Assembly: GCA_016219425.1 (NCBI GenBank)
Contig: JACRNB010000008.1
Coordinates: 39,248 to 103,247 of the forward strand
Source of the DNA: Betaproteobacteria bacterium
GTDB taxonomy: Bacteria; Pseudomonadota; Gammaproteobacteria; Burkholderiales; Thiobacillaceae
DNA length: 64,000 nucleotides
Direction of reading: 5' to 3'
Of this stretch, positions 1-64,000 are shown piece by piece. Position 1 is the stretch's first letter. Each line of letters opens with the position of its first letter. The notes under the pieces were generated by a model. The model was given only the letters and a program-made list of their open reading frames with translations. It had not been told where the DNA came from and did not search any database. The translations under genes and the position numbers were made by a program.

Positions 1-1
1 C

Positions 2-766
2 ATCATGGACACCGACCTGCGCCGCCGCCGCATCCGCAGCAAGGTGCCGATGACCTTCGTCACCGCCGAACCCTATGTGGGCCACCTGGGCCTGGGCGGG
101 GTGGGCGACTCCAAGGGCCTGCTGGAATCCGCCATGCGCCATCGCCATGTGAAGTGGATCTGCAACGCCAAGGTCACCAAGGTGGAAGAGGGCAAGATGT
201 ACGTCGCCGAACACCACGACGACGGCACGGTGAAGAAGGAGCACGTCCTGCCCTTCAAGTACTCGATGATGCTGCCCGCGTTCAAGGGCATCGACGCGGT
301 GTTCGGCATCGAAGGCCTGACCAACCCGCGCGGCTTCATCGCCATCGACGAATTCCAGCGCAACCCCAAGTACAACACCATCTACGGCGTCGGCGTCTGC
401 GTCGCGATTCCCCCGGTGGAGGCCACCCCGGTGCCCACCGGCGCGCCCAAGACCGGCTACATGATCGAGACCATGGTGCGCGCCACCGCCCACAACATCC
501 GCGCCGTGCTGGACGGCAAACAGCCCGACCAGAAGGCCACCTGGAACGCCATCTGTCTGGCCGACTTCGGCGACACCGGCGCCGCCTTCGTCGCCCTGCC
601 CCAGATCCCGCCGCGCAACGTGAACTGGTTCAAGGAAGGCAAGTGGGTGCATCTGGCCAAGATCGCGTTCGAGAAATACTTCCTGCGCAAGATGAGGAAG
701 GGCACGACTGAACCCCTGTACGAGAAATATGTGTTGGGCGTACTGGGGATCAAAAAGCTGAAGTAA
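2..766 (+). CDS. sqr: Sulfide:quinone oxidoreductase, C-terminal ~253 aa (5' end outside window)
   Basis: Frame is open from the window edge. The translation (GFIAIDEFQRNPKYNTIYGVGVCVAIPP..TGYMIE..ICLADFGDTGAAFVA) matches flavoprotein SQR C-terminal regions. soxXA lies nearby. Confidence 0.85.
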   Translation: MMDTDLRRRRIRSKVPMTFVTAEPYVGHLGLGGVGDSKGLLESAMRHRHVKWICNAKVTKVEEGKMYVAEHHDDGTVKKEHVLPFKYSMMLPAFKGIDAVFGIEGLTNPRGFIAIDEFQRNPKYNTIYGVGVCVAIPPVEATPVPTGAPKTGYMIETMVRATAHNIRAVLDGKQPDQKATWNAICLADFGDTGAAFVALPQIPPRNVNWFKEGKWVHLAKIAFEKYFLRKMRKGTTEPLYEKYVLGVLGIKKLK

Positions 767-785
767 GCCGCCACCCATCCTGGTT

Positions 786-1010
786 TTTCCCCCCTTGATA
801 AAGGGGGGCAGGGGGGATTTCTGAGCCGGTCCGCCTGGCTGCCGTCGTCAAATCCCCCTCCTTCCCCCTTTTGCAAAGGGGGAGGCCACTCGTGCAAGCG
901 CCAGCGTAAGTTCCAGGCCGGCGATCCCCCAGCGGTTCCCCCCTTTGGAAAAGGGGGGCAGGGGGGATTTCCGCGACATACGCACAGGCCACCGCCGCCA
1001 AATCCCCCCC
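786..1010. repeat. REP-like composite repeat, family A (CCCCCTTT-N3-AAAGGGGG hairpins), reverse orientation relative to copies at 12.5 and 28.5 kb
   Basis: Three hairpins (ccccccttgataaagggggg, cccccttttgcaaaggggg, cccccctttggaaaagggggg). The spacers are the reverse complement of the 135-bp unit seen at 28517-28950. Confidence 0.8.
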
Positions 1011-1054
1011 GGACGCGGATAATTCGCGCCTTCCATTCCCCGGAATCCGCGCCC

Positions 1055-2587
1055 TTGACCGTGCTGCCGCGCCTGCTGCTCCTGTTCGCCCTCCTCCTGC
1101 CTTTCCTCGGCCTGGGCGGCTTTCCCCTGTTTGACCTGGATGAAGGCGCATTCACCGCCTCCACCACCGAGATGTTCCTGCGCCAGGACTTCCTCTCCAC
1201 CTGGCTGCACGGCGCGCCGCGCACCGACAAGCCGGTGCTGTCCTACTGGCTCCAGGCCGGTTCCGCCCGCCTGTTCGGGTTTGACGAGTTCGGTTTCCGC
1301 CTGCCCTCGGCCCTCGCCGCCAGCGCCTGGATCGGGCTCACCTACCTGTTCACCGCGCGCGTCGCCAGCCGCGAGGCCGCCACCCTGGCGGCGGTGATCC
1401 TGGCTACCGCGCTGGGGCCGCTCATCATCACCAAGGCCGCCACCGCCGACGCCCTGCTCAACCTGTTCCTCGCCGCCGCCGGCTACGCCGCCTGGCTCTG
1501 GCTCGATACCGGTGCGGCGCGCTGGCGTGCGCTGGCGTGGGGGGCGATGGGCCTGGGCTTTCTCACCAAAGGGCCGGTGGCGGTGCTGATCCCTGCCGCC
1601 GCCGTATTCCTGTACTGCGCCAGCGGACGCGACTGGACGCGACTGCGCGGCTTCTTCCTCGCGCCGCGCGCCTGGGCGCTGTTCCTGCTCATCGCCCTGC
1701 CCTGGTTCGTCATCCTCTACCAGCAGCAGGGGCCGGCCTTCCTGCTGGGCTTCTTCCTCAAGCACAACCTGGGACGCTTTTCCGCGCCCATGGAAGGCCA
1801 CGGCGGCTCGCCCCTGTATTACCTGCCGGTGCTGCTGCTCTCGTTGCTGCCCTTCACCGGCCTGTTGTTCAGCCTGGGCGCGCGCGCCCGCACCGCCTGG
1901 GCCACGCCCTGGCTGCGCTTCGGGCTGATCTGGTTCGGCTTCGTGTTCCTGCTGTTCTCCGCCTCCGGCACCAAGCTGCCGCACTATTTGTATTACGGCT
2001 ACGCCGGGCTGATCCCCGCCCTGGCCTGGGCCTGCGGACAGGCGCGCATGCGCGCCGTGGCCCTGGGCGCGCTGCCGCTGTTCCTGCTGCTCCTGTTCCT
2101 GCCCGACCTGCTGCTGGCCCAGGCCGGGGCGGTGGGGATGCACTATCGCGCCGCCCTGGCCGAGACGGCGCAGCACTTCGGTCCCGGCTACCGCGCCTTC
2201 TTCGCCTTCGCCGCCCTGGCGGCGCTGGCCAGCCTGCTGACGGGACGCTTCTCCGTATCCGCCCGCACCGCCGCGCTGGGCCTCCTGGGCGGGCTGGGCG
2301 TCGCCCTGCTGCTGCTGCCCGCCGTGGGTAACTTGCTGCAAGGCCCCACCAAGGCCGCCGGGCTGGCGGCGCGCGCCCTGCCCGGCCCGCTGGTGATGGA
2401 CGGCCTCAACCACCCCAGCTTCCAGACCTACGCCGGCAGGCTGGTGGAGCGCCGCGAACTGCGCCCCGGCGACCTGGTGCTGCTGCCCGCCGGCGGTCTC
2501 GACAAGATGCCGCCGCATGACGTCGTCGGCCTGTACCGCGACCTGGCCCTGGCACGGGTGAAGATGAGGATGAGGGAAACCCCATGA
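1055..2587 (+). CDS. Glycosyltransferase family 39 (ArnT/PMT-like) membrane protein
   Basis: TTG start. Polytopic membrane protein with N-terminal DLDEGAF..TDKPVLSYWLQA..FGFRLPSAL, typical of ArnT-like GT39 enzymes. Its stop overlaps the next start (ATGA at 2584). Confidence 0.75.
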   Translation: MTVLPRLLLLFALLLPFLGLGGFPLFDLDEGAFTASTTEMFLRQDFLSTWLHGAPRTDKPVLSYWLQAGSARLFGFDEFGFRLPSALAASAWIGLTYLFTARVASREAATLAAVILATALGPLIITKAATADALLNLFLAAAGYAAWLWLDTGAARWRALAWGAMGLGFLTKGPVAVLIPAAAVFLYCASGRDWTRLRGFFLAPRAWALFLLIALPWFVILYQQQGPAFLLGFFLKHNLGRFSAPMEGHGGSPLYYLPVLLLSLLPFTGLLFSLGARARTAWATPWLRFGLIWFGFVFLLFSASGTKLPHYLYYGYAGLIPALAWACGQARMRAVALGALPLFLLLLFLPDLLLAQAGAVGMHYRAALAETAQHFGPGYRAFFAFAALAALASLLTGRFSVSARTAALGLLGGLGVALLLLPAVGNLLQGPTKAAGLAARALPGPLVMDGLNHPSFQTYAGRLVERRELRPGDLVLLPAGGLDKMPPHDVVGLYRDLALARVKMRMRETP

Positions 2588-5001
2588 CCCCCCTGCTGGA
2601 CGCGCCGCGCCCCCTTTCCCCCGCCCTGGTCTGGGGCCTGCCGCTGGCGATGCTGGCGGGCATGGCCCTGGTGCTGGTGCAGGGCGGCAACGCGCACTGG
2701 TTCCTGGTCTTCAATCAGCCGCGCCTGCCGGATGGCGTCTGGGCCGCGTTCACCACCCTGGGGGACAGCCTCACCGCCTTCTGCATCCTCCTGGCCCTGG
2801 CGCGTCGCCGCCCGGACATGGTGGCGGCGGGCCTGATCGCCGCCGTGTTCGCCACCCTGCTGACCCAGTTGCCCAAACATGTGCTCGATGTGGCGCGTCC
2901 GGTCATGGCGCTGGGGGATGCGGTGCATGTGATCGGGCCGACGCTGAGGCACGGCTCCTTTCCCTCCGGCCACACCACCACGGCCTTTGTCATGCTGGCC
3001 CTGGCGGCAGCCTTCCTGCGCAATCGCGCCGGCCTGCTGTGGCTGTTCCCCCTGGCGGCGCTGGCGGGGGTCTCGCGCATCGCCGTGGGCGCGCACTGGC
3101 CCCTGGATGTGCTGGCGGGGGCGGCGCTGGGCTGGGTGTGCGGCATGACCGGGGTGTGGATCGCCCACGGCATCGGCCTGCGCCGTCTGAACGCCTGGGC
3201 GCAGGGCTTCCTGCTGCTGGCCGCCGTGTACTACCTGACCGGCTACGACAGCCGCCAGCCCCTCACCGACGGTCTGGAGAAGGGCATCGCCCTGGCCGCC
3301 CTGCTGACCTATCTGTGGACGTATTGGCTGCCGCCGGGCCGCTTCCGGCTGCGCCTGGGGACGCCTTCCTTCCCTTGCGCCGCCCTCCCAAGAAACTCGC
3401 CGGGCCGCCCCAAGAGTTTCTTGCCCCTTGAGGGGAGAACCGAGCGAAGCGAAGGTTTTCGGGGTGGGCTCATCCTGCTCAGCGTTTGCGCCACCCTGGC
3501 GCTCTGGCGTCTGTGGGCGCGCCAGCATGCGGGCGTGGAGCTGTTCTTCGACGAGGCCTATTACTGGGGTTGGTCGCGCCATCTCGACTGGGGCTATTAC
3601 TCCAAGCCGCCCATGGTGGCGTGGGTGATCCGCCTGGGCACGGAGCTGTTCGGCCCCAGCGAAACCGGCATTCGCGCCGGCGCGGCGCTGCTCTACCCCC
3701 TCACCGCCGGGCTCATCTTCCTGTTCACGCGCCGACTGTTTGCGCACGAGCCCGAGGCCGACGCCATCGCCCTGGCGGCGGGTCTGGCCTTCATCACCCT
3801 GCCGGTGGTGAGCTTCGGCAGCTGGTTCATGACCACGGACGCGCCGCTGATGTTCTTCGGCGCCCTCGCGATCTGGGCCTACCTGCGCGCCGCCGAGACC
3901 AACCGCTGGCGCGACTGGCTGCTGCTGGGCGCAGCCCTGGGCCTGGGCGCACTGAGCAAATACACCATGGTGTTTTTCGCCTTGGGCATCGGCCTGCACT
4001 CCCTGTTCCAGGCGGATCGCAGGCGTCGGCTCGCAAGTCGTTCGCCGAGCCGCTCCAAGAACGAGTTGGCCCCCGCGGGGGGCGGCTCGGACGGTTTTTC
4101 CGAGCCGGGGGCGCAACTGACCAATCCTCGCCTGTGGGCGGCGGGGCTGCTGGCCCTGGCCCTCCTCGCCCCCAACCTGATCTGGAACGCCCAGCACCAG
4201 TTCGCCAGCTTCAAGCACACGGCGGAGATCTCCCATCTGGACCGGGCGGGGCTGCGTCCGGCGGAACTGGCCTCCTTTGTCGCCGCCCAGTTCGGCCTGA
4301 TGGGGCCGGTGCTGATGACCGGCCTGGCGCTGCTCCTGCTGCGCCGCGCCACCTGGCGCGATGAACGGCTGGTGTTGCTGGCCTGTTTCAGCCTGCCCGC
4401 CCTGCTCGCGTTCTGCGGTCTGGCCCTGACCAGCCGCGCCTTCGCCAACTGGGCGGCCTTCGCCTATGTCGCCGCCACGCCGCTGGTGGCGGCGGCTTGG
4501 TGGCGATCAGGACGGCGCGGCTGGCTCACGCTCGCCCTGGCGACCAATCTGGCCCTGGGCGCCGGGCTGTACCACTGGCACGACATCGCCCGCGCCCTGG
4601 ACCAGACCCTGGTGCGCAAGACCGACCCCTACCATCGCGTACATGGCTGGAGCGCCCTGGGCCGAGAGGTGGCGGAGGAGCTGGCGGCCCATCCCGACGC
4701 CCGGCTGGCGGGCGAGGCGCGGGATCTGCTGGCCCAGGCGTCCTTCTACGGCGGCCCGCGCGCAGCGGACCCGCTGATCCATAACCCCGAAGACCGCATC
4801 CGCAACCACTTTGACCTGACGGCGAGCCTGCGCAGCCAGCCGCACGGGGAGTTCCTCTTCATCACCTACAGCGAAACCGTGCCGCTGAAGCTGTTCCGCG
4901 AAGGCGAACGGGTACGCATCGTGAGCACCCCGCTGCTGCCGGACCTGACCCGCGTGATCTATCTCTGGCGGGTGCGCGACTACGTCTGGACCGCGCCGTG
5001 A
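2584..5001 (+). CDS. Fusion ORF: N-terminal PAP2 phosphatase domain + C-terminal GT39 (ArnT-like) glycosyltransferase domain
   Basis: PAP2 motifs (PSGHTTTAF, SRIAVGAHWPLDVLAG) lie in aa ~100-200. The GT39 signature (FFDEAYYWGWSRHLDWGYYSKPPMVAW) begins about aa 310. No stop or canonical start lies between them. The junction is a REP-like element at 3386-3468. Confidence 0.7.
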   Translation: MTPLLDAPRPLSPALVWGLPLAMLAGMALVLVQGGNAHWFLVFNQPRLPDGVWAAFTTLGDSLTAFCILLALARRRPDMVAAGLIAAVFATLLTQLPKHVLDVARPVMALGDAVHVIGPTLRHGSFPSGHTTTAFVMLALAAAFLRNRAGLLWLFPLAALAGVSRIAVGAHWPLDVLAGAALGWVCGMTGVWIAHGIGLRRLNAWAQGFLLLAAVYYLTGYDSRQPLTDGLEKGIALAALLTYLWTYWLPPGRFRLRLGTPSFPCAALPRNSPGRPKSFLPLEGRTERSEGFRGGLILLSVCATLALWRLWARQHAGVELFFDEAYYWGWSRHLDWGYYSKPPMVAWVIRLGTELFGPSETGIRAGAALLYPLTAGLIFLFTRRLFAHEPEADAIALAAGLAFITLPVVSFGSWFMTTDAPLMFFGALAIWAYLRAAETNRWRDWLLLGAALGLGALSKYTMVFFALGIGLHSLFQADRRRRLASRSPSRSKNELAPAGGGSDGFSEPGAQLTNPRLWAAGLLALALLAPNLIWNAQHQFASFKHTAEISHLDRAGLRPAELASFVAAQFGLMGPVLMTGLALLLLRRATWRDERLVLLACFSLPALLAFCGLALTSRAFANWAAFAYVAATPLVAAAWWRSGRRGWLTLALATNLALGAGLYHWHDIARALDQTLVRKTDPYHRVHGWSALGREVAEELAAHPDARLAGEARDLLAQASFYGGPRAADPLIHNPEDRIRNHFDLTASLRSQPHGEFLFITYSETVPLKLFREGERVRIVSTPLLPDLTRVIYLWRVRDYVWTAP
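3386..3468. repeat. REP-like element, family B (diverged copy), in frame at the PAP2/GT39 junction
   Basis: Hairpin caagaaactc-gccgggccgccccaa-gagtttcttg has the same loop as the family B copies at 4028 and 22652. Confidence 0.6.
4028..4116. repeat. REP-like element, family B, in frame inside the GT39 domain
   Basis: Near-identical to intergenic 22652-22738 (caag..gttcgcc(g/c)(g/a)gccgc(c/t)ccaagaacga(c/g)ttg..c(a/g)cggggggcggctcgg(g/a)cggtttt(t)cccgagccgggggcgc). Confidence 0.75.
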
Positions 5002-5651
5002 AGTGCCTTGCCTTCTGGGCCTTTCCGCCCCTGGCGCTGCTGTTTCTGTTGTTTCCGGAGATCGATCTGGCGGTGGCCGCCCGGTTCTGGTCGCCGGAGG
5101 GCGGGTTCAGCGGCTCCGGTTCCCCGCTCCTGGCCTTCGTGCGCAAGCCCTTGCTGGACTGGGCGGTCGGGCTGGCGCTTCTGGCCAGCGTCGGCGGCTG
5201 GGCCTGGAGTCATCTGTGCGGCGCCCCGGTCCCCCTGGTGCGTCATCGCCGCCGTCTGGCCTTCCTTGCCCTGGTCCTTCTCATCGGCCCGGGGCTGGTG
5301 GTGAACACCCTGTTCAAGGACCAGTGGGGCCGCGCCCGCCCGCATCAGGTGCAGGAGTTCGGCGGCGCACGCGATTTCACCCCCGCCTGGGTGATGAGCG
5401 ACCAATGCCAACGCAACTGTTCCTTCGTCTGCGGCGACGCCTCCGTAGGCTTTGCCCTGCTCGCCTTCGGCTATTTCGGTCGCCATCGCCGCGCCTGGAT
5501 CGGAGCCGGCCTCGCCGCCGGTTCCCTGCTGGGCCTGATGCGCATCGCCCAGGGCGGCCACTTCCTCAGCGACGTGGTGTTTTCCGGCTACGCGGTGGCC
5601 CTTGTCATCGGGCTCCTGGCGCGCTGGCTCAAACCGGATCAACCCGGATAA
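4998..5651 (+). CDS. PAP2 family phosphatase (membrane)
   Basis: GTG start overlaps the upstream stop (GTGA). Motifs KDQWGRARP, SFVCGDAS and RIAQGGHFLSDVV are the three PAP2 signature blocks. Confidence 0.8.
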   Translation: MKCLAFWAFPPLALLFLLFPEIDLAVAARFWSPEGGFSGSGSPLLAFVRKPLLDWAVGLALLASVGGWAWSHLCGAPVPLVRHRRRLAFLALVLLIGPGLVVNTLFKDQWGRARPHQVQEFGGARDFTPAWVMSDQCQRNCSFVCGDASVGFALLAFGYFGRHRRAWIGAGLAAGSLLGLMRIAQGGHFLSDVVFSGYAVALVIGLLARWLKPDQPG

Positions 5652-5778
5652 GGCCGGCGCACCCGGTACAAAAATCCGGTGTACTGGGCCATTCGGCTGG
5701 TATGTATTGGTGAATGGCAGAGCAATCCTCAGCCGCTATGATTCGGCGTCGCACTCACTACTACAGGAGACGTGAAAC

Positions 5779-6135
5779 ATGCTTCAGCGCAAATCCCATT
5801 TGGCCGCCCTGCTCGCCTTGCTGGTCGCAAGCGTCAGCGGCTGCGCCACAGCCCCCCAGGCCGAGACCAAGGCCGCCGCTCCCGCCGCTCCCGCCAAACC
5901 TGCCGTCCCCGCCTTGAGCGAAGCCGCCGTCAAGGCGCTGGCTCAGGCCGAGGCCGATGTGAAGATGGCCAAGGCCAAGTTCGCCCTCTGGACCACCGCC
6001 CAGAACGCCCTCAAGGCCGCTCAGGAAGCCGCCAAGGCCGGCGACAGCGCCAAAGTGCTCAAGGAGGCTGCGTTCGCTTCCGATCAGGTCAAAGGCGGCC
6101 TGGAGCAACTGAACTACCCGTCCACCGAAATCTGA
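5779..6135 (+). CDS. Ala-rich lipoprotein, unknown function
   Basis: Signal peptide with lipobox LVASVSG-C. Same strand as soxX, which starts 35 nt downstream. Confidence 0.55.
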   Translation: MLQRKSHLAALLALLVASVSGCATAPQAETKAAAPAAPAKPAVPALSEAAVKALAQAEADVKMAKAKFALWTTAQNALKAAQEAAKAGDSAKVLKEAAFASDQVKGGLEQLNYPSTEI

Positions 6136-6169
6136 GCGACCCGTTCGCCTTCAAAAAAGGAGAAATACG

Positions 6170-6517
6170 ATGCAGATCAAGCATTTGGCGGGCGCATTCA
6201 TCCTCGCCTCCAGCATCCTGACCCCCGCCTTCGCCGCCGAACCGGCCAAAGGCCCCACCGGCAAGGAACTCGCTTTCGCCCAGGCCAAGGGCAACTGTCT
6301 GGCCTGCCACGCCATCGCCGGCGGCGAACAGCCCGGCACCCTGGGCCCGGCCCTGAACGACATGAAGGCGCGTTACCCGGACAAGAACCTGCTGACCGCC
6401 CGCATCGCGGACGAGACGGCGTTCAACCCCTACACCCCCATGCCTCCCTTCCTCAAGCACGGCACGCTGACCCAGGAAGAACTGACCAAGGTGGTGGATT
6501 TCATCCACGGCCTGTAA
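6170..6517 (+). CDS. soxX: SoxX, monoheme c-type cytochrome subunit of SoxAX
   Basis: Signal peptide, a single CLACH heme motif, and small size (115 aa). Sits immediately upstream of soxA. RBS aaaggag precedes the ATG. Confidence 0.85.
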   Translation: MQIKHLAGAFILASSILTPAFAAEPAKGPTGKELAFAQAKGNCLACHAIAGGEQPGTLGPALNDMKARYPDKNLLTARIADETAFNPYTPMPPFLKHGTLTQEELTKVVDFIHGL

Positions 6518-6529
6518 CCGGACGACGCA

Positions 6530-7375
6530 TTGGAGATGAATGTGAACAAGATCGTTACCGCCCTCGCCCTCCTCGGCAGCCTGCTGGCCGCCGTGACCCC
6601 TGCCCAGGCCAACCCGGAGCAGGATCGCCAGAACATGATCAAGACCTTCAAGGACAAGTTTCCCGACCTGAAGACCGAGGACTACGTCTATGGCGCCCTG
6701 GCGCTCAACAAAGACGCTCTTGGCCAGTACAAGAGCATCATGGAATTCCCGCCCTACACCACCGAACTGGATAAGGCGGAGAAGCTCTGGAACACCCCGA
6801 TGAAGAGCGGCAAGACCTACGCCGACTGCCTGCCCAACGGCGGCAAGATGATCGCCGGCAACTACCCCCAGTTCGACAACGCCAAAGGCAAGGTGGTAAC
6901 GCTGGAGATGGTGGTCAACGACTGCCGCACGGCCAACGGCGAGGAGGCCTGGAAGTACGGCGACGACAAGACCATGGGCCTGCTCACCGCCCACCTGCGC
7001 ACCCTGTCCGATGGCATGAAGGTCAACATCAAGGTGGAAGGCGAGGCGGCCTTGAAGGCCTACGAGGATGGCAAGAAGACCTGGTACACCCGCAAGGGCC
7101 AGCTCAACTTCTCCTGCGCCAACTGCCATGTGCTGGGCGCTGGCGAGCGGGTTCGCTCCGAGATCCTCTCGCCCATGATCGGTCAGGCCACCCACTGGCC
7201 CGTATTCCGCGGCGGCTCCAATCTGGTCACCCTGCAAACCCGCTACAAGGGTTGCCACGGCTCGGTGCGTCATGTGGGCGACGAACCGGGCAGCGAGCGT
7301 TACAACAACCTGGAGTACTTCCACACCTACATAAGTAACGGTCTGCCCATGCAGGCCTCGGTGTTCCGCAAGTAA
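6530..7375 (+). CDS. soxA: SoxA, L-cysteine S-thiosulfotransferase subunit (monoheme type)
   Basis: Signal peptide, one CANCH heme motif and the conserved YKGCHG cysteine-ligand region. SoxA-like throughout. Confidence 0.9.
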   Translation: MEMNVNKIVTALALLGSLLAAVTPAQANPEQDRQNMIKTFKDKFPDLKTEDYVYGALALNKDALGQYKSIMEFPPYTTELDKAEKLWNTPMKSGKTYADCLPNGGKMIAGNYPQFDNAKGKVVTLEMVVNDCRTANGEEAWKYGDDKTMGLLTAHLRTLSDGMKVNIKVEGEAALKAYEDGKKTWYTRKGQLNFSCANCHVLGAGERVRSEILSPMIGQATHWPVFRGGSNLVTLQTRYKGCHGSVRHVGDEPGSERYNNLEYFHTYISNGLPMQASVFRK

Positions 7376-7394
7376 ACCAGCGCGACCCCGAACG

Positions 7395-7422
7395 AAAAAA
7401 CCCGCCAGACGGCGGGTTTTTT
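7395..7422. terminator. Bidirectional rho-independent terminator
   Basis: aaaaaa-cccgcc-agac-ggcggg-tttttt lies between convergent soxA and the ORF at 7422-7784. Confidence 0.75.
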
Positions 7423-7784
7423 CATGGCGTCGGCATCCCCAGCTCGACCCATTCACAGTTCTGTTCCGCCGGGGTGCGCAGCGGCTCCACCCCCTCCGCC
7501 ACCACGGTGGTCACGCCGCGGTAGCGCCGCAGATAGCGCGCCACCTCCCCGGCCAGATCGCCCTGGGTGCTGGTGAGCCGGTAATCCACGCCGCTGTGCT
7601 CCAACTTCAGCAACAGGACCGCAAGCAGACTGGCCGGCGCGCGCGGCGGGTTGACCAGCAGGATGTCGAGCCGGGAAGAGAGATGCACGCAATGCCGCAG
7701 CGCCGCCTCCAGCAACTCCCGCGACAGGGCGCAGCCATCCAGGGCGAGCAGAACCCGACGGGCGGAAAAGGCGGCGGCAGACAT
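7422..7784 (-). CDS. Hypothetical protein (possibly USP/adenine-nucleotide-alpha-hydrolase-like)
   Basis: 120-aa ORF with ATG start. It is convergent on the terminator. No diagnostic motif was recognised. Confidence 0.4.
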   Translation of the reverse strand: MSAAAFSARRVLLALDGCALSRELLEAALRHCVHLSSRLDILLVNPPRAPASLLAVLLLKLEHSGVDYRLTSTQGDLAGEVARYLRRYRGVTTVVAEGVEPLRTPAEQNCEWVELGMPTP

Positions 7785-7906
7785 CGTGGTGTGGCTTCCG
7801 GACGACGAGCAGGGAGCGCGATTCTAGGTCCGACCAATGCTGAAACGGGCATGTATTAGCGCCTGCTTATAATCGGGCGGACTCCAACCTCCCGCCGGAC
7901 GCCGCC

Positions 7907-8551
7907 ATGATCGACTACTCCGCCTCCACCGCCGTCAATCTGGCGCTCACCGTGCTGATCCTGTTCTCTCTCGTCACCTGGGCCATGATCTTCGCCAAGG
8001 GCTGGTTGCAGGTCCGGCAGAACCGGGAAAACGCGTCCTTCAGCGCCGCCTTCTGGCACGCCGCAGACCTGGCGGCGGCGGAAGAAATGGCCCGCAAGGC
8101 CCCCGGCGCCCTGGCCCGGCTTGCGATCCAGGGCTTCAACACCCGTCACCAGTTGGGCAAACAGAAGACCCTGCAAACCATGGGCGACCGCCAGGCGGTG
8201 ATGGAGCGCAGCCTGTATCAGGCCGTGCGTCAGGAACAGCACCGGCTCGAATCCGGCCTGATGATCCTGGCCAGCATCGGCAGCACCGCCCCCTTCATCG
8301 GCCTGTTCGGCACCGTGTGGGGAATCATGAACGCCATGGAAGGCATCGCCGCAAACGCCTCCGCCGGCCTGGAAGTGGTGGCCGGCCCGGTGGGCGAGGC
8401 GCTGCTCTCCACCGCCATCGGCATCGCCGCCGCCATCCCCGCCGTGCTCGCCTACAACTACGGCGTGCGCGTGACGCGCCTGGCGGTGGCGGAGATGGAA
8501 CGCTTTGCCGACGACTTCATGCGTCTGGTCTGCAATCTCCAGGAGCAGTGA
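7907..8551 (+). CDS. exbB: MotA/TolQ/ExbB proton-channel protein
   Basis: Three TM segments and the conserved LASIGSTAPFIGLFGTVWGIM..GPVGEAL block. Followed by exbD and tonB. Confidence 0.85.
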   Translation: MIDYSASTAVNLALTVLILFSLVTWAMIFAKGWLQVRQNRENASFSAAFWHAADLAAAEEMARKAPGALARLAIQGFNTRHQLGKQKTLQTMGDRQAVMERSLYQAVRQEQHRLESGLMILASIGSTAPFIGLFGTVWGIMNAMEGIAANASAGLEVVAGPVGEALLSTAIGIAAAIPAVLAYNYGVRVTRLAVAEMERFADDFMRLVCNLQEQ

Positions 8552-8552
8552 C

Positions 8553-8987
8553 ATGCTCTCGCGCCGCCATCCCAGCGATGAAGGGGGCTTCAGCCCCATG
8601 AGCGAGATCAACGTCACCCCCCTGGTGGACGTGATGCTGGTGCTGCTCACCATCTTCATGATCACCGCGCCCTTCCTGCTGCAATCGGTCAAGGTGAAGC
8701 TGCCCCAGACCGCGCCGGTGGCCACCCTGAAGAACGAACCGGCCCTGGTGGTGACGGTGCAACTGGACGGCAAGACCAGCCTGGGCAAGGAAGAGATCGA
8801 CCTCCTCACCCTTGAGGCGCGCCTCAAGGGCGTACTGGAGAAGAGCCCCGAGGTCGCCGTGCAACTGCGCGCCGACACCGGCGTGCCCTATGGGCGCATC
8901 ACCGAGGTGATGGCCGCGGTCAGCCGCGCCGGCATCGCCAAGCTCACCTTCATCACCGCCAGCGCCCCGGCGGCGAAGAAACCATGA
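8553..8987 (+). CDS. exbD: ExbD/TolR biopolymer transport protein
   Basis: SEINVTPLVDVMLVLLTIFMITAP signature. ATG lies 1 nt after the exbB stop. The upstream part of the track ORF (8505-8552) overlaps exbB and was dropped. Confidence 0.85.
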   Translation: MLSRRHPSDEGGFSPMSEINVTPLVDVMLVLLTIFMITAPFLLQSVKVKLPQTAPVATLKNEPALVVTVQLDGKTSLGKEEIDLLTLEARLKGVLEKSPEVAVQLRADTGVPYGRITEVMAAVSRAGIAKLTFITASAPAAKKP

Positions 8988-8995
8988 CGACTCGC

Positions 8996-9057
8996 GTAGC
9001 GCCGGCATCCCTGCCGGCTCTTTTGCGAGCACATGCCGGCAGGGATGCCGGCGCTAC
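8996..9057. repeat. REP-like inverted repeat, family C (GTAGCGCCGGCATCCnTGCCGGC)
   Basis: Near-perfect 23-bp arms. A second copy is at 17457-17521. Confidence 0.8.
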
Positions 9058-9072
9058 AGGCCGGGGCGCGCG

Positions 9073-10971
9073 GTGTCGTCCCTGATCCGCCTCCTCGCCC
9101 TGCTGGAACCCCGCCACTGGGTCGCCCTGAGCGCCAGCCTTGCGCTGCACTGGGCGGTCTGGTGGGGCTTCCCCGCCGGCGGCCCGCCCGCGCCCAAACC
9201 CATCACCTTCGAGGTCGCCCTGCAACCGCCCGAGGCGGAACCGCCGCCGCGCACACGCGTGAAATCCAGGCTGACCGACCGGAGCCGGGCCAAGCCCAAG
9301 CCGATCCAGCGCAAACCGCGTCAGGCCGAGACCCTCCAGGCGGAATGGAAGGCGGAGTCGATCCAGCCCAAGGCCGCGCCGGCGGTGGACCTGCCCAAGG
9401 CCGAAGCCGTCCTCAGCCCGCCCGACGCCCCGACCCACCCGGTTTCCGGGGTGCTCGCGGCCAACGCGCGCCAACCCGCCGCCGGCGCGAAAACCCCGGC
9501 CCCGAGCGGCGCTACGGGTGAGGGCGAGGCCGGTTTGTCGGAACCCGGCAGCGCCGGCCTCGCCGCAGGCGGCGCGCCCGGCAGCTTCGCCAGTCTGTCC
9601 AATGCCGGCGCTGCGCCCCAGGCGCAGAACACCGCACCCGGGGCGGGCGCGCAGGGGGCCGAAGCGCGCAGTGCGCTGGCTGCCGCAGCCTCTGCCTCCG
9701 CCCAGCCTGGCGCGGGCTCCTTCTCCGCCAGCGCCGGCGCCGGCGCAGGTCAGAACGTGGCTGCCGGGAACGGGGCGCAAAGCGTCAGCCGCAGCGACTC
9801 CCCGCCCCTGGCCGGGGGCGAACCGCAGGGCGCGCGCCTGAGCGTTGCCGGCGCGCTCGCCGCCCAGGCCGCCCTGCCGGCGGGCCGCGGCAGTCTTGCC
9901 GCCGCACCGCCCGCGGTCGAGGCCGGTCGCGCCCAGCCCGCCCCCGGCGCGGCCCAAGGCAACGCGCTGGCGAGTGCGCAGGCCGGCGGCGCTTCCGCCA
10001 GCCCGCTGAGTGCAGGCCCCCGGCGCGCCGGCAGCGGCGGGCGCGGCGCCAGCGCATCCGCCGCGCTCGCCGCCAAGGGCGGCGAGGCCGTGCCGCACCT
10101 GACCGGAACGGCCCCACGCAACCAATCCCTGGTCAGCGGAACCGGTCTGCCCGCCCTGCGCGCGGGGGTCATGGCGGCGCCGGTCGGGGTCGTGGCCCTG
10201 CGGCCTGGAGAGCCGGGCAGTTCGCCGCGCTTCGCCGTCGCCCTGCAACCCGTGCGCGCGGGGCTCGCGCCGGAAGGCGGCAAGGCCGGCGTGCGCGGAA
10301 CTCAGGCTGGCGAGGGGCAGGGCTTGCAGGCGAGGGCGCCTGCGCTACCCGGCGGGGCCGATGGCGACGGGGTTTCGCCCACGCACCTCGCCCGCGCGCC
10401 CGGCGGCGCAAGCGGTACGGGCGTCACCAACGCGGTCTCCAGCCTGCGCGCCGAGCGCGGCCAGCCCGGCCTTGCCGCCCCGTCCGGCCAGAGTCTGGCG
10501 AGCGGACGCGCGCACAGCCCCGGCGACGTCAACGGCACGCTGCAAGGCGTCAAGGTCGCCGCCGGCAAGGTCATGCGCCCGGACAGCCAGTTGCAGAAAC
10601 TGGATGTGCTCGCCCCGTCCAGCTTCTGCCCGCTGCCCATGCACCCGCAGCCGGACAACCGCGCGCCGAAATCCCTGCTGGAACAGTTCGAGAAGCCCGC
10701 TTACCGGGCCGAAAACCCCGGCTTCCAGTACCCGGTGCTGGCCAATATCCAGGGGATCTCGGGCAAACTCATCGTGCGCGTGCAGGTGATGGAAGATGGA
10801 ACGCCCGGCCAGATCCTGCTCAAACAGAGCAGCGGCAGCGGACTTCTGGACCGCGACGCACGCGAACAGATCGCACGCTGGCAGTTCACGCCGGCGCGCA
10901 AGAACGGCCAGGTGGTCCCCTCCTGGGTGGATATCCCGGTGGAATACCGCCTGCCCGAGGACCGAAAATGA
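9073..10971 (+). CDS. tonB: TonB-family energy transducer with very long Ala/Gly/Pro/Ser-rich linker (632 aa)
   Basis: N-terminal TM segment with an SxxxH motif (SLALH), a Pro/Lys-rich segment, and a C-terminal TonB_C-like domain (YPVLANIQGISGKLIVRVQV..ARWQFTPARKNG). GTG start. Confidence 0.75.
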   Translation: MSSLIRLLALLEPRHWVALSASLALHWAVWWGFPAGGPPAPKPITFEVALQPPEAEPPPRTRVKSRLTDRSRAKPKPIQRKPRQAETLQAEWKAESIQPKAAPAVDLPKAEAVLSPPDAPTHPVSGVLAANARQPAAGAKTPAPSGATGEGEAGLSEPGSAGLAAGGAPGSFASLSNAGAAPQAQNTAPGAGAQGAEARSALAAAASASAQPGAGSFSASAGAGAGQNVAAGNGAQSVSRSDSPPLAGGEPQGARLSVAGALAAQAALPAGRGSLAAAPPAVEAGRAQPAPGAAQGNALASAQAGGASASPLSAGPRRAGSGGRGASASAALAAKGGEAVPHLTGTAPRNQSLVSGTGLPALRAGVMAAPVGVVALRPGEPGSSPRFAVALQPVRAGLAPEGGKAGVRGTQAGEGQGLQARAPALPGGADGDGVSPTHLARAPGGASGTGVTNAVSSLRAERGQPGLAAPSGQSLASGRAHSPGDVNGTLQGVKVAAGKVMRPDSQLQKLDVLAPSSFCPLPMHPQPDNRAPKSLLEQFEKPAYRAENPGFQYPVLANIQGISGKLIVRVQVMEDGTPGQILLKQSSGSGLLDRDAREQIARWQFTPARKNGQVVPSWVDIPVEYRLPEDRK

Positions 10972-11000
10972 ATTTCAGACTACCCACGAAAGGAGCCGCC

Positions 11001-12476
11001 ATGAAACTGCGCGCCCTGTCTCTCGCCCTCGCCCTGCTCGCCCCCCTGCCGGCAGCCGCCCAGTTACCCATCCCCGACCCGACCCAGGCCATGCAACTGG
11101 CGCTGCGCTACTACCAGATGGCGGCCCAGGCCGGCGACCCGGAGGCGCAAGCCAAGATGGGCTGGCTGTTCGAAAACGGCATGGGGGTGGCGAAAGACCT
11201 CACCAAGGCGGTGGACTGGTACACCCGCGCCGCCATGCAGAAAGACCCCATCGGCCTCTACAACCTGGGCCTGATGTTCCTCAAGGGCCAGGGCGTGAAC
11301 CCGGACGTGAATCAGGCCGCGCAACTCTTCACCGGCGCCGCCGAACTCAACATGGCCGCCGCGCAGTCGCAGCTCGCCCTGCTGTACGAACAGGGCGTCG
11401 GCGTCCCCAAGAACCCGGCCCTCGCCGCCCAGTGGCTGCGCCGCGCCGCCGATCTGGGCGACATCCCGGCGCAGAACAACCTGGGCATCAAGTACGCCCA
11501 GGGCCTGGGCGTGGCGGTGGACTTCAAGGAGGCGGTGAAGTGGTTCACCCGCGCGGCGGAAGGCGGCAACGCCGAGGCGCAGGGCAACCTCGCACTGATC
11601 CTGAAGGAGGGCATGGGCGGCACGCCGAAAGACCTGGCCGCCGCCGCCAACTGGTTCGCCCTGGCCGGCAATCAGGGTCATGTGGCATCCATGAGCCGCC
11701 TGGGCTGGATGTTCGAGAAGGGGGAGGGCATCCCGAAGAACCTGAGCGAGGCGGTGCGCTGGTTCACCCTGGCCGCCAACGCGGGCGATGCGCCCACCGC
11801 CGCGCATCTGGGCTGGCTGCTGGAGACCGGCGCGGCAGGCCAGGCCGATGCCGCCGCCGCCCGCGCCTGGTATGAGAAGGCCGCCACGGCGGGCGACGCC
11901 GCCGCCCAGAACAACCTGGGGCGTCTGCTGCGCGAGGCGCAGGACTATGCCAAGGCGCGCGAGTGGTTCCACAAGGCCGCCGCGCAAAGCGAACCCCTGG
12001 CCTGGTACAACCTGGGCCTGATGGCCGAACAGGGCCAGGGCGTCGAAAAGAACGGGGCGGCGGCGCTGGACCTGTTCCGCAAGGCGGCGGACAAGGGCCT
12101 GCCCGCCGCGCAGAGCCGTCTGGGCTGGCTGCTGCACAAGGACGGCAAGGCGGAAGAGGCGGTGACCTGGCTCACCAAGGCCGCCGAGGCGGGCGACCTG
12201 CCGGCGCAGAACAACCTGGGCGTGATCTTCGAGCAGGGCCGGGGCGTGGCCAAAGACCTGGCCGCCGCCGCCAAGTGGTATCGCAAAGCCGCCGAAGCGG
12301 GCGACCGCGTGGCCCAGAACAACCTGGGCGTGATGCTGCGGGACGGCCTGGGACTGGCGAAGAACGAGGCCGAGGCCACCGCCTGGTTCCAGAAATCCGC
12401 CGACCAGGGCTACGCCAAGGCCCAGCTCAACCTGGGGCAGATGTTCGAACGGCAAGCGGGCGGCAAGAAACCCTGA
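11001..12476 (+). CDS. Sel1-repeat (SLR/TPR-like) secreted protein
   Basis: Signal peptide MKLRALSLALALLAPLPAAAQ, then more than 10 repeats of the A..WY.KAA.QG...AQ..LG..Y..G.GV..D type. RBS aaaggag precedes the ATG at 11001. An alternative ATG at 10968 overlaps the tonB stop (ATGA). Confidence 0.85.
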   Translation: MKLRALSLALALLAPLPAAAQLPIPDPTQAMQLALRYYQMAAQAGDPEAQAKMGWLFENGMGVAKDLTKAVDWYTRAAMQKDPIGLYNLGLMFLKGQGVNPDVNQAAQLFTGAAELNMAAAQSQLALLYEQGVGVPKNPALAAQWLRRAADLGDIPAQNNLGIKYAQGLGVAVDFKEAVKWFTRAAEGGNAEAQGNLALILKEGMGGTPKDLAAAANWFALAGNQGHVASMSRLGWMFEKGEGIPKNLSEAVRWFTLAANAGDAPTAAHLGWLLETGAAGQADAAAARAWYEKAATAGDAAAQNNLGRLLREAQDYAKAREWFHKAAAQSEPLAWYNLGLMAEQGQGVEKNGAAALDLFRKAADKGLPAAQSRLGWLLHKDGKAEEAVTWLTKAAEAGDLPAQNNLGVIFEQGRGVAKDLAAAAKWYRKAAEAGDRVAQNNLGVMLRDGLGLAKNEAEATAWFQKSADQGYAKAQLNLGQMFERQAGGKKP

Positions 12477-12492
12477 GACCGTAAACGCCGCC

Positions 12493-12713
12493 GCCTTCCC
12501 CTTTGGGAAAGGGAGGGGAAACCGTTGGGGCTGCGTAGACGCCTCCATGAGCGCCTTCCCCCTTTCCCAAAGGGGGAGTGAGGGGGATTTAGCGACGGTG
12601 GCTAAGCGACCCGGCTCAGAAATCCCCCCTACCCCCCTTTGGGAAAGGGGGGGAAACCGGTGGGTCCGCGCAGACGTCTCCACGCGCGCCTTCCCCCTTT
12701 CCCAAAGGGGGGA
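12493..12713. repeat. REP-like composite repeat, family A (~1.6 units), intergenic
   Basis: Same 135-bp unit as 28517-28950, in the same orientation. Confidence 0.8.
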
Positions 12714-12781
12714 CTGGATCAAGTCGGAGACCGCCCCTCCCGGTTTACAATGCGCGCCCAACGCATTGATTTCCCGGTTAC

Positions 12782-14047
12782 ATGCAGCTTTTCGCCTGTG
12801 GCGTAAACCATCACACCGCCCCCGTCTCCATCCGTGAGCGGGTCGCCTTTCCGCCCGACATCCTGATCAAGGCCCTGGCCGACATCACCGGCGGCGGGCA
12901 GGGCCAGGCGGGCCTCGCGCGCGAGGCGGCCATTCTCTCCACCTGCAACCGCACCGAGATCTACTGCAACACCCCGGCCCCGGAAGGCGTGTCGGAGTGG
13001 CTGGCCAGCTTCCACGGCCTCAATCCCAGGGAAGTCAAACCCTACCTCTACCACCTGCCCCAGGCCGACGCCGCCAAGCACGCCTTCCGCGTCGCCTCCG
13101 GGCTCGATTCGATGGTCCTGGGCGAGACCCAGATCCTGGGCCAGATGAAGCAGGCGGCGGAGAAGGCCCACGACGCCGGCACTCTGGGCCTGCTGCTGAA
13201 CAAACTGTTCCAGCGCACCTTTGCGGTGGCCAAGGAGGTGCGCACCAGCACCGAGATCGGCGCCAGCACGGTGTCCATGTCCGCCGCCGCCGTCACCCTG
13301 GCGGAGCGCATCTTCCCCAGCATTGCCGAGCAGGCGGTGCTGTTCATCGGCGCGGGCGAGATGATCGAACTGGTGGCCACCCACTTCGCCGCGCGCAACC
13401 CGCGCCGCCTCATGGTGGTGAACCGCACCATCGAACGCGCGCGCGACCTCGCCCACAAGTTCGGCGGCGAGGCGGCCCAGCTCACCAACCTGCCGGAACT
13501 GCTGCCCGAGTTCGACATCGTCGTCACCTCCACCGCCAGCCCGCTGCCCATCGTCGGCCTGGGGCTGGTGGAACGCGCCATCAAGCAGCGCCGCCACCGC
13601 CCCATGTTCATGGTGGACCTGGCCGTGCCGCGCGACATCGAGGCCGAGGTGCGGCAGTTGAACGATGTCTTCCTCTACACCGTGGACGACCTGGGCGAGG
13701 TGGTGAAGAGCGGCCAGGACAGCCGCCACGCCGCCGTGGATCAGGCCGAGGCCATCATCGCCTCGCGTGTGCACGAGTTCATGCACTGGATCGACACGCG
13801 CCAGGCGGTGCCGGTGATCCGCGGCCTGCGCGACCACGGCGAACGCCTGCGCCGGCACGAGCTGGAAAAGGCCCACAAGGCCCTGGCGCGCGGCGACGAC
13901 CCCCAGGCCGTGCTGGAGGCCTTGAGCAAGTGCCTCATGAACAAATTCCTGCACGACCCCAGCCACGCCCTCAATCAGGCCGGTGAACACGAGCGCGACA
14001 GCCTCGCGCGGGTGATTGCGCGGCTGTACAACCTGCATAACGAGTAG
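12782..14047 (+). CDS. hemA: Glutamyl-tRNA reductase
   Basis: [40 protein letters not shown] is a canonical HemA sequence. Confidence 0.95.
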
Positions 14048-14120
14048 GTCGGGTTAGGCGCGGTTTTGGCGCCGTAACCCGACGCGTTGGGTTACGGCCT
14101 ACGGCCTAACCCAACCTACC
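14046..14120. repeat. REP-like repeat, family E (GTCGGGTTAnG / CGTAACCCGAC)
   Basis: gtcgggttaggcgcggttttggcgccgtaacccgac plus gttgggttacggcc..ggcctaacccaac. Related copies are at 22628-22650 and 25845-25885. Confidence 0.7.
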
Positions 14121-14138
14121 CATCCACCTGTTCCACCC

Positions 14139-15221
14139 ATGAAACCCACCCTGCAAACCAAACTCGACCAGCTCTCGCAGCGCCTGGAAGAACTCGACCA
14201 CCTGTTGGCCGAGCCCCAGGCCACGGCGGACATGGAGCAGTACCGCCGCCTCAACCGCGAGCACGCCGAGATCACCCCCGTGGTGGCGCACTACCACGCC
14301 TGGCGGCAGGCCCAGGCCGACCTGGACACGGCGGAAGACCTGCTGGCGGACCCGGACATGAAGGCGTTCGCCCAGGAAGAGGTGGAGGCGGCGCAACAGC
14401 GCATCGCCGACCTCGACGCCCAATTGCAGGTGCTCCTGCTCCCGCGCGACCCCAATGACGAGCGCAACCTGTTCCTGGAGATTCGCGCCGGGGCCGGCGG
14501 CAACGAATCCGCCCTGTTCGCGGGCGAGGTGTTCCGCATGTACGCCCGCTACGCCGAACGCCAGCGCTGGCGGGTGGAGATCGTCTCGGAAAGCGCAGGC
14601 GAAGTCGGCGGTTACAAGGAAGTCATCGCCCGCATCGTCGGCGCCGGGGCCTATTCCAAACTCAAGTTCGAATCCGGCGGCCACCGGGTGCAGCGGGTGC
14701 CGGAGACCGAATCCCAGGGCCGCGTACACACCTCCGCCTGCACCGTGGCGGTGATGCCGGAGGCGGACGAACTGGGCGAGATCGACATCAACCCCGCCGA
14801 CCTGCGCATCGACACCTACCGCGCCAGCGGCGCGGGCGGCCAGCACATCAACAAGACCGACAGCGCCGTGCGCATCACCCACCTGCCCAGCGGCCTGGTG
14901 GTGGAATGCCAGGACGACCGCTCGCAACACCGCAACAAGGCGCAGGCCCTGGCGGTGCTGGCGGCGCGCCTGAAGGACAAGCAGACGCACGAGGCGCAGG
15001 CGAAAGAGGCGAGCACGCGCAAGAGCCTGATCGGCACCGGCGACCGCTCCGACCGCATCCGCACCTACAACTTCCCGCAGGGGCGCGTGACCGACCACCG
15101 CATCAACCTCACCCTGTACAAGATCGCCCAGATCATGGACGGCGACCTGGACGACCTGGTGGCCGCCCTCACGGCGGAACACCAGGCCGAACTGCTGGCC
15201 GCCCTCTCCGGCGATGAGTGA
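14139..15221 (+). CDS. prfA: Peptide chain release factor 1
   Basis: Contains PET (VPETESQGR; canonical RF1 tripeptide is PxT) and the GGQ motif ([19 protein letters not shown]). hemA-prfA-prmC synteny. Confidence 0.97.
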
Positions 15222-16158
15222 CGTTTTTCCCCCTCCCCCCCCGGGGGAGGGCCAGGGTGAGGGAGCAACGGTGGCGGAACTGCAACGCTTGACCATCCGC
15301 CAGCTCGCCCAAACCCTCCCCCCCCGCGAAGCCCGCCTGGAGGCCCAACTCCTCCTCGCCCACGCCCTGAAGGTAGACCGCGTCTGGCTCATCGCCCACG
15401 ACACCGACCCCCTCACCCCCGCCCAGCTCGACGCCTGCAACGCCCTGATCGCCCGCCGCCTCGTGGGCGAACCCATCGCCTATCTTCTGGGCGAGCGCGA
15501 GTTCTACGGACGCCGGTTCCAGGTCACCCCCGCCGTGCTCATCCCCCGCCCCGAGACCGAACTGCTGGTTGACCTGGCCCTGGAGCGCCTGCCCGCCGAC
15601 GCCCCGGCGCGTGTGCTCGACCTGGGCACGGGCAGCGGCTGCCTCGCCCTCACCCTGGCCCTGGAGCGGCCCCTGGCTCAAGTGACGGCGGTGGACGCCA
15701 GCGCCGACGCCCTGGCCGTGGCGCGCGAGAACGCCCACCACCTGCAAGTCGCCAACGTCGCCTTGATCGAATCCGACTGGTTCGCCGTGCTGGAAGGTGG
15801 GGCGGGTTGCAACCCGCCAGGCCGGATGAATCCGGCCCCACAGAGGCGCGCCTTCGATCTCATCGTCGCCAACCCCCCCTACGTCGCCGCCGCCGACCCG
15901 CACCTTGCCCAGGGCGATGTGCGCTTCGAACCCCTGAGCGCCCTGGCCGCCGGCGCCGATGGCCTGGACGACCTGCGCCGCATCATCGCCGCCGCCCCCG
16001 CGCATCTGGCCCCCGGCGGCGGACTGCTGCTGGAGCACGGCTGGGACCAGGGCGAGGCCGTGCCCGCCCTGCTCTACGCCGCCGGCTTCATCGACGTGGA
16101 ATGCGTGCCAGACCTCGCCGGCCAGCCCCGCGTCAGCCTGGGGCGAATGCCCGAGTAG
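15214..16158 (+). CDS. prmC: Release factor glutamine N5-methyltransferase
   Basis: [12 protein letters not shown] motif and IVANPPY catalytic motif. ATG overlaps the prfA stop. Carries REP-derived sequence at codons ~6-20 and a ~16-aa insert before NPPY. Confidence 0.9.
15229..15274. repeat. REP-like repeat, family F half-site (CCCTCCCCC..GGGGGAGGG..CAGGGTGAGGGAGCAACGGTGG)
   Basis: Matches the reverse complement of the right half of 30237-30346. Confidence 0.7.
15797..15842. repeat. Nested-hairpin element inside prmC (family H)
   Basis: gtggggc-[gcgggttgcaacccgc]-c-a-[ggccggatgaatccggcc]-cca: two internal hairpins (overlapping the outer stem) enclosed by the outer stem tggggc/gcccca. Encodes [16 protein letters not shown], which is absent from E. 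coli PrmC at this position. Confidence 0.6.
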
Positions 16159-16227
16159 GAGCCCGGCTGTGCCGGGCGATACGCCGCCTGGATACGTTGC
16201 AATCGCCCGGCACAGCCGGGCTCCTAC
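16155..16227. repeat. REP-like inverted repeat, family D (GTAGGAGCCCGGCTGTGCCGGGCGAT)
   Basis: ~26-bp arms. A second copy is at 31648-31724. Confidence 0.8.
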
Positions 16228-16273
16228 GGGCTCACGTTTACTATCCTCTCCTGCTTCATACGCTCGCCCTGCC

Positions 16274-17452
16274 ATGCACTTCTCCCTCGCCCGCCTTCCC
16301 CGCATCGAATTCGGCCCCGGCAGCCTCGCCCGCCTGCCGGACCTCATCGCCCCCTACGGCAAGCGCGTGCTGCTGGTCACCGGCGGCAGTTCCTTTATCG
16401 ACGGCCCGCACGGGGTGCGGCTCGCCGAGGCGCTGCGGCGCGACGGATTCACCTGGGAGACCGTGCGCGTGCCGGGCGAACCCTCCCCCGCCCTGGTGGA
16501 TGAGGCCGTCGCCACCCATCGGCACGGCAGTTTCGGCTGCGTGGTCGGCATCGGCGGCGGCAGCGCCCTGGACGCGGCCAAGGCCATCGCCGGGCTGCTG
16601 CGGCAGGGCAACTCGGTCATGGACCACCTGGAGGGCGTGGGGCCGGAGCTGCCCTATCACGGCCCCGCCACCCCCTTCATCGCCGTGCCCACCACCGCCG
16701 GCACCGGCTCCGAGGCCACCAAGAACGCGGTGCTCTCGGTGCAGGGCGCGAACGGCTTCAAGAAATCCTTCCGCGACGACCAGCTCATGGCCAGCGTGGC
16801 CCTGCTGGACCCGGACCTGCTCGCCACCTGCCCGCCCGCCGTGCTCGCCGCCAACGGCATGGACGCCTTCACGCAGTTGCTGGAGTCCTACGTCTCGCTC
16901 AAGGCCAACGCCTTCACCGACGCCCTGGCGCTGTCCGGCCTGCAACACGCGCGCGATGCGCTGCTGCCCTGGTACGAGGGCCGGGGGGATGCGGCGCAAC
17001 ACCGCGCCGACATGGCCTACGCCGCGCTGCTCTCCGGCATCACCCTGGCGCACGTCGGGCTGGGTTCGGTGCACGGTCTGGCCGCGCCGCTGGGGGCGTT
17101 CTTCCCCATCCCGCATGGCGTGGTGTGCGGCACGCTGGTGGCGGAGGCGACGCGGATGAACCTCGCCGCCATGCAGGCGCGCGAGCCGACCAATCCAGCC
17201 CTGGCGCGCTACGCCGCGACGGGGAGGCTGCTGGCGGGCGCTGAACGGGAAGGGGAAGCGGCGTGCGCCGCGCTGGTGGCGACGCTGGAAGACTGGACCC
17301 GGCGTCTGCAACTGCCGCGCCTGCGCGAGTACGGCGTGCGCGAGGCGGACATCCCGCGCATCGTCGCAAACAGCCGGGGTTCGAGCATGAAGACCAACCC
17401 CATCGTGTTGACGGATGCGGAGGTCGCGGCGGTGGTGCGGGGGCGGTTGTAA
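16274..17452 (+). CDS. Iron-containing (group III) alcohol dehydrogenase family protein
   Basis: GIGGGSALDAAKAIA and AVPTTAGTGSE motifs. Start was trimmed to the ATG at 16274, because the longer track ORF runs through prmC and a REP. Confidence 0.85.
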   Translation: MHFSLARLPRIEFGPGSLARLPDLIAPYGKRVLLVTGGSSFIDGPHGVRLAEALRRDGFTWETVRVPGEPSPALVDEAVATHRHGSFGCVVGIGGGSALDAAKAIAGLLRQGNSVMDHLEGVGPELPYHGPATPFIAVPTTAGTGSEATKNAVLSVQGANGFKKSFRDDQLMASVALLDPDLLATCPPAVLAANGMDAFTQLLESYVSLKANAFTDALALSGLQHARDALLPWYEGRGDAAQHRADMAYAALLSGITLAHVGLGSVHGLAAPLGAFFPIPHGVVCGTLVAEATRMNLAAMQAREPTNPALARYAATGRLLAGAEREGEAACAALVATLEDWTRRLQLPRLREYGVREADIPRIVANSRGSSMKTNPIVLTDAEVAAVVRGRL

Positions 17453-17456
17453 CCCT

Positions 17457-17521
17457 GTAGCGCCGGCATCCTTGCCGGCTCTTTACGACACAGAACGAGC
17501 CGGCAAGGATGCCGGCGCTAC
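17457..17521. repeat. REP-like inverted repeat, family C
   Basis: gtagcgccggcatccttgccggc...gccggcaaggatgccggcgctac lies between convergent adh and recX. Confidence 0.8.
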
Positions 17522-17530
17522 CTTGACGCC

Positions 17531-17959
17531 TCAGTCTTCCTCCCCCACCACCCGCCGCACGATCTCCGCCGGAAACCCGCGGCTGGCTAGAAAACGCATC
17601 TGTCTCGCCCGTTCCGCTGCGTCTTTGGGCACCGCTCCGAACTTCTTCGCCCACACCGCCCGCGCCGCCTCCAGGTCTTGCCCGCGCGCCTGGGCCAGCA
17701 CCTCGGCGCTCACCGCCTCCGGCACGCCCTTGTCGCGCAGGTCCGCCTTGAGCCGCACGCTGCCGTGGCGTCCGGCGCGGGCATGGGCGAGGGCTTCGGC
17801 GTAACGGTTGTTGGAAAGCAGACCTTCGCGTTCCAGGTCGTCGAGCAGGGCGTCGAGGGCGTCGCCCTCTTCCGCGTGGCGCACCAGCTTGCGGCCCAAC
17901 TCCACCCGGCTGTGTTCGCGCCGGGCAAGCAGGTTGAGGGCGCGCTGGCGCAGGGTCAC
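17531..17959 (-). CDS. recX: RecA regulator RecX
   Basis: [25 protein letters not shown].. pattern. Lies directly downstream of recA. Confidence 0.9.
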
Positions 17960-17969
17960 GACCGAGGCA

Positions 17970-18983
17970 TCACTCCGCCGCCGCGCCCATCGGCTTCACG
18001 CCCAGCTTGGCGCGAATCTTCCCTTCGATCTCGGCGGCCATGTCCGGGTGCTCGCGCAGGAATTCACGCGCGTTGTCCTTGCCCTGGCCGATCTTCTCGC
18101 CCTCGTAGGCGTACCAGGCGCCGGATTTGTCGATGAACTTGTGGGTCACGCCCATCTCGATCACCTCGCCCTGACGCGAGATGCCCTCGCCGTAGAGGAT
18201 GTCGAACAGCGCCTCCTTGAAGGGGGGCGCCACCTTGTTCTTCACCACCTTGACGCGGGTCTCGGAGCCGATCACCTCGTCGTTCTTCTTGATCGCGCCG
18301 ATGCGGCGGATGTCCAGGCGCACCGAGGCGTAGAACTTGAGCGCATTGCCGCCGGTGGTGGTCTCCGGGCTGCCGAACATCACGCCGATCTTCATGCGGA
18401 TCTGGTTGATGAAGATGACCAGGGTGTTGGTGCGCTTGATGTTGGCGGTGAGCTTGCGCAGGGCCTGGCTCATCAGGCGCGCTTGCAGGCCGACGTGGGA
18501 GTCGCCCATCTCGCCCTCGATTTCCGCCTTGGGCGTGAGCGCCGCCACCGAGTCGATGACCACCACATCCACCGCGCTGGAGCGCACCAGCATGTCGGCG
18601 ATCTCCAGGGCCTGCTCGCCGGTGTCCGGCTGGGAGATGAGCAGGTCGGAAACATTCACGCCCAGCTTCTGCGCGTATTGCGGGTCGAGCGCGTGTTCCG
18701 CGTCGATGAAGGCCGCCTGGCCGCCCATCTTCTGCATCTCGGCGATGACTTGCAGCGTCAGCGTGGTCTTGCCGGACGACTCCGGGCCGTAGATCTCCAC
18801 CACCCGCCCGCGCGGCAGGCCGCCCACGCCCAGCGCCACATCCAACCCCAGAGAGCCGGTGGAAACCACCTGCAAATCCTCGATCACGCTGCCGTCGCCC
18901 ATCTTCATGATGGAGCCCTTGCCAAACTGCTTTTCGATCTGTGCCAGCGCGGCGGCCAGCGCTTTGGTCTTGTTGTCGTCCAT
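17970..18983 (-). CDS. recA: Recombinase RecA
   Basis: [12 protein letters not shown] Walker A. Full-length canonical RecA sequence. Confidence 0.98.
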
Positions 18984-18997
18984 GGGGTGTCCCCTCG

Positions 18998-19498
18998 TTA
19001 GAAAGTGGCGCGGATTATTTCACGCATCGTGCTCAAAACATGAGCCGCGGCCTGAGCGCGGATGGCGCGGCGGTCGCCGGAGAAAAACCGTTTCTCCACC
19101 CGACACCCTTGCCCGGCGGCCCAGGCGAACCACACCGTCCCCACCGGCTTTTCCGCCGTACCGCCGGTGGGTCCGGCGATGCCGGTGATGGCAAAGGCGG
19201 CCTGGGCCGCGCTATGCGCCAGCGCGCCCAGCGCCATCTCGCGCGCGGTGGCCTCGCTCACCGCACCGTGCGCGTCCAGGGTCTCGCCCCGCACCCCGAG
19301 CATCTCCTGCTTGGCCGCGTTGCTGTAGGTGACAAAACCGCGCTCGAACCAGGCCGATGAGCCGGCGACGGCAGTACACGCCTGCGCCGCCCAACCGCCG
19401 GTGCAGGATTCGGCGCAGGCCAGCATCCAGCCCTTCTGCATCAGGGCCGCGCCGAGGTCTTGCGCCAAGGCTTCGAGGGTTTCCTGGGTCACATCCAT
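18998..19498 (-). CDS. pncC: CinA C-terminal domain protein / nicotinamide-nucleotide amidohydrolase
   Basis: [16 protein letters not shown]...LGV...L..HGAVSE motif set, 166 aa. Upstream of recA, as is common. Confidence 0.85.
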
Positions 19499-19956
19499 CG
19501 TGCCGCCAGCAGCAGGACGACCACGGCATAGAGGGCGGCCACCAGGTCATCCAGCATCACCCCCAGGCCGCCGTGGACGCGCGCATCGAGCCAACCGATG
19601 GGGAAGGGCTTCCAGATGTCGAACAGGCGGAACAGGGCAAAGGCCAGCGCATACCCGGCCAGGGTGGGCGGCGCAAACGGCAGCACCAGGAGAAAAGCGG
19701 CGATCTCGTCCCAGACGATGCTGCCGTGGTCATGCTCGCCCAGCGCGCGCCCGGTAACACCGCAGGCCCAGATGCCGACCAGCACGAACGCCGCGCCCCA
19801 AACCCAGAACAGGGGAGAGCCCTGCAGAAGGAAATAGAGGGGGAAGGCGACCAGCGTGCCGGCAGTGCCGGGGGCCTTGGGGGCCAGGCCGGAACCGAAA
19901 CCCAAGGAGAGGAAGTGGGCGGGGTGGGAGAGGAGGAGGGAGGGAGGGCGCAACAT
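19489..19956 (-). CDS. pgpA: Phosphatidylglycerophosphatase A
   Basis: GFGSGLAPKAPGTAGT..DHGSIVWDEI..FRLFDIWKP is a PgpA signature. Confidence 0.85.
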   Translation of the reverse strand: MLRPPSLLLSHPAHFLSLGFGSGLAPKAPGTAGTLVAFPLYFLLQGSPLFWVWGAAFVLVGIWACGVTGRALGEHDHGSIVWDEIAAFLLVLPFAPPTLAGYALAFALFRLFDIWKPFPIGWLDARVHGGLGVMLDDLVAALYAVVVLLLAARWM

Positions 19957-19958
19957 AT

Positions 19959-21899
19959 TTATTTCAAATCAACATCCATGCTTTGCGCCTGCACCAGTAA
20001 CTGTGCGTACGGCATTCCAGTTACTAACTCCAATCTTCGCTGCATTTCAGGCCATATACGCTGATCTTGCTTAACACCCAGCTTAGCCTCCCAAATTTTC
20101 TGCTCCTCTGCCACCCTAGCGCTAAGCTCTGTCAAGCGCAGAGAATTCTGTCTCATGACAATAGAACTTATCGCACCTACCAACAAAAACTTTTCAGTTG
20201 AATACATGCTGGACGCTATCCCGGCACGCCACCACTGAAGTGCCAACTTCTTGTCCCCTCTTTTGGCCGCAAACAAACCTAAATAATAGTAACTCAGCCC
20301 ATGCCGTGGGTTGCAGTAGAGATTGCGGCCCAGCGCCTCCTGCGCACGCGCCCAATACACCCCAATCCGATCATGTTTTTCAATCAATGACACATAGGAT
20401 AATGCAAATCCAATATTGCAAGGCGAGCGCTCAATTCCAGCTTCAATTCGCGACAAGGCCGCCGAATAAATAGCAGAATCTTTCGCCCCCAAAAAATAGT
20501 ACGCATCAACCAGCTCAAACCCCATCACCATTTGCGGAGTCGGATGAAATGGATTCACCACAGAAAGAAAATGCGCCACACTGTACTTCGGGTACGTCGT
20601 GCCTATCCTTGCCAAGACCAACTGAATATCCCGTGCACCGTACAGCAAGCTCTGAACCCCAACCTGCCCCACCAGCAAATAGGCAATAATTACCCCATAA
20701 CCACCCACCGCAAGCCCTAGCGCCCTTGGTGCACGGGAGAATGTCTCTTGCCTTGGCGACGCCCCCCCAGAAATAACAGAAAAATACACACCAACCAACA
20801 AACAAACGGGAGCAAGATAAATAATGAAATTTACTGCCGCATGAAAAAAAATTGCGAGCACCCCCAACGCATACCCCAATCGTTCTACACCAAAATATCC
20901 GTCAGCCCTAGCGGGGCGCCTGGCGAACATCAATCCCATAACCACAAGACCCACAAGCAATAACAACATTGGCAAACCACCTTCCTGCCAAAGTTGCAGA
21001 TAATCGTTGTGCGCCCATATCCCCGCACTACCCATCTCATTGGGCAATCTATAGCGCGGGTACAAATAAAAAAATGAGCCCAACCCAGCCCCTAACCAAG
21101 GGCTATCCTTGATCATAAGCCACGTTGAAGTTATCAGCATCAATCTTGGATCATCACCGTGCCGCACAAATTCTGCGATCCTTTGCGGAATTGCTTGAGA
21201 CGATTGGGGAAGAACGACCCAGCTAGCCAAATATGCCACCAACACCACAGCCATCAGGAGGAATAGTTTTCTGACAACGTCATCACTTTTCCGCACCGAC
21301 CAAGCCAAATATGCAAAGACCATCGCCAGGGAAAGCCATGCGCCTTTCGATGCCACAAGAAAAGCCGTAAAAACAGCCCCGCCAAACAATGCCAATTGAA
21401 GAGTTCTTTTCCACCACACAACCGCCCGCAAATCACATCCCAAATATTTTGCCAACAGCGGAACGAGAAGAATGTTGATCAACGCTGCATAAGCATTTGG
21501 ATCGCTGAATGGGCCTTGTGGTTTGCCTGTATAAGTATTAGGGCCTTGCAACAGACCCCACACCACCACCCACCACAACAAAAAAGGCAATGCACGATCC
21601 AGGAATTTGTTTAACAAACCTTGCTGTTGCAACACACCCCCAAAAATCCACCCCATAGGAAGGCACAACAAGACCCCCGCATATCCGAAGGATAGCCCCG
21701 GGGACAAACTCCAAGAAACGCTTAATGGAACCCATATGGCCCAAGCAAACATCACCCCGGCCAGTACGTTCAGCTTTGGGGACTGTCCACGAACAAAGGG
21801 GGCTATCGCCGCAGGCAATAAAACAACCGCAGCCAACGCAGCCGTCGGGGCAATAACGCTGGCAATCAAGGCAACAGCAAGCACAACCATGTAGAGCAT
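19959..21899 (-). CDS. O-antigen ligase/Wzy_C family membrane protein, candidate pilin O-oligosaccharyltransferase (TfpO/PglL-like) with ~200-aa C-terminal TPR-like extension
   Basis: More than 10 TM segments and the Wzy_C core WAHNDYLQLWQEGGLP. Lies immediately downstream of pilA. GC is visibly lower. ATG at 21899 is preferred, because the TTG at 21926 lies inside the pilA terminator hairpin. Confidence 0.65.
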   Translation of the reverse strand: MLYMVVLAVALIASVIAPTAALAAVVLLPAAIAPFVRGQSPKLNVLAGVMFAWAIWVPLSVSWSLSPGLSFGYAGVLLCLPMGWIFGGVLQQQGLLNKFLDRALPFLLWWVVVWGLLQGPNTYTGKPQGPFSDPNAYAALINILLVPLLAKYLGCDLRAVVWWKRTLQLALFGGAVFTAFLVASKGAWLSLAMVFAYLAWSVRKSDDVVRKLFLLMAVVLVAYLASWVVLPQSSQAIPQRIAEFVRHGDDPRLMLITSTWLMIKDSPWLGAGLGSFFYLYPRYRLPNEMGSAGIWAHNDYLQLWQEGGLPMLLLLVGLVVMGLMFARRPARADGYFGVERLGYALGVLAIFFHAAVNFIIYLAPVCLLVGVYFSVISGGASPRQETFSRAPRALGLAVGGYGVIIAYLLVGQVGVQSLLYGARDIQLVLARIGTTYPKYSVAHFLSVVNPFHPTPQMVMGFELVDAYYFLGAKDSAIYSAALSRIEAGIERSPCNIGFALSYVSLIEKHDRIGVYWARAQEALGRNLYCNPRHGLSYYYLGLFAAKRGDKKLALQWWRAGIASSMYSTEKFLLVGAISSIVMRQNSLRLTELSARVAEEQKIWEAKLGVKQDQRIWPEMQRRLELVTGMPYAQLLVQAQSMDVDLK

Positions 21900-21907
21900 A
21901 TCGCCCA

Positions 21908-21940
21908 CCAAAAAAGACGCCGACAAAGTGTCGGCGTCTT
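21908..21940 (-). terminator. Rho-independent terminator after pilA
   Basis: On the minus strand: aagacgccgac-acttt-gtcggcgtctt followed by tttttt. Confidence 0.7.
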
Positions 21941-22018
21941 ACTAGCGCGTCAAAAAACGACCCACCTCAGGATGGAACTAGGTGCCTATTAGTCCGCATC
22001 ACAATTGAAGTAATCCGA

Positions 22019-22390
22019 TTAACACAAAGTCGTCGGGGCACACGCAGCTCCCCAAGTGCCGGCGTTCGGGGTAAGCGTGTAGGTACCATCACCGTTACCG
22101 GCAACAATTACGCCATTGATCACACTACTCACGCTCCCAGCAGCGGCCGGAATCCCGCTGCTACCTGCGTCACAAGCTGCATAGCTGGTATCAACAGTCT
22201 GGTAACAAGCATCTACTGCCGTTTTATATGGGGCCGTGGCATTGATAACGCTGACGAAGTTCGCCTTCGTCGTGTAGCTCTGGTAGCTAGGCACCGCCAC
22301 CGCAGCCAGGATGCCGATGATGGCAATAACAATCAGCAGTTCAATCAGGGTAAAGCCGCCTTGGGCGGTGGGGGTACGCATCGGGGTCAT
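22019..22390 (-). CDS. pilA: Type IVa pilin
   Basis: Leader ..AQGG followed by [24 protein letters not shown]. Two C-terminal cysteines (C..APTTLC). RBS ggagga sits 6 nt upstream of the ATG at 22390. Confidence 0.9.
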
Positions 22391-22651
22391 TCTTGAATCC
22401 TCCAAACGGGTTGAAAAAACCGGTCCTGCCACCCGGCAGGGTCGGGTGATGGTAAGCCAAATCGGTTGCAACGCCATAGCGCACGGGAAAAATCTTGCCA
22501 CCGGGGTCGACCCAGCCAACTCGCCCAAACTGAGCCGGGCGCAGCCCCATTCTTCCTGATACGGGACGAGCCTGACTTGAGCCTCGTCACACCTGCGAAG
22601 GCCGACATCCAGTGAACAGCCGCTGACGCCTCATGTCGGGTTACGGCTTCG

Positions 22652-22738
22652 CCTCTCAAGTTGTTCGCCGGGCCGCCCCAAGAACGACTTGACCCCCACG
22701 GGGGGCGGCTCGGGCGGTTTTCCCGAGCCGGGGGCGCT
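22652..22738. repeat. REP-like element, family B, intergenic (preceded by a family E fragment at 22628-22650)
   Basis: See 4028-4116. Same hairpins. Confidence 0.75.
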
Positions 22739-22981
22739 GCTAACCCTGCTGGGGTTGCAACCGGTGGCCGAACAGTTCCATTCCGCCCTCGTCGAGTTGC
22801 GCGAGTCGGAACCCGACTGTGGCATCGGCGAAACCGCATTCCGCTACTGGCGAGCAGCCTTGGGCGGGAGCTGAATCTCGCCACCAGTCCGGCACGGGTT
22901 CCCCATCAATACCTTCGATTCGCCATCACAGTATTGTTCCTGTAATTCGGTGAATATTGATATGTACCGATATTAAGGAAC

Positions 22982-23593
22982 ATGCTGACTCATATGAACA
23001 CCACCGCCGAGAGGCTGATCGATCTGGTGCGATCCAGTGGGCTTGTCCGCCCATGTGATCTGGCGCCACTGGGAATCCCCCGCGTTTCCCTGACCCGCGC
23101 CGTCCGGCATGGGCAGTTGGAGCGTGTCGGGCGCGGCCTCTACGGACTGCCTGGGCGAGAGGTATCGGCCCACGGATCGCTGGCGGAGGTGGCGCGCAGG
23201 GTGCCCAAAGGGGTGGTTTGCCTGCTCTCTGCGCTGCGATTTCACGACCTGACGACCCAAGCCCCGTTTCAGGTGTGGCTGGCCATCGAGAACAAAGCCA
23301 TTGCACCGAAGCTCGACTACCCGCCCCTGCGCATCGTCCGTTTCTCCGGCGCGGCGTTCACCGAGGGCGTCGAGGAACATAGCGTGGACGGGGTGACCGT
23401 TCGCGTGACCGGCGTCGCCAAGACCGTCGCCGACTGTTTCAAGTACCGCAACAAGATCGGCCTCGATGTCACCCTGGAGGCACTGCGCGAGGCCTGGCAC
23501 GAGAAGCGCATGACCAGTGACGACATCTGGCGTTACGCCAAGGTCTGCCGCGTGGCCAACGTAATGCGTCCCTACCTGGAGAGCCTGGTATGA
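22982..23593 (+). CDS. abiEi: AbiEi-family type IV TA antitoxin (transcriptional regulator)
   Basis: N-terminal wHTH (LVRPCDL..GIPRVSLTRAVRHGQLERVGRGLY) and C-terminal AbiEi_4-like region. Its stop overlaps the start of the AbiEii remnant (ATGA). Confidence 0.85.
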   Translation: MLTHMNTTAERLIDLVRSSGLVRPCDLAPLGIPRVSLTRAVRHGQLERVGRGLYGLPGREVSAHGSLAEVARRVPKGVVCLLSALRFHDLTTQAPFQVWLAIENKAIAPKLDYPPLRIVRFSGAAFTEGVEEHSVDGVTVRVTGVAKTVADCFKYRNKIGLDVTLEALREAWHEKRMTSDDIWRYAKVCRVANVMRPYLESLV

Positions 23594-24179
23594 CCGTTCG
23601 GAACATCGGCGCGTCGATTCGCGACCGGTTGCTCAACAAGGCGCGGGCCGAGAAGCTGGACTACAACCTGTTGCTGACTCGATATGCCTTGGAACGCATG
23701 CTCTACCGTTTGAGCACCTCGGAACAGCGCGACCAGTTCCTGCTCAAGGGGGCGCTGCTGTTCGATCTTTGGTTCGACGTGCCGCATCGGCCCACCCATG
23801 ACGCTGACTTCCTCGGTTTCGGATCGACCGAGAGTCCACATCTGGAACGGCTTTTCCAGGACATCTGCCGCATCGAGGTCGAGGATGGCATTCCGACTTT
23901 GATGGAGCCGTGCTGTCGCGAGCGGTCTCGGCCACCTTCGAGCGGCGGCGCACGACCATTCCCCAGGGCTTACCGGTTGGCTTGAGTGACGAGTTCATCC
24001 ATGACATCCAGAAGGGAAAGCAGTGGCAGGCCTTCCTGCGCAAGAACGCCCTGGACCCGATGTCACTCGCCGACGTGATAGCTGATCTGTGCGAATTTCT
24101 GTCGCCGGTGTTGGCGGCGCTCTCCGCACATGACAATCTCGACACGGACTGGCGGGCTGGGGAGGGATGGCGAAAGTAG
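23590..24179 (+). pseudogene. abiEii: AbiEii/AbiGii nucleotidyltransferase toxin, internally deleted and frameshifted
   Basis: The N-terminal ~100 aa (FLLKGALLFDLW..RPTHDADFLG..ICRIEVEDGI) are in one frame. The C-terminal ~90 aa (FDGAVLSRAVSATFERRRTTIP..KQWQAFLRKN) are in another. The central ~100+ aa expected for this family are missing. Confidence 0.8.
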
Positions 24180-24334
24180 CGTAGGCAGTTCGATAGCGTG
24201 AACGTGGATCGAACTCCGGACCACCGGAAAGCAAACCAGCAGCACACTGTTGAGTTCGTGAGTTACGAAGCAACGCAGGAAAGATTCCAGCAAGAGTGGC
24301 TGGAGATTGTGAACAAAACACAAGGAAAGAAACC

Positions 24335-24709
24335 ATGACCAAGGTCGTCGTTCGCACGGATGATGTGGCGGGCTTCTTCGCGCGCGCCAGGGATGCCGCA
24401 CGCCGGGCCGATCGAGGCGAGGCCTTCGAAGGCAAGGTCACGCTCTCGTTCGAAGATCCCCAGCGGATGTTTACCGTCCTGTCGGAGGCGCGTCGCCGTC
24501 TGATGCTTGAGGTCATGCAGGAGGCCAGGACCATCAACGAGCTATCCCATCGCCTGCACCGGAATCGCTCGGCCATCTCCAAGGATGTCGGATTGCTGGA
24601 GAAGATGGGGTTGATCGTGTCGGAGCGGCAGGCCAACCCTGGCCACGGCATTCAGAAGGCGGTGCGATCTATCGCACCGAAAATCGAGATGGTGGCGACG
24701 CTGGGGTAG
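24335..24709 (+). CDS. Winged-helix (MarR/ArsR-like) DNA-binding protein, antitoxin-like
   Basis: LSFEDPQRMFTVLSEARRRLMLEVMQEARTINELSHRLHRNRSAISKDVGLLEKMGLI. RBS aggaaag. Start trimmed to the ATG at 24335. Confidence 0.7.
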   Translation: MTKVVVRTDDVAGFFARARDAARRADRGEAFEGKVTLSFEDPQRMFTVLSEARRRLMLEVMQEARTINELSHRLHRNRSAISKDVGLLEKMGLIVSERQANPGHGIQKAVRSIAPKIEMVATLG

Positions 24710-24716
24710 CCAACGT

Positions 24717-25754
24717 TCAACCCAGCCAACCCGCCGCCCCCAGTTCCGGCGCGATGCCCTCCAGCGCCGCCAGCCCGCGGCGAGCCCGCATCGCCCAGCC
24801 CTTGCCGCGCGAGGACAGATCCGCCCAGGCCGCCTCGATCTCCCAGGGGCGGCGTTCGCGGTAATACGCCAGCAGGGCGGCGGCTTGCAGCAAGTCCTTC
24901 TGGCCCTTGTGCAGAAAGGCGCCAGCGCGCTCGCCGTAGACCAGCAATTTGTGCACGGCATAGCGTGCGGGGTCGGGGAGACTCACCGTCACCGCGCCCT
25001 CCGGGCAGAACAGCGCCGCCTGGATCGGGGATTGCAGCCCGAATTCCATGAATTTCAGGGGTTGCAACGGGATACCCAGGCGCGGGTGGATATACGGTTC
25101 GTCGCCGCCGCGTTTGAGCGTGGTGAGAAAGTCCAGCCTGAACTCGGGCTGGCGCGGGTTGAGGAAGGTCGCCCCGCGCTTGCCGGAAAGCTGCGTCACC
25201 GGGAGCAGGCCCATCTGGAGCGATTCAATGGCCTTGGGCACGTCGATCTCGATGCTGGACGGCAGCGCAATCGACAGATTCTTGCCCGCATGTGCGAAAT
25301 CCACATCCTGGGTGCGCGAGGCGTCGCCCCAATGCACACCAAGCAGGTTGCCGTAGGCCAGAAAGGCATGCGTGCCGACCAGCAGCCCGCCGGCGCGGAA
25401 GAAACCGAAATCGGCCAGTTGCCGAATCACCCGGTAATGTCGGGGCAGCAGCCCCGCGCACCCCAGAGCCAGGGCGGAGCGCGCCAGGGGGATCAGGGGG
25501 CTCGCGCGTGCTGTTTGGGTCTGTCCGACCAGCGCCTGCACCTCCGGGGTGTCCGGCCCCACATAGAGTTGCCGGTGCACGCCATCCAACCCGGCGAACT
25601 GGAAGTACCAGTATTTCCGCCCCTTCACGGTCTTGCTGGAAAACGCGCCGCGCAAGTCCGCCACGCCACGCGCAAGGTCTGCGGCCAGGGCGACCTCGAA
25701 CAACTCGGCGTAGGCGGTCTGGGCAGTGAGGGTAAGTTCGGTGTGGCGGGGCAT
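24717..25754 (-). CDS. Nucleotidyltransferase-fold protein (resembles the GSU2403-type family); function unknown
   Basis: 345-aa ORF. The central region (GTHAFLAYGNLLGV..SRTQDVDFA) resembles a minimal NTase fold. Assignment is from memory of the family, not a search. Confidence 0.5.
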   Translation of the reverse strand: MPRHTELTLTAQTAYAELFEVALAADLARGVADLRGAFSSKTVKGRKYWYFQFAGLDGVHRQLYVGPDTPEVQALVGQTQTARASPLIPLARSALALGCAGLLPRHYRVIRQLADFGFFRAGGLLVGTHAFLAYGNLLGVHWGDASRTQDVDFAHAGKNLSIALPSSIEIDVPKAIESLQMGLLPVTQLSGKRGATFLNPRQPEFRLDFLTTLKRGGDEPYIHPRLGIPLQPLKFMEFGLQSPIQAALFCPEGAVTVSLPDPARYAVHKLLVYGERAGAFLHKGQKDLLQAAALLAYYRERRPWEIEAAWADLSSRGKGWAMRARRGLAALEGIAPELGAAGWLG

Positions 25755-25758
25755 GAAA

Positions 25759-25791
25759 GTTATACTTGGGCTCGATTGAAATTAGTATAAC
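25759..25791. promoter_or_regulatory. 8-bp perfect inverted repeat (GTTATACT-N17-AGTATAAC) abutting the start codon of the NTase-fold gene
   Basis: AT-rich palindrome in otherwise GC-rich DNA, 5 nt upstream of the ATG at 25754. Operator-like. Confidence 0.35.
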
Positions 25792-25844
25792 CGCGTGCGT
25801 TGCGAGGCCAGGTGCACTGCTGACTCGACGCGCCGTCTCCGCCT

Positions 25845-25885
25845 CATGTCGGGTTACGCTGCGCTAACCCGACCTACGACCTACG
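25845..25885. repeat. REP-like repeat, family E
   Basis: catgtcgggttacgctgcgctaacccgacctacg. Confidence 0.65.
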
Positions 25886-25887
25886 CC

Positions 25888-26178
25888 CTACACCGGCGAA
25901 TGGGTCTTGACCCACTCCCGCATCGCCTCATTCACGCGCGTCTGCCAGCCCTTGCCGGAGGCCTTGAGCGCCGCCAGCACATCGGCGTCGAAGCGGATGG
26001 TGGTCGGCACCTTGAGCGGGCGCGTGGAAGGCGGACGCCCGAAACGGACCAAGGGTTTGACCGCCTCCCATTCCTCATCGGTCAGCGGCATCGCATCCGG
26101 GTCGGACATCGCCGCCGCCGTGATGATGGCGTCTTCTTCCGGGGTGGGGATGATCGTTCCAGGTTTAAGTCTTGGCAT
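25888..26178 (-). CDS. brnA: BrnA-family antitoxin
   Basis: MPLTDEEWE.. ..IRFDADVLAALKASGKGWQTRVNEAMREWV is a typical BrnA C-terminus. Overlaps brnT by 14 nt. Confidence 0.85.
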   Translation of the reverse strand: MPRLKPGTIIPTPEEDAIITAAAMSDPDAMPLTDEEWEAVKPLVRFGRPPSTRPLKVPTTIRFDADVLAALKASGKGWQTRVNEAMREWVKTHSPV

Positions 26179-26431
26179 AGTGGTTCACCTCTCTCGGGTT
26201 GGCCTTGCGCAAACTGATGACGCGCCGCCCATCGGCGCGATCCACGAAGGCCACGAAAAACAACCGCAGCCCGATGTACCCGATTCCGCACTGGCGCGCC
26301 TCGCCATACGCGCGCCGGGCATCCGGCCACATCAGCGCCGTCTCCCACTCCAACCGCGCCGCCAACCCCAGCGACACGCCATGCTTGGCGAGGTTGGCGG
26401 CATCCTTGGCGGGATCAGACGTGATGTTCAT
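26165..26431 (-). CDS. brnT: BrnT-family toxin (DUF497)
   Basis: DPAKDAANLAKHGVSL..GEARQCGIGYIG.RLFFVAFVDRADGRRVISLRKANPREV. Start taken at MNITSDP. Confidence 0.85.
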   Translation of the reverse strand: MNITSDPAKDAANLAKHGVSLGLAARLEWETALMWPDARRAYGEARQCGIGYIGLRLFFVAFVDRADGRRVISLRKANPREVNHYAKT

Positions 26432-26511
26432 GTCACTTATTGTATTAACAATAACAAAGCCCGGCAATCGGGATTTCGGCCTTCACGGCCCGCACCGGCG
26501 GGGGTCGCCTG

Positions 26512-29500
26512 ATGGACAATCCAACGCGCGCCGCCCCCCCTGAACCCATGATCCTAGGAACCCCTCTCCACGAAGCCCTCGCCCCTGCCCGCAGCGCGGT
26601 GGTGGAGGCCTGCGCCGGCAGCGGCAAGACCTGGCTGCTGGTGTCGCGCATGATCCGGCTGCTGCTGGCGGGGGCGGAGCCTTCGCAGTTGCTCGCCATC
26701 ACCTTCACGCGCAAGGCGGCGGGGGAGATGCGGGCGCGGCTGGATGCCTGGCTCACCGATCTGGCCTGCCTGCCCGACGCCGACGCGCTCGAATTCCTGA
26801 CCCAGCGCGGCCTGACCGGGGTCGAGGCGCAAGCCGCGCTGCCGCGCGCGCGCGGGCTGCTGGAGCAGGTGCTGAACGCGCGTCCCGGCCCGCTCATCAC
26901 CACCTTTCACGGCTGGTTTTTCCACTTGCTGTCCCACGCCCCGCTGGCCCTGCGCCGTGCGGAAGAAGTGGTGGAACACCCGGCCCTGATGCAGCAAGAG
27001 GCGTGGTCCGACTTCATGCGCCAACTCGGGCGCGAGCGCGGCAACGCAGCCGAAAGCGCCTTCGCCCAACTGGCGGCGGAAATGCCCCTCGCCACCCTGC
27101 GCGACCTGCTCGATACCCTGCTGGAACGGCGCGCGGAATGGGCGGCGTATGCAGAAAACAGCGAGGATGCGCTGGAGCAGGCCTGCGACGCGCTGGCGAC
27201 CCGGCTGGGCGTCACACCCGAGGAAACGCCCGCCGCAGACCTGCTGGCCGATCCGGCGTTCCGCGACGCGCTGGATGAATACCGGGCGCTGCTCACACGG
27301 GAAGCAACCGGCCTGAAGACCGAGGCCAAGCGCCTGAATTCGCTGGAATCGTTCCTCGCCGCCGCAACGCCCGCATCCGCGCTGGAAGGGCTGCAATCCT
27401 GCCTGCTGACGACAGACGGCCACCCGCGCACGCTGAAGCTGACCGGAACCATGCAGGGCCGCCTGCCCAACGGCGAGGCGGAACGCTATCTCGAACTCCA
27501 CTACGCCCTGGCCGAGCGCGTACAGCGCACCCTCCACCATCTCGCCGAACAGCGCGCCCTGCGCCTCAACCGTCTGGGCCTCACCTGCGGCCTCGCCTGG
27601 CTGGACGCCTACGCCGCGCAGAAAGAGGCGCAGGGCGTACTGGACTTCACCGACGCCGAAGTGGAAACCGCGCGCCTGCTCACTCAGGAAGGCGCGGCGG
27701 AGGCGGTGCTGATGAAGCTGGACGCGCGCTGGAAACACCTGCTGCTGGACGAATTTCAAGACGCCAACCCGATGCAGTGGCGCATCCTGCGCGCCTGGCT
27801 GGACGCCTACGGCGCCGACGCCGAGCGCCCCACGGTGTTCCTGGTAGGCGACCCCAAGCAATCCATCTACCGCTTCCGCCGCGCCGAACCGCGCCTGTTC
27901 ACCGCCGCCGCGCACTGGCTGGAACAACGTTTCGACGCACAGCACTTTCCCCAGAACGAAACGCGCCGTTGCGCCCCGCGCGTGGTCGCCTGGGTCAACG
28001 CCGTCTTCGCCGGGCGTGACGACTACCCCGGCTTCGCCCCCCATGACGCGCACCAGACCGCGCTACCCGGCTGGTGCGAGATCCAATCCGTTGCAGCCGC
28101 TGAGGGGGTGCAGACCGAGCCCATCACCTTCCGCCGCCCGCTGGAACAGGCCGCGCCCAACCCGCCGCACAAACGCGCAGAAGAGGCCGCCTGGGTGGCC
28201 CAGCGCATCGGCGAGATCGTCGGCAGCCTGGAGATCCAAACCACCCCGCCGCGCCCCGCGCGCTATGGCGACCTCCTCGTGCTCTACACCAAGCGCGCCG
28301 ACCTGGAGGTGTTCGAGCAGGCGTTCAAACAGGCCGGCATCCCCTTCCGCACCAACCGCCGCGGCGCGCTGCTCGACACCCTGGAGGCGCGCGACCTCAC
28401 CGCCCTGCTCACCAGCCTCGCCCCCCCGCACGACGACCTGCCCCTGGCCCACGCCCTGCGCTCGCCGGTGTTCGGATTCAGCAATGCGGATTTGCAGACG
28501 CTGGCCGGCAGCACAAGCGCCTTCCCCCTTTGGGAAAGGGGGGAAAACCGTTGGGTCCACGCAGACGCCTCCACGAGCGCCTTCCCCCTTTTCCAAAGGG
28601 GGAGTGAGGGGGATTTGGCGACGGCGGCTCAGGCCAACGCCCCAGAAATCCCCCCTGCCCCCCTTTGGGAAAGGGGGGAAAACCGTTGGGTCCGCGCAGA
28701 CACCTCCACGCGCGCCTTCCCCCTTTCCCAAAGGGGGAGAGAGGGGGATTTAGCGACGGCGGCTCAGGCCAATGCCCCAGAAATCCCCCCTGCCCCCCTT
28801 TGGGAAAGGGGGGAAAACCGTTGGGTTTGCGCAGACGTCTCCACGAGCGCCTTCCCCCTTTCCCAAAGGGGGAGTGAGGGGGATTTGGCGACGGCGGCTC
28901 AGGCCAATGCCCCAGAAATCACCCCTGCCCCCCTTTTGCAAAGGGGGGAACCGCCTGCCTGGCGCGCGCGTCTCGCCGCCTGGGCCGCCCGGCCTGACGC
29001 CCCGGCGCATGTGGTGCGCGCCGCGCGGCTGCTGGCGGGCTGGCGCGATCTGGCCGGGCGCATCCCGGTGCATGACCTGCTCGACCGCATCTATCACGAG
29101 GGCGAGGTCATGGAGCGCTACGCCGCCGCATTGCCGCCTGCCCTGGCCGACGCCGCGCTCGCCAACCTGGAAGAACTCCCCGGCCTCGCCCTCAAGCTCT
29201 CCGGCGGGCGCTACCCCAGCCTGCCGCGCTTTCTCGACGAAGTGCGCCGCCTGCGCGACCAGGCCGCCGGCGAAGGTCCGGACGAACCGCCGCCCGCCCA
29301 GGCCGACGCCGTGCGCATGCTCACCATCCACGGCGCGAAAGGGCTGGAAGCGCCGGTGGTGTTCCTGATCAAGGCCGACGCCGCCGAGGGCAAGCCGGAC
29401 CACACCGGCGTCCTGATCGACTGGCCGCCCGAGGCCGACCGTCCGCAGCACTACTCGCTCCACGGCGCGGCGGAATGGCGCGGGCCGGGGCGCGACGACC

Positions 29501-30234
29501 TGTTCGCGGCGGAACAGGGGCAGGCCGAACGCGAGCGCCTCAACCTGCTCTACGTCGCCATGACGCGCGCGCGGCAGGCGCTGTTCGTCACCGGCGTGGC
29601 GGGTGAAGGCAAGCGCGCGGAGGCCTCCTGGCTGACGCTATTGAGCACGGCAAAGGCGCGCGCGGAGATGGAAGGATTGCCGGAGATGGCGTGGCGACCG
29701 CAGGGCGCCTTGCCGACGCCGCCCTCTTCCCAGCCCTCCCCCGCCGAGGGAGGACGCGAACCCATCGGCTCCCGCCGCCCGTCCGAGACCTGGCAGGACA
29801 CCCCCCAGAGCGCCCACGGCACGCTGCTCCACGCCTGGCTGGAGCGCGCCACCGAGGGCTGGAGCGAGGCCGACCTGCGCGCCCGCCTGACCACGGACGA
29901 GACGGTGATCGCCCAAGCCCGCACCGTGCTCGCCACCCCCGAACTCGCCCCCGCCTTCGACCCGGCGCGGCATGTCCGCGCCCGCAACGAGCTGGAATGC
30001 CTGGATGCGCAAGGCCGCCTGCTGCGCATGGACCGCGTGGTGGAATTCAGCGATGAGATCTGGGTGCTGGACTACAAATCCGGCGGTCTGGACGAACCCG
30101 ACCTCACCCGCCGCGCCGCACCCTATCTGGAACAGATGGCCGCCTATCGCGCAGCCCTCGCCCCCCTCTACGCCCCCAAGCCAGTGCGCTGCGCGCTGGC
30201 GTTCGCAGACGGCCAACTGTGTTGGACAAACTAG
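26512..30234 (+). CDS. UvrD/AddA-type ATP-dependent helicase with C-terminal PD-(D/E)XK nuclease domain (1240 aa), carrying an in-frame REP tandem array
   Basis: Walker A AGSGKTWLLV. LLLDEFQDANP (motif II). FLVGDPKQSIYRFR. TIHGAKGLEAPVVFL. YVAMTRAR. Nuclease motif MDRVVEFSDEIWVLDYKSG. Confidence 0.85.
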   Translation: MDNPTRAAPPEPMILGTPLHEALAPARSAVVEACAGSGKTWLLVSRMIRLLLAGAEPSQLLAITFTRKAAGEMRARLDAWLTDLACLPDADALEFLTQRGLTGVEAQAALPRARGLLEQVLNARPGPLITTFHGWFFHLLSHAPLALRRAEEVVEHPALMQQEAWSDFMRQLGRERGNAAESAFAQLAAEMPLATLRDLLDTLLERRAEWAAYAENSEDALEQACDALATRLGVTPEETPAADLLADPAFRDALDEYRALLTREATGLKTEAKRLNSLESFLAAATPASALEGLQSCLLTTDGHPRTLKLTGTMQGRLPNGEAERYLELHYALAERVQRTLHHLAEQRALRLNRLGLTCGLAWLDAYAAQKEAQGVLDFTDAEVETARLLTQEGAAEAVLMKLDARWKHLLLDEFQDANPMQWRILRAWLDAYGADAERPTVFLVGDPKQSIYRFRRAEPRLFTAAAHWLEQRFDAQHFPQNETRRCAPRVVAWVNAVFAGRDDYPGFAPHDAHQTALPGWCEIQSVAAAEGVQTEPITFRRPLEQAAPNPPHKRAEEAAWVAQRIGEIVGSLEIQTTPPRPARYGDLLVLYTKRADLEVFEQAFKQAGIPFRTNRRGALLDTLEARDLTALLTSLAPPHDDLPLAHALRSPVFGFSNADLQTLAGSTSAFPLWERGENRWVHADASTSAFPLFQRGSEGDLATAAQANAPEIPPAPLWERGENRWVRADTSTRAFPLSQRGREGDLATAAQANAPEIPPAPLWERGENRWVCADVSTSAFPLSQRGSEGDLATAAQANAPEITPAPLLQRGEPPAWRARLAAWAARPDAPAHVVRAARLLAGWRDLAGRIPVHDLLDRIYHEGEVMERYAAALPPALADAALANLEELPGLALKLSGGRYPSLPRFLDEVRRLRDQAAGEGPDEPPPAQADAVRMLTIHGAKGLEAPVVFLIKADAAEGKPDHTGVLIDWPPEADRPQHYSLHGAAEWRGPGRDDLFAAEQGQAERERLNLLYVAMTRARQALFVTGVAGEGKRAEASWLTLLSTAKARAEMEGLPEMAWRPQGALPTPPSSQPSPAEGGREPIGSRRPSETWQDTPQSAHGTLLHAWLERATEGWSEADLRARLTTDETVIAQARTVLATPELAPAFDPARHVRARNELECLDAQGRLLRMDRVVEFSDEIWVLDYKSGGLDEPDLTRRAAPYLEQMAAYRAALAPLYAPKPVRCALAFADGQLCWTN
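28517..28950. repeat. Tandem array (~3.2 copies) of the 135-bp family A REP-like unit, in frame within the helicase-nuclease ORF
   Basis: Equivalent unit positions at 28581, 28716 and 28851 give a period of 135 bp (45 codons). Each unit holds two CCCCCTTT-N3-AAAGGGGG hairpins. Confidence 0.9.
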
Positions 30235-30236
30235 AA

Positions 30237-30346
30237 CCCTCCCCCACTGGGGGAGGGCAGGGCGAGGGAACGGCGCCCGACTTGCCGTTTACGCATCTTC
30301 CACCGTTGCTCCCTCACCCCCCGCCCTCCTCCGGTGGGGGAGGGGG
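30237..30346. repeat. REP-like inverted repeat, family F
   Basis: ccctcccccactgggggagggcagggcgaggga ... tccctcaccccccgccctcctccggtgggggaggggg. Confidence 0.75.
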
Positions 30347-30401
30347 CTAAAGGCGGCGGCCCGCATAGAATCCACGCACCTCAACACCCAACTCACCCGC
30401 C

Positions 30402-31631
30402 ATGCCCGTCAACCTGCCCCCCCCCGACCCCGCCTCCCTCCTGCCGGTCCCCGGCGTCGAACTCGGCATCGCCTGCGCCGGCATCAAGAAGCCGGGACGC
30501 AAGGACGTGCTGGTGATGACCCTCGCCCCGGATTCCGAAGTGGTGGGCGTGTTCACCCAGAACCGCTTCTGCGCCGCGCCGGTCACCGTATGCAAGGAGC
30601 ACCTGCATAACGAACCGGGCATCCGCGCCCTGGTCGTGAACACCGGCAACGCCAACGCCGGCACCGGCGAGGATGGCCTGCGCCGGGCGCGCGAGACCTG
30701 CGCGGCTGTGGCGGAGAACCTCAACATCAAGCCCGAACAGGTGCTGCCCTTCTCCACCGGCGTGATCCTGGAACCCCTGCCCCACGACAAGATCATCGCC
30801 GCCCTGCCCGCCGCCCTGGGGGATCTGAAGCCGGCCAACTGGGCCGACGCCGCCCAGGCCATCATGACCACCGACATCGTGGCCAAGGCCGCCAGCCGCA
30901 AGGTGGCCCTGGACGGCGTGGACTTCGTGGTCACCGGCATCGCCAAGGGCTCCGGCATGATCCACCCCAACATGGCCACCATGCTCTCCTTCCTCGCCAC
31001 CGACGCCCCGGTGTCGTGCGAGGCGCTGGAGGCCATGCTGCGCCATGCCGTGAACCGCTCATTCAACTGCATCACCGTGGATGGCGACACCTCCACCAAC
31101 GACTCCTGCATCCTCATCGCCACGGGTTCCACGCCTGCGCCGGTCATCATGGACGACGGCGACCGCCGCTTCGCCTCCCTGCAAGCCGCCATCACCGAGG
31201 TCATGATCCAGCTCGCCCAAGCCATCGTGCGCGACGGCGAAGGCGCCACCAAGTTCATGGAAGTGCGGGTGGAAGGCGGCAAGGACGAGGCGGAATGCAA
31301 ACAGGTGGCCTACACCATCGCCCGTTCGCCCCTGGTGAAGACCGCGTTCTTCGCCTCCGACCCCAACCTGGGCCGCATCCTGGCGGCCATCGGCTATGCC
31401 GGCATCGCGGATCTGGACGTGGACCGCCTCCGCCTCTGGCTGGGCAACGTGCTGGTGGCGGAAAACGGCGGACGCGCGCCCTCCTACCAGGAAGCCGAAG
31501 GCGCCCGTGTGATGGCGGCGCCGGAGATCGCCGTGCGCGTGGACCTGGCGCGCGGCAACGCCGTCGCCACCGTATGGACCTGCGACTTCTCCTACGACTA
31601 CGTCAAGATCAACGCGGAGTACCGCACCTGA
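30402..31631 (+). CDS. argJ: Bifunctional glutamate N-acetyltransferase / amino-acid acetyltransferase
   Basis: GIKK.GRKD.., NTGNANA, the self-cleavage region ATMLSF, and the C-terminal ..[15 protein letters not shown]. Confidence 0.95.
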
Positions 31632-31647
31632 ACACACCGCCGAACCT

Positions 31648-31724
31648 GTAGGAGCCCGGCTGTGCCGGGCGATGCGCGGGTGAAGGAAGCGGTGCGGGAT
31701 CGCCCGGCGCAGCCGGGCTCCTAC
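31648..31724. repeat. REP-like inverted repeat, family D
   Basis: gtaggagcccggctgtgccgggcgat...atcgcccggcgcagccgggctcctac. Confidence 0.8.
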
Positions 31725-31926
31725 AAGGCGACGTTCCAGTTTTCCCAGCGCATCCAGACCAATAACGCACCAACACCAACAACCGGAGACCGGTGATGGA
31801 TCGCTACCACCTGCGTGCAGAACGGCGTTTCGCCCCCTTTTTCCTCACCTGGTTCCTGGGCACAGGCAAGGTGGATTTCGTCGCGTTGAAGAAACGGGCC
31901 GAAGCCCCGGCCTGGACCTGAAGGAA

Positions 31927-33138
31927 ATGCCCATGAACCGCCGCCTGTTTCTCGCCGCTCTCACTGCCTTCGCCGCCCCAGCCATGGCGGGCTGGGTGCG
32001 CAAGAGCCCGCTGGGCAACCCCTGCAAACCCGGGCTGCCGGACGATGACGAGGTGCGCGCCCTGCTCGCGCGCACTTGGGAGGGGCTGGACCCGACCCGC
32101 GTCTGGGACGTCCACGCCCACCTCACCGGCGTGGGCGACGGCGGCAAGGGGGTCTGGATCTCGCCGGAGATGGAAACCTGGCGTCACCCCACGATGCGCG
32201 CGCGGCGCGACTTTCTGCTCAACGCCTCCTGCGCCGACGCCGCCCCCGGCGCAGTGGATGCGGCCTATGTGGCGCACCTGGCGCGCCTGATGGGCGACCA
32301 TCCGGCGGGGGCGAAGATCCTGCTGTTCGCCTTTGACCACTACCACGGCGACGACAAACTGCCGCAGCCCCGGAACTCCACCTTTTTCATCCACAACGAC
32401 TACGCGCGGGACGTGGCGCGCGCGCACCCGGACCGCTTCGAGTGGGCGGCCTCGATCCACCCCTACCGGGACGACTGCGTGCCCGCCCTGGAGACCGCCG
32501 CCGCCGCGGGTGCGCGGGCGGTGAAATGGCTGCCCACGGGACAGAACATCGACCCCGCCTCGCCCCGTTGCGACAACTTCTACGCCGCCCTGGCGCGCCT
32601 CGACCTGCCGCTCATCGTCCATGTCGGCGCGGAGGCCACGGTGAAGGCGCGGCATGAGGAATTCGGCAACCCCCTGCGCCTGCGCCGCGCCCTGGACGCC
32701 AGGGTGCGCGTGGTGGCGGCGCATTGCGCCTCGCACGGCCAGGACCGCGACGAGCGCGGACGCAAGGTTCCCAGCTTCGATCTGTTCACTCGCCTGATGT
32801 GCATGCCGGAGTACGCCGGACGCCTGTTCGGGGACATCTCGGCCATGACCCAGAACAACCGCTCGGCGCAGATGCAGACGGTGCTCGCGCGCAACGAGTG
32901 GCATGGCCGTCTGCTCAACGGCAGCGATTACCCCCTGCCGGGGGCGCGCCCGCTCATCTCGCTGCGCAAGCTGGCGCATGACGACCTGCTCGATCCGGCC
33001 CTCATCGCCCCGCTCGACCGCCTGCGCAACCACAACGCGCTGCTCTTCGATCTGGCGCTGAAGCGACATCTGGCCTGGGAGGGCAAACGCCTGCCCGCAA
33101 GCGTGTTCCAGACGCGGGACTTCTTCCGCATCGCCTGA
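31927..33138 (+). CDS. Amidohydrolase-family (TIM-barrel metal-dependent hydrolase) protein with Tat-like signal
   Basis: NRRLFLAALTAFAAPAMA signal. DVHAHL, VHVGAE and NGSDYP blocks. Confidence 0.65.
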   Translation: MPMNRRLFLAALTAFAAPAMAGWVRKSPLGNPCKPGLPDDDEVRALLARTWEGLDPTRVWDVHAHLTGVGDGGKGVWISPEMETWRHPTMRARRDFLLNASCADAAPGAVDAAYVAHLARLMGDHPAGAKILLFAFDHYHGDDKLPQPRNSTFFIHNDYARDVARAHPDRFEWAASIHPYRDDCVPALETAAAAGARAVKWLPTGQNIDPASPRCDNFYAALARLDLPLIVHVGAEATVKARHEEFGNPLRLRRALDARVRVVAAHCASHGQDRDERGRKVPSFDLFTRLMCMPEYAGRLFGDISAMTQNNRSAQMQTVLARNEWHGRLLNGSDYPLPGARPLISLRKLAHDDLLDPALIAPLDRLRNHNALLFDLALKRHLAWEGKRLPASVFQTRDFFRIA

Positions 33139-33153
33139 GTTACCCTCGCCGCC

Positions 33154-34047
33154 ATGGATGACGACGCCTACTCCCTCTCGCCCGAACTCGCCCTGCTGAT
33201 CGCGCGCGGCAATGACCTGCTGGCGCGGCTGGACGCCTGGCTGCCCCCGCCGCCGCCGGTGATCGACTGGCGCACCACCCTGGCCTGCCGCTGGCGCGTC
33301 CATAACGGACGCGGCTGGCTGGCACCGATCCGCACCCTGAACTGCCCGGCCTGGGCCGCCCTCACCTGCATCGACGAACAGAAGGCGGCCCTGGAACGCA
33401 ACACGCGCCAGTTTCTCCAGGGCCTGCCCGCCAACAACGCGCTCCTGGCCGGCAGCCGGGGCTGCGGCAAATCCTCCCTGGTGAAGGCCTTGCTGCCGCG
33501 CTTCGCCAAACAGAAGCTGCGCCTGATCGAGGTGGATCGCGACGATCTCACCCACCTGCCGGAGATCACCGACCGTCTGGCGGGCCAGCCCTGGCGCTTT
33601 CTGCTGTTCACCGACGACCTCTCGTTCGAACCCGGCGAGGCTGCCTACAAGCCCCTCAAGGCCGCGCTCGACGGCTCCATCGCCGGGCTGCCGGAGAACG
33701 TGCTGCTGGCCGCCACCTCCAATCGCCGCCACCTGATGCCCGAATTCATGCGCGAGAACACGGCGGCGGGGCATGACGAGAACGGCGAGGTGCGCCCGGC
33801 GGAGAGCACGGAAGAGAAGATCAGCCTGTCCGACCGCTTCGGCCTCACCCTCACCTTCTGGCCCTTCAGCCAGGACGACTACCTGGCGATCTGCGCCGGC
33901 TGGGTGGCGGCGCTGGGCGGCGTGGCCACCGACGCGATGCGCCAGGAGGCGCTGCAATGGGCGATCCAGCGCGGCGGGCGGTCAGGGCGGGTGGCGCAGC
34001 AGTTTGCAAGGGATTGGGTGGGGCGGCAGGGTATGCGGAGGAGATAG
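33154..34047 (+). CDS. DUF815-type AAA ATPase
   Basis: Walker A GSRGCGKSSLVKAL and Walker B FLLFTDDLSFE. Size and architecture are typical of this family. Confidence 0.7.
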   Translation: MDDDAYSLSPELALLIARGNDLLARLDAWLPPPPPVIDWRTTLACRWRVHNGRGWLAPIRTLNCPAWAALTCIDEQKAALERNTRQFLQGLPANNALLAGSRGCGKSSLVKALLPRFAKQKLRLIEVDRDDLTHLPEITDRLAGQPWRFLLFTDDLSFEPGEAAYKPLKAALDGSIAGLPENVLLAATSNRRHLMPEFMRENTAAGHDENGEVRPAESTEEKISLSDRFGLTLTFWPFSQDDYLAICAGWVAALGGVATDAMRQEALQWAIQRGGRSGRVAQQFARDWVGRQGMRRR

Positions 34048-34049
34048 TG

Positions 34050-34541
34050 ATGACAGCAGTTCAGTGCATACCCCCTACAGAACGTGTGCCAGCACTGATC
34101 CGGAGTTTGTATGCCCTTGTAGCCGAATTTGAGAAGTTATTTCCGGGCCGGCCTTTTACGCCGGACGGCCATCTCGTAGGCAGCATAGGCGAAGTCATTG
34201 CCGCTCACCGATATGGCCTGATGTTGCACAACGCATCGGCCGAAACCCACGACGCAATGGCCCCAAATGGCCGCCAAGTACAAGTCAAGGCTACTCAAGG
34301 AAAATCCGTCGCACTTCGTTCTAGTCCGGAGCAGTTGGTGGTTCTCTTGTTGAACCGGCAAGGCGAAGCAGAGGAGGTCTACAACGGCCCTGGCGATCTC
34401 GTATGGGCGCAGTGCGGCGCTATGCAAAAAAATGGACAGCGTCCAATTTCGCTAACCAAGCTTCGGACGTTAATGTTGTCCGTACCGCTCTCGGCGCGCC
34501 TGGATGACCGTCGTAAGCAGGTTTCGTGCAATGAGTCATAG
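34050..34541 (+). CDS. Small PD-(D/E)XK-like protein (resembles DUF6998), first gene of lower-GC islet
   Basis: PDGHLVGSIGEVIAAHRYGL..THDA..GRQVQVKATQG is a D...(Q/E)xK-like arrangement. Start is ATG at 34050 or GTG at 34047, directly after the upstream stop. Confidence 0.45.
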   Translation: MTAVQCIPPTERVPALIRSLYALVAEFEKLFPGRPFTPDGHLVGSIGEVIAAHRYGLMLHNASAETHDAMAPNGRQVQVKATQGKSVALRSSPEQLVVLLLNRQGEAEEVYNGPGDLVWAQCGAMQKNGQRPISLTKLRTLMLSVPLSARLDDRRKQVSCNES

Positions 34542-34580
34542 TGATTGGACTAGCGATGCTTCGACCTTCAAGGAGACCCC

Positions 34581-34817
34581 ATGAACTGGCGTGAACGTAT
34601 TGCTGTGGACAACGAGGTTCTGGCTGGCAAGCCAGTGGTGTGCGGAACCCGTCTGGCTGTGGAGTTCCTGTTGGGACTTATGGCCCAGGGCTGGAACGAG
34701 CAGCAAATCCTGGAGAACTATCCCCAACTCCGGCGCGAGAACTTACAGGCCGTTTTCGCCTTCAGCGCCGACTGCCTCCACAACGAGCCGTTCTTTGGTC
34801 AAGCCCTGGCGGCATGA
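34581..34817 (+). CDS. DUF433 domain protein (antitoxin-like)
   Basis: IAVDNEVLAGKPVVCGTRLAVEFLLGLMAQGWNEQQILENYPQLRRENLQAV is a canonical DUF433 pattern. Confidence 0.8.
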   Translation: MNWRERIAVDNEVLAGKPVVCGTRLAVEFLLGLMAQGWNEQQILENYPQLRRENLQAVFAFSADCLHNEPFFGQALAA

Positions 34818-35206
34818 AACTCCTGGCCAACGAGAATATCCCCCAGAGCGTGGTACGAGGTCTGCGGGAACGGGGCCATGACGTTGCGGCCATCGTGGAG
34901 CGAACCCCTGGCATGCGCGACAGCGAAGTGCTGACCATGGCCAATGCAGAAGAACGCCCGCTGCTCACCTTTGACCGGGACTACGGCGAGTTGATCTTTG
35001 TCCGCCGCATGCCCTGTCCCGCCGGGCGGTTGTATCTGCGCCTTATTCCCTCATCCCCGCAACAAGTGCTGGAACGGCTGATGTCGCTGCCTGAAGGGAA
35101 AGAGACCGAACTGGCCGGCAAATTCGTAGTGGCGGACGAGGAGGGCGTCCGTCTGCGCCCTCTACCGCGACAAACACCCTCCCCGTCCGGACACGGGTCA
35201 AAGTAA
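34814..35206 (+). CDS. DUF5615 (PIN-like/Mut7-C-like) protein, toxin-like partner of DUF433
   Basis: MKLLANENIP..VVRGLRERGHDV......PGMRDSEVL..A..E.R.LLTFDRDYGEL. ATGA overlap with the DUF433 stop. Confidence 0.8.
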   Translation: MKLLANENIPQSVVRGLRERGHDVAAIVERTPGMRDSEVLTMANAEERPLLTFDRDYGELIFVRRMPCPAGRLYLRLIPSSPQQVLERLMSLPEGKETELAGKFVVADEEGVRLRPLPRQTPSPSGHGSK

Positions 35207-35412
35207 CGCAGATGTGGCGGGGAACGAACCGCATCAACCATGGCAAGCAACGATGATGCGGTTCTACCTGGCTGCGCCTGCTGGCTCAAGGCTGGAGCAA
35301 ACAGCAGATGTTGGAAAAACCACCAACAACGCCAGCAGGAAGACTTGCTGGCCGTGTTTATGTTTAGCGCAGAACCCAGAACGACAATAACGGTGGCCCT
35401 GCCGGGAGCCTG

Positions 35413-36396
35413 TCAATCGTTCAGCACATCGCAAAAATGCCGCATCAACAGGAACAACCACGGTAGCTGACTGGCTTGCAGGCAAAGGACATTGACCACC
35501 CCAGACTCACGAGGCCACGCCGCGATCTGGCCAAGGTCACCGATCGTGTACCGCTGATTTGCAGGATCAGCGCCCTCAGGGGATACGCACGCGCGAATCA
35601 TGGCCACACACACTTCGGTCAGGCAAAGATCAGACCCACCGAGGTACGTCCACCAGTCTTTGCCCACGCGTATCGTCGCTGTAGCAGGGCGAACGCCCAA
35701 GTTAAAGCCGCAGTCCCACCGCTGCCAAGGAAGCTGCGTAACCTGATGTGCAGGAAGTTTCTCTGCGATATTTCGCAGGATGTGCCAATCCTTCTTGTTG
35801 GACTGCGCTCGGGTACCGTAAAGCACCCCATAGGTGAAATCTAGGCTGGTCGCCGCGTTCTCGATCAACCACGTCGGGCCGTACTGGATCACATTGTCCG
35901 CGAAGTTCTCGCTCATCTCGTCGTTCAAGCATCTTGGACCACTTTTGAGCGTGGCTGCACGCAAGGTGGCGCCAACCAGGCATTTGCCGTCGAGCGCCGA
36001 GTTCGCCGAGTGCATTCCACTCGGTACTGCTTGCCACCCGTAGACCGGCAACACTACGTCCTCAACCATCCGGCCAGCAGACGTTTCAATCGAGGAAAAC
36101 AGCTTTGCGGCTGGGATATGCCCTTCGAGTTCGCTCAATTTTGTGAACCGGCGCAAGCTCGAATAAATCAACAGGACAAAGGGGCTAGTACTGAATGATT
36201 CAAACCTTGCATTCGCAATAGGCAAGGATGCGACGTGGGCCGTGACACGCGCCCGAAACCCGTTCTCAAGCGCAAGAATTCGCCTGTTCGCTACAGGGTC
36301 GCGATCTACTGCCACCAAATCGGCGAGTATCTGACGCTTCGTGAATACTGTCGGTGGGACCGACCGCGGGAGATTGGGATTGCGAGAAGCCATCAT
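35413..36396 (-). CDS. Hypothetical protein; candidate type II restriction endonuclease by position
   Basis: 327-aa ORF. Its start overlaps the stop of the upstream C5-MTase by 4 nt. Lower GC. No family motif was recognised. Confidence 0.4.
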   Translation of the reverse strand: MMASRNPNLPRSVPPTVFTKRQILADLVAVDRDPVANRRILALENGFRARVTAHVASLPIANARFESFSTSPFVLLIYSSLRRFTKLSELEGHIPAAKLFSSIETSAGRMVEDVVLPVYGWQAVPSGMHSANSALDGKCLVGATLRAATLKSGPRCLNDEMSENFADNVIQYGPTWLIENAATSLDFTYGVLYGTRAQSNKKDWHILRNIAEKLPAHQVTQLPWQRWDCGFNLGVRPATATIRVGKDWWTYLGGSDLCLTEVCVAMIRACVSPEGADPANQRYTIGDLGQIAAWPRESGVVNVLCLQASQLPWLFLLMRHFCDVLND

Positions 36397-37763
36397 CCTT
36401 CCTGAATTGTCACTGCTGCCCGCAGCGTGCGGACGCGGCGCTTCGTTTTCGGGGCGGCATAGCGCGAATCCTCATCGTCATCCTCACCCCACACTATTGT
36501 CTTTCCATCCTTAAACCACTTACGTGTTCGGACATGCGACTGAAGATAGATCAACCGGTAGCCCTCACGAGCCTCCTGAAATGATTGCCAACCTCTGCCC
36601 TTGAGCCGATCAAGCGCTCCCGCAGCGACTTGGCCAGCCACAAACCCGAGCCGAATGGGAACAGCGTTACCAATCTGCGTGTACTGCTCTGCTAGGGTTC
36701 CCTTGAATATCCAGGTATCCGGAAATTCCTGCACCCTCGCGTACTCACGGACTGAAAGCGCACGCGTCTCTGTGGGGTGGCAAAGTGAAGTGCTTGCATG
36801 GTTCGGCAGAGTCACTAGGGTCGGGCATGGCAATTCCATGGTGAGTCTTCGCCACCAACCAGAGCGTCCACCCTTTGCAAACCAGGCATTTCCCATCGAC
36901 TCTTGCTGAAGACCGGTCGGCAAGCTGCGCCAGTTCGAGCCTGGAGGGATAAGAGCCAAAAAGGCCTTTTTCCGCTCGCTGAAATCGAGAACGGTCGGGC
37001 GGTCTTCGTTCAAGTCGCTGAGTGCGTCGCCCAAGGTCCGCCACGGCTGAAGCACTGGACTCGGGTCATCCAGCAGAAGCACATGTTGGGTAGTCTCCCG
37101 ACAAAACTTGGAATCCATCGGATTGCCGTGCGTTGGCTGAGGGAAATCGATCTGGGCGTTGTATCGGTTCCCGATAAACAGCACCCGCTCCCGGATTTGG
37201 GGGGCGCCATAGTTCACGGAGTTAACTTCAAAGGCATCCATGTGATACGAAGCGCCCTCAAGCGCCTGCAGATCCCGCGCGAACATCTGGACAACAGAAC
37301 CAGGTTCTTCGTCAGGCTCCAAGGGACGTAGCTTTCGCTCACAGATAGGGCGATGCCTCAGCGCGGCGGAAATCAGGCCACGCACGTTTTCCATGACAAA
37401 TATCTTCGGGCGCATCACTTCAACAAATCGAAGGAACTGCCAAAGAAGCGTCCCACGCGGATCTTGGGTGGCGCCACGCCTACCCGCAGTGCTGAAAGCC
37501 TGGCAAGGCGGCCCGCCTATCAGAACGTCCAGTTCGCCCGGACGAATTCCAACAGCCTTCATAACTTCGACGGGGTCGATATCGTTGATGTCACCCGCAA
37601 ATACCTTCGTATTGCCGCCGAGCGATGCGACGTTGTGGCGAATCGTCCCGCAGAACGCGGGGTTCTTTTCCACGACGGCTAACAACTCGAACCGACCGGT
37701 CTTGTGCATGCCGATGTCGAGGCCCATTGCGCCGGAGAACAAAGATATGCTCTTGTATTTCAT
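36393..37763 (-). CDS. dcm: DNA (cytosine-5)-methyltransferase
   Basis: Motif I SLFSGAMGLDIG, motif IV GGPPCQAFS, motif VI FVMENVRGL, motif VIII QIRERV and motif X QIGNAVP. An alternative upstream ATG is at 37841. Confidence 0.9.
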   Translation of the reverse strand: MKYKSISLFSGAMGLDIGMHKTGRFELLAVVEKNPAFCGTIRHNVASLGGNTKVFAGDINDIDPVEVMKAVGIRPGELDVLIGGPPCQAFSTAGRRGATQDPRGTLLWQFLRFVEVMRPKIFVMENVRGLISAALRHRPICERKLRPLEPDEEPGSVVQMFARDLQALEGASYHMDAFEVNSVNYGAPQIRERVLFIGNRYNAQIDFPQPTHGNPMDSKFCRETTQHVLLLDDPSPVLQPWRTLGDALSDLNEDRPTVLDFSERKKAFLALIPPGSNWRSLPTGLQQESMGNAWFAKGGRSGWWRRLTMELPCPTLVTLPNHASTSLCHPTETRALSVREYARVQEFPDTWIFKGTLAEQYTQIGNAVPIRLGFVAGQVAAGALDRLKGRGWQSFQEAREGYRLIYLQSHVRTRKWFKDGKTIVWGEDDDEDSRYAAPKTKRRVRTLRAAVTIQEG

Positions 37764-37919
37764 GCTGTTTTGACCCTGGTTATCTGCCCCGCTGGCATAA
37801 ATCACCAAAAAGTCGAGTTTGGACGCAAATTTGGCACGCAACAGAACTCAGGGGAATACCCAATTGTTCAGCCATCACCCGCACGCCCAGCCTTAATGAT
37901 GATTTGTAAGCATTCCGCC

Positions 37920-38270
37920 CTATTCGCAATCCACCACCACAATCCGGCAGTTGCTGTGCCCGCAGTTGTCCATAGCCATGGTCTGGGCCTCAGCGGCGGA
38001 GACGCCCCAGCCAACGCCGTAGTACTTCAACGACGCCGCGTAGGCGCCGCACTTGTCGAAGCGGGCCACCACCTTGCAGTGCTCATTGCTCTTTTTGCAC
38101 TCCGCCAGGGCTGCTACCGCCGCCTCGTCCCGGCTACCGTAACCGTAGACTAGGCCGTAGCCCGGCTCCTTGTCGCCGACCTCGTCGTCCACCGCGATCG
38201 CCCCGGCGGAAAAAGCGGTAGGGCTCAACAGCGTCAGTGCCAATGCCAGGGTACATGCGGGAAGTTTCAT
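37920..38270 (-). CDS. DUF4189-like secreted Cys-containing protein
   Basis: Signal peptide, then GAIAVD...GYGLVYGY.S..EA...AL..C......C.VV..F..CGA.A......GVGWG.S..EA...A...C. ...C. Confidence 0.7.
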   Translation of the reverse strand: MKLPACTLALALTLLSPTAFSAGAIAVDDEVGDKEPGYGLVYGYGSRDEAAVAALAECKKSNEHCKVVARFDKCGAYAASLKYYGVGWGVSAAEAQTMAMDNCGHSNCRIVVVDCE

Positions 38271-38502
38271 CGTTTGCCTTTCGTTTAACAGAGGGAAATC
38301 CAGCGGGTGAGTGCCATGGTACGCCCCGAGCCCGATGTGAAGGCGCTACATCCCGGAATCTGGATTCCCTTCCGCGTGGAAATGCCCCCCGCAGACGAAC
38401 CGATACTCTCCGAGCAGCGTGCGCATCGCCCCAGAGTTCAAGCACAATCCGCCGCAACGCCAACAACCACCCGCCGCCAGGCAGGTCTAATCGAGGAGCC
38501 CC

Positions 38503-39996
38503 ATGTCTCTAGCCGTAGTCCGCAGCCGCGCCCTGGCCGGGATGGAGGCCCCGGAGGTGGTGGTGGAGGCGCATCTGGCCAACGGCCTGCCGTCCTTCAC
38601 CCTGGTGGGCCTGCCCGAGGCGGAGGTGAAGGAGGCGCGCGACCGGGTGCGCGCGGCGATCACGCAGTCCGGCTTTGACTTCCCCGGCAAGCGCATCACC
38701 GTCAACCTTGCCCCCGCCGATCTGCCCAAGGAGTCCGGGCGTTTCGATCTGCCCATCGCCATCGGTCTGCTCGCCGCTTCCGGGCAGATTCCGCCCAACC
38801 GTCTGGAGGAATACGAGTTCGCCGGGGAGCTGGCGCTGACCGGGGCCTTGCGCCCGGTGCGCGGGGCGCTGGCGATGATGTTGTCGGCGCGCGCGGGCGG
38901 ACGCGCCTTTCTCCTGCCCGCCGAGAACGCGGCGGAGGCGGCGCGGGTGCAGGGGGCGCAGGTGTACGGCGCGGCCTCGCTCGGGGCGGTGTGTGCGCAC
39001 CTGATGGGGCGCGAACTCCTGTCTCCGGCGCAAGCCGGGGCGGTGCACGAAGCGCCGGATTACCCCGATCTGGCCGACGTGAAGGGTCAGCAGACGGCGC
39101 GCCGGGCGCTGGAGGTGGCGGCGGCAGGCGGACATTCCCTGCTCATGAGCGGCCCGCCGGGTACGGGCAAGTCCATGCTGGCGCAGCGTCTGCCGGGCAT
39201 CCTGCCGCCCATGACCGAGGCGGAGGCGCTGGAATCCGCCGCCGTGCTGTCGCTCACCGGGGCGTTCCGCGCCGCGGCCTGGGGGCGGCGCGTCATGCGC
39301 GCGCCGCACCACTCCGCCTCCGGGGTGGCTCTGGTGGGCGGGGGTAACCCGCCGCGCCCGGGTGAGGTGAGCCAGGCGACGCACGGCATCCTGTTTCTCG
39401 ATGAGTTGCCGGAGTTCGACCGCAAGGCGCTGGAGGTGCTGCGCGAGCCGCTGGAAAACGGGCGCATCACCATCTCGCGCGCGGCGCGTCAGGCGGACTT
39501 TCCCGCGCGCTTCCAGTTGGTGGCGGCGATGAATCCTTGCCCCTGCGGTTTTCTCGGGCATCCGTCGGGCCGGTGCCGCTGTTCGCCGGAGCAGGTGGCG
39601 CGTTATCGCTCGCGCCTGTCCGGGCCGCTGCTGGACCGCATTGATCTGCACATCGAGGTGCCGGCCTTGCCGGAGGCGGACCTCACCGCCGCTTCCGCCG
39701 GGGAGGCCTCCCTGGTCGTGCGCGCCCGCGTGGCGCTGGCGCGGGAACGCCAGTTGGCGCGCCAGGGCAAACCCAATTCGCAGCTCGCGGGCAAGGAGAT
39801 CGAGCGCCATTGCGCCCTGGACGGGGCCGCGCAGGGCTTGCTGAAACAGGCCATCGCCCGCCTCAATCTGTCCGCCCGCGGCTATCACCGCATCCTGCGC
39901 GTGGCGCGCACGGTGGCGGATCTGGCCGGGGCGGATCGCCTCAACGCCGCCCAGGTCGCCGAGGCGGTGCAGTACCGCCGTCTGGCCCAACCCTGA
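38503..39996 (+). CDS. comM: YifB/ComM Mg-chelatase-like AAA ATPase
   Basis: N-terminal Lon-protease-like fold (VEAHLANGLPSFTLVGLP), Walker A GPPGTGKSMLA, Walker B ILFLDELPEF, and C..C..CRCS. Confidence 0.92.
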   Translation: MSLAVVRSRALAGMEAPEVVVEAHLANGLPSFTLVGLPEAEVKEARDRVRAAITQSGFDFPGKRITVNLAPADLPKESGRFDLPIAIGLLAASGQIPPNRLEEYEFAGELALTGALRPVRGALAMMLSARAGGRAFLLPAENAAEAARVQGAQVYGAASLGAVCAHLMGRELLSPAQAGAVHEAPDYPDLADVKGQQTARRALEVAAAGGHSLLMSGPPGTGKSMLAQRLPGILPPMTEAEALESAAVLSLTGAFRAAAWGRRVMRAPHHSASGVALVGGGNPPRPGEVSQATHGILFLDELPEFDRKALEVLREPLENGRITISRAARQADFPARFQLVAAMNPCPCGFLGHPSGRCRCSPEQVARYRSRLSGPLLDRIDLHIEVPALPEADLTAASAGEASLVVRARVALARERQLARQGKPNSQLAGKEIERHCALDGAAQGLLKQAIARLNLSARGYHRILRVARTVADLAGADRLNAAQVAEAVQYRRLAQP

Positions 39997-40005
39997 GGCC
40001 AACCC

Positions 40006-41031
40006 ATGAGCGCCCTGGATAGCTGGTACGAGGAAAAACAGGCGGCCTGGCTCTATCGCATCGTCTCCGATGCCGAGTCCGGCACGGCGCGCCAGGTGCT
40101 GTTTCTGGAGCTGGCGCAGGCGGCGGAGAAACAGGCGGCGATCTGGGCGGATACGGTGGTGCGTGCGGGCGGCGAGTTACCGCTTTTCAAGCCGGATCTG
40201 CGGGCAAGACTGGTGGGGCGGCTGATCCCGCGCCTGGGCGTGCGCCCCCTGCGCGGGGTGCTGGCGGCGATGAAGGTGCGCGGCATGAGCCTGTATCAGG
40301 GCGGCGCCGCGTCCTATCCCGCGACGGGGGAGGGGCACAAGGAGCGCCGCCACGGCCACTCCGGCCACGGCAATCTGCGCGCGGCGGTGTTCGGCGTGAA
40401 CGATGGCCTGGTCTCCAACGCCAGCCTGATCCTGGGCGTGGCGGGGGCGGGGGCGGCCCCCGGCGTGGTGGCGCTTTCGGGCGTGGCGGGGCTGCTGGCG
40501 GGGGCGTTTTCCATGGCGGCGGGGGAGTACGTGTCGGTGCGCTCGCAACGCGAGTTTTACGAGTACCAGATCACCCTGGAGCGCGAGGAGCTGGACGAAT
40601 ACCCGCAGGAGGAGGCCGCCGAACTGGCCCTGATCTATGAGGCCAAGGGCATCCCTGCGGCGGATGCGCGACGCATGGCGGACGCCCTGTTGCAAGACCC
40701 GGATCGCGCCCTCGATACCCTGGCGCGCGAGGAGTTGGGCCTCAACCCGGAGGAGCTGGGCTCACCCTGGGGGGCGGCGCTTTCCTCCTTCTTCGCCTTC
40801 GCCATCGGTGCGTCGATTCCGTTGCTGCCCTGGCTGCTGCTGTCCGCCGCCATCGCCCTGGCGGGCGCGTTGACGGCGTCCGCCATCGCCCTGTTCGGGG
40901 TGGGGGCGGCCATCAGCCTGTTTACCGGGCGTCACGCCCTCGTCGGCGGCCTGCGCATGCTTGCCATCGGCGGCGCGGCGGGCGCGGCGACCTGGCTCAT
41001 CGGGCGCGGGCTGGGGGTGGCGCTCGGCTAG
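40006..41031 (+). CDS. VIT1/CCC1-family transporter with N-terminal ferritin-like domain
   Basis: LRAAVFGVNDGLVSNASLILGVAG, then a C-terminal TM bundle. Confidence 0.7.
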   Translation: MSALDSWYEEKQAAWLYRIVSDAESGTARQVLFLELAQAAEKQAAIWADTVVRAGGELPLFKPDLRARLVGRLIPRLGVRPLRGVLAAMKVRGMSLYQGGAASYPATGEGHKERRHGHSGHGNLRAAVFGVNDGLVSNASLILGVAGAGAAPGVVALSGVAGLLAGAFSMAAGEYVSVRSQREFYEYQITLEREELDEYPQEEAAELALIYEAKGIPAADARRMADALLQDPDRALDTLAREELGLNPEELGSPWGAALSSFFAFAIGASIPLLPWLLLSAAIALAGALTASAIALFGVGAAISLFTGRHALVGGLRMLAIGGAAGAATWLIGRGLGVALG

Positions 41032-41065
41032 AATCCGGGCCTCTTCTCCCCCGTTCGCCGCCGCC

Positions 41066-41893
41066 ATGCGTACCTTCAGCATCGAGTTTTTCCCGCCCAA
41101 GACCCCGGAGGGGGTGACCAAGCTGCGCGATGTGCATATGCAGTTGGCGCGCCTGAATCCGCGCTTTTTCTCCGTGACCTTCGGCGCCGGCGGCTCCACG
41201 CGCGACCGCACCCTGGAGACGGTGATGGAGATCCAGGCCGCCGGGTCCGCCGCCGCGCCGCACCTGTCCTGCGTCGGCTCCACGCGCGAGAACCTCCGCG
41301 ACATCCTCGCCACCTACAAATCCCACGGCATCCGCCACATCGTCGCCTTGCGCGGCGATCTGCCCTCGGGCATGGCCGAGACCGGGGAGTTCCGCTACGC
41401 CAACGAGCTGGTGGAGTTCATCCGCGCCGAGACCGGCGATTGGTTCGAGATCGAGGTGGCGGCCTACCCCGAGGTGCATCCGCAGGCGAAGGGCTACCGC
41501 GACGATCTGGTCAATTTCAAACGCAAGGTGGACGCGGGGGCCAACGCGGCCATCACCCAGTACTTCTTCAATCCCGACGCCTATTTCAATTTCATGGATG
41601 AGTGCGCGGCCCTGGGCATTTCCATCCCCATCGTGCCGGGCATCATGCCCATCTCCAACTACAGCCAGTTGGCGCGCTTTTCCTCCATGTGCGGCGCGGA
41701 GATCCCGCGCTGGCTGGCAAAGCGGCTGGAGAGTTATCTGGATGACACCGCTTCGATCCGCGCCTTTGGCCTGGATTTCATCGCCAGCCTGTGCGAACGC
41801 CTGTTGGCGGGGGGTGCGCCGGGGCTGCATTTCTATTCCATGAACCAGTCCGCGCTGACCTCCGCCCTGTGGCAGCGCCTCGACCTCAAGTGA
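41066..41893 (+). CDS. metF: 5,10-methylenetetrahydrofolate reductase
   Basis: FSIEFFPPKT..FFSVTFGAGGSTR..HLSCVG..ALRGD..TQYFFN. Confidence 0.93.
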   Translation: MRTFSIEFFPPKTPEGVTKLRDVHMQLARLNPRFFSVTFGAGGSTRDRTLETVMEIQAAGSAAAPHLSCVGSTRENLRDILATYKSHGIRHIVALRGDLPSGMAETGEFRYANELVEFIRAETGDWFEIEVAAYPEVHPQAKGYRDDLVNFKRKVDAGANAAITQYFFNPDAYFNFMDECAALGISIPIVPGIMPISNYSQLARFSSMCGAEIPRWLAKRLESYLDDTASIRAFGLDFIASLCERLLAGGAPGLHFYSMNQSALTSALWQRLDLK

Positions 41894-41903
41894 GCGTATC
41901 CCG

Positions 41904-42443
41904 ATGAAAACCGCCGCCCTGCTGTGCCTTGTCCTGGGACTGATCGCCGGCCCGGCCTACTGGGTGACGGCCAAGTTCTTCACCGGGGAGCGTCTGGCGA
42001 TGCTGGACCTGAAACGGGTCGATGCCGCCGCCGGCGTCTGGCGCAGCGCGGAGTTCCGCCTGGAGCCGGGCATGGCCCCGGCGGGCCTGGTCCTGCATGT
42101 GGAGACCAGCAGACCGGGCGGGCTGGATGAGAACGTGACCTTGAACAATCACTTTCTGGTCACCCTGTCCCGCGATGGCGAGAAGGCGAAGCCCCTGGGC
42201 GTGAGTCAGAAGGCCGCCGGCGCCGCCGGGCCCGCCCCGACGTTCCGCGAGCATCTGTTGTATTTCAAGGAGGTGCTGCCGGGTGCCTACCAACTGGAGG
42301 TCCAGTCCCGCACCGCGCCGGAACTGCCGGTCACCGCCCTGCGCCTGGAGGTGCGCCAGCACCTGCACGAACCCGAAAGCCGCATCGTCACCGGCGGCAT
42401 GGTGCTGATGATGGTGGGGATTCTGACCCTGGTGGCGCTGTAA
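41904..42443 (+). CDS. Hypothetical membrane-anchored protein
   Basis: N- and C-terminal hydrophobic helices. 10 nt after the metF stop. Its stop codon TAA coincides with the putative target-site duplication of the adjacent MITE. Confidence 0.45.
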   Translation: MKTAALLCLVLGLIAGPAYWVTAKFFTGERLAMLDLKRVDAAAGVWRSAEFRLEPGMAPAGLVLHVETSRPGGLDENVTLNNHFLVTLSRDGEKAKPLGVSQKAAGAAGPAPTFREHLLYFKEVLPGAYQLEVQSRTAPELPVTALRLEVRQHLHEPESRIVTGGMVLMMVGILTLVAL

Positions 42444-42680
42444 CCCTAGAAACCTCAGTTGACCGCTCCTTGCCCCTCGTGAGGGCGCATGGGCGCAGGC
42501 GTTTGCGCCTCCGGGGAGGGCTCACCCATTGGGTGGGGCCGCTACGCACCCGATTGCACGGTTTTCGCGCCGCCTGGCCGCGTTGCTCCTCCTTGCGGGG
42601 CCGGCCCCGCCGCGTCGTCGCGCCTTGCCAGGCGGCGCGAAAACCGCACACTCGGGCGCGTCCAACTGAGGTTTCTAGGG
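42444..42680. mobile_element. MITE-like element (~237 bp), 18-bp perfect terminal inverted repeats, flanked by TAA on both sides
   Basis: Left end ccctagaaacctcagttg (42444-42461). Right end caactgaggtttctaggg (42663-42680). Flanking taa at 42441-43 and 42681-83. Internal 19-bp inverted repeat cggttttcgcgccgcctgg/ccaggcggcgcgaaaaccg. No transposase. Confidence 0.6.
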
Positions 42681-42698
42681 TAACGCGCCAATCGCCCG

Positions 42699-43403
42699 CT
42701 ACCCGTCCGCCAGTCGCGCCAGATCAGCGGTCTCCAGCCAGCGCCACTCCCCTGCGGGCAGGTCATCGGGCAGTTTCAGGCCGCCCACCTGCACCCGCCG
42801 CAGGTCTTCCACCCGGTTTCCCGCCGCGGCCACCATGCGCTTGACCTGGTGATAACGCCCCTCCGTCACAGTCAGCAGAAACACCCGTTCCGATATGCGC
42901 TCGCAGGCGGAAGCCGCTACCGGCTCCGTCGCATCGTGCAGCAGCACGCCGGTGCGCAGGGCCGCCAGTTGCTCGTCCGCCATGGGGTGCTTGGCGTGTA
43001 CCTCGTAGACCTTGGCCACTTTGCGTTTGGGGGCGATCAGGTTGTGGATGAAGACGCCGTCGTCCGACAGCAACAGCAGGCCGGTGGTGTCTTCGTCCAG
43101 GCGCCCTACCGGCTGCACCCCGCGGGTCAGGAGGGGGGAGGGCAGCAGGGAGAGCACGCCAGGATGGTCGCGCGGGGCGCGCGAACATTCGTATCCCGTC
43201 GGCTTGTGCAGCATCAGGTAGGCCTTTTCGCGGTAGCGCCAGGGCTGGCCGTCCACGCTGAATTCCAGGCCTTCGGGGTCGCATTCCAGAAACGGGTCGT
43301 CGCAGGGCTGGCCCCGGACGCTGACCGCTTCGGCGCGGATCAGGGCGCGGCAGACCTTGCGGCTGCCAAAACCCTGGGATTGAAGGAGACGTTCAAGTTG
43401 CAT
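42699..43403 (-). CDS. rsuA: 16S rRNA pseudouridine synthase (RsuA family)
   Basis: S4 domain MQLERLLQSQGFGSRK, then the catalytic GRLDEDTTGLLLLSDDG. The longer track ORF overlaps gluQ and was trimmed. Confidence 0.85.
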   Translation of the reverse strand: MQLERLLQSQGFGSRKVCRALIRAEAVSVRGQPCDDPFLECDPEGLEFSVDGQPWRYREKAYLMLHKPTGYECSRAPRDHPGVLSLLPSPLLTRGVQPVGRLDEDTTGLLLLSDDGVFIHNLIAPKRKVAKVYEVHAKHPMADEQLAALRTGVLLHDATEPVAASACERISERVFLLTVTEGRYHQVKRMVAAAGNRVEDLRRVQVGGLKLPDDLPAGEWRWLETADLARLADG

Positions 43404-43411
43404 GGGTGGCC

Positions 43412-44377
43412 TTATGGGGACATGCGCCGCCCGCGGATCGGGGGGCGTGTGGTGGTGCGCCAAAGCGGCGCGGCGAGTTGCCAGAATTCGGCGAGAGTAC
43501 CCGCCGCCCCGACTTCCAGGCCAAGAAATCGCGCCGCCCGCTGTAAACCCTGGAGCGGATGGGCATCGTCCAGAGGCGTGGCGAGGGTCTGTTTGGATAG
43601 CTTTTCGCCCCGCTCGTCCAGCGCCACGGGCAGGTGTAGATAGGCTGGAACAGGGTGGCCCAGGGCTTGTTGAAGGGCAATGTGGCGGGGGGTGGAGGTG
43701 AGCAGATCCGCACCCCGCACCACATGGGTGATGCCCTGGTCGGCGTCGTCCACCACCACCGCCAGGTGGTAGGCGTAGACGCCATCGGCCCGGCGCAGGA
43801 CGAAGTCGCCGCATTCCGCCGCCAGATCACAACCGACCCGGCCCAACAGGCCGTCGCTGAATTGAATGCGCCGGTCGGGTACGCGAAAGCGCAGCGCCGT
43901 ACCCGTCCGCGGGGGATGGCCGCGACACGCGCCGGGGTAGATCGGGCCGTCCACCCCCATCCGTGCAGTCTCGGCGAGGGTCTTGCGGCTGCATGTGCAG
44001 CCATACACCCGACCCGCCTGGAGCAACCGGTCCAGCGCGGCGTGATAGGCCTCCCCCCGCCGGCTCTGGACCAGAACGGGATGAGACCATTCGAAACCGT
44101 AGGCCTCCAGGCTGTGCAGGATGGCGTCCGCTGCACCCGGTACGACTCTGGGCGGGTCCACGTCCTCCATCCGCACCAGCCATTCTCCCCCCCGCGCGCG
44201 CGCATCCAGATAGCTGCCCAGAGCAGCCACCAGGGAGCCGAAATGCAGGGGACCGGAGGGAGTGGGGGCGAAGCGGCCCCGGTAAGCGGGTTGGGACAAT
44301 TCAGGGGAACGGGGAGAGGCCGGGAAAAGCCTTTGTTGACGCAGCAAAATCGCGCCAATTATAGTGACCCCATGCAA
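43412..44377 (-). CDS. gluQ: tRNA glutamyl-Q(34) synthetase
   Basis: YRGRFAPTPSGPLHFGSL (HIGH-like) ..VRMEDVD..VVDD..GITHVVRGADL..LSKQ. The true start is probably downstream of 44377 (for example TTG at 44299), because 44372+ is used by the divergent zapB-like gene. Confidence 0.8.
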   Translation of the reverse strand: MHGVTIIGAILLRQQRLFPASPRSPELSQPAYRGRFAPTPSGPLHFGSLVAALGSYLDARARGGEWLVRMEDVDPPRVVPGAADAILHSLEAYGFEWSHPVLVQSRRGEAYHAALDRLLQAGRVYGCTCSRKTLAETARMGVDGPIYPGACRGHPPRTGTALRFRVPDRRIQFSDGLLGRVGCDLAAECGDFVLRRADGVYAYHLAVVVDDADQGITHVVRGADLLTSTPRHIALQQALGHPVPAYLHLPVALDERGEKLSKQTLATPLDDAHPLQGLQRAARFLGLEVGAAGTLAEFWQLAAPLWRTTTRPPIRGRRMSP

Positions 44378-44563
44378 AATGAACTGGACGCCCTCGAAGT
44401 CAAGCTAGCCCAGGTCCTGGAGCGGTTTCAGGCCATGCGTGAAGAGAACATCCGGTTGCGCCAGCAAGTGGTTTCTCTGGAAAACGCCAATAAACAACTT
44501 CTGGAACGTCAGGCCGAGGCGCGCGCCCGTGTGGAAAGCCTGATGGATCGGATACCGGACTGA
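44372..44563 (+). CDS. ZapB-like coiled-coil protein
   Basis: 63-aa coiled coil (LEVKLAQVLERFQAMREENIRLRQQVVSLENANKQLLER) directly upstream of zapA. Confidence 0.65.
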   Translation: MQNELDALEVKLAQVLERFQAMREENIRLRQQVVSLENANKQLLERQAEARARVESLMDRIPD

Positions 44564-44564
44564 T

Positions 44565-44888
44565 ATGCCCGCCGCCAAGAACGTAAGCCTGGACGTAAGC
44601 ATCATGGGACGCGAATTCCGCGTCGCCTGCCCGGAAGAGGAACGACCCAGCCTGCTGCAGGCGGTCACCTACCTGGATCGCAAGATGCGGGAGATTCGGG
44701 ATTCCGGAAAAATCGTCGGCCTGGAGCGCATCGCCATCATGGCCGCCCTCAACATCGCCCACGATCTGCTCAATTCCAACCCGGCGGGCATGGCCGCCGA
44801 GGTCGCCAACGCGGACCAACTGGCCCGGGTGCAGCGCCTGACCGGCCTGCTGGATCAAGCCCTGGCGCAGCAGGACAATCTTTTCTGA
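44565..44888 (+). CDS. zapA: Cell division protein ZapA
   Basis: VSIMGREFRVACPEEERPSLLQAVTYLDRKMREIR..ERIAIMAALNIAHDLL. Confidence 0.9.
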   Translation: MPAAKNVSLDVSIMGREFRVACPEEERPSLLQAVTYLDRKMREIRDSGKIVGLERIAIMAALNIAHDLLNSNPAGMAAEVANADQLARVQRLTGLLDQALAQQDNLF

Positions 44889-44905
44889 CTGCCGTATCCT
44901 GTACC

Positions 44906-45087
44906 CATCTCCCTGCTGCGTTCGCGAGGGTTGCAAATTCTTTGAACCGATACGCGTAAGCGCAGGTCCGGCAACAAGGCCGCTGGTGTGATCGTGGCTC
45001 GTCCCACGAACCCGAGGCGACTGAGCCGGGCCGACCTTGAACCCCTGGGTTCAAGATAGCTTCCCGGACGGCGTGAGCGGGGAGACC
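44906..45087 (+). ncRNA. ssrS: 6S RNA
   Basis: Conserved zapA-ssrS-ygfA synteny. 5' tctccctgctgcgttcgcgaggg pairs with 3' cccggacggcgtgagcggggaga. The ccttgaacccctgggttcaag hairpin is equivalent to E. coli CCUUGAACCAAGGGUUCAAGG. Length ~182 nt; ends are approximate. Confidence 0.8.
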
Positions 45088-45095
45088 CTCCTTCC

Positions 45096-45704
45096 ATGAC
45101 TCCATCCCCCCCTGAAGACAAGTCCCGCCTGCGCAAGCGCCTGCGCGCCGTCCGCGCCGCCGTGCCGTCGGAGGTGCGGCGGCAGGCGGCACGGGCGCTG
45201 GTGCGTCTGGCCTTGCGCCGCCGCCTGTTGGGACGCGGTAAACGCATCGCCTTCTATATCCCCGCCAAGGGGGAAATTGATCTTCTGCCGCTCCTGAACC
45301 GGGCGCTGGAGATGCAGACGGACTGCTACCTGCCCGTTGTGCCAGGGCGGGGCAAGCGCAAATTGTGGTTTGTGCGCCTGGGCGCTCACCCTTCCTGGAC
45401 GCTCAACCGCTACGGCATCCCCGAATACCTCCATGTCACATCCCGGCGCGTACGCGCGCCCGCGCTGGATCGGCTGTTCATGCCCTTGCTGGGATTTGAT
45501 GGGGCGGGCTTCCGGGTAGGCATGGGCGGCGGCTACTACGACGCCAGCCTCGCCTTCCTGGCGCGGCGTCGCACATGGCGGCGTCCGGCGCTGACCGGGG
45601 TGGCCTATTCGGTGCAGGAAGTGGATCTGGCGCCACGAGACCCCTGGGACATCCCGCTGAATTCAGTGCTTACCGAGCAGGAACTGCGCAGGTTTTGCGC
45701 CTAG
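45096..45704 (+). CDS. ygfA: 5-formyltetrahydrofolate cyclo-ligase
   Basis: K..LR......R........A............A...IA.Y....GE.D, and the C-terminal GMGGGYYD motif. Confidence 0.9.
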   Translation: MTPSPPEDKSRLRKRLRAVRAAVPSEVRRQAARALVRLALRRRLLGRGKRIAFYIPAKGEIDLLPLLNRALEMQTDCYLPVVPGRGKRKLWFVRLGAHPSWTLNRYGIPEYLHVTSRRVRAPALDRLFMPLLGFDGAGFRVGMGGGYYDASLAFLARRRTWRRPALTGVAYSVQEVDLAPRDPWDIPLNSVLTEQELRRFCA

Positions 45705-46486
45705 TACCGGTATCCGGCGCTACCCGCCAGCCAGGGGTTGGTCTTGGCGTCGGCGGCGGGCAACTTGTGCCAGTCCTGCTGATCAGACGACGGTGACAGC
45801 GCACGACTCACGCCCTGCGCCATGCCTCCCATCCAGATCGTCGGCAACAGGGGATTGGCCGCCTGGGCGAGGGGCGCGTAGGTACGGCTATCCACGGCCT
45901 GCGCCATCCACTTGCCGTAGACGCCAGGGTCCGCCATCGCCCGGATCAGGGCCTGGACCTCGGGGGATGCAGGAGAGGCCGCCCAGCGCCCCAGCTTGCC
46001 GGAATCGGTAAGGCGGTTGAACAGGGCCTGGTAGAACTGCGGGTCCATGCCCGCCCCCATCCATTTCAGATACAGCACAGGATCGGTGAATTCGGACCAG
46101 TTGTGCGCCGTGGCCGGGTCGAACAACTGTCCCAACGCCTTGGGATAGGTATTCGGGTCCATGGCCATGGTGGCCAGGGCGGTCATGAAACGGGGTTCGG
46201 TGGTGGCATCCAGCCACTCCGCGAAGGCCTTGGGGTCTTTGCAGGCCGTGCCATTGCGGGTGGGGTCCGCCATGCGCTGCGGCCATTCTTCCGGGCGAAC
46301 GGGGAGTTTGCGCGCCGCCATATCCAACCGATCCACCACACTGCCGTCCGCTCGCTGCACCGCTTTGACCGCCACTTTGGTCTGCCGCACGGTGCGCTCC
46401 TGGCCCGCAGCCTGCGCCGCCGGCGCGAGCATCCCCCAGGCCAGGAGGGCGCCGGGGAGCGCGTGGAGGATGCGTTTTCTGTTCAT
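45701..46486 (-). CDS. Secreted repeat protein (DPxxYxxWM-type repeats), paralog of 51559-52218
   Basis: Signal peptide ..APAAQAAG. Repeats include MDPNTYPKAL, TDPVLYLKWMGAGMDPQFYQAL and ADPGVYGKWMAQAVDSRTY. Confidence 0.6.
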   Translation of the reverse strand: MNRKRILHALPGALLAWGMLAPAAQAAGQERTVRQTKVAVKAVQRADGSVVDRLDMAARKLPVRPEEWPQRMADPTRNGTACKDPKAFAEWLDATTEPRFMTALATMAMDPNTYPKALGQLFDPATAHNWSEFTDPVLYLKWMGAGMDPQFYQALFNRLTDSGKLGRWAASPASPEVQALIRAMADPGVYGKWMAQAVDSRTYAPLAQAANPLLPTIWMGGMAQGVSRALSPSSDQQDWHKLPAADAKTNPWLAGSAGYRY

Positions 46487-46638
46487 GGCACGAATCTACT
46501 AGAAAACGATGAATGGTAGGGATTTCCTGTGTGCGAACCATTGCCCAGGTGAACACCGCCCTGCCGCACGCGGCGAGCCATGGCGGCTCCCGCCTATGAT
46601 ATATATCCGCGAATCTTTTTGCCTTTGCGAGGTCGTCC

Positions 46639-47784
46639 GTGAACCTGTCCAAGCTTGCCCTTTCCCTCGTTGCCCTGGCCTGTGCCGGCCTACTTGCCGC
46701 CTGTGGCGAGAAACCCGGCGGTAGCGGCGATGTAATCCGCATCGGCTCCGTCTCCCCCCTGACCGGCCCCCAGACCCACATCGGCAAGGACAACGAGAAC
46801 GGCGCGCGTCTGGCGGTGGACGAGATCAACGCCAAGGGCCTGGAACTGGGCGGCAAGAAGGTGAAGCTGGAGCTCCTGAGCGAGGACGATCAGGCCGAGC
46901 CCAAGACCGCCACCATCGTGGCCCAGAAGCTGGTGGACGCGGGCGTGGTGGCGGTGATCGGCCACCTCAACTCCGGCACCACCATCCCCGCCTCCAAGAT
47001 CTACCTGGATGCCGGCATTCCCCAGATTTCCCCCTCCGCCACCGCCGTCAAGTACACCGCTCAGGGTTACAAGACCGCCTACCGTGTGATGGCCAACGAC
47101 GCGCAGCAGGGCAAGGCCCTGGGCCAGTATGCCGTGACCAAACTGAGCGCGAAGAAGATCGCCGTGATCGACGACCGCACCGCCTACGGCCAGGGGCTGG
47201 CGGACGAGTTCGAGAAGGCCGCCAAGACGGCGGGCGGCGAGATCGTGGCGCGGGAATACACCGACGACAGGAAGACGGACTTCACCGCCATCCTCACCAC
47301 CATCAAGGGCAAGACCCCGGATCTGATCTTCTTCGGCGGCATGGACCCTCAGGGCGGCCCGATGGCGCAGCAGATGAAGCGTCTGGGCCTCACCGCCAAG
47401 CTGCTGGGCGGCGATGGCCTGCAGAACATCAACTTCCTCAAGCTGGCGGGGGCGGACGCGGAAGGCGTGATCGCCTCTTCCCCCGGCCTGCCCATCGACG
47501 CCATGCCCGGCGGCGCGGACTTCCGCAAGCGTTTCGAGGCCAGGTTCGGTCCCATCCAGGTCTACGCGCCCTATGCCTATGACGCGGTGAACGTGCTGGC
47601 GGAGGCCATGAAGCGCGCCAATTCCGCCGAGCCTGCCAAGGTGCTGGCAGAACTGCCCAAGACCAGCCACCAGGGCGTCACCGGCCCGGTGACCTTCGAC
47701 GCCAAGGGCGACACCATGGCCGGCGCGGTGACCCTGTATGAGGCCAGGGGCGGGGCGTGGGTGGTGCTGGAGACGGTCAAGTAA
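46639..47784 (+). CDS. Branched-chain amino acid ABC transporter substrate-binding lipoprotein (LivJ/K family)
   Basis: GTG start, lipobox LLAAC. IRIGSVSPLTGP..HIGKDNENGARLAVDEINA.. is typical of type I PBPs. Confidence 0.9.
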   Translation: MNLSKLALSLVALACAGLLAACGEKPGGSGDVIRIGSVSPLTGPQTHIGKDNENGARLAVDEINAKGLELGGKKVKLELLSEDDQAEPKTATIVAQKLVDAGVVAVIGHLNSGTTIPASKIYLDAGIPQISPSATAVKYTAQGYKTAYRVMANDAQQGKALGQYAVTKLSAKKIAVIDDRTAYGQGLADEFEKAAKTAGGEIVAREYTDDRKTDFTAILTTIKGKTPDLIFFGGMDPQGGPMAQQMKRLGLTAKLLGGDGLQNINFLKLAGADAEGVIASSPGLPIDAMPGGADFRKRFEARFGPIQVYAPYAYDAVNVLAEAMKRANSAEPAKVLAELPKTSHQGVTGPVTFDAKGDTMAGAVTLYEARGGAWVVLETVK

Positions 47785-47792
47785 CGCAACAT

Positions 47793-47873
47793 CATTCCCG
47801 CGCAAGAGGGAATCCAGCCGTGCCTCAACCGTACTTTGAAGTGACTTTCTGGATTCCCGCTTGCGCGGGAATG
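47793..47873. repeat. REP-like inverted repeat, family G (CATTCCCGCGCAAGnGGGAATCCAG)
   Basis: cattcccgcgcaagagggaatccag ... ctggattcccgcttgcgcgggaatg. Confidence 0.8.
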
Positions 47874-47886
47874 ACGGGCTAGTTCC

Positions 47887-48816
47887 ATGGACATCTTCAC
47901 CCAGCAGCTCATCAACGGCCTCGTGGTGGGCAGCGTCTACGCCTTGGTGGCCCTGGGTTACACCATGGTCTACGGCATCCTGGAACTGATCAATTTCGCC
48001 CACGGCGAGGTGACCATGATCGGGGCCATGGTGGCGCTGATGGTGATCGGCGCCCTGCTGGGCGTCGCGCCGGACATGCCGGGCCTGATGGTGTTCGCCG
48101 GCGGCCTGCTGGTAGCCGTGCCGGCCTGCATGGCCCTGGGGTTCGCCATCGAGAAGATCGCCTACCGGCCCTTGCGCCATGCGCCCCGACTTGCGCCGCT
48201 CATCACCGCCATCGGCGTCTCCATCGTGTTGCAGAACCTGGCCATGCTGATCTGGGGCCGCCAGTACATTTCCTTCCCGCCCCTGCTGCCCCAGGGCCGC
48301 CATGAATTCCTGGGCGCTCACGTCACCGATACCCAGATCATCATCTTCGTCACTGCCCTCATCGTGATGGCGGGCCTCTGGCTGCTGGTGGAGCGCACCC
48401 GTCTGGGTCGCGCCATGCGCGCCACCGCCCAGTCCCGCGAGGTGGCCCAGCTCATGGGGGTGAACGTGGATCGGGTGATCGCCGCCACTTTCATCATCGG
48501 CTCCGGTCTGGCCGCCCTGGCCGGGGTGCTGGTGAGCGCCTACTACGGCCTGGCGCATTACTACATGGGCTTCATGCTGGGCCTGAAGGCCTTCTCCGCC
48601 GCCGTGCTGGGGGGCATCGGCAACATCGCCGGGGCCATGTTGGGGGGGTTGCTGCTGGGGGTGATCGAGGCCCTGGGCGCGGGTTATATCGGCGACCTCA
48701 CCGGCGGCTTTCTGGGCAGCCATTACCAGGACGTGTTCGCCTTCTTCGTGCTCATCCTGGTGCTGGTGCTGCGGCCTTCCGGCCTCTTGGGCGAACGGGT
48801 GGCGAACCGTGCTTGA
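47887..48816 (+). CDS. livH: Branched-chain amino acid ABC transporter permease
   Basis: QQLINGL..GS.YAL.ALGYTMVYGI...INFAHGE. Confidence 0.93.
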   Translation: MDIFTQQLINGLVVGSVYALVALGYTMVYGILELINFAHGEVTMIGAMVALMVIGALLGVAPDMPGLMVFAGGLLVAVPACMALGFAIEKIAYRPLRHAPRLAPLITAIGVSIVLQNLAMLIWGRQYISFPPLLPQGRHEFLGAHVTDTQIIIFVTALIVMAGLWLLVERTRLGRAMRATAQSREVAQLMGVNVDRVIAATFIIGSGLAALAGVLVSAYYGLAHYYMGFMLGLKAFSAAVLGGIGNIAGAMLGGLLLGVIEALGAGYIGDLTGGFLGSHYQDVFAFFVLILVLVLRPSGLLGERVANRA

Positions 48817-49909
48817 ACACGGCATGGCGTGGCTGCGGGCGCGCCCGCGTCTCGCCTTGCTGCTGCTCGCCGCCTTGCTCATCGCCCTGCCCTTCCTGGT
48901 GGGTGCGGGCCTGGGGCGCTCCTGGGTGCGGGTGCTGGATTTCGTGCTGATCTACGCCCTGCTCGCCATCGGCCTCAACATCGTGGTGGGCTACGCGGGC
49001 CTGCTGGATCTGGGTTACATCGCCTTCTACGCCCTGGGGGCCTATCTCTATGCCTGGCTGGCCAGCCCGCATTTCGGCCTGCATCTGCCGTTCTGGGCGG
49101 TGCTGCCGCTGGGGGCGGCGCTGGCCGGGTTGTTCGGGGTGCTGCTGGGAGCGCCCACCCTGCGTCTGCGCGGGGATTACCTCGCCATCGTCACCCTGGG
49201 CTTCGGCGAGATCATCCGCATCTTCATGAACAACCTGAACGCGCCCTTCAACCTGACCAACGGGCCGCAGGGCATGAACCTGATCGACCCGGTGAGCGTG
49301 GGCGGGCTGGCGTTCGAGGGGCAGCGGCAATTTCTCGGCCTCACCGTGACCGGGCTGCACCTGTATTACTACCTGTTCCTGGCCTTCACCCTGCTCGCCA
49401 TCGGCGTCGCCATGCGCTTGCAGGATTCGCGCATCGGGCGCGCCTGGGCGGCCCTGCGCGAGGACGAGGTGGCGGCGGCGGCGATGGGCATCAACACGCG
49501 CAACGTGAAGCTGTTGGCCTTTGCCATGGGGGCGATGTTCGGGGGGCTGGCGGGCGGGCTGTTCGCCGCGTTCCAGGGCTTCATCAGCCCGGAGAGCTTC
49601 AATCTGTGGGAGTCCATCCTGGTGCTGTGCATGATCGTGCTGGGAGGCATGGGCAATATTCCCGGCGTGATCCTGGGGGCGGTGCTGCTCACCGTGATCC
49701 CGGAGGCGCTGCGCTATCTGGGCGACCTGCAACGGGCCACTCTGGGCCATGTCGCGGTGGACCCGTCGGACCTGCGCATGCTGCTGTTCGGGCTGTCGCT
49801 GGTGGCGATGATGTTGTGGCGGCCCGCCGGGCTGTGGCCGTCGCGCCAGCGCAAGCGCGAGTTCGCCTCGGAAGACGAACATGCCGACCTCTACGATGCC
49901 CGCGCCTGA
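48809..49909 (+). CDS. livM: Branched-chain amino acid ABC transporter permease
   Basis: GLNIVVGYAGLLDLGYIAFYA.GAY.. GDYLAIVTLGFGEI. GTG start overlaps the livH stop. Confidence 0.9.
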   Translation: MLEHGMAWLRARPRLALLLLAALLIALPFLVGAGLGRSWVRVLDFVLIYALLAIGLNIVVGYAGLLDLGYIAFYALGAYLYAWLASPHFGLHLPFWAVLPLGAALAGLFGVLLGAPTLRLRGDYLAIVTLGFGEIIRIFMNNLNAPFNLTNGPQGMNLIDPVSVGGLAFEGQRQFLGLTVTGLHLYYYLFLAFTLLAIGVAMRLQDSRIGRAWAALREDEVAAAAMGINTRNVKLLAFAMGAMFGGLAGGLFAAFQGFISPESFNLWESILVLCMIVLGGMGNIPGVILGAVLLTVIPEALRYLGDLQRATLGHVAVDPSDLRMLLFGLSLVAMMLWRPAGLWPSRQRKREFASEDEHADLYDARA

Positions 49910-50669
49910 GTGTTTGTTGTCCGTGGAGGGCGTCTGCAAGCGCTTCGGCGGCCTTGCCGCGCTGGAAGACGTCACTCTGAGTGTGAACGAGGGCGAGATC
50001 TTCGGCCTGATCGGTCCCAACGGCGCGGGCAAGACCACCCTGTTCAACTGCATGACCGGGCTCTACAGCGTGACCTCCGGCGCAGTGCGCCTGGCAGGCG
50101 AGGCGGTGCAGAACCGCAAGCCGCACGAGGTGGTGAAACGGGGCTTTGCGCGCACCTTTCAGAACATCCGCCTGTTCGCCAACATGACCGCGCTGGAAAA
50201 CGTGATGGTGGGCCGCCATGTGCGCAGCCATGCCACCGTGATCGGCGCCATCCTGCGCTGCCGCCGCACGCGCGAGGAAGAGACGGCAATCCGCGCGCGC
50301 GCACACGAGCTGATGGAGTACGTCGGCCTGGGTCACAAGGTCCGCGCCCTGGCGGGGCATCTGGCCTACGGCGAACAGCGCCGCCTGGAGATCGCCCGCG
50401 CCCTGGCCACGAACCCCAAACTGCTGGCCCTGGACGAGCCGGTGGCGGGCATGAACCCCGCCGAACGCCAGCAGATGGCAGACCTGTTCCGCCGCCTGCG
50501 GGAGGATGGCCGCACCCTGCTCCTGATCGAGCACGACGTGAAACTGGTGATGGGCCTGTGCGACCGCGTTGCGGTGCTGGATTACGGTCGCAAGATCGCC
50601 GAGGGCGCGCCCGCCGAGGTGCGGAAAGACCCGGCGGTGATCGCCGCCTATCTCGGTGGCGCGACATGA
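49881..50669 (+). CDS. livG: Branched-chain amino acid ABC transporter ATP-binding protein
   Basis: KRFGGL.AL..V.L.V..GEI.GLIGPNGAGKTT.FN. LAYGEQRRLEIARAL. An alternative ATG is at 49896. Confidence 0.93.
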   Translation: MPTSTMPAPECLLSVEGVCKRFGGLAALEDVTLSVNEGEIFGLIGPNGAGKTTLFNCMTGLYSVTSGAVRLAGEAVQNRKPHEVVKRGFARTFQNIRLFANMTALENVMVGRHVRSHATVIGAILRCRRTREEETAIRARAHELMEYVGLGHKVRALAGHLAYGEQRRLEIARALATNPKLLALDEPVAGMNPAERQQMADLFRRLREDGRTLLLIEHDVKLVMGLCDRVAVLDYGRKIAEGAPAEVRKDPAVIAAYLGGAT

Positions 50670-51373
50670 GCCTGCTTCAAATCAAGGGTTTGAAGGTTGC
50701 CTACGGCGGCATCCAGGCCGTGCGCGGCATCGACCTGCATGTGGAGGAGGGCGAGCTGGTCACCCTCATCGGCGCCAACGGTGCGGGCAAGAGCAGCGCC
50801 CTGAAAGGCATCATGGGTCTGGCCGCCGACGGGGGCGACATCCGCTTCGCGGGGGAGCGCCTGCACCATCAGCCCACCCACGCCATCGCCGCCCGTGGTC
50901 TGGCCCTGGTGCCGGAAGGACGCGGCATCTTCGGACGCCTCACGGTGCTGGAGAACCTGGACATGGGCGCGTATCTGCGCCGCGACAAGGCGGGCATCCA
51001 GGCCGATCTGGAGCGGGTGCTGGGCATCTTCCCGCGTCTGGCGGAGCGCAGCTCTCAGTTGGCGGGTACGCTCTCCGGCGGCGAACAGCAGATGCTGGCC
51101 ATCGCCCGCGCCCTCATGGCCCGGCCCCGTCTGCTGCTGCTGGATGAACCCAGCATGGGCCTGGCCCCCCTGATGGTGCAGAAGATCTACGAGACCATCG
51201 CCGCCATCGCGCGGGAGGGCGTCACCCTCCTGTTGGTGGAACAGAACGCCAACCTGGCGTTGCAGGTCAGCCAGCGCGCCTATGTGCTGGAAAGCGGGTC
51301 CATCACCCTGGAAGGCCCCTCCGCCGAGCTCGCCGCCAACTCCCAAGTGCGCGCCGCGTACATCGGCGAGTAG
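50666..51373 (+). CDS. livF: Branched-chain amino acid ABC transporter ATP-binding protein
   Basis: GANGAGKSS. LSGGEQQMLAIARALM. LLLLDEPS. ATGA overlap with livG. Confidence 0.93.
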   Translation: MSLLQIKGLKVAYGGIQAVRGIDLHVEEGELVTLIGANGAGKSSALKGIMGLAADGGDIRFAGERLHHQPTHAIAARGLALVPEGRGIFGRLTVLENLDMGAYLRRDKAGIQADLERVLGIFPRLAERSSQLAGTLSGGEQQMLAIARALMARPRLLLLDEPSMGLAPLMVQKIYETIAAIAREGVTLLLVEQNANLALQVSQRAYVLESGSITLEGPSAELAANSQVRAAYIGE

Positions 51374-51558
51374 AAAACCACTTTGCAATCAAAGGCATAA
51401 ACCAACCGTGTTGCAGTAACGCAACACGCTGGGCCACCCCCTCTGATGCGCCCATTGAAACATTCGATAGTTCTAATACACGTCCCTATACTGCCCTTCA
51501 CCTGCTGTACCCCTTGCAGTCCCCCACTTTCCTTCCAAACCTGTTTAGGAGTTTTGAA

Positions 51559-52218
51559 ATGAAGAAACTGTCCGCCCTGATCCTGGCCCTGGTTGCCCAA
51601 TCCGCCTTCGCCGCCGCCCCCACTCCCGACGCCACCGCCGCCCAGTTGCTGGATCCCGCCAAGGTTGCCGATCTGGCCAAAGACCCCAAGGCTGCCGTTG
51701 CCGCCATGACCAACCTGATGGATCCCGCCACCGCCATCGCCCTGGCCCAGAAGTCCATGGACCCCGCCACCTTCACCAAGATGATGCAGGCTGGCATGTC
51801 TCCTGACATCCTGAAGGCCTATGCCGCTTTCCTGGACCCCGCTGTTTCCATGAAGTGGCTGGCTGCCGGTATGGACCCCAACTTCTACATGGCCGCCATC
51901 AACCCCATGCTGAACCCCAACATGTACACCAAGTGGATGATGGCTCCGGTTGACCCGCGCGTCCTGCAAATGGCCATGGCTCCCCTGAACCCCAACCTGT
52001 ACATGCAGTGGGCCACCGCTCCTCTGGCTCCCGCCAACATGAACATGATGATGGCTCCCCTGAACCCCAACCTGTACACCCAGTGGGCCGGCGCTGCTGC
52101 CGATCCCAAGACCTACGGCACCTGGGGCGCCTTCATGAACCCCGCCACCTACGGCAACATGGCCAACCCCTTCGCTGGCCTGTTCCCGGTTGCTGCTCCC
52201 GCTCCCGCTGCCAAGTAA
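51559..52218 (+). CDS. Secreted Met/Pro/Ala-rich repeat protein ((M/L)(D/N)PxxYxxW(M/A) repeats)
   Basis: RBS aggag. Signal peptide MKKLSALILALVAQSAFA. About ten ~12-13-aa repeats, for example LNPNLYMQWATAP, LNPNLYTQWAGAA and MDPNFYMAAINP. I count 22 Met in the mature part. Confidence 0.65.
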   Translation: MKKLSALILALVAQSAFAAAPTPDATAAQLLDPAKVADLAKDPKAAVAAMTNLMDPATAIALAQKSMDPATFTKMMQAGMSPDILKAYAAFLDPAVSMKWLAAGMDPNFYMAAINPMLNPNMYTKWMMAPVDPRVLQMAMAPLNPNLYMQWATAPLAPANMNMMMAPLNPNLYTQWAGAAADPKTYGTWGAFMNPATYGNMANPFAGLFPVAAPAPAAK

Positions 52219-52239
52219 TTCCGGCTTCTGAGCTTGAAA

Positions 52240-52267
52240 GGGCGGAACTTCGGTTCCGCCCTTTTTC
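52240..52267 (+). terminator. Rho-independent terminator
   Basis: gggcggaac-ttcg-gttccgccc-ttttt. Confidence 0.75.
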
Positions 52268-52274
52268 GTTTCTG

Positions 52275-52304
52275 CACAAAAAAGGCCGGGAAAAACCCGG
52301 CCTT
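52275..52304 (-). terminator. Rho-independent terminator for the cytochrome c gene
   Basis: Minus strand: aaggccggg-ttttt-cccggcctt-ttttgtg. Confidence 0.7.
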
Positions 52305-52327
52305 GGCGCTACAGAGGCAAACCTGAA

Positions 52328-52633
52328 TTACAGGCTCAGGATCCAGTCCGCCAGCTTCTTGGCGTTTTCGTCGGAAACCTGCTTCTGAGCAGCCATGGGG
52401 ATCGGACCCCAAACGCCCTTGCCACCGTTCTTGATGACGTGGACCAGATGGTCAGCGGCCTTGGCGTCACCCTTGTATTTCTTGGCGATGTCCTTCAGCG
52501 CGGGGCCAACCACCTTCTTTTCCACTTGGTGGCAGCTCATGCAGGTGCTCTTCTTGGCCAACTCCGTCTCGTCAGCGGCGGAAGCGACGCCGGCAGACAG
52601 GGCCAGAGCGGCAGCGATCAATACAACTTTCAT
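52328..52633 (-). CDS. Class I c-type cytochrome (c551/c552-like)
   Basis: Signal peptide, CMSCH heme motif, distal GPIPM methionine region, 101 aa. Confidence 0.9.
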   Translation of the reverse strand: MKVVLIAAALALSAGVASAADETELAKKSTCMSCHQVEKKVVGPALKDIAKKYKGDAKAADHLVHVIKNGGKGVWGPIPMAAQKQVSDENAKKLADWILSL

Positions 52634-52783
52634 GTCGAATCTCCTTTTTGCAAAAAGGCAACTTGCGTTGCGGCGCGGATGTTACTGGACATCCCCAGCA
52701 CTGAGAACAGCCAATAAATCAGTAATTTGGACTATCTCCGGCAAGGGGTTAACGCACTGTCCCGCATGATCGTTTACCCGGCG

Positions 52784-54082
52784 TTACAGCAACCCCAGGG
52801 TCACTTCCGCCATCAACGCCATGTCCGCGGTATCGATGACGTAGGGAGGCATGAAGTAAACCGTGGCGCCGATGGGACGGATGAATACCCCGCGCTCCAG
52901 CGCGGAACGGTGGAAGTCCGAGCTGAATCCAGGGGGTGCATCCACCACATCGAAGGCCCAGATCATGCCCTGCTGACGGAAGGCGCGGACCCGGGGGTGA
53001 GCGGCCACTTCTGCCAAAATCCCTGTGAACTCAAGCGACTTCTCACGATTGCGGGCAATGATCTGATCCTGTTCGAAGATGTCCAGCACCGCCAGGGCGG
53101 CGCGGCAGGCCAGGGCGTTGCCGGTGTAGGAATGGGAATGAAGAAAGCCGCGGGAGGTGGCCGGGCCGTAGAAGGCGGCGTAAATCGCATCGGTGCAGAG
53201 TGTGCAGGCCAGGGGCAGGTAGCCGCCGGTAATGCCCTTGGACAGACACATCAGGTCCGGGCGGATGCCGGCCTGCTCGCAGGCGAACAGTGTGCCGGTG
53301 CGGCCAAAGCCCACGGCGATCTCGTCAGCGATGAGATGTACCTGATGGCGGTCGCATGACTCCCGCAAACGGGTGAGATAGGCCGGGGGATACATGGCCA
53401 TGCCGGCGGCGCCCTGCACCAAGGGCTCGACGATGACGGCGGCGGTCTCTTCCGCGTGCGCCGCCAGCCAGACTTCCAGGTCCGCCGCCGCGCGCAGGGC
53501 GTAGGCCTCGGCGCTCTCGCCGGGCTCCGCGAGACGGAAATCCGGACTCATGGCCTGGTGGCTGGGGCGCAGCAGGGGGGCGTAGGCGTCCTTGAACAGG
53601 TCCACATCGGTGACCGAGAGTGCGCCCAGCGTCTCGCCGTGGTAACCGTTTTGCAGACTGACGAAGCCGGTCTTGCCGGGCCGCCCCACGTTGCGCCAGT
53701 AGTGGAAGCTCATCTTGAGCGCGATCTCGGTGGCGGAGGCGCCATCAGAGCCGTAGAAGGCGTGGCCCAGGCCGGTGAGGCGGCCCAGCCGTTCCGACAG
53801 CTCCACCGCCGGGGCGTGGGTGCAGCCGGCCAGGATGACGTGTTCGATCTTGCCAAGCTGGTCGGTGATGGCGGCGTTGATGCGGGGGTTGGCATGGCCG
53901 AACAGGTTGACCCACCAGGAGGAGATGGCGTCCAGGTAGCGCCGGCCCTCGTAGTCGATGAGCCAGGGGCCTTCGCCGCGCGCAATGGGCAGGGGCGGCG
54001 CGGCCTCCAGGTGCTGCATCTGAGTGCAGGGATGCCAGAGGGCGGTGCGGCTGCGGGTGTGCCAGTCGGCGTTGCTCGCCAC
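52784..54082 (-). CDS. bioA: Adenosylmethionine-8-amino-7-oxononanoate aminotransferase
   Basis: LWHPCTQM..YLDAISSWWVNLFGHANP..GSDGASATE..DEIAVGFGRTG..CLSKGITGG. GTG start at 54082 was chosen so the gene does not overlap the parA-like gene. Confidence 0.9.
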   Translation of the reverse strand: MASNADWHTRSRTALWHPCTQMQHLEAAPPLPIARGEGPWLIDYEGRRYLDAISSWWVNLFGHANPRINAAITDQLGKIEHVILAGCTHAPAVELSERLGRLTGLGHAFYGSDGASATEIALKMSFHYWRNVGRPGKTGFVSLQNGYHGETLGALSVTDVDLFKDAYAPLLRPSHQAMSPDFRLAEPGESAEAYALRAAADLEVWLAAHAEETAAVIVEPLVQGAAGMAMYPPAYLTRLRESCDRHQVHLIADEIAVGFGRTGTLFACEQAGIRPDLMCLSKGITGGYLPLACTLCTDAIYAAFYGPATSRGFLHSHSYTGNALACRAALAVLDIFEQDQIIARNREKSLEFTGILAEVAAHPRVRAFRQQGMIWAFDVVDAPPGFSSDFHRSALERGVFIRPIGATVYFMPPYVIDTADMALMAEVTLGLL

Positions 54083-54087
54083 GGGCG

Positions 54088-54852
54088 TTACTGGAAAAAG
54101 CCCTTGGACAGCAGTTCCATGGTGAGCAGGCGGTAATCCCGCGCGCCGCCGCTGTCCGGGGCGTAGGCGTAAATGTCCTGGCCGTGGGCCGGGCTCTCGG
54201 ACAGGGCCGGGTCGTCGCTGACGCGGCTGTCGCACACCAGGCTGCCGTAACGCGCCTTGAGCTTGGCCAGTGCATCGCGGCAATGGGGCTTGGCCTCGTC
54301 GTAGCGGGTGAGCACGATGCGGCGGTCGATGCGGCGTTTCAGGGGGCCTTCCAGCACGTTTAGGGCCAGTTCCAGGCGTTGCAGGCCCTGAATGGCGAGA
54401 AAATCGGCGGTGACCGGGATCAGCACCCGGTCGGCGGCAAACAGGGCGTTGAGGGAGAGCACCCCCAGTGAGGGTGCGCAATCCAACAGGACGGGTGCGC
54501 CGTCACGGCCCAGGCCGCCGTCCAGTTCGCGTCGCAGCAGGACAGCCACGCCCTGCGTGCCGCCCAGCAGGGCGTCCACCTTGGATAGATCCGGGTGGCC
54601 CGGCAGCAGGCGCACGCCGTTACCGAGGCGGCGCACGAGGCGACTGAAGGGGGTCTTGTCTTTGTAAAAGGCGGCCACGGTGGCGTTGCCGGGCAGGTAT
54701 TTCACGCCCAGAGCCAGGCTGGCGTGGGCCTGGGGGTCCAGGTCGATGAGCAGCGGGTTGCGTTCCAGGAGGCCCAAGGAGGCGGCGACGTTCACGCAGG
54801 TGGTGGTCTTGCCCACGCCGCCCTTCTGGTTGAACACCGCGATCACGGCCAT
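54088..54852 (-). CDS. ParA/MinD-family P-loop ATPase (orphan)
   Basis: Deviant Walker A NQKGGVGKTTT. LLIDLDPQ. VLLDCAP. Confidence 0.85.
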   Translation of the reverse strand: MAVIAVFNQKGGVGKTTTCVNVAASLGLLERNPLLIDLDPQAHASLALGVKYLPGNATVAAFYKDKTPFSRLVRRLGNGVRLLPGHPDLSKVDALLGGTQGVAVLLRRELDGGLGRDGAPVLLDCAPSLGVLSLNALFAADRVLIPVTADFLAIQGLQRLELALNVLEGPLKRRIDRRIVLTRYDEAKPHCRDALAKLKARYGSLVCDSRVSDDPALSESPAHGQDIYAYAPDSGGARDYRLLTMELLSKGFFQ

Positions 54853-54856
54853 GGCG

Positions 54857-56683
54857 TCATTCCACGGTGACGGACTTCGCCAGGTTGCGCGGCTGATCCA
54901 CGTCCGTGCCCTTGAGGATGGCCACGTGGTAGGCCAGCAATTGCAGGGGGATGCTGTAGACGATGGGGGCGGTGCTGGGGCGGATGTCGGACAGGGTGAG
55001 GTTCTGGTAGCGGTCCAGGTCGATCTTCACGGTCTGGTCCGAGAACAGGAACAGCTCGCCGCCGCGCGCGCGGACCTCTTGCAGGTTGGAGAGCACCTTT
55101 TCCAGCAAGGGGTCGTCCGGCAGGGCGCAGATCACGGGCATGTCGGCGTCCACCAGGGCCAGAGGGCCGTGTTTCAGCTCGCCCGCCGGGTAGGCCTCGG
55201 CGTGGATGTAGGAGATCTCCTTGAGCTTGAGCGCGCCTTCCAGGGCCACCGGGTAGAACGGGCCGCGCCCCAGGAACAGGGCGTCTTTCTTGTCGGCGAA
55301 GGCGTTGGCCATCTCTTTGATGGCGTCGGAGAGTTCCAGCACCACCTCAACCTGGCGCGGCAGGGCGTGGAGTTCTTCCACCAGTTCCGCCTCCCGTTCC
55401 GCGCTCAGGCCGCGTCGCCGCGCCAGAGCCAGGGTGACCAGACGCAGGGCGGTGAGCTGGGTGGTGAAGGCCTTGGTGGAAGCGACGCCAATCTCGGGAC
55501 CGGCGCGGGTCATGAGGGCCACGTCCGATTCGCGCGTGAGGGAGGATTCCGGCACGTTGCAGATGGCGAGGCTGCCGATGTAGCCCGCCTGCTTGGCGAA
55601 GCGCAGGGCGGCCAGGGTGTCGGCAGTCTCCCCCGACTGCGAGATGGACAGGAACAGCGTGCCCTCGGGCACGACCACCTTGCGGTAGCGGTATTCGCTG
55701 GCAACCTCGACGTGGCAAGGCACGCCCACTTCCTCCAGCCAGTACTTGGCCACCATGCCGGCGTGGTAGCTGGTGCCGCAGGCGATGATGTGCACCCCGC
55801 GGGCGGCGTCGAACAGTTGCTGGGCGCGGTGGCCGAAGCTCTCTTCCAGCAGACGGCCCTTGTGGATGCGCCCTTCCAGAGTCTCGGCGATCACCGAGGG
55901 CTGCTCGAAGATCTCCTTGAGCATGAAGTGCTTGTAGGGGCCTTTCTCCGAGGTGGAGGCGGAGAGCTGGGACAGGCGCTCCGACCGTTCCACCGGCTTG
56001 CCCGCCCCATCGAACACGCGGATGCCGTCGCGGCGAATCTCGGCGATATCGCCCTCTTCCAGGAAGATGAAGCGCTGGGTGACGGGCAGCAGGGCAAACA
56101 CATCGGAGGCGATGAAGTTCTCTCCCACCCCCAGACCGATCACCAGGGGACTGCCGGCGCGGGCCACCACCATGCAGTCCGGATGATCCGGCGAGATCAC
56201 CGCCAGACCGTAGGCTCCAGTCAGCCGCGTCACCGTGTGCTGCACCGCTTTAAGCAGGTCCGGCTCGTATTCCAGGACGCTGGCGAGCAGGTGAGCGATC
56301 ACTTCGGTGTCTGTTTCCGAGGTGAAGCGGTAGCCGTGAACCTCCAGATCCGCGCGCAGTTCGGCATGGTTTTCGATGATGCCGTTGTGGACCACCGCCA
56401 CCTTTTCCCCGCTCATGTGGGGGTGGGCGTTGCGCTCGGCAGGCATGCCGTGGGTGGCCCAACGGGTGTGAGCGATGCCGAGATCGCCCGGGATGGGGCT
56501 GACATCCACCATCTCCCGCAGGCGCGCCACCTTGCCCACGGCGCGGATGCGGTGCATGTGCCCGTCCGCCCCGCGTACGGCCACGCCTGCGGAGTCATAG
56601 CCCCGGTATTCCAGCCTTTGCAGGCCCTCGATCAGGATGGGGACGACATTGCGTTGCGCCACCGCGCCGACAATTCCGCACAT
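54857..56683 (-). CDS. glmS: Glutamine--fructose-6-phosphate aminotransferase
   Basis: MCGIVGAV N-terminal nucleophile, two SIS domains, C-terminal ..KSVTVE. Confidence 0.97.
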   Translation of the reverse strand: MCGIVGAVAQRNVVPILIEGLQRLEYRGYDSAGVAVRGADGHMHRIRAVGKVARLREMVDVSPIPGDLGIAHTRWATHGMPAERNAHPHMSGEKVAVVHNGIIENHAELRADLEVHGYRFTSETDTEVIAHLLASVLEYEPDLLKAVQHTVTRLTGAYGLAVISPDHPDCMVVARAGSPLVIGLGVGENFIASDVFALLPVTQRFIFLEEGDIAEIRRDGIRVFDGAGKPVERSERLSQLSASTSEKGPYKHFMLKEIFEQPSVIAETLEGRIHKGRLLEESFGHRAQQLFDAARGVHIIACGTSYHAGMVAKYWLEEVGVPCHVEVASEYRYRKVVVPEGTLFLSISQSGETADTLAALRFAKQAGYIGSLAICNVPESSLTRESDVALMTRAGPEIGVASTKAFTTQLTALRLVTLALARRRGLSAEREAELVEELHALPRQVEVVLELSDAIKEMANAFADKKDALFLGRGPFYPVALEGALKLKEISYIHAEAYPAGELKHGPLALVDADMPVICALPDDPLLEKVLSNLQEVRARGGELFLFSDQTVKIDLDRYQNLTLSDIRPSTAPIVYSIPLQLLAYHVAILKGTDVDQPRNLAKSVTVE

Positions 56684-56685
56684 GC

Positions 56686-58065
56686 TCAGGCTTCCTTTTT
56701 CTTTTTCACCGGGCGTTGCCAGCCCGGAATGGTCAACTGTTTGGCTCGGGACAGGGTGAGCTGGTCCGGCGGTGCGTCCCTGGTCAGGGTGGTGCCCGCG
56801 CCCAGGGTGGCGCCCCGGCCCACGGTCACCGGGGCCACCAACTGGGTGTCGGAGCCGATGAAGGCCTCGTCCTCGATTACGGTACGGTGCTTGTTGGCGC
56901 CATCGTAATTGCAGGTGATCGTACCCGCGCCCACGTTCACCTTGCGCCCCACGGTGGCGTCACCCACATAGGAAAGGTGGTTGATCTTGGAATTGAAACC
57001 CACCTGGGCGTTCTTCAACTCCACGAAGTTGCCCACATGCACCTCCTCCGCCAATTCGGTTCCGGGTCGCAGGCGGGCATACGGGCCGACGATGGCGCGC
57101 GCGCCCACCGTGGCGCTCTCGATGTGGCAGAAGGGCTTGATCTCCACGTCGGGGCCTATGTCCGCGTCCTTGATCACGCAGTTAGCGCCCACTCTCGCGC
57201 TATCCCTCAGTATCACGCGGCCTTCGAACACGCAGTTGATGTCGATCAGGACATCGCGCCCGCATTCCAGGTTGCCGCGCACGTCGATGCGCGCGGGGTC
57301 GATGAGGGTAACGCCCTGGGTCATCAACCCCTGTGCGAGGTTGGCCTGATACTGGCGTTCCAGCTCCGCCAGTTGCTGGCGGCTGTTCACGCCCAGCACC
57401 TCCCACTCGGCGGACGGATGGCAGGGAATGACTCGCTCGCCTTCCGCTGCGGCCATACCGATCACGTCGGTGAGGTAGTACTCGCCCTGAGCGTTGTGGT
57501 TGGAGAGGCGACCCAGCCAGCCCGTGAGCTTGGCGGCGGGCAGGCACAGGATGCCGGTATTGACCTCGTTCAGGGCCAGCTCCTGCGGGCAGGCGTCCTT
57601 CTGTTCGACGATGCGTTCCACACGGCCTTCCAGGTCACGCACGATGCGGCCATAGCCATGCGGGTTGTCCAGGCGTACGGTGAGCAAGGCGATTGCCCCT
57701 TCACGGGCAATTCGCACCATTTCATGCAGGGTTTCGGGCCGGGTCAGCGGCACATCGCCGTAGAGAATGAGGCAGATGGCATCCGGGTCGAGATGGGGGA
57801 TGGCCTGCTGCACGGCGTGGCCGGTACCCAGTTGCGGTTCCTGTTTCGCCCAGGCCAACTCGGGCCGCGCGATGGCCTGGGGCAGGGCCTCGCCGCCATG
57901 GCCGTAGACCACGCAGATGCGCGCGGGCTGAAGACGGTCCGCCGCCGTCAGCACATGCGCCAACAGGGGCTTGCCCGCCAGGGGATGCAGCACCTTGGGC
58001 AGTTCCGACTTCATGCGCGTACCCTTACCGGCGGCAAGAATGATGACGTTGAGCGGTATGGTCAT
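56686..58065 (-). CDS. glmU: Bifunctional UDP-N-acetylglucosamine pyrophosphorylase / GlcN-1-P acetyltransferase
   Basis: [17 protein letters not shown], and C-terminal left-handed beta-helix hexapeptide repeats. Start taken at [15 protein letters not shown]. Confidence 0.95.
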
Positions 58066-58147
58066 GATGAGGGGGAGTAGAGGGCCGCACGGCTTGTTGG
58101 AGGCGGTGAGTATAACTTTTGAGGGTGCGGTTCCGGGCCGCACAAAG

Positions 58148-58173
58148 GAAAACGGCAGCCGTGGGCTGCCGTT
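58148..58173 (-). terminator. Possible terminator of the atp operon
   Basis: Minus strand: aacggcagcc-cac-ggctgccgtt followed by ttcctttgtg (weak U tract). Confidence 0.45.
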
Positions 58174-58195
58174 GCTCCGGACCCGTTCGGGACGG

Positions 58196-58621
58196 TCAAT
58201 GCTTGACCTTGCGCAGCTTCTGGATGGCCGCCAACTGCGCCACCGCCTCGGCCAATTCAGCCTGGGCGCGGGCGTAGTCCATGGCGGAGGAGCGATGCTT
58301 CATGGCGTCTTCCGCCATCCGCTTCGCTTCCATCACCCTGGCTTCATCCAGATCGGCGCCACGAATGGCGGTATCCGAAAGGATGGTGATGACGCCAGGC
58401 TGAACTTCCAGGATGCCGCTGGAGACATAGATCACGTCCTCATCCGTGCGATCCGGAGACTTGATGCGCACGGAACCGGGCTTGAGGCGGGTCAGCAGGG
58501 GAGTGTGACGCGGGTAAATGCCCACCTCGCCCGCCTCGGCGGGGGCGACCACATACTCGGCCAGGCCGGAGTAGATGGCGGCTTCCGCACTGACGATATC
58601 GACATGGATGGTCATGACCAT
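58196..58621 (-). CDS. atpC: F1 ATP synthase epsilon subunit
   Basis: Canonical sequence and operon position. Confidence 0.93.
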
Positions 58622-58633
58622 GATGGCGCTTCC

Positions 58634-60912
<2,279 letters not shown>

Positions 60913-60942
60913 ATCTCTCGGTCTCTACTCTGGTTCCGTCGC

Positions 60943-62484
60943 TCAGTACGCCGCGGAGGACTTGAAGTCTTCGATGGCGACGGCGAGCAGCTTCTCGGTT
61001 TCACCATCCAGGTCGCCGGTGGACTGGATCTTGTCCATGATCGCGGCGTACTTGCCCTTGAGGAAGGACTGGAGTGACGCCTCGAACGCCAGGGCGCGCT
61101 TCACCTCCACGTCATCCATGTAGCCGCGGTTGACGGCGAACAGGGTCACGGCCATCTCCGCCACGTTCATGGGCGAATACTGGAACTGTTTCATCAGCTC
61201 CGTGACCATCTTGCCGCGCTCCAACTGCTTGCGCGTGGCATCGTCCAGGTCCGAGGCGAACTGGGCGAAGGCGGCCAGTTCACGGTACTGGGCCAGGGCC
61301 AGACGCACGCCGCCGCCCAGCTTCTTGATCACCTTGGTCTGCGCCGCGCCGCCGACGCGGGACACGGACAGACCGGCGTTGATGGCGGGACGGATGCCGG
61401 CGTTGAACAGGTCGGATTCCAGGAAGATCTGGCCGTCGGTAATGGAGATCACGTTGGTGGGCACGAAGGCGGATACGTCGCCGGCCTGGGTCTCGATCAC
61501 GGGCAGGGCGGTGAGCGATCCGGTCTGGCCCTTCACAGCGCCGCCGGTCAGCTTCTCGACGTAGTCGGCATTGACGCGGGCGGAACGCTCCAGCAGGCGG
61601 GAGTGCAAATAGAACACGTCGCCGGGGTAGGCTTCACGGCCCGGCGGACGGCGCAGCAGCAGGGAGATCTGGCGATAGGCCCAGGCCTGCTTGGTGAGGT
61701 CGTCATACACAATCAGGGCGTCGCGACCGGTATCCCGGAAATACTCGCCCATGGAGCAGCCGGAATAAGGCGCGATGAACTGCATGGCAGCAGGATCGGA
61801 GGAGGTGGCCGCGACAACGATGGTGTGGCCCATGGCGCCGTGCTCTTCCAGCTTGCGCACCACGTTGGCGATGGACGACGCCTTCTGGCCGACGGCGACA
61901 TAGATACAAAGAACGCCCGTGCCCTTCTGGTTGATGATGGTGTCGATGGCCACGGCGGTCTTGCCGGTCTGGCGGTCGCCGATGATGAGTTCGCGCTGAC
62001 CGCGCCCGATGGGCACCATGGCGTCGATAGCCTTGAGGCCGGTCTGCATGGGCTGCGCCACGGACTGGCGCGCGATCACGCCGGGGGCGATCTTCTCGAT
62101 GGGGGAGGACTTGTCCGTGTTGACCGGACCCTTGCCGTCGATGGGCTGGCCCAGGGCATTCACCACGCGGCCCAGCAGGGCCTCGCCCACGGGCACTTCC
62201 AGAATGCGGCCCGTGCACTTGACGGTATCGCCCTCGGTGATGTGCTCATATTCGCCCAGCACCACGGCGCCAACGGAATCGCGCTCCAGGTTCAGGGCCA
62301 TGCCCATGGTGTTGCCGGGGAACTCCAGCATTTCACCCTGCATCACGTCGGCCAGTCCGTGCACGCGGACGATGCCGTCGGTGACGGATACCACGGTACC
62401 CTGGGTGCGCAGCTCCGAGCCCGCTTCCATGTTCTGGATTCGGCTCTTGATCAGCTCGCTGATTTCAGACGGGTTGAGTTGCAT
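60943..62484 (-). CDS. atpA: F1 ATP synthase alpha subunit
   Basis: GDRQTGKTA Walker A. Canonical alpha subunit. Confidence 0.98.
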
Positions 62485-62510
62485 GGTTACTCCGATTCTC
62501 TATTCAATCT

Positions 62511-63044
62511 TCAGGCTTTCAGGGTGACGGCCAGCTGTTCCAGCCCGCCGCGCACCGACGCATCCATTACTTCGTCGCCGACCTGAACCACCACGCCGCC
62601 GATCAGGTCGGGGTCAGTGGACTGGGTGGCAATGATCTTGCGACCAAATTTGCTCTCCAGGCGGGAAACCAGCGCCGCCATCTGGGTCGGCGACAGGTCG
62701 AAGGCCGAGGTGATGTGGGCGATCAACTGGCCGTCCTGAGCCGATTTGGCGTCCTCGAACAGGGTCGTGATCTCCGGCAGCAGGGCCAGACGCTTGTTCT
62801 CGGCCAGCAGGCGCACCAAATTTGCGCCTTCCTCCCCCAGAGCCGAGCCGCACACACCGATTACCACCTCGGCCACCCGCTCGGAGGAGATGGCGGGGTT
62901 GCCGGCCAGAGTCAGTAACTGCGCATCCGCACACACCGCATTCAGCAGCGCCAGACGCTCAGACCAGGCGCCCCAGGCATTACCGGCGCTGGCCAGTTTG
63001 GCCACGGCTTCGGCATAGGGGCGGGCTAAGGTCGCACGTTCCAT
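62511..63044 (-). CDS. atpH: F1 ATP synthase delta subunit
   Basis: TLARPYAEA..; operon position. Confidence 0.92.
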   Translation of the reverse strand: MERATLARPYAEAVAKLASAGNAWGAWSERLALLNAVCADAQLLTLAGNPAISSERVAEVVIGVCGSALGEEGANLVRLLAENKRLALLPEITTLFEDAKSAQDGQLIAHITSAFDLSPTQMAALVSRLESKFGRKIIATQSTDPDLIGGVVVQVGDEVMDASVRGGLEQLAVTLKA

Positions 63045-63060
63045 GTCAGTCTCGTTCCGA

Positions 63061-63531
63061 TCACAACTCGTTCTTGATGGCTTCCAGCAGGTCGGCGTGG
63101 GCCTGAGGGTTCACCTCGCGCCGCAGCACCCGACCCGCGCCAGCCACCACCAGGGCCGCCACTTCAGCGCGCAACGCTTCCCGCGCGCGATGACTTTCCT
63201 GCTCGATCTCGGCCTGAGCGGCGACGATCAGACGGTCACCCTCTTCCTTGGCCGCGCCCTTGGCCTCTTCAACCAACTGGATGGCGCGTTTCTCGGCCTG
63301 AGCGATGATCTCGGCGGCTTTCTGCTTGGCTTCGTGCAGGTTTTCACTGGCGCGCCGGGCGGCGAGTTCCAGTTCATGCCGACCACGATCGGCGGCGGCA
63401 AGGCCGTCGGCGATCTGCTTGCGCCGGGTTTCCAGGGCGCTGACGATGGGCGGCCACACGAACTTCATGCAGAACCACACGAAGATGAAGAACGTGATGG
63501 ACTGGCCGATCAGGGTCATATTGATATTCAT
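63061..63531 (-). CDS. atpF: F0 ATP synthase subunit b
   Basis: N-terminal TM helix, then a long charged helix. Operon position. Confidence 0.92.
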
Positions 63532-63558
63532 GACCGCTCCTTGCGGGTTACCGAGAAA

Positions 63559-63807
<249 letters not shown>

Positions 63808-63834
63808 CTAGAGATAAATCAGTAAGTCAGTGAA

Positions 63835-64000
63835 TCAGTGATGTTCCTGATGCGCCATATCGAGATAGACGATGGTCAGGGTCATGAAGATGAAGGCCTG
63901 GAGGGTGATGACCAGGATGTGGAACACGGCCCAGGCCCATTGCAGCACGCCGCCGAACACGGCCAGGGCGACGCCGCCGCTGAACATCAGGGCGATCAGG
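63835..64000 (-). CDS. atpB: F0 ATP synthase subunit a, C-terminal fragment (5' end outside window)
   Basis: Reverse translation ends ..[11 protein letters not shown]-stop. Operon position. Confidence 0.8.

Follow-up and report, generated by a model that had tools for sequence, protein, structure and literature searches.

How a gene for a DNA-repair enzyme comes to be read through a tandem array of palindromic DNA, and what this has meant for the enzyme, is the question raised by an open reading frame at 26512..30234 (forward strand, 1240 aa). It lies in a 64,000-nt stretch from a Betaproteobacteria bacterium, hereafter the window, to whose first letter all coordinates refer. A sequence-only reading of this DNA had described a 135-bp repeat inside a UvrD/AddA-type gene, had offered a tolerated surface linker, a copy-number-variable region or a cryptic inactivation as possible outcomes, and had proposed orthologue alignment and structure prediction as checks.

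That the array lies in frame within the ORF, with a period of exactly 45 codons, was borne out by Tandem Repeats Finder (TRF), which reported an array at 28524-28950 with a period of 135, 3.2 copies, 94% matches, 0% indels and a score of 763; the repeat-derived DNA around it extends slightly further, to approximately 28511-28957. Each 135-bp unit consists of a 94-nt nested palindrome and a 41-nt linker. The two hairpins already noted in the unit, each of the form CCCCCTTT-N3-AAAGGGGG, are present, but the description was incomplete, as they flank a third inverted repeat, GGGGGATTT-N29-AAATCCCCC, with which the 94 nt fold as one long hairpin. Folded as DNA, the 146 nt at 28575-28720, which contain the first palindrome (core 1), have a predicted energy of -42.9 kcal/mol (z = -4.4), and no shuffle was equally stable.

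Allowing at most 1 mismatch, CCCCCTTT-N3-AAAGGGGG occurs 13 times at 3 loci of the 64-kb window, with 0 occurrences expected from 100 shuffles. Seven of these hairpins lie inside the array (28524, 28584, 28659, 28719, 28794, 28854, and 28929; spacing alternating between 60 and 75 nt), and the remaining 6 at 789-957 and 12558-12711. Hairpins with a GGG loop and those with a CCC loop are mutual reverse complements and alternate along the DNA, separated by linkers of 41 nt and 56 nt. The array opens with a hairpin CCCCCTTT-GGG-AAAGGGGG (28524..28542, no strand assigned), just preceded by a linker-tail-like GCGCCTT, and continues on the forward strand with the first copy of the 41-nt linker (GAAAACCGTTGGGTCC.CGCAGACGCCTCCACGAGCGCCTT; 28543..28583) and core 1 (28584..28677), which was delimited from the sequence, its DNA fold and a regular-expression match to the family. 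Core 1 is composed of a hairpin (28584-28602), GGGGGATTT (28608-28616), a 29-nt loop, AAATCCCCC (28646-28654) and a second hairpin (28659-28677). Linker copy 2 (28678..28718), core 2 (94 nt, likewise a family match; 28719..28812), linker copy 3 (28813..28853) and core 3 (94 nt, with 1 stem mismatch, AAATCACCC; 28854..28947) follow, all on the forward strand, before the array ends at approximately 28957 in a few bases of a fourth linker (GGAACCGCC). A scan of the array revealed no promoter-like or terminator-like site. In Rfam searches at the gathering threshold, the window yielded only 6S RNA matches and the array no family, and at an E-value threshold, the array matched generic hairpins only, the best with 34.5 bits against a threshold of 87 bits.

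The assignment of the host gene to the UvrD/AddA type with a PD-(D/E)XK nuclease domain is well supported. The identical NCBI protein, MBI5330306.1, is annotated as 1 CDS with a start at Met13 (1228 aa), and Pfam detects UvrD-helicase (PF00580, 1.6e-41), UvrD_C (PF13361, 9.8e-20) and, at residues 1099-1229, PDDEXK_1 (PF12705, 1.7e-5; 25.3 bits, cut-off 22). Bacillus subtilis AddA (3u44_A) is the top phmmer match in the PDB, and AddA structures (4cej_A, 4ceh_A, and 3u44_A; E 1e-20 to 1e-23) lead the Foldseek search, with RecB next. The top NCBIfam model is TIGR02784 (addA_alphas, 427.5 bits); since this score is under the equivalog cut-off of 860.75, the protein is best named AddA-like, and orthologues are listed by JGI as 'ATP-dependent helicase/nuclease subunit A'. 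All columns invariant among 17 orthologues are retained, including GSGKT, DEFQD, GDPKQSIYRFRRA, TIHGAKGLE, YVAMTRAR, and the DYK nuclease motif, with the nuclease residues D1174 and D1187-Y-K1189 being invariant. An addB gene next to addA was found neither in the 64-kb window nor beside the 3 orthologues checked, so that the missing neighbor appears to be the normal arrangement. The 201-aa ORF directly upstream (25907-26512) was considered as addB and dropped, having no Pfam match; an AbiE-like gene pair lies further out.

The ORF traverses the array without a stop, the AddA frame being the sole stop-free frame of the array's six. Orthologue alignments, together with this open frame, confirmed the anticipated 145 or so repeat-encoded residues: the in-frame insert (28511..28957, forward strand) covers residues ~667-815, a net gain of ~144 aa. 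All 119 orthologues compared (65% identity or less, ~1070-1250 aa) lack it, as do the 16 in another alignment, and the nearest orthologues measure 1084-1089 aa compared to 1240 aa for the window protein. Judged from these 119 insert-free orthologues, the insertion is probably the derived state. In alignments, the insertion site falls between residues ~665 and ~699 of B. subtilis AddA and between residues 430 and 467 of PcrA, where the 2B domain begins. In an AlphaFold prediction based on a 74-sequence alignment, residues 670-811 have a pLDDT of 25-40 and lack secondary structure, and the helices on either side exceed a pLDDT of 90. The model is thus consistent with a disordered loop between 2 confidently predicted helices where 2B begins. 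The insert is rich in Pro, Gly, Ala, Glu, and Arg (e.g., the encoded peptide GSEGDLATAAQANAPEIPPAPLWER), and searching it against a set of 5.8 billion proteins returned 8 candidates, none of them significant, for which composition filters are probably to blame. Neither a protein search nor a scan of metagenomes, for which the 189 aa directly preceding the insert served as query, revealed a relative above 65% identity, and for this reason no pre-insertion allele or copy-number variation was seen. In SF1A helicases, 2B has a regulatory role; a loop of 145 residues at this position need not be neutral.

As the sequence-only reading had stated, the same repeat is intergenic elsewhere in the window. 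A copy of 1.6 units in the orientation of the array (12485..12713, forward strand; 85-88% identity over 220 nt, 12492-12711, in a repeat search) lies between a Sel1-repeat gene (ending at 12476) and hemA (starting at 12782), 9 nt past the Sel1 stop, and here too the AddA frame is free of stops, in line with the earlier claim. A cluster of 3 hairpins with 75-nt spacing in reverse orientation (786..1010, reverse strand) lies between ORF 5-766, whose stop is 20 nt away, and a PMT_2 glycosyltransferase gene (1055-2587). Beyond the window, the element family was found in more than 117 stretches of other genomes, and in 98 of 130 family elements, the open frame on a side stays below 50 codons. A comparison of 62 copies showed conserved 33-nt arms around a variable loop, and the arms are near-identical among beta-, gamma-, and deltaproteobacterial isolates whose GC content ranges from 38 to 69%. 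The conserved entity is the DNA palindrome, and the peptide is a by-product. The idea that the element is shaped for insertion into ORFs was dropped: of the 6 frames, 2.3 are open in cores and 1.9 in shuffled sequences, at most a slight excess.

Family members were also found in frame elsewhere in AddA, in the orthologues P0017 (L002, 8832-8925) and P0087 (L146), and inside the SBP_bac_5 domain (ABC-transporter binding protein) of 2 MAG proteins, which suggests that such coding insertions are recurrent and tolerated. Furthermore, in Gallionellaceae, the AddA loop that holds the array here is occupied by a different palindrome family. When the 3316 ORFs of 117 element loci were all compared with one another by BLASTP, no recurrent transposase neighbor emerged, the largest neighbor cluster being sensor kinases and response regulators; this lack would be expected even with 1 RAYT per genome. 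Viral contigs gave only 2 matches in 2.9 million, and a blastn search of plasmids gave none, although a low-complexity filter may mask some. A literature search with sequence words of the element returned nothing relevant.

Taken together, we consider it likely that the array is a non-coding repeat of REP/BIME or REPIN type that was accidentally drawn into a coding sequence and now persists there as a tolerated passenger, within a permissive loop on the protein surface, which makes the tolerated surface linker the best supported of the 3 outcomes named at the outset. One composite element (94-nt nested palindrome plus 41-nt linker) would have entered addA of this lineage in the codons of a short loop that connects the first two 2B helices, and would have been amplified in place to 3.2 copies through replication slippage or unequal recombination. 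In-place expansion is suggested by the fact that the units of the array are closer to each other (93-94% identity) than to the core and linker of the intergenic copy at 12485..12713 (87-90%). The gene would have stayed intact because the 135-nt unit equals 45 codons and the frame happens to be free of stops. The protein would have gained a disordered loop of ~145 residues projecting from a regulatory, non-catalytic subdomain, with its helicase motor and nuclease domain unchanged and, presumably, its function retained. Among the 3 array copies, 6 non-synonymous and 3 synonymous differences were counted, all but 1 of them outside the stems. These differences look neutral, giving no sign of selection on the peptide, although 9 sites are too few to argue against weak selection.

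It is unlikely, in our view, that the array is an assembly artefact, with either a wrong copy number of 3.2 or a chimeric join through the repeat. The source is a MAG, and short-read assembly can well miscount the 135-bp units of an array of 430 bp. Moreover, MBI5330306.1 ('Betaproteobacteria bacterium') is represented by 1 contig and 1 cluster member, a second independent assembly of the organism was looked for and not found, and other arrays of the family interrupt assemblies, as illustrated by a run of N within the array at locus L120. However, each of the 3 units carries private substitutions, the region is devoid of N or low-quality signatures, and both flanks keep the AddA frame and align to orthologues up to the junctions, which would be unexpected for a chimeric join. 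In addition, in-frame single copies are present in independently assembled AddA orthologues, that in P0017 on 3 contigs from different samples.

A farther-reaching account, which we regard as improbable, would make the ~100-nt palindrome a single mobile or horizontally spreading family across proteobacterial classes, with its 33-nt arms fixed by a widely conserved protein, AddA-type enzymes as preferred or especially permissive targets, and the array as a 2B tether of variable length. The tether taken by itself, as an adaptive VNTR whose 45-codon unit varies the length of a disordered segment of 2B and thereby tunes AddAB activity or partner contacts, seems quite improbable. It could draw on the period of exactly 45 codons, on 2B being a regulatory or contact domain in SF1A enzymes, where that of RecB touches RecD (PMC5030088), on the strain-to-strain variation in copy number of ~90-bp Bordetella BRE arrays (PMC3110155), and on the independent arrival of 2 repeat families in the same 2B loop. 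However, the period is 135 nt in the intergenic copy as well, and a triplet period was therefore not shaped in the gene; furthermore, the copy differences look neutral, and insert-free orthologues are the rule. Highly improbable is the remaining option of a cryptic inactivation, i.e., a young pseudogene or misfolded product whose frame has not yet decayed: a disordered insert of 145 residues is large and adjacent addB is missing, but the latter also holds for the 3 orthologues checked, smaller inserts of like kind occur in several loops of many orthologues, the protein is as conserved downstream of the insert as upstream, without frameshift or stop, and its invariant residues are in place.

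With the array read as a tolerated passenger, in-frame palindromic repeats in repair genes are a known phenomenon of which this is a large example; what is new is how large the insert is and that the element, for which no mobilizing enzyme is known, has spread across proteobacterial classes. For annotation, the locus provides a worked example of extragenic palindromes absorbed unnoticed into large, loop-rich proteins, and low-complexity stretches of MAG proteins (PLSQRGE-, PPFxKGG-, and SPxGGGG-type) should be read as translated repeats rather than as domains. Going by the structural model, the AddA loop at the start of 2B appears to tolerate at least 145 disordered residues, and an alignment of the AddA clade maps several further permissive loops. 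Intragenic REPs have been reported to be associated with genes for recombination and repair, and the locus adds one more, larger case. The element itself is the more interesting loose end, as the usual hallmarks name neither a mover nor a maintainer, and yet its arms are near-identical across classes.

Among known systems, the precedent invoked in the sequence-only reading was the Rickettsia RPE, reportedly described by Ogata and colleagues in 2000 as a palindromic repeat of 100-150 bp that lies in frame in functional genes at permissive surface sites. The likeness is one of behavior only, i.e., a palindromic insert that adds a peptide segment in frame; the RPE is presumably an unrelated family, confined to Rickettsia and usually present in single copy, whereas the array is tandem. 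The resemblance to BIMEs and REPINs is closer. Like REPs, the element is a short GC-rich palindrome dispersed in many copies, most of them outside genes and close to gene 3' ends. BIME-2 elements consist of palindromic units whose orientation alternates, as do the conserved linkers between them, and which are reiterated in tandem; the array shares each of these traits with such Escherichia coli BIMEs. As in REPINs, 2 inverted units form 1 long hairpin of ~100 nt. Terminal inverted repeats, as expected of a MITE, are present, but direct repeats of 2-8 nt at the flanks did not exceed expectation at any of 5 boundary offsets, and BIMEs and REPINs likewise lack a target-site duplication. Unlike BIMEs and REPINs, which are essentially extragenic and lineage-specific, the array is predicted to be translated, the arms are near-constant across several proteobacterial classes, and no RAYT is found among the neighbors of the 117 element loci.

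The RPE is not the closest precedent, since intragenic REPs (PMC3733652) and BRE arrays within coding sequences (PMC3110155) have been catalogued, and for the same reason, the earlier remark that a tandem case in a recombination helicase is unusual was overstated. BREs (Hot et al. 2011) are GC-rich repeats of ~90 bp in Betaproteobacteria that form tandem arrays of up to 8, differ in copy number between strains and in some cases lie wholly within coding sequences (PMC3110155). The array is like them in being a tandem repeat in a betaproteobacterial coding sequence and unlike them in sequence: identity with BRE was rejected, as none of CCCCCTTT, AAAGGGGG, GGGGGATTT, and AAATCCCCC occurs in BRE list S1 of Hot et al., whose sequences are unrelated. 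A separate BRE-like element is found in the window at 4022-4122 and 22645-22745. The REPs surveyed by Di Nocera, De Gregorio, and Rocco (2013, BMC Genomics 14:522; PMC3733652) are short GC-rich palindromes, mostly extragenic and 3' of genes, which also occur as dimers and clusters and are found in frame inside recBCD, uvrD/rep, uvrA/B, and DNA polymerase genes. They differ in their GTAG/CGTC tag and link to a RAYT transposase; neither tag is a feature of the present element, as GTAG, CTAC, CGTC, or GACG lies no more than 8 nt from an end in at most 3 of 60 copies. They differ also in scale, as the largest of their intragenic clusters encode 43-82 aa (PMC3733652), compared to ~145 aa in a regular 135-nt tandem array here. 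In one further respect, the two systems are alike: 2 Xanthomonas species carry different REPs at about the same recB site (PMC3733652), much as 2 different palindrome families have settled in a single loop of AddA.

A single tandem array is located at positions 28524-28950 of the window (Tandem Repeats Finder: period 135, 3.2 copies, 94% matches, 0 indels, score 763), and an ORF of 1240 codons, 26512-30234 (+), reads through it; the other five reading frames of the array all contain stops. The motif CCCCCTTT-N3-AAAGGGGG was found 13 times in the 64-kb window (≤1 mismatch) compared to 0 expected from 100 dinucleotide-preserving shuffles; 7 of these hairpins lie inside the array, spaced alternately by 60 nt and 75 nt, and the other 6 at 789-957 and 12558-12711. 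The repeat search, the motif count and the ORF confirmed what the sequence-only reading had given for position, period, number of copies and encoded peptide, all of it correct in the window sequence. Each 135-nt unit comprises a 94-nt core and a 41-nt linker. Within the core, the hairpin CCCCCTTT-N3-AAAGGGGG is followed by 5 nt, GGGGGATTT, a 29-nt loop, AAATCCCCC, 4 nt, and then the same hairpin once more in reverse complement (the two loops being CCC and GGG). Owing to this symmetry of hairpins and stem, the two 33-nt arms are inverted repeats, and the entire core forms one long hairpin. As single-stranded DNA, a 146-nt stretch containing the core (28575-28720) reaches -42.9 kcal/mol (z = -4.4), with none of the shuffles being as stable. 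The array is laid out as hairpin-linker-core-linker-core-linker-core, with only the first few bases of a fourth linker at its end, and a scan of it revealed no promoter-like or terminator-like sites. We consider it likely that the array is a tolerated REP/BIME-like passenger that expanded in place within an intact AddA-type gene, at a point encoding a permissive loop of the 2B domain. The interpretation in the sequence-only reading is supported except for its claim of rarity.

As had also been proposed, the DNA of the array is intergenic elsewhere in the window. A copy at 12485-12713, oriented like the array and 85-90% identical including the linker, begins 9 nt past the stop codon of a Sel1-repeat gene and stops short of hemA, while a copy of the same family at 786-1010, in reverse orientation, begins 20 nt past the stop of ORF 5-766 and stops short of a PMT_2 glycosyltransferase gene. 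REPs typically sit just 3' of genes (PMC3733652). The Sel1-repeat gene (10968-12476, +; 9 Sel1 repeats) itself displays a 108-nt (36-codon) tandem periodicity, which is an ordinary coding repeat, and a tandem repeat with a 75-nt period at 51910-52086 (2.4 copies, 75% matches) may be a coding repeat. The window furthermore contains a full-length match to 6S RNA (SsrS) at 44907-45087 (+; 69.7 bits).

The units of the array are 93-94% identical to each other compared to 87-90% to the intergenic copy, and this greater identity within the array fits a history in which it would have been amplified in place after a single entry. That its copy number has been mis-estimated is rather unlikely, although the value of 3.2 rests on a MAG assembly; neither a second assembly of the organism nor a relative more than 65% identical was found. 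The presence of the repeat at the addA site appears more secure than its copy number, since the AddA frame runs on across both junctions, which can be aligned to orthologues, and since each unit carries private substitutions. The 3 in-frame copies differ by 6 non-synonymous and 3 synonymous changes, all but one of which lie in linkers or loops and not in stems, and these sequences give no sign that the peptide would be selected. We regard it as improbable that the array is an adaptive, length-variable tether, because the intergenic copy likewise has the 135-nt period and the 45-codon period thus belongs to the element and was not shaped within the gene. Among 9 arrays of the element (window arrays, L120, L063, L078, L035 and L020), with periods of 135, 135, 150, 129, 174, 294, 228, 229 and 79 nt, 7 periods are divisible by 3, though most of these arrays lie outside long ORFs and this small set was selected post hoc; core lengths display no triplet bias.

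The protein encoded by the host ORF contains UvrD-helicase, UvrD_C and PDDEXK_1 domains. Its top NCBIfam model is addA_alphas, with a score below the equivalog cut-off, its top PDB sequence match is Bacillus subtilis AddA, and its AlphaFold model matches AddA chains best, followed by RecB. NCBI annotates an identical protein, MBI5330306.1 (1228 aa, starting at Met13), on a 336-kb contig of a 'Betaproteobacteria bacterium' MAG. In the window, as at three orthologous loci, addA has no addB next to it; synteny with one of the three extends to the argJ gene downstream. Just upstream of addA lie an AbiEi antitoxin-like gene (22982-23593, +) and an NTP_transf_8 nucleotidyltransferase gene (24717-25754, -), an AbiE-like toxin-antitoxin or abortive-infection pair that is missing from the syntenic locus L001.

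The nearest relatives of this AddA, from Thiobacillus, Hydrogenophilales and Gallionellaceae MAGs, are about 65% identical, and the nearest orthologues measure 1084-1089 aa compared to the 1240 aa of the window ORF. Two alignments, one with 16 and one with 119 orthologues, show the 145-residue insert (..SNADLQTLAG before it, ..AWRARLAAWA after it) in the window protein alone; the sequence-only reading had left its absence from orthologues to be checked, and none of the 119 carries it. No other insert in the set is as large. The insert is accordingly derived and the gene looks intact. Cryptic inactivation is very improbable, as all columns invariant in 17 sequences, those of the helicase motifs and of the nuclease motif D...DYK among them, are kept on either side of the insert. 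By HMM alignment, the insert falls between residues ~665 and ~699 of B. subtilis AddA and between residues 430 and 467 of PcrA, which, going by SF1A domain boundaries, we take to be the beginning of the 2B domain. In an AlphaFold2 model (residues 460-1240, 74-sequence alignment, mean pLDDT 76), residues 670-811 have a pLDDT of 25-40 and no secondary structure, and the adjoining helices (658-669 and 817-826) reach about 90 or above. On this prediction, the insert would form a disordered excursion that leaves a non-catalytic subdomain between two of its helices, in line with the surface loop considered in the sequence-only reading.

Judged by the orthologues, AddA of this clade appears to be repeatedly colonised by repeats. 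A 94-nt core of the same family lies in the helicase-nuclease linker of the orthologue P0017 (locus L002, 8832-8925; translated FPLSQRGTEGDF...PPLSQRGE), and another such core near residue 539 of P0087 (L146). Exactly the AddA loop of the array contains a palindrome of a different family, CCCTCTCCC-GGG-GGGAGAGGG, in the Gallionellaceae proteins P0038, P0040 and P0047 (L121 ~4920-5020 for P0038; also L144 and L145), where the insert decays to 19-29 aa; these three syntenic inserts are probably one event. Across the 119 orthologues, translated-repeat-like inserts gather after window-protein residues ~283-287, ~532-539, ~573, ~667-670 and ~1074, and the long inserts of P0097 (69 + 42 aa of ALSPGPSPRGGGG-type tandem repeats after residue ~287) and P0070 (83 aa of PTSGGGVDPLP-type tandem repeats after residue ~532) look like translated repeats. 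The array's family was also found in frame within the SBP_bac_5 domain of orthologous ABC-transporter substrate-binding proteins from two MAGs (L019 1309-1404 and L115 1046-1141), at the same protein site and in different frames of the element. Open frames that span an element with 100 codons or more to either side exist for only ~13 of 130 elements, and most of those frames look spurious.

Half of the core, used as a pattern against one genome per species, matched at least 117 stretches. The matches listed include isolates of Lysobacter (Lysobacter sp. Root916, L035), Luteimonas, Pseudoxanthomonas, Glaesserella (Glaesserella parasuis, L081 2330-2426), Formivibrio (Formivibrio citricus, L040) and Geomonas (Geomonas sp. 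Red32, L086), MAGs of Thiobacillus, Sulfuricella, Gallionella, Rhodocyclales, Thiotrichaceae, Geobacter, Pelobacter, Desulfobacterales and Syntrophobacteraceae, and single contigs labelled Acidobacteriota, Poribacteria and Chitinophaga. A 94-100-nt nested palindrome with near-identical 33-nt arms spans Beta-, Gamma- and Deltaproteobacteria, in host loci of 38% to 69% GC. Comparison of 62 full copies gave near-constant arms, with the ~29-nt loop and the flanks being unrelated; the element reaches further outward by three pyrimidines at its left end and three purines at its right. Neither a target-site duplication nor a GTAG or CGTC tag was found at the element, and no recurrent transposase neighbour among loci L004-L120. 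Viral contigs hold almost no copies, blastn returned none on plasmids, Rfam has no family for the element, and a literature search by its sequence words yielded no relevant paper.

A second repeat family of ~100 nt, unrelated to the array, was observed at 4022-4122 and 22645-22745 (86% identity). The former and a repeat at 3384-3427 lie inside ORF 2584-5001 (+; 805 aa, PAP2 + PMT_2), where this family is read in frame too, and the latter is intergenic; its sequence (GGGCCGCCCCAAGAACGACTTGACCCCCACGGGGGGCGGC...) resembles the consensus of the Bordetella betaproteobacterial repeat element (BRE). Together with addA, this makes two genes with translated repeats in 64 kb.

Rickettsia RPEs are the classic case of repeats read in frame. 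E. coli BIMEs consist of palindromic units in alternating orientation, joined by alternating linkers and reiterated in tandem, which is also the architecture of the array, and the core, with its inverted halves and single hairpin, is built like REPINs, in which two inverted REPs form one hairpin. Di Nocera et al. 2013 catalogued REPs entirely within ORFs, many of them in DNA synthesis and repair genes, explicitly including UvrD/Rep helicases and recBCD; two Xanthomonas species carry different REPs at approximately the same recB site, and intragenic REP clusters encode 43-82 residues (PMC3733652). The BRE of Hot et al. 2011, ~90 bp long and unrelated in sequence to the window array, forms tandem arrays of up to eight whose copy number differs among strains, and some lie wholly inside coding sequences (PMC3110155). 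The rarity claimed in the sequence-only reading is overstated in view of these descriptions of in-frame REPs in recBCD/UvrD genes and of coding BRE arrays. With such intragenic REP, BRE and RPE precedents, the in-frame repeat in addA is a known phenomenon, unusual in the size of its insert.
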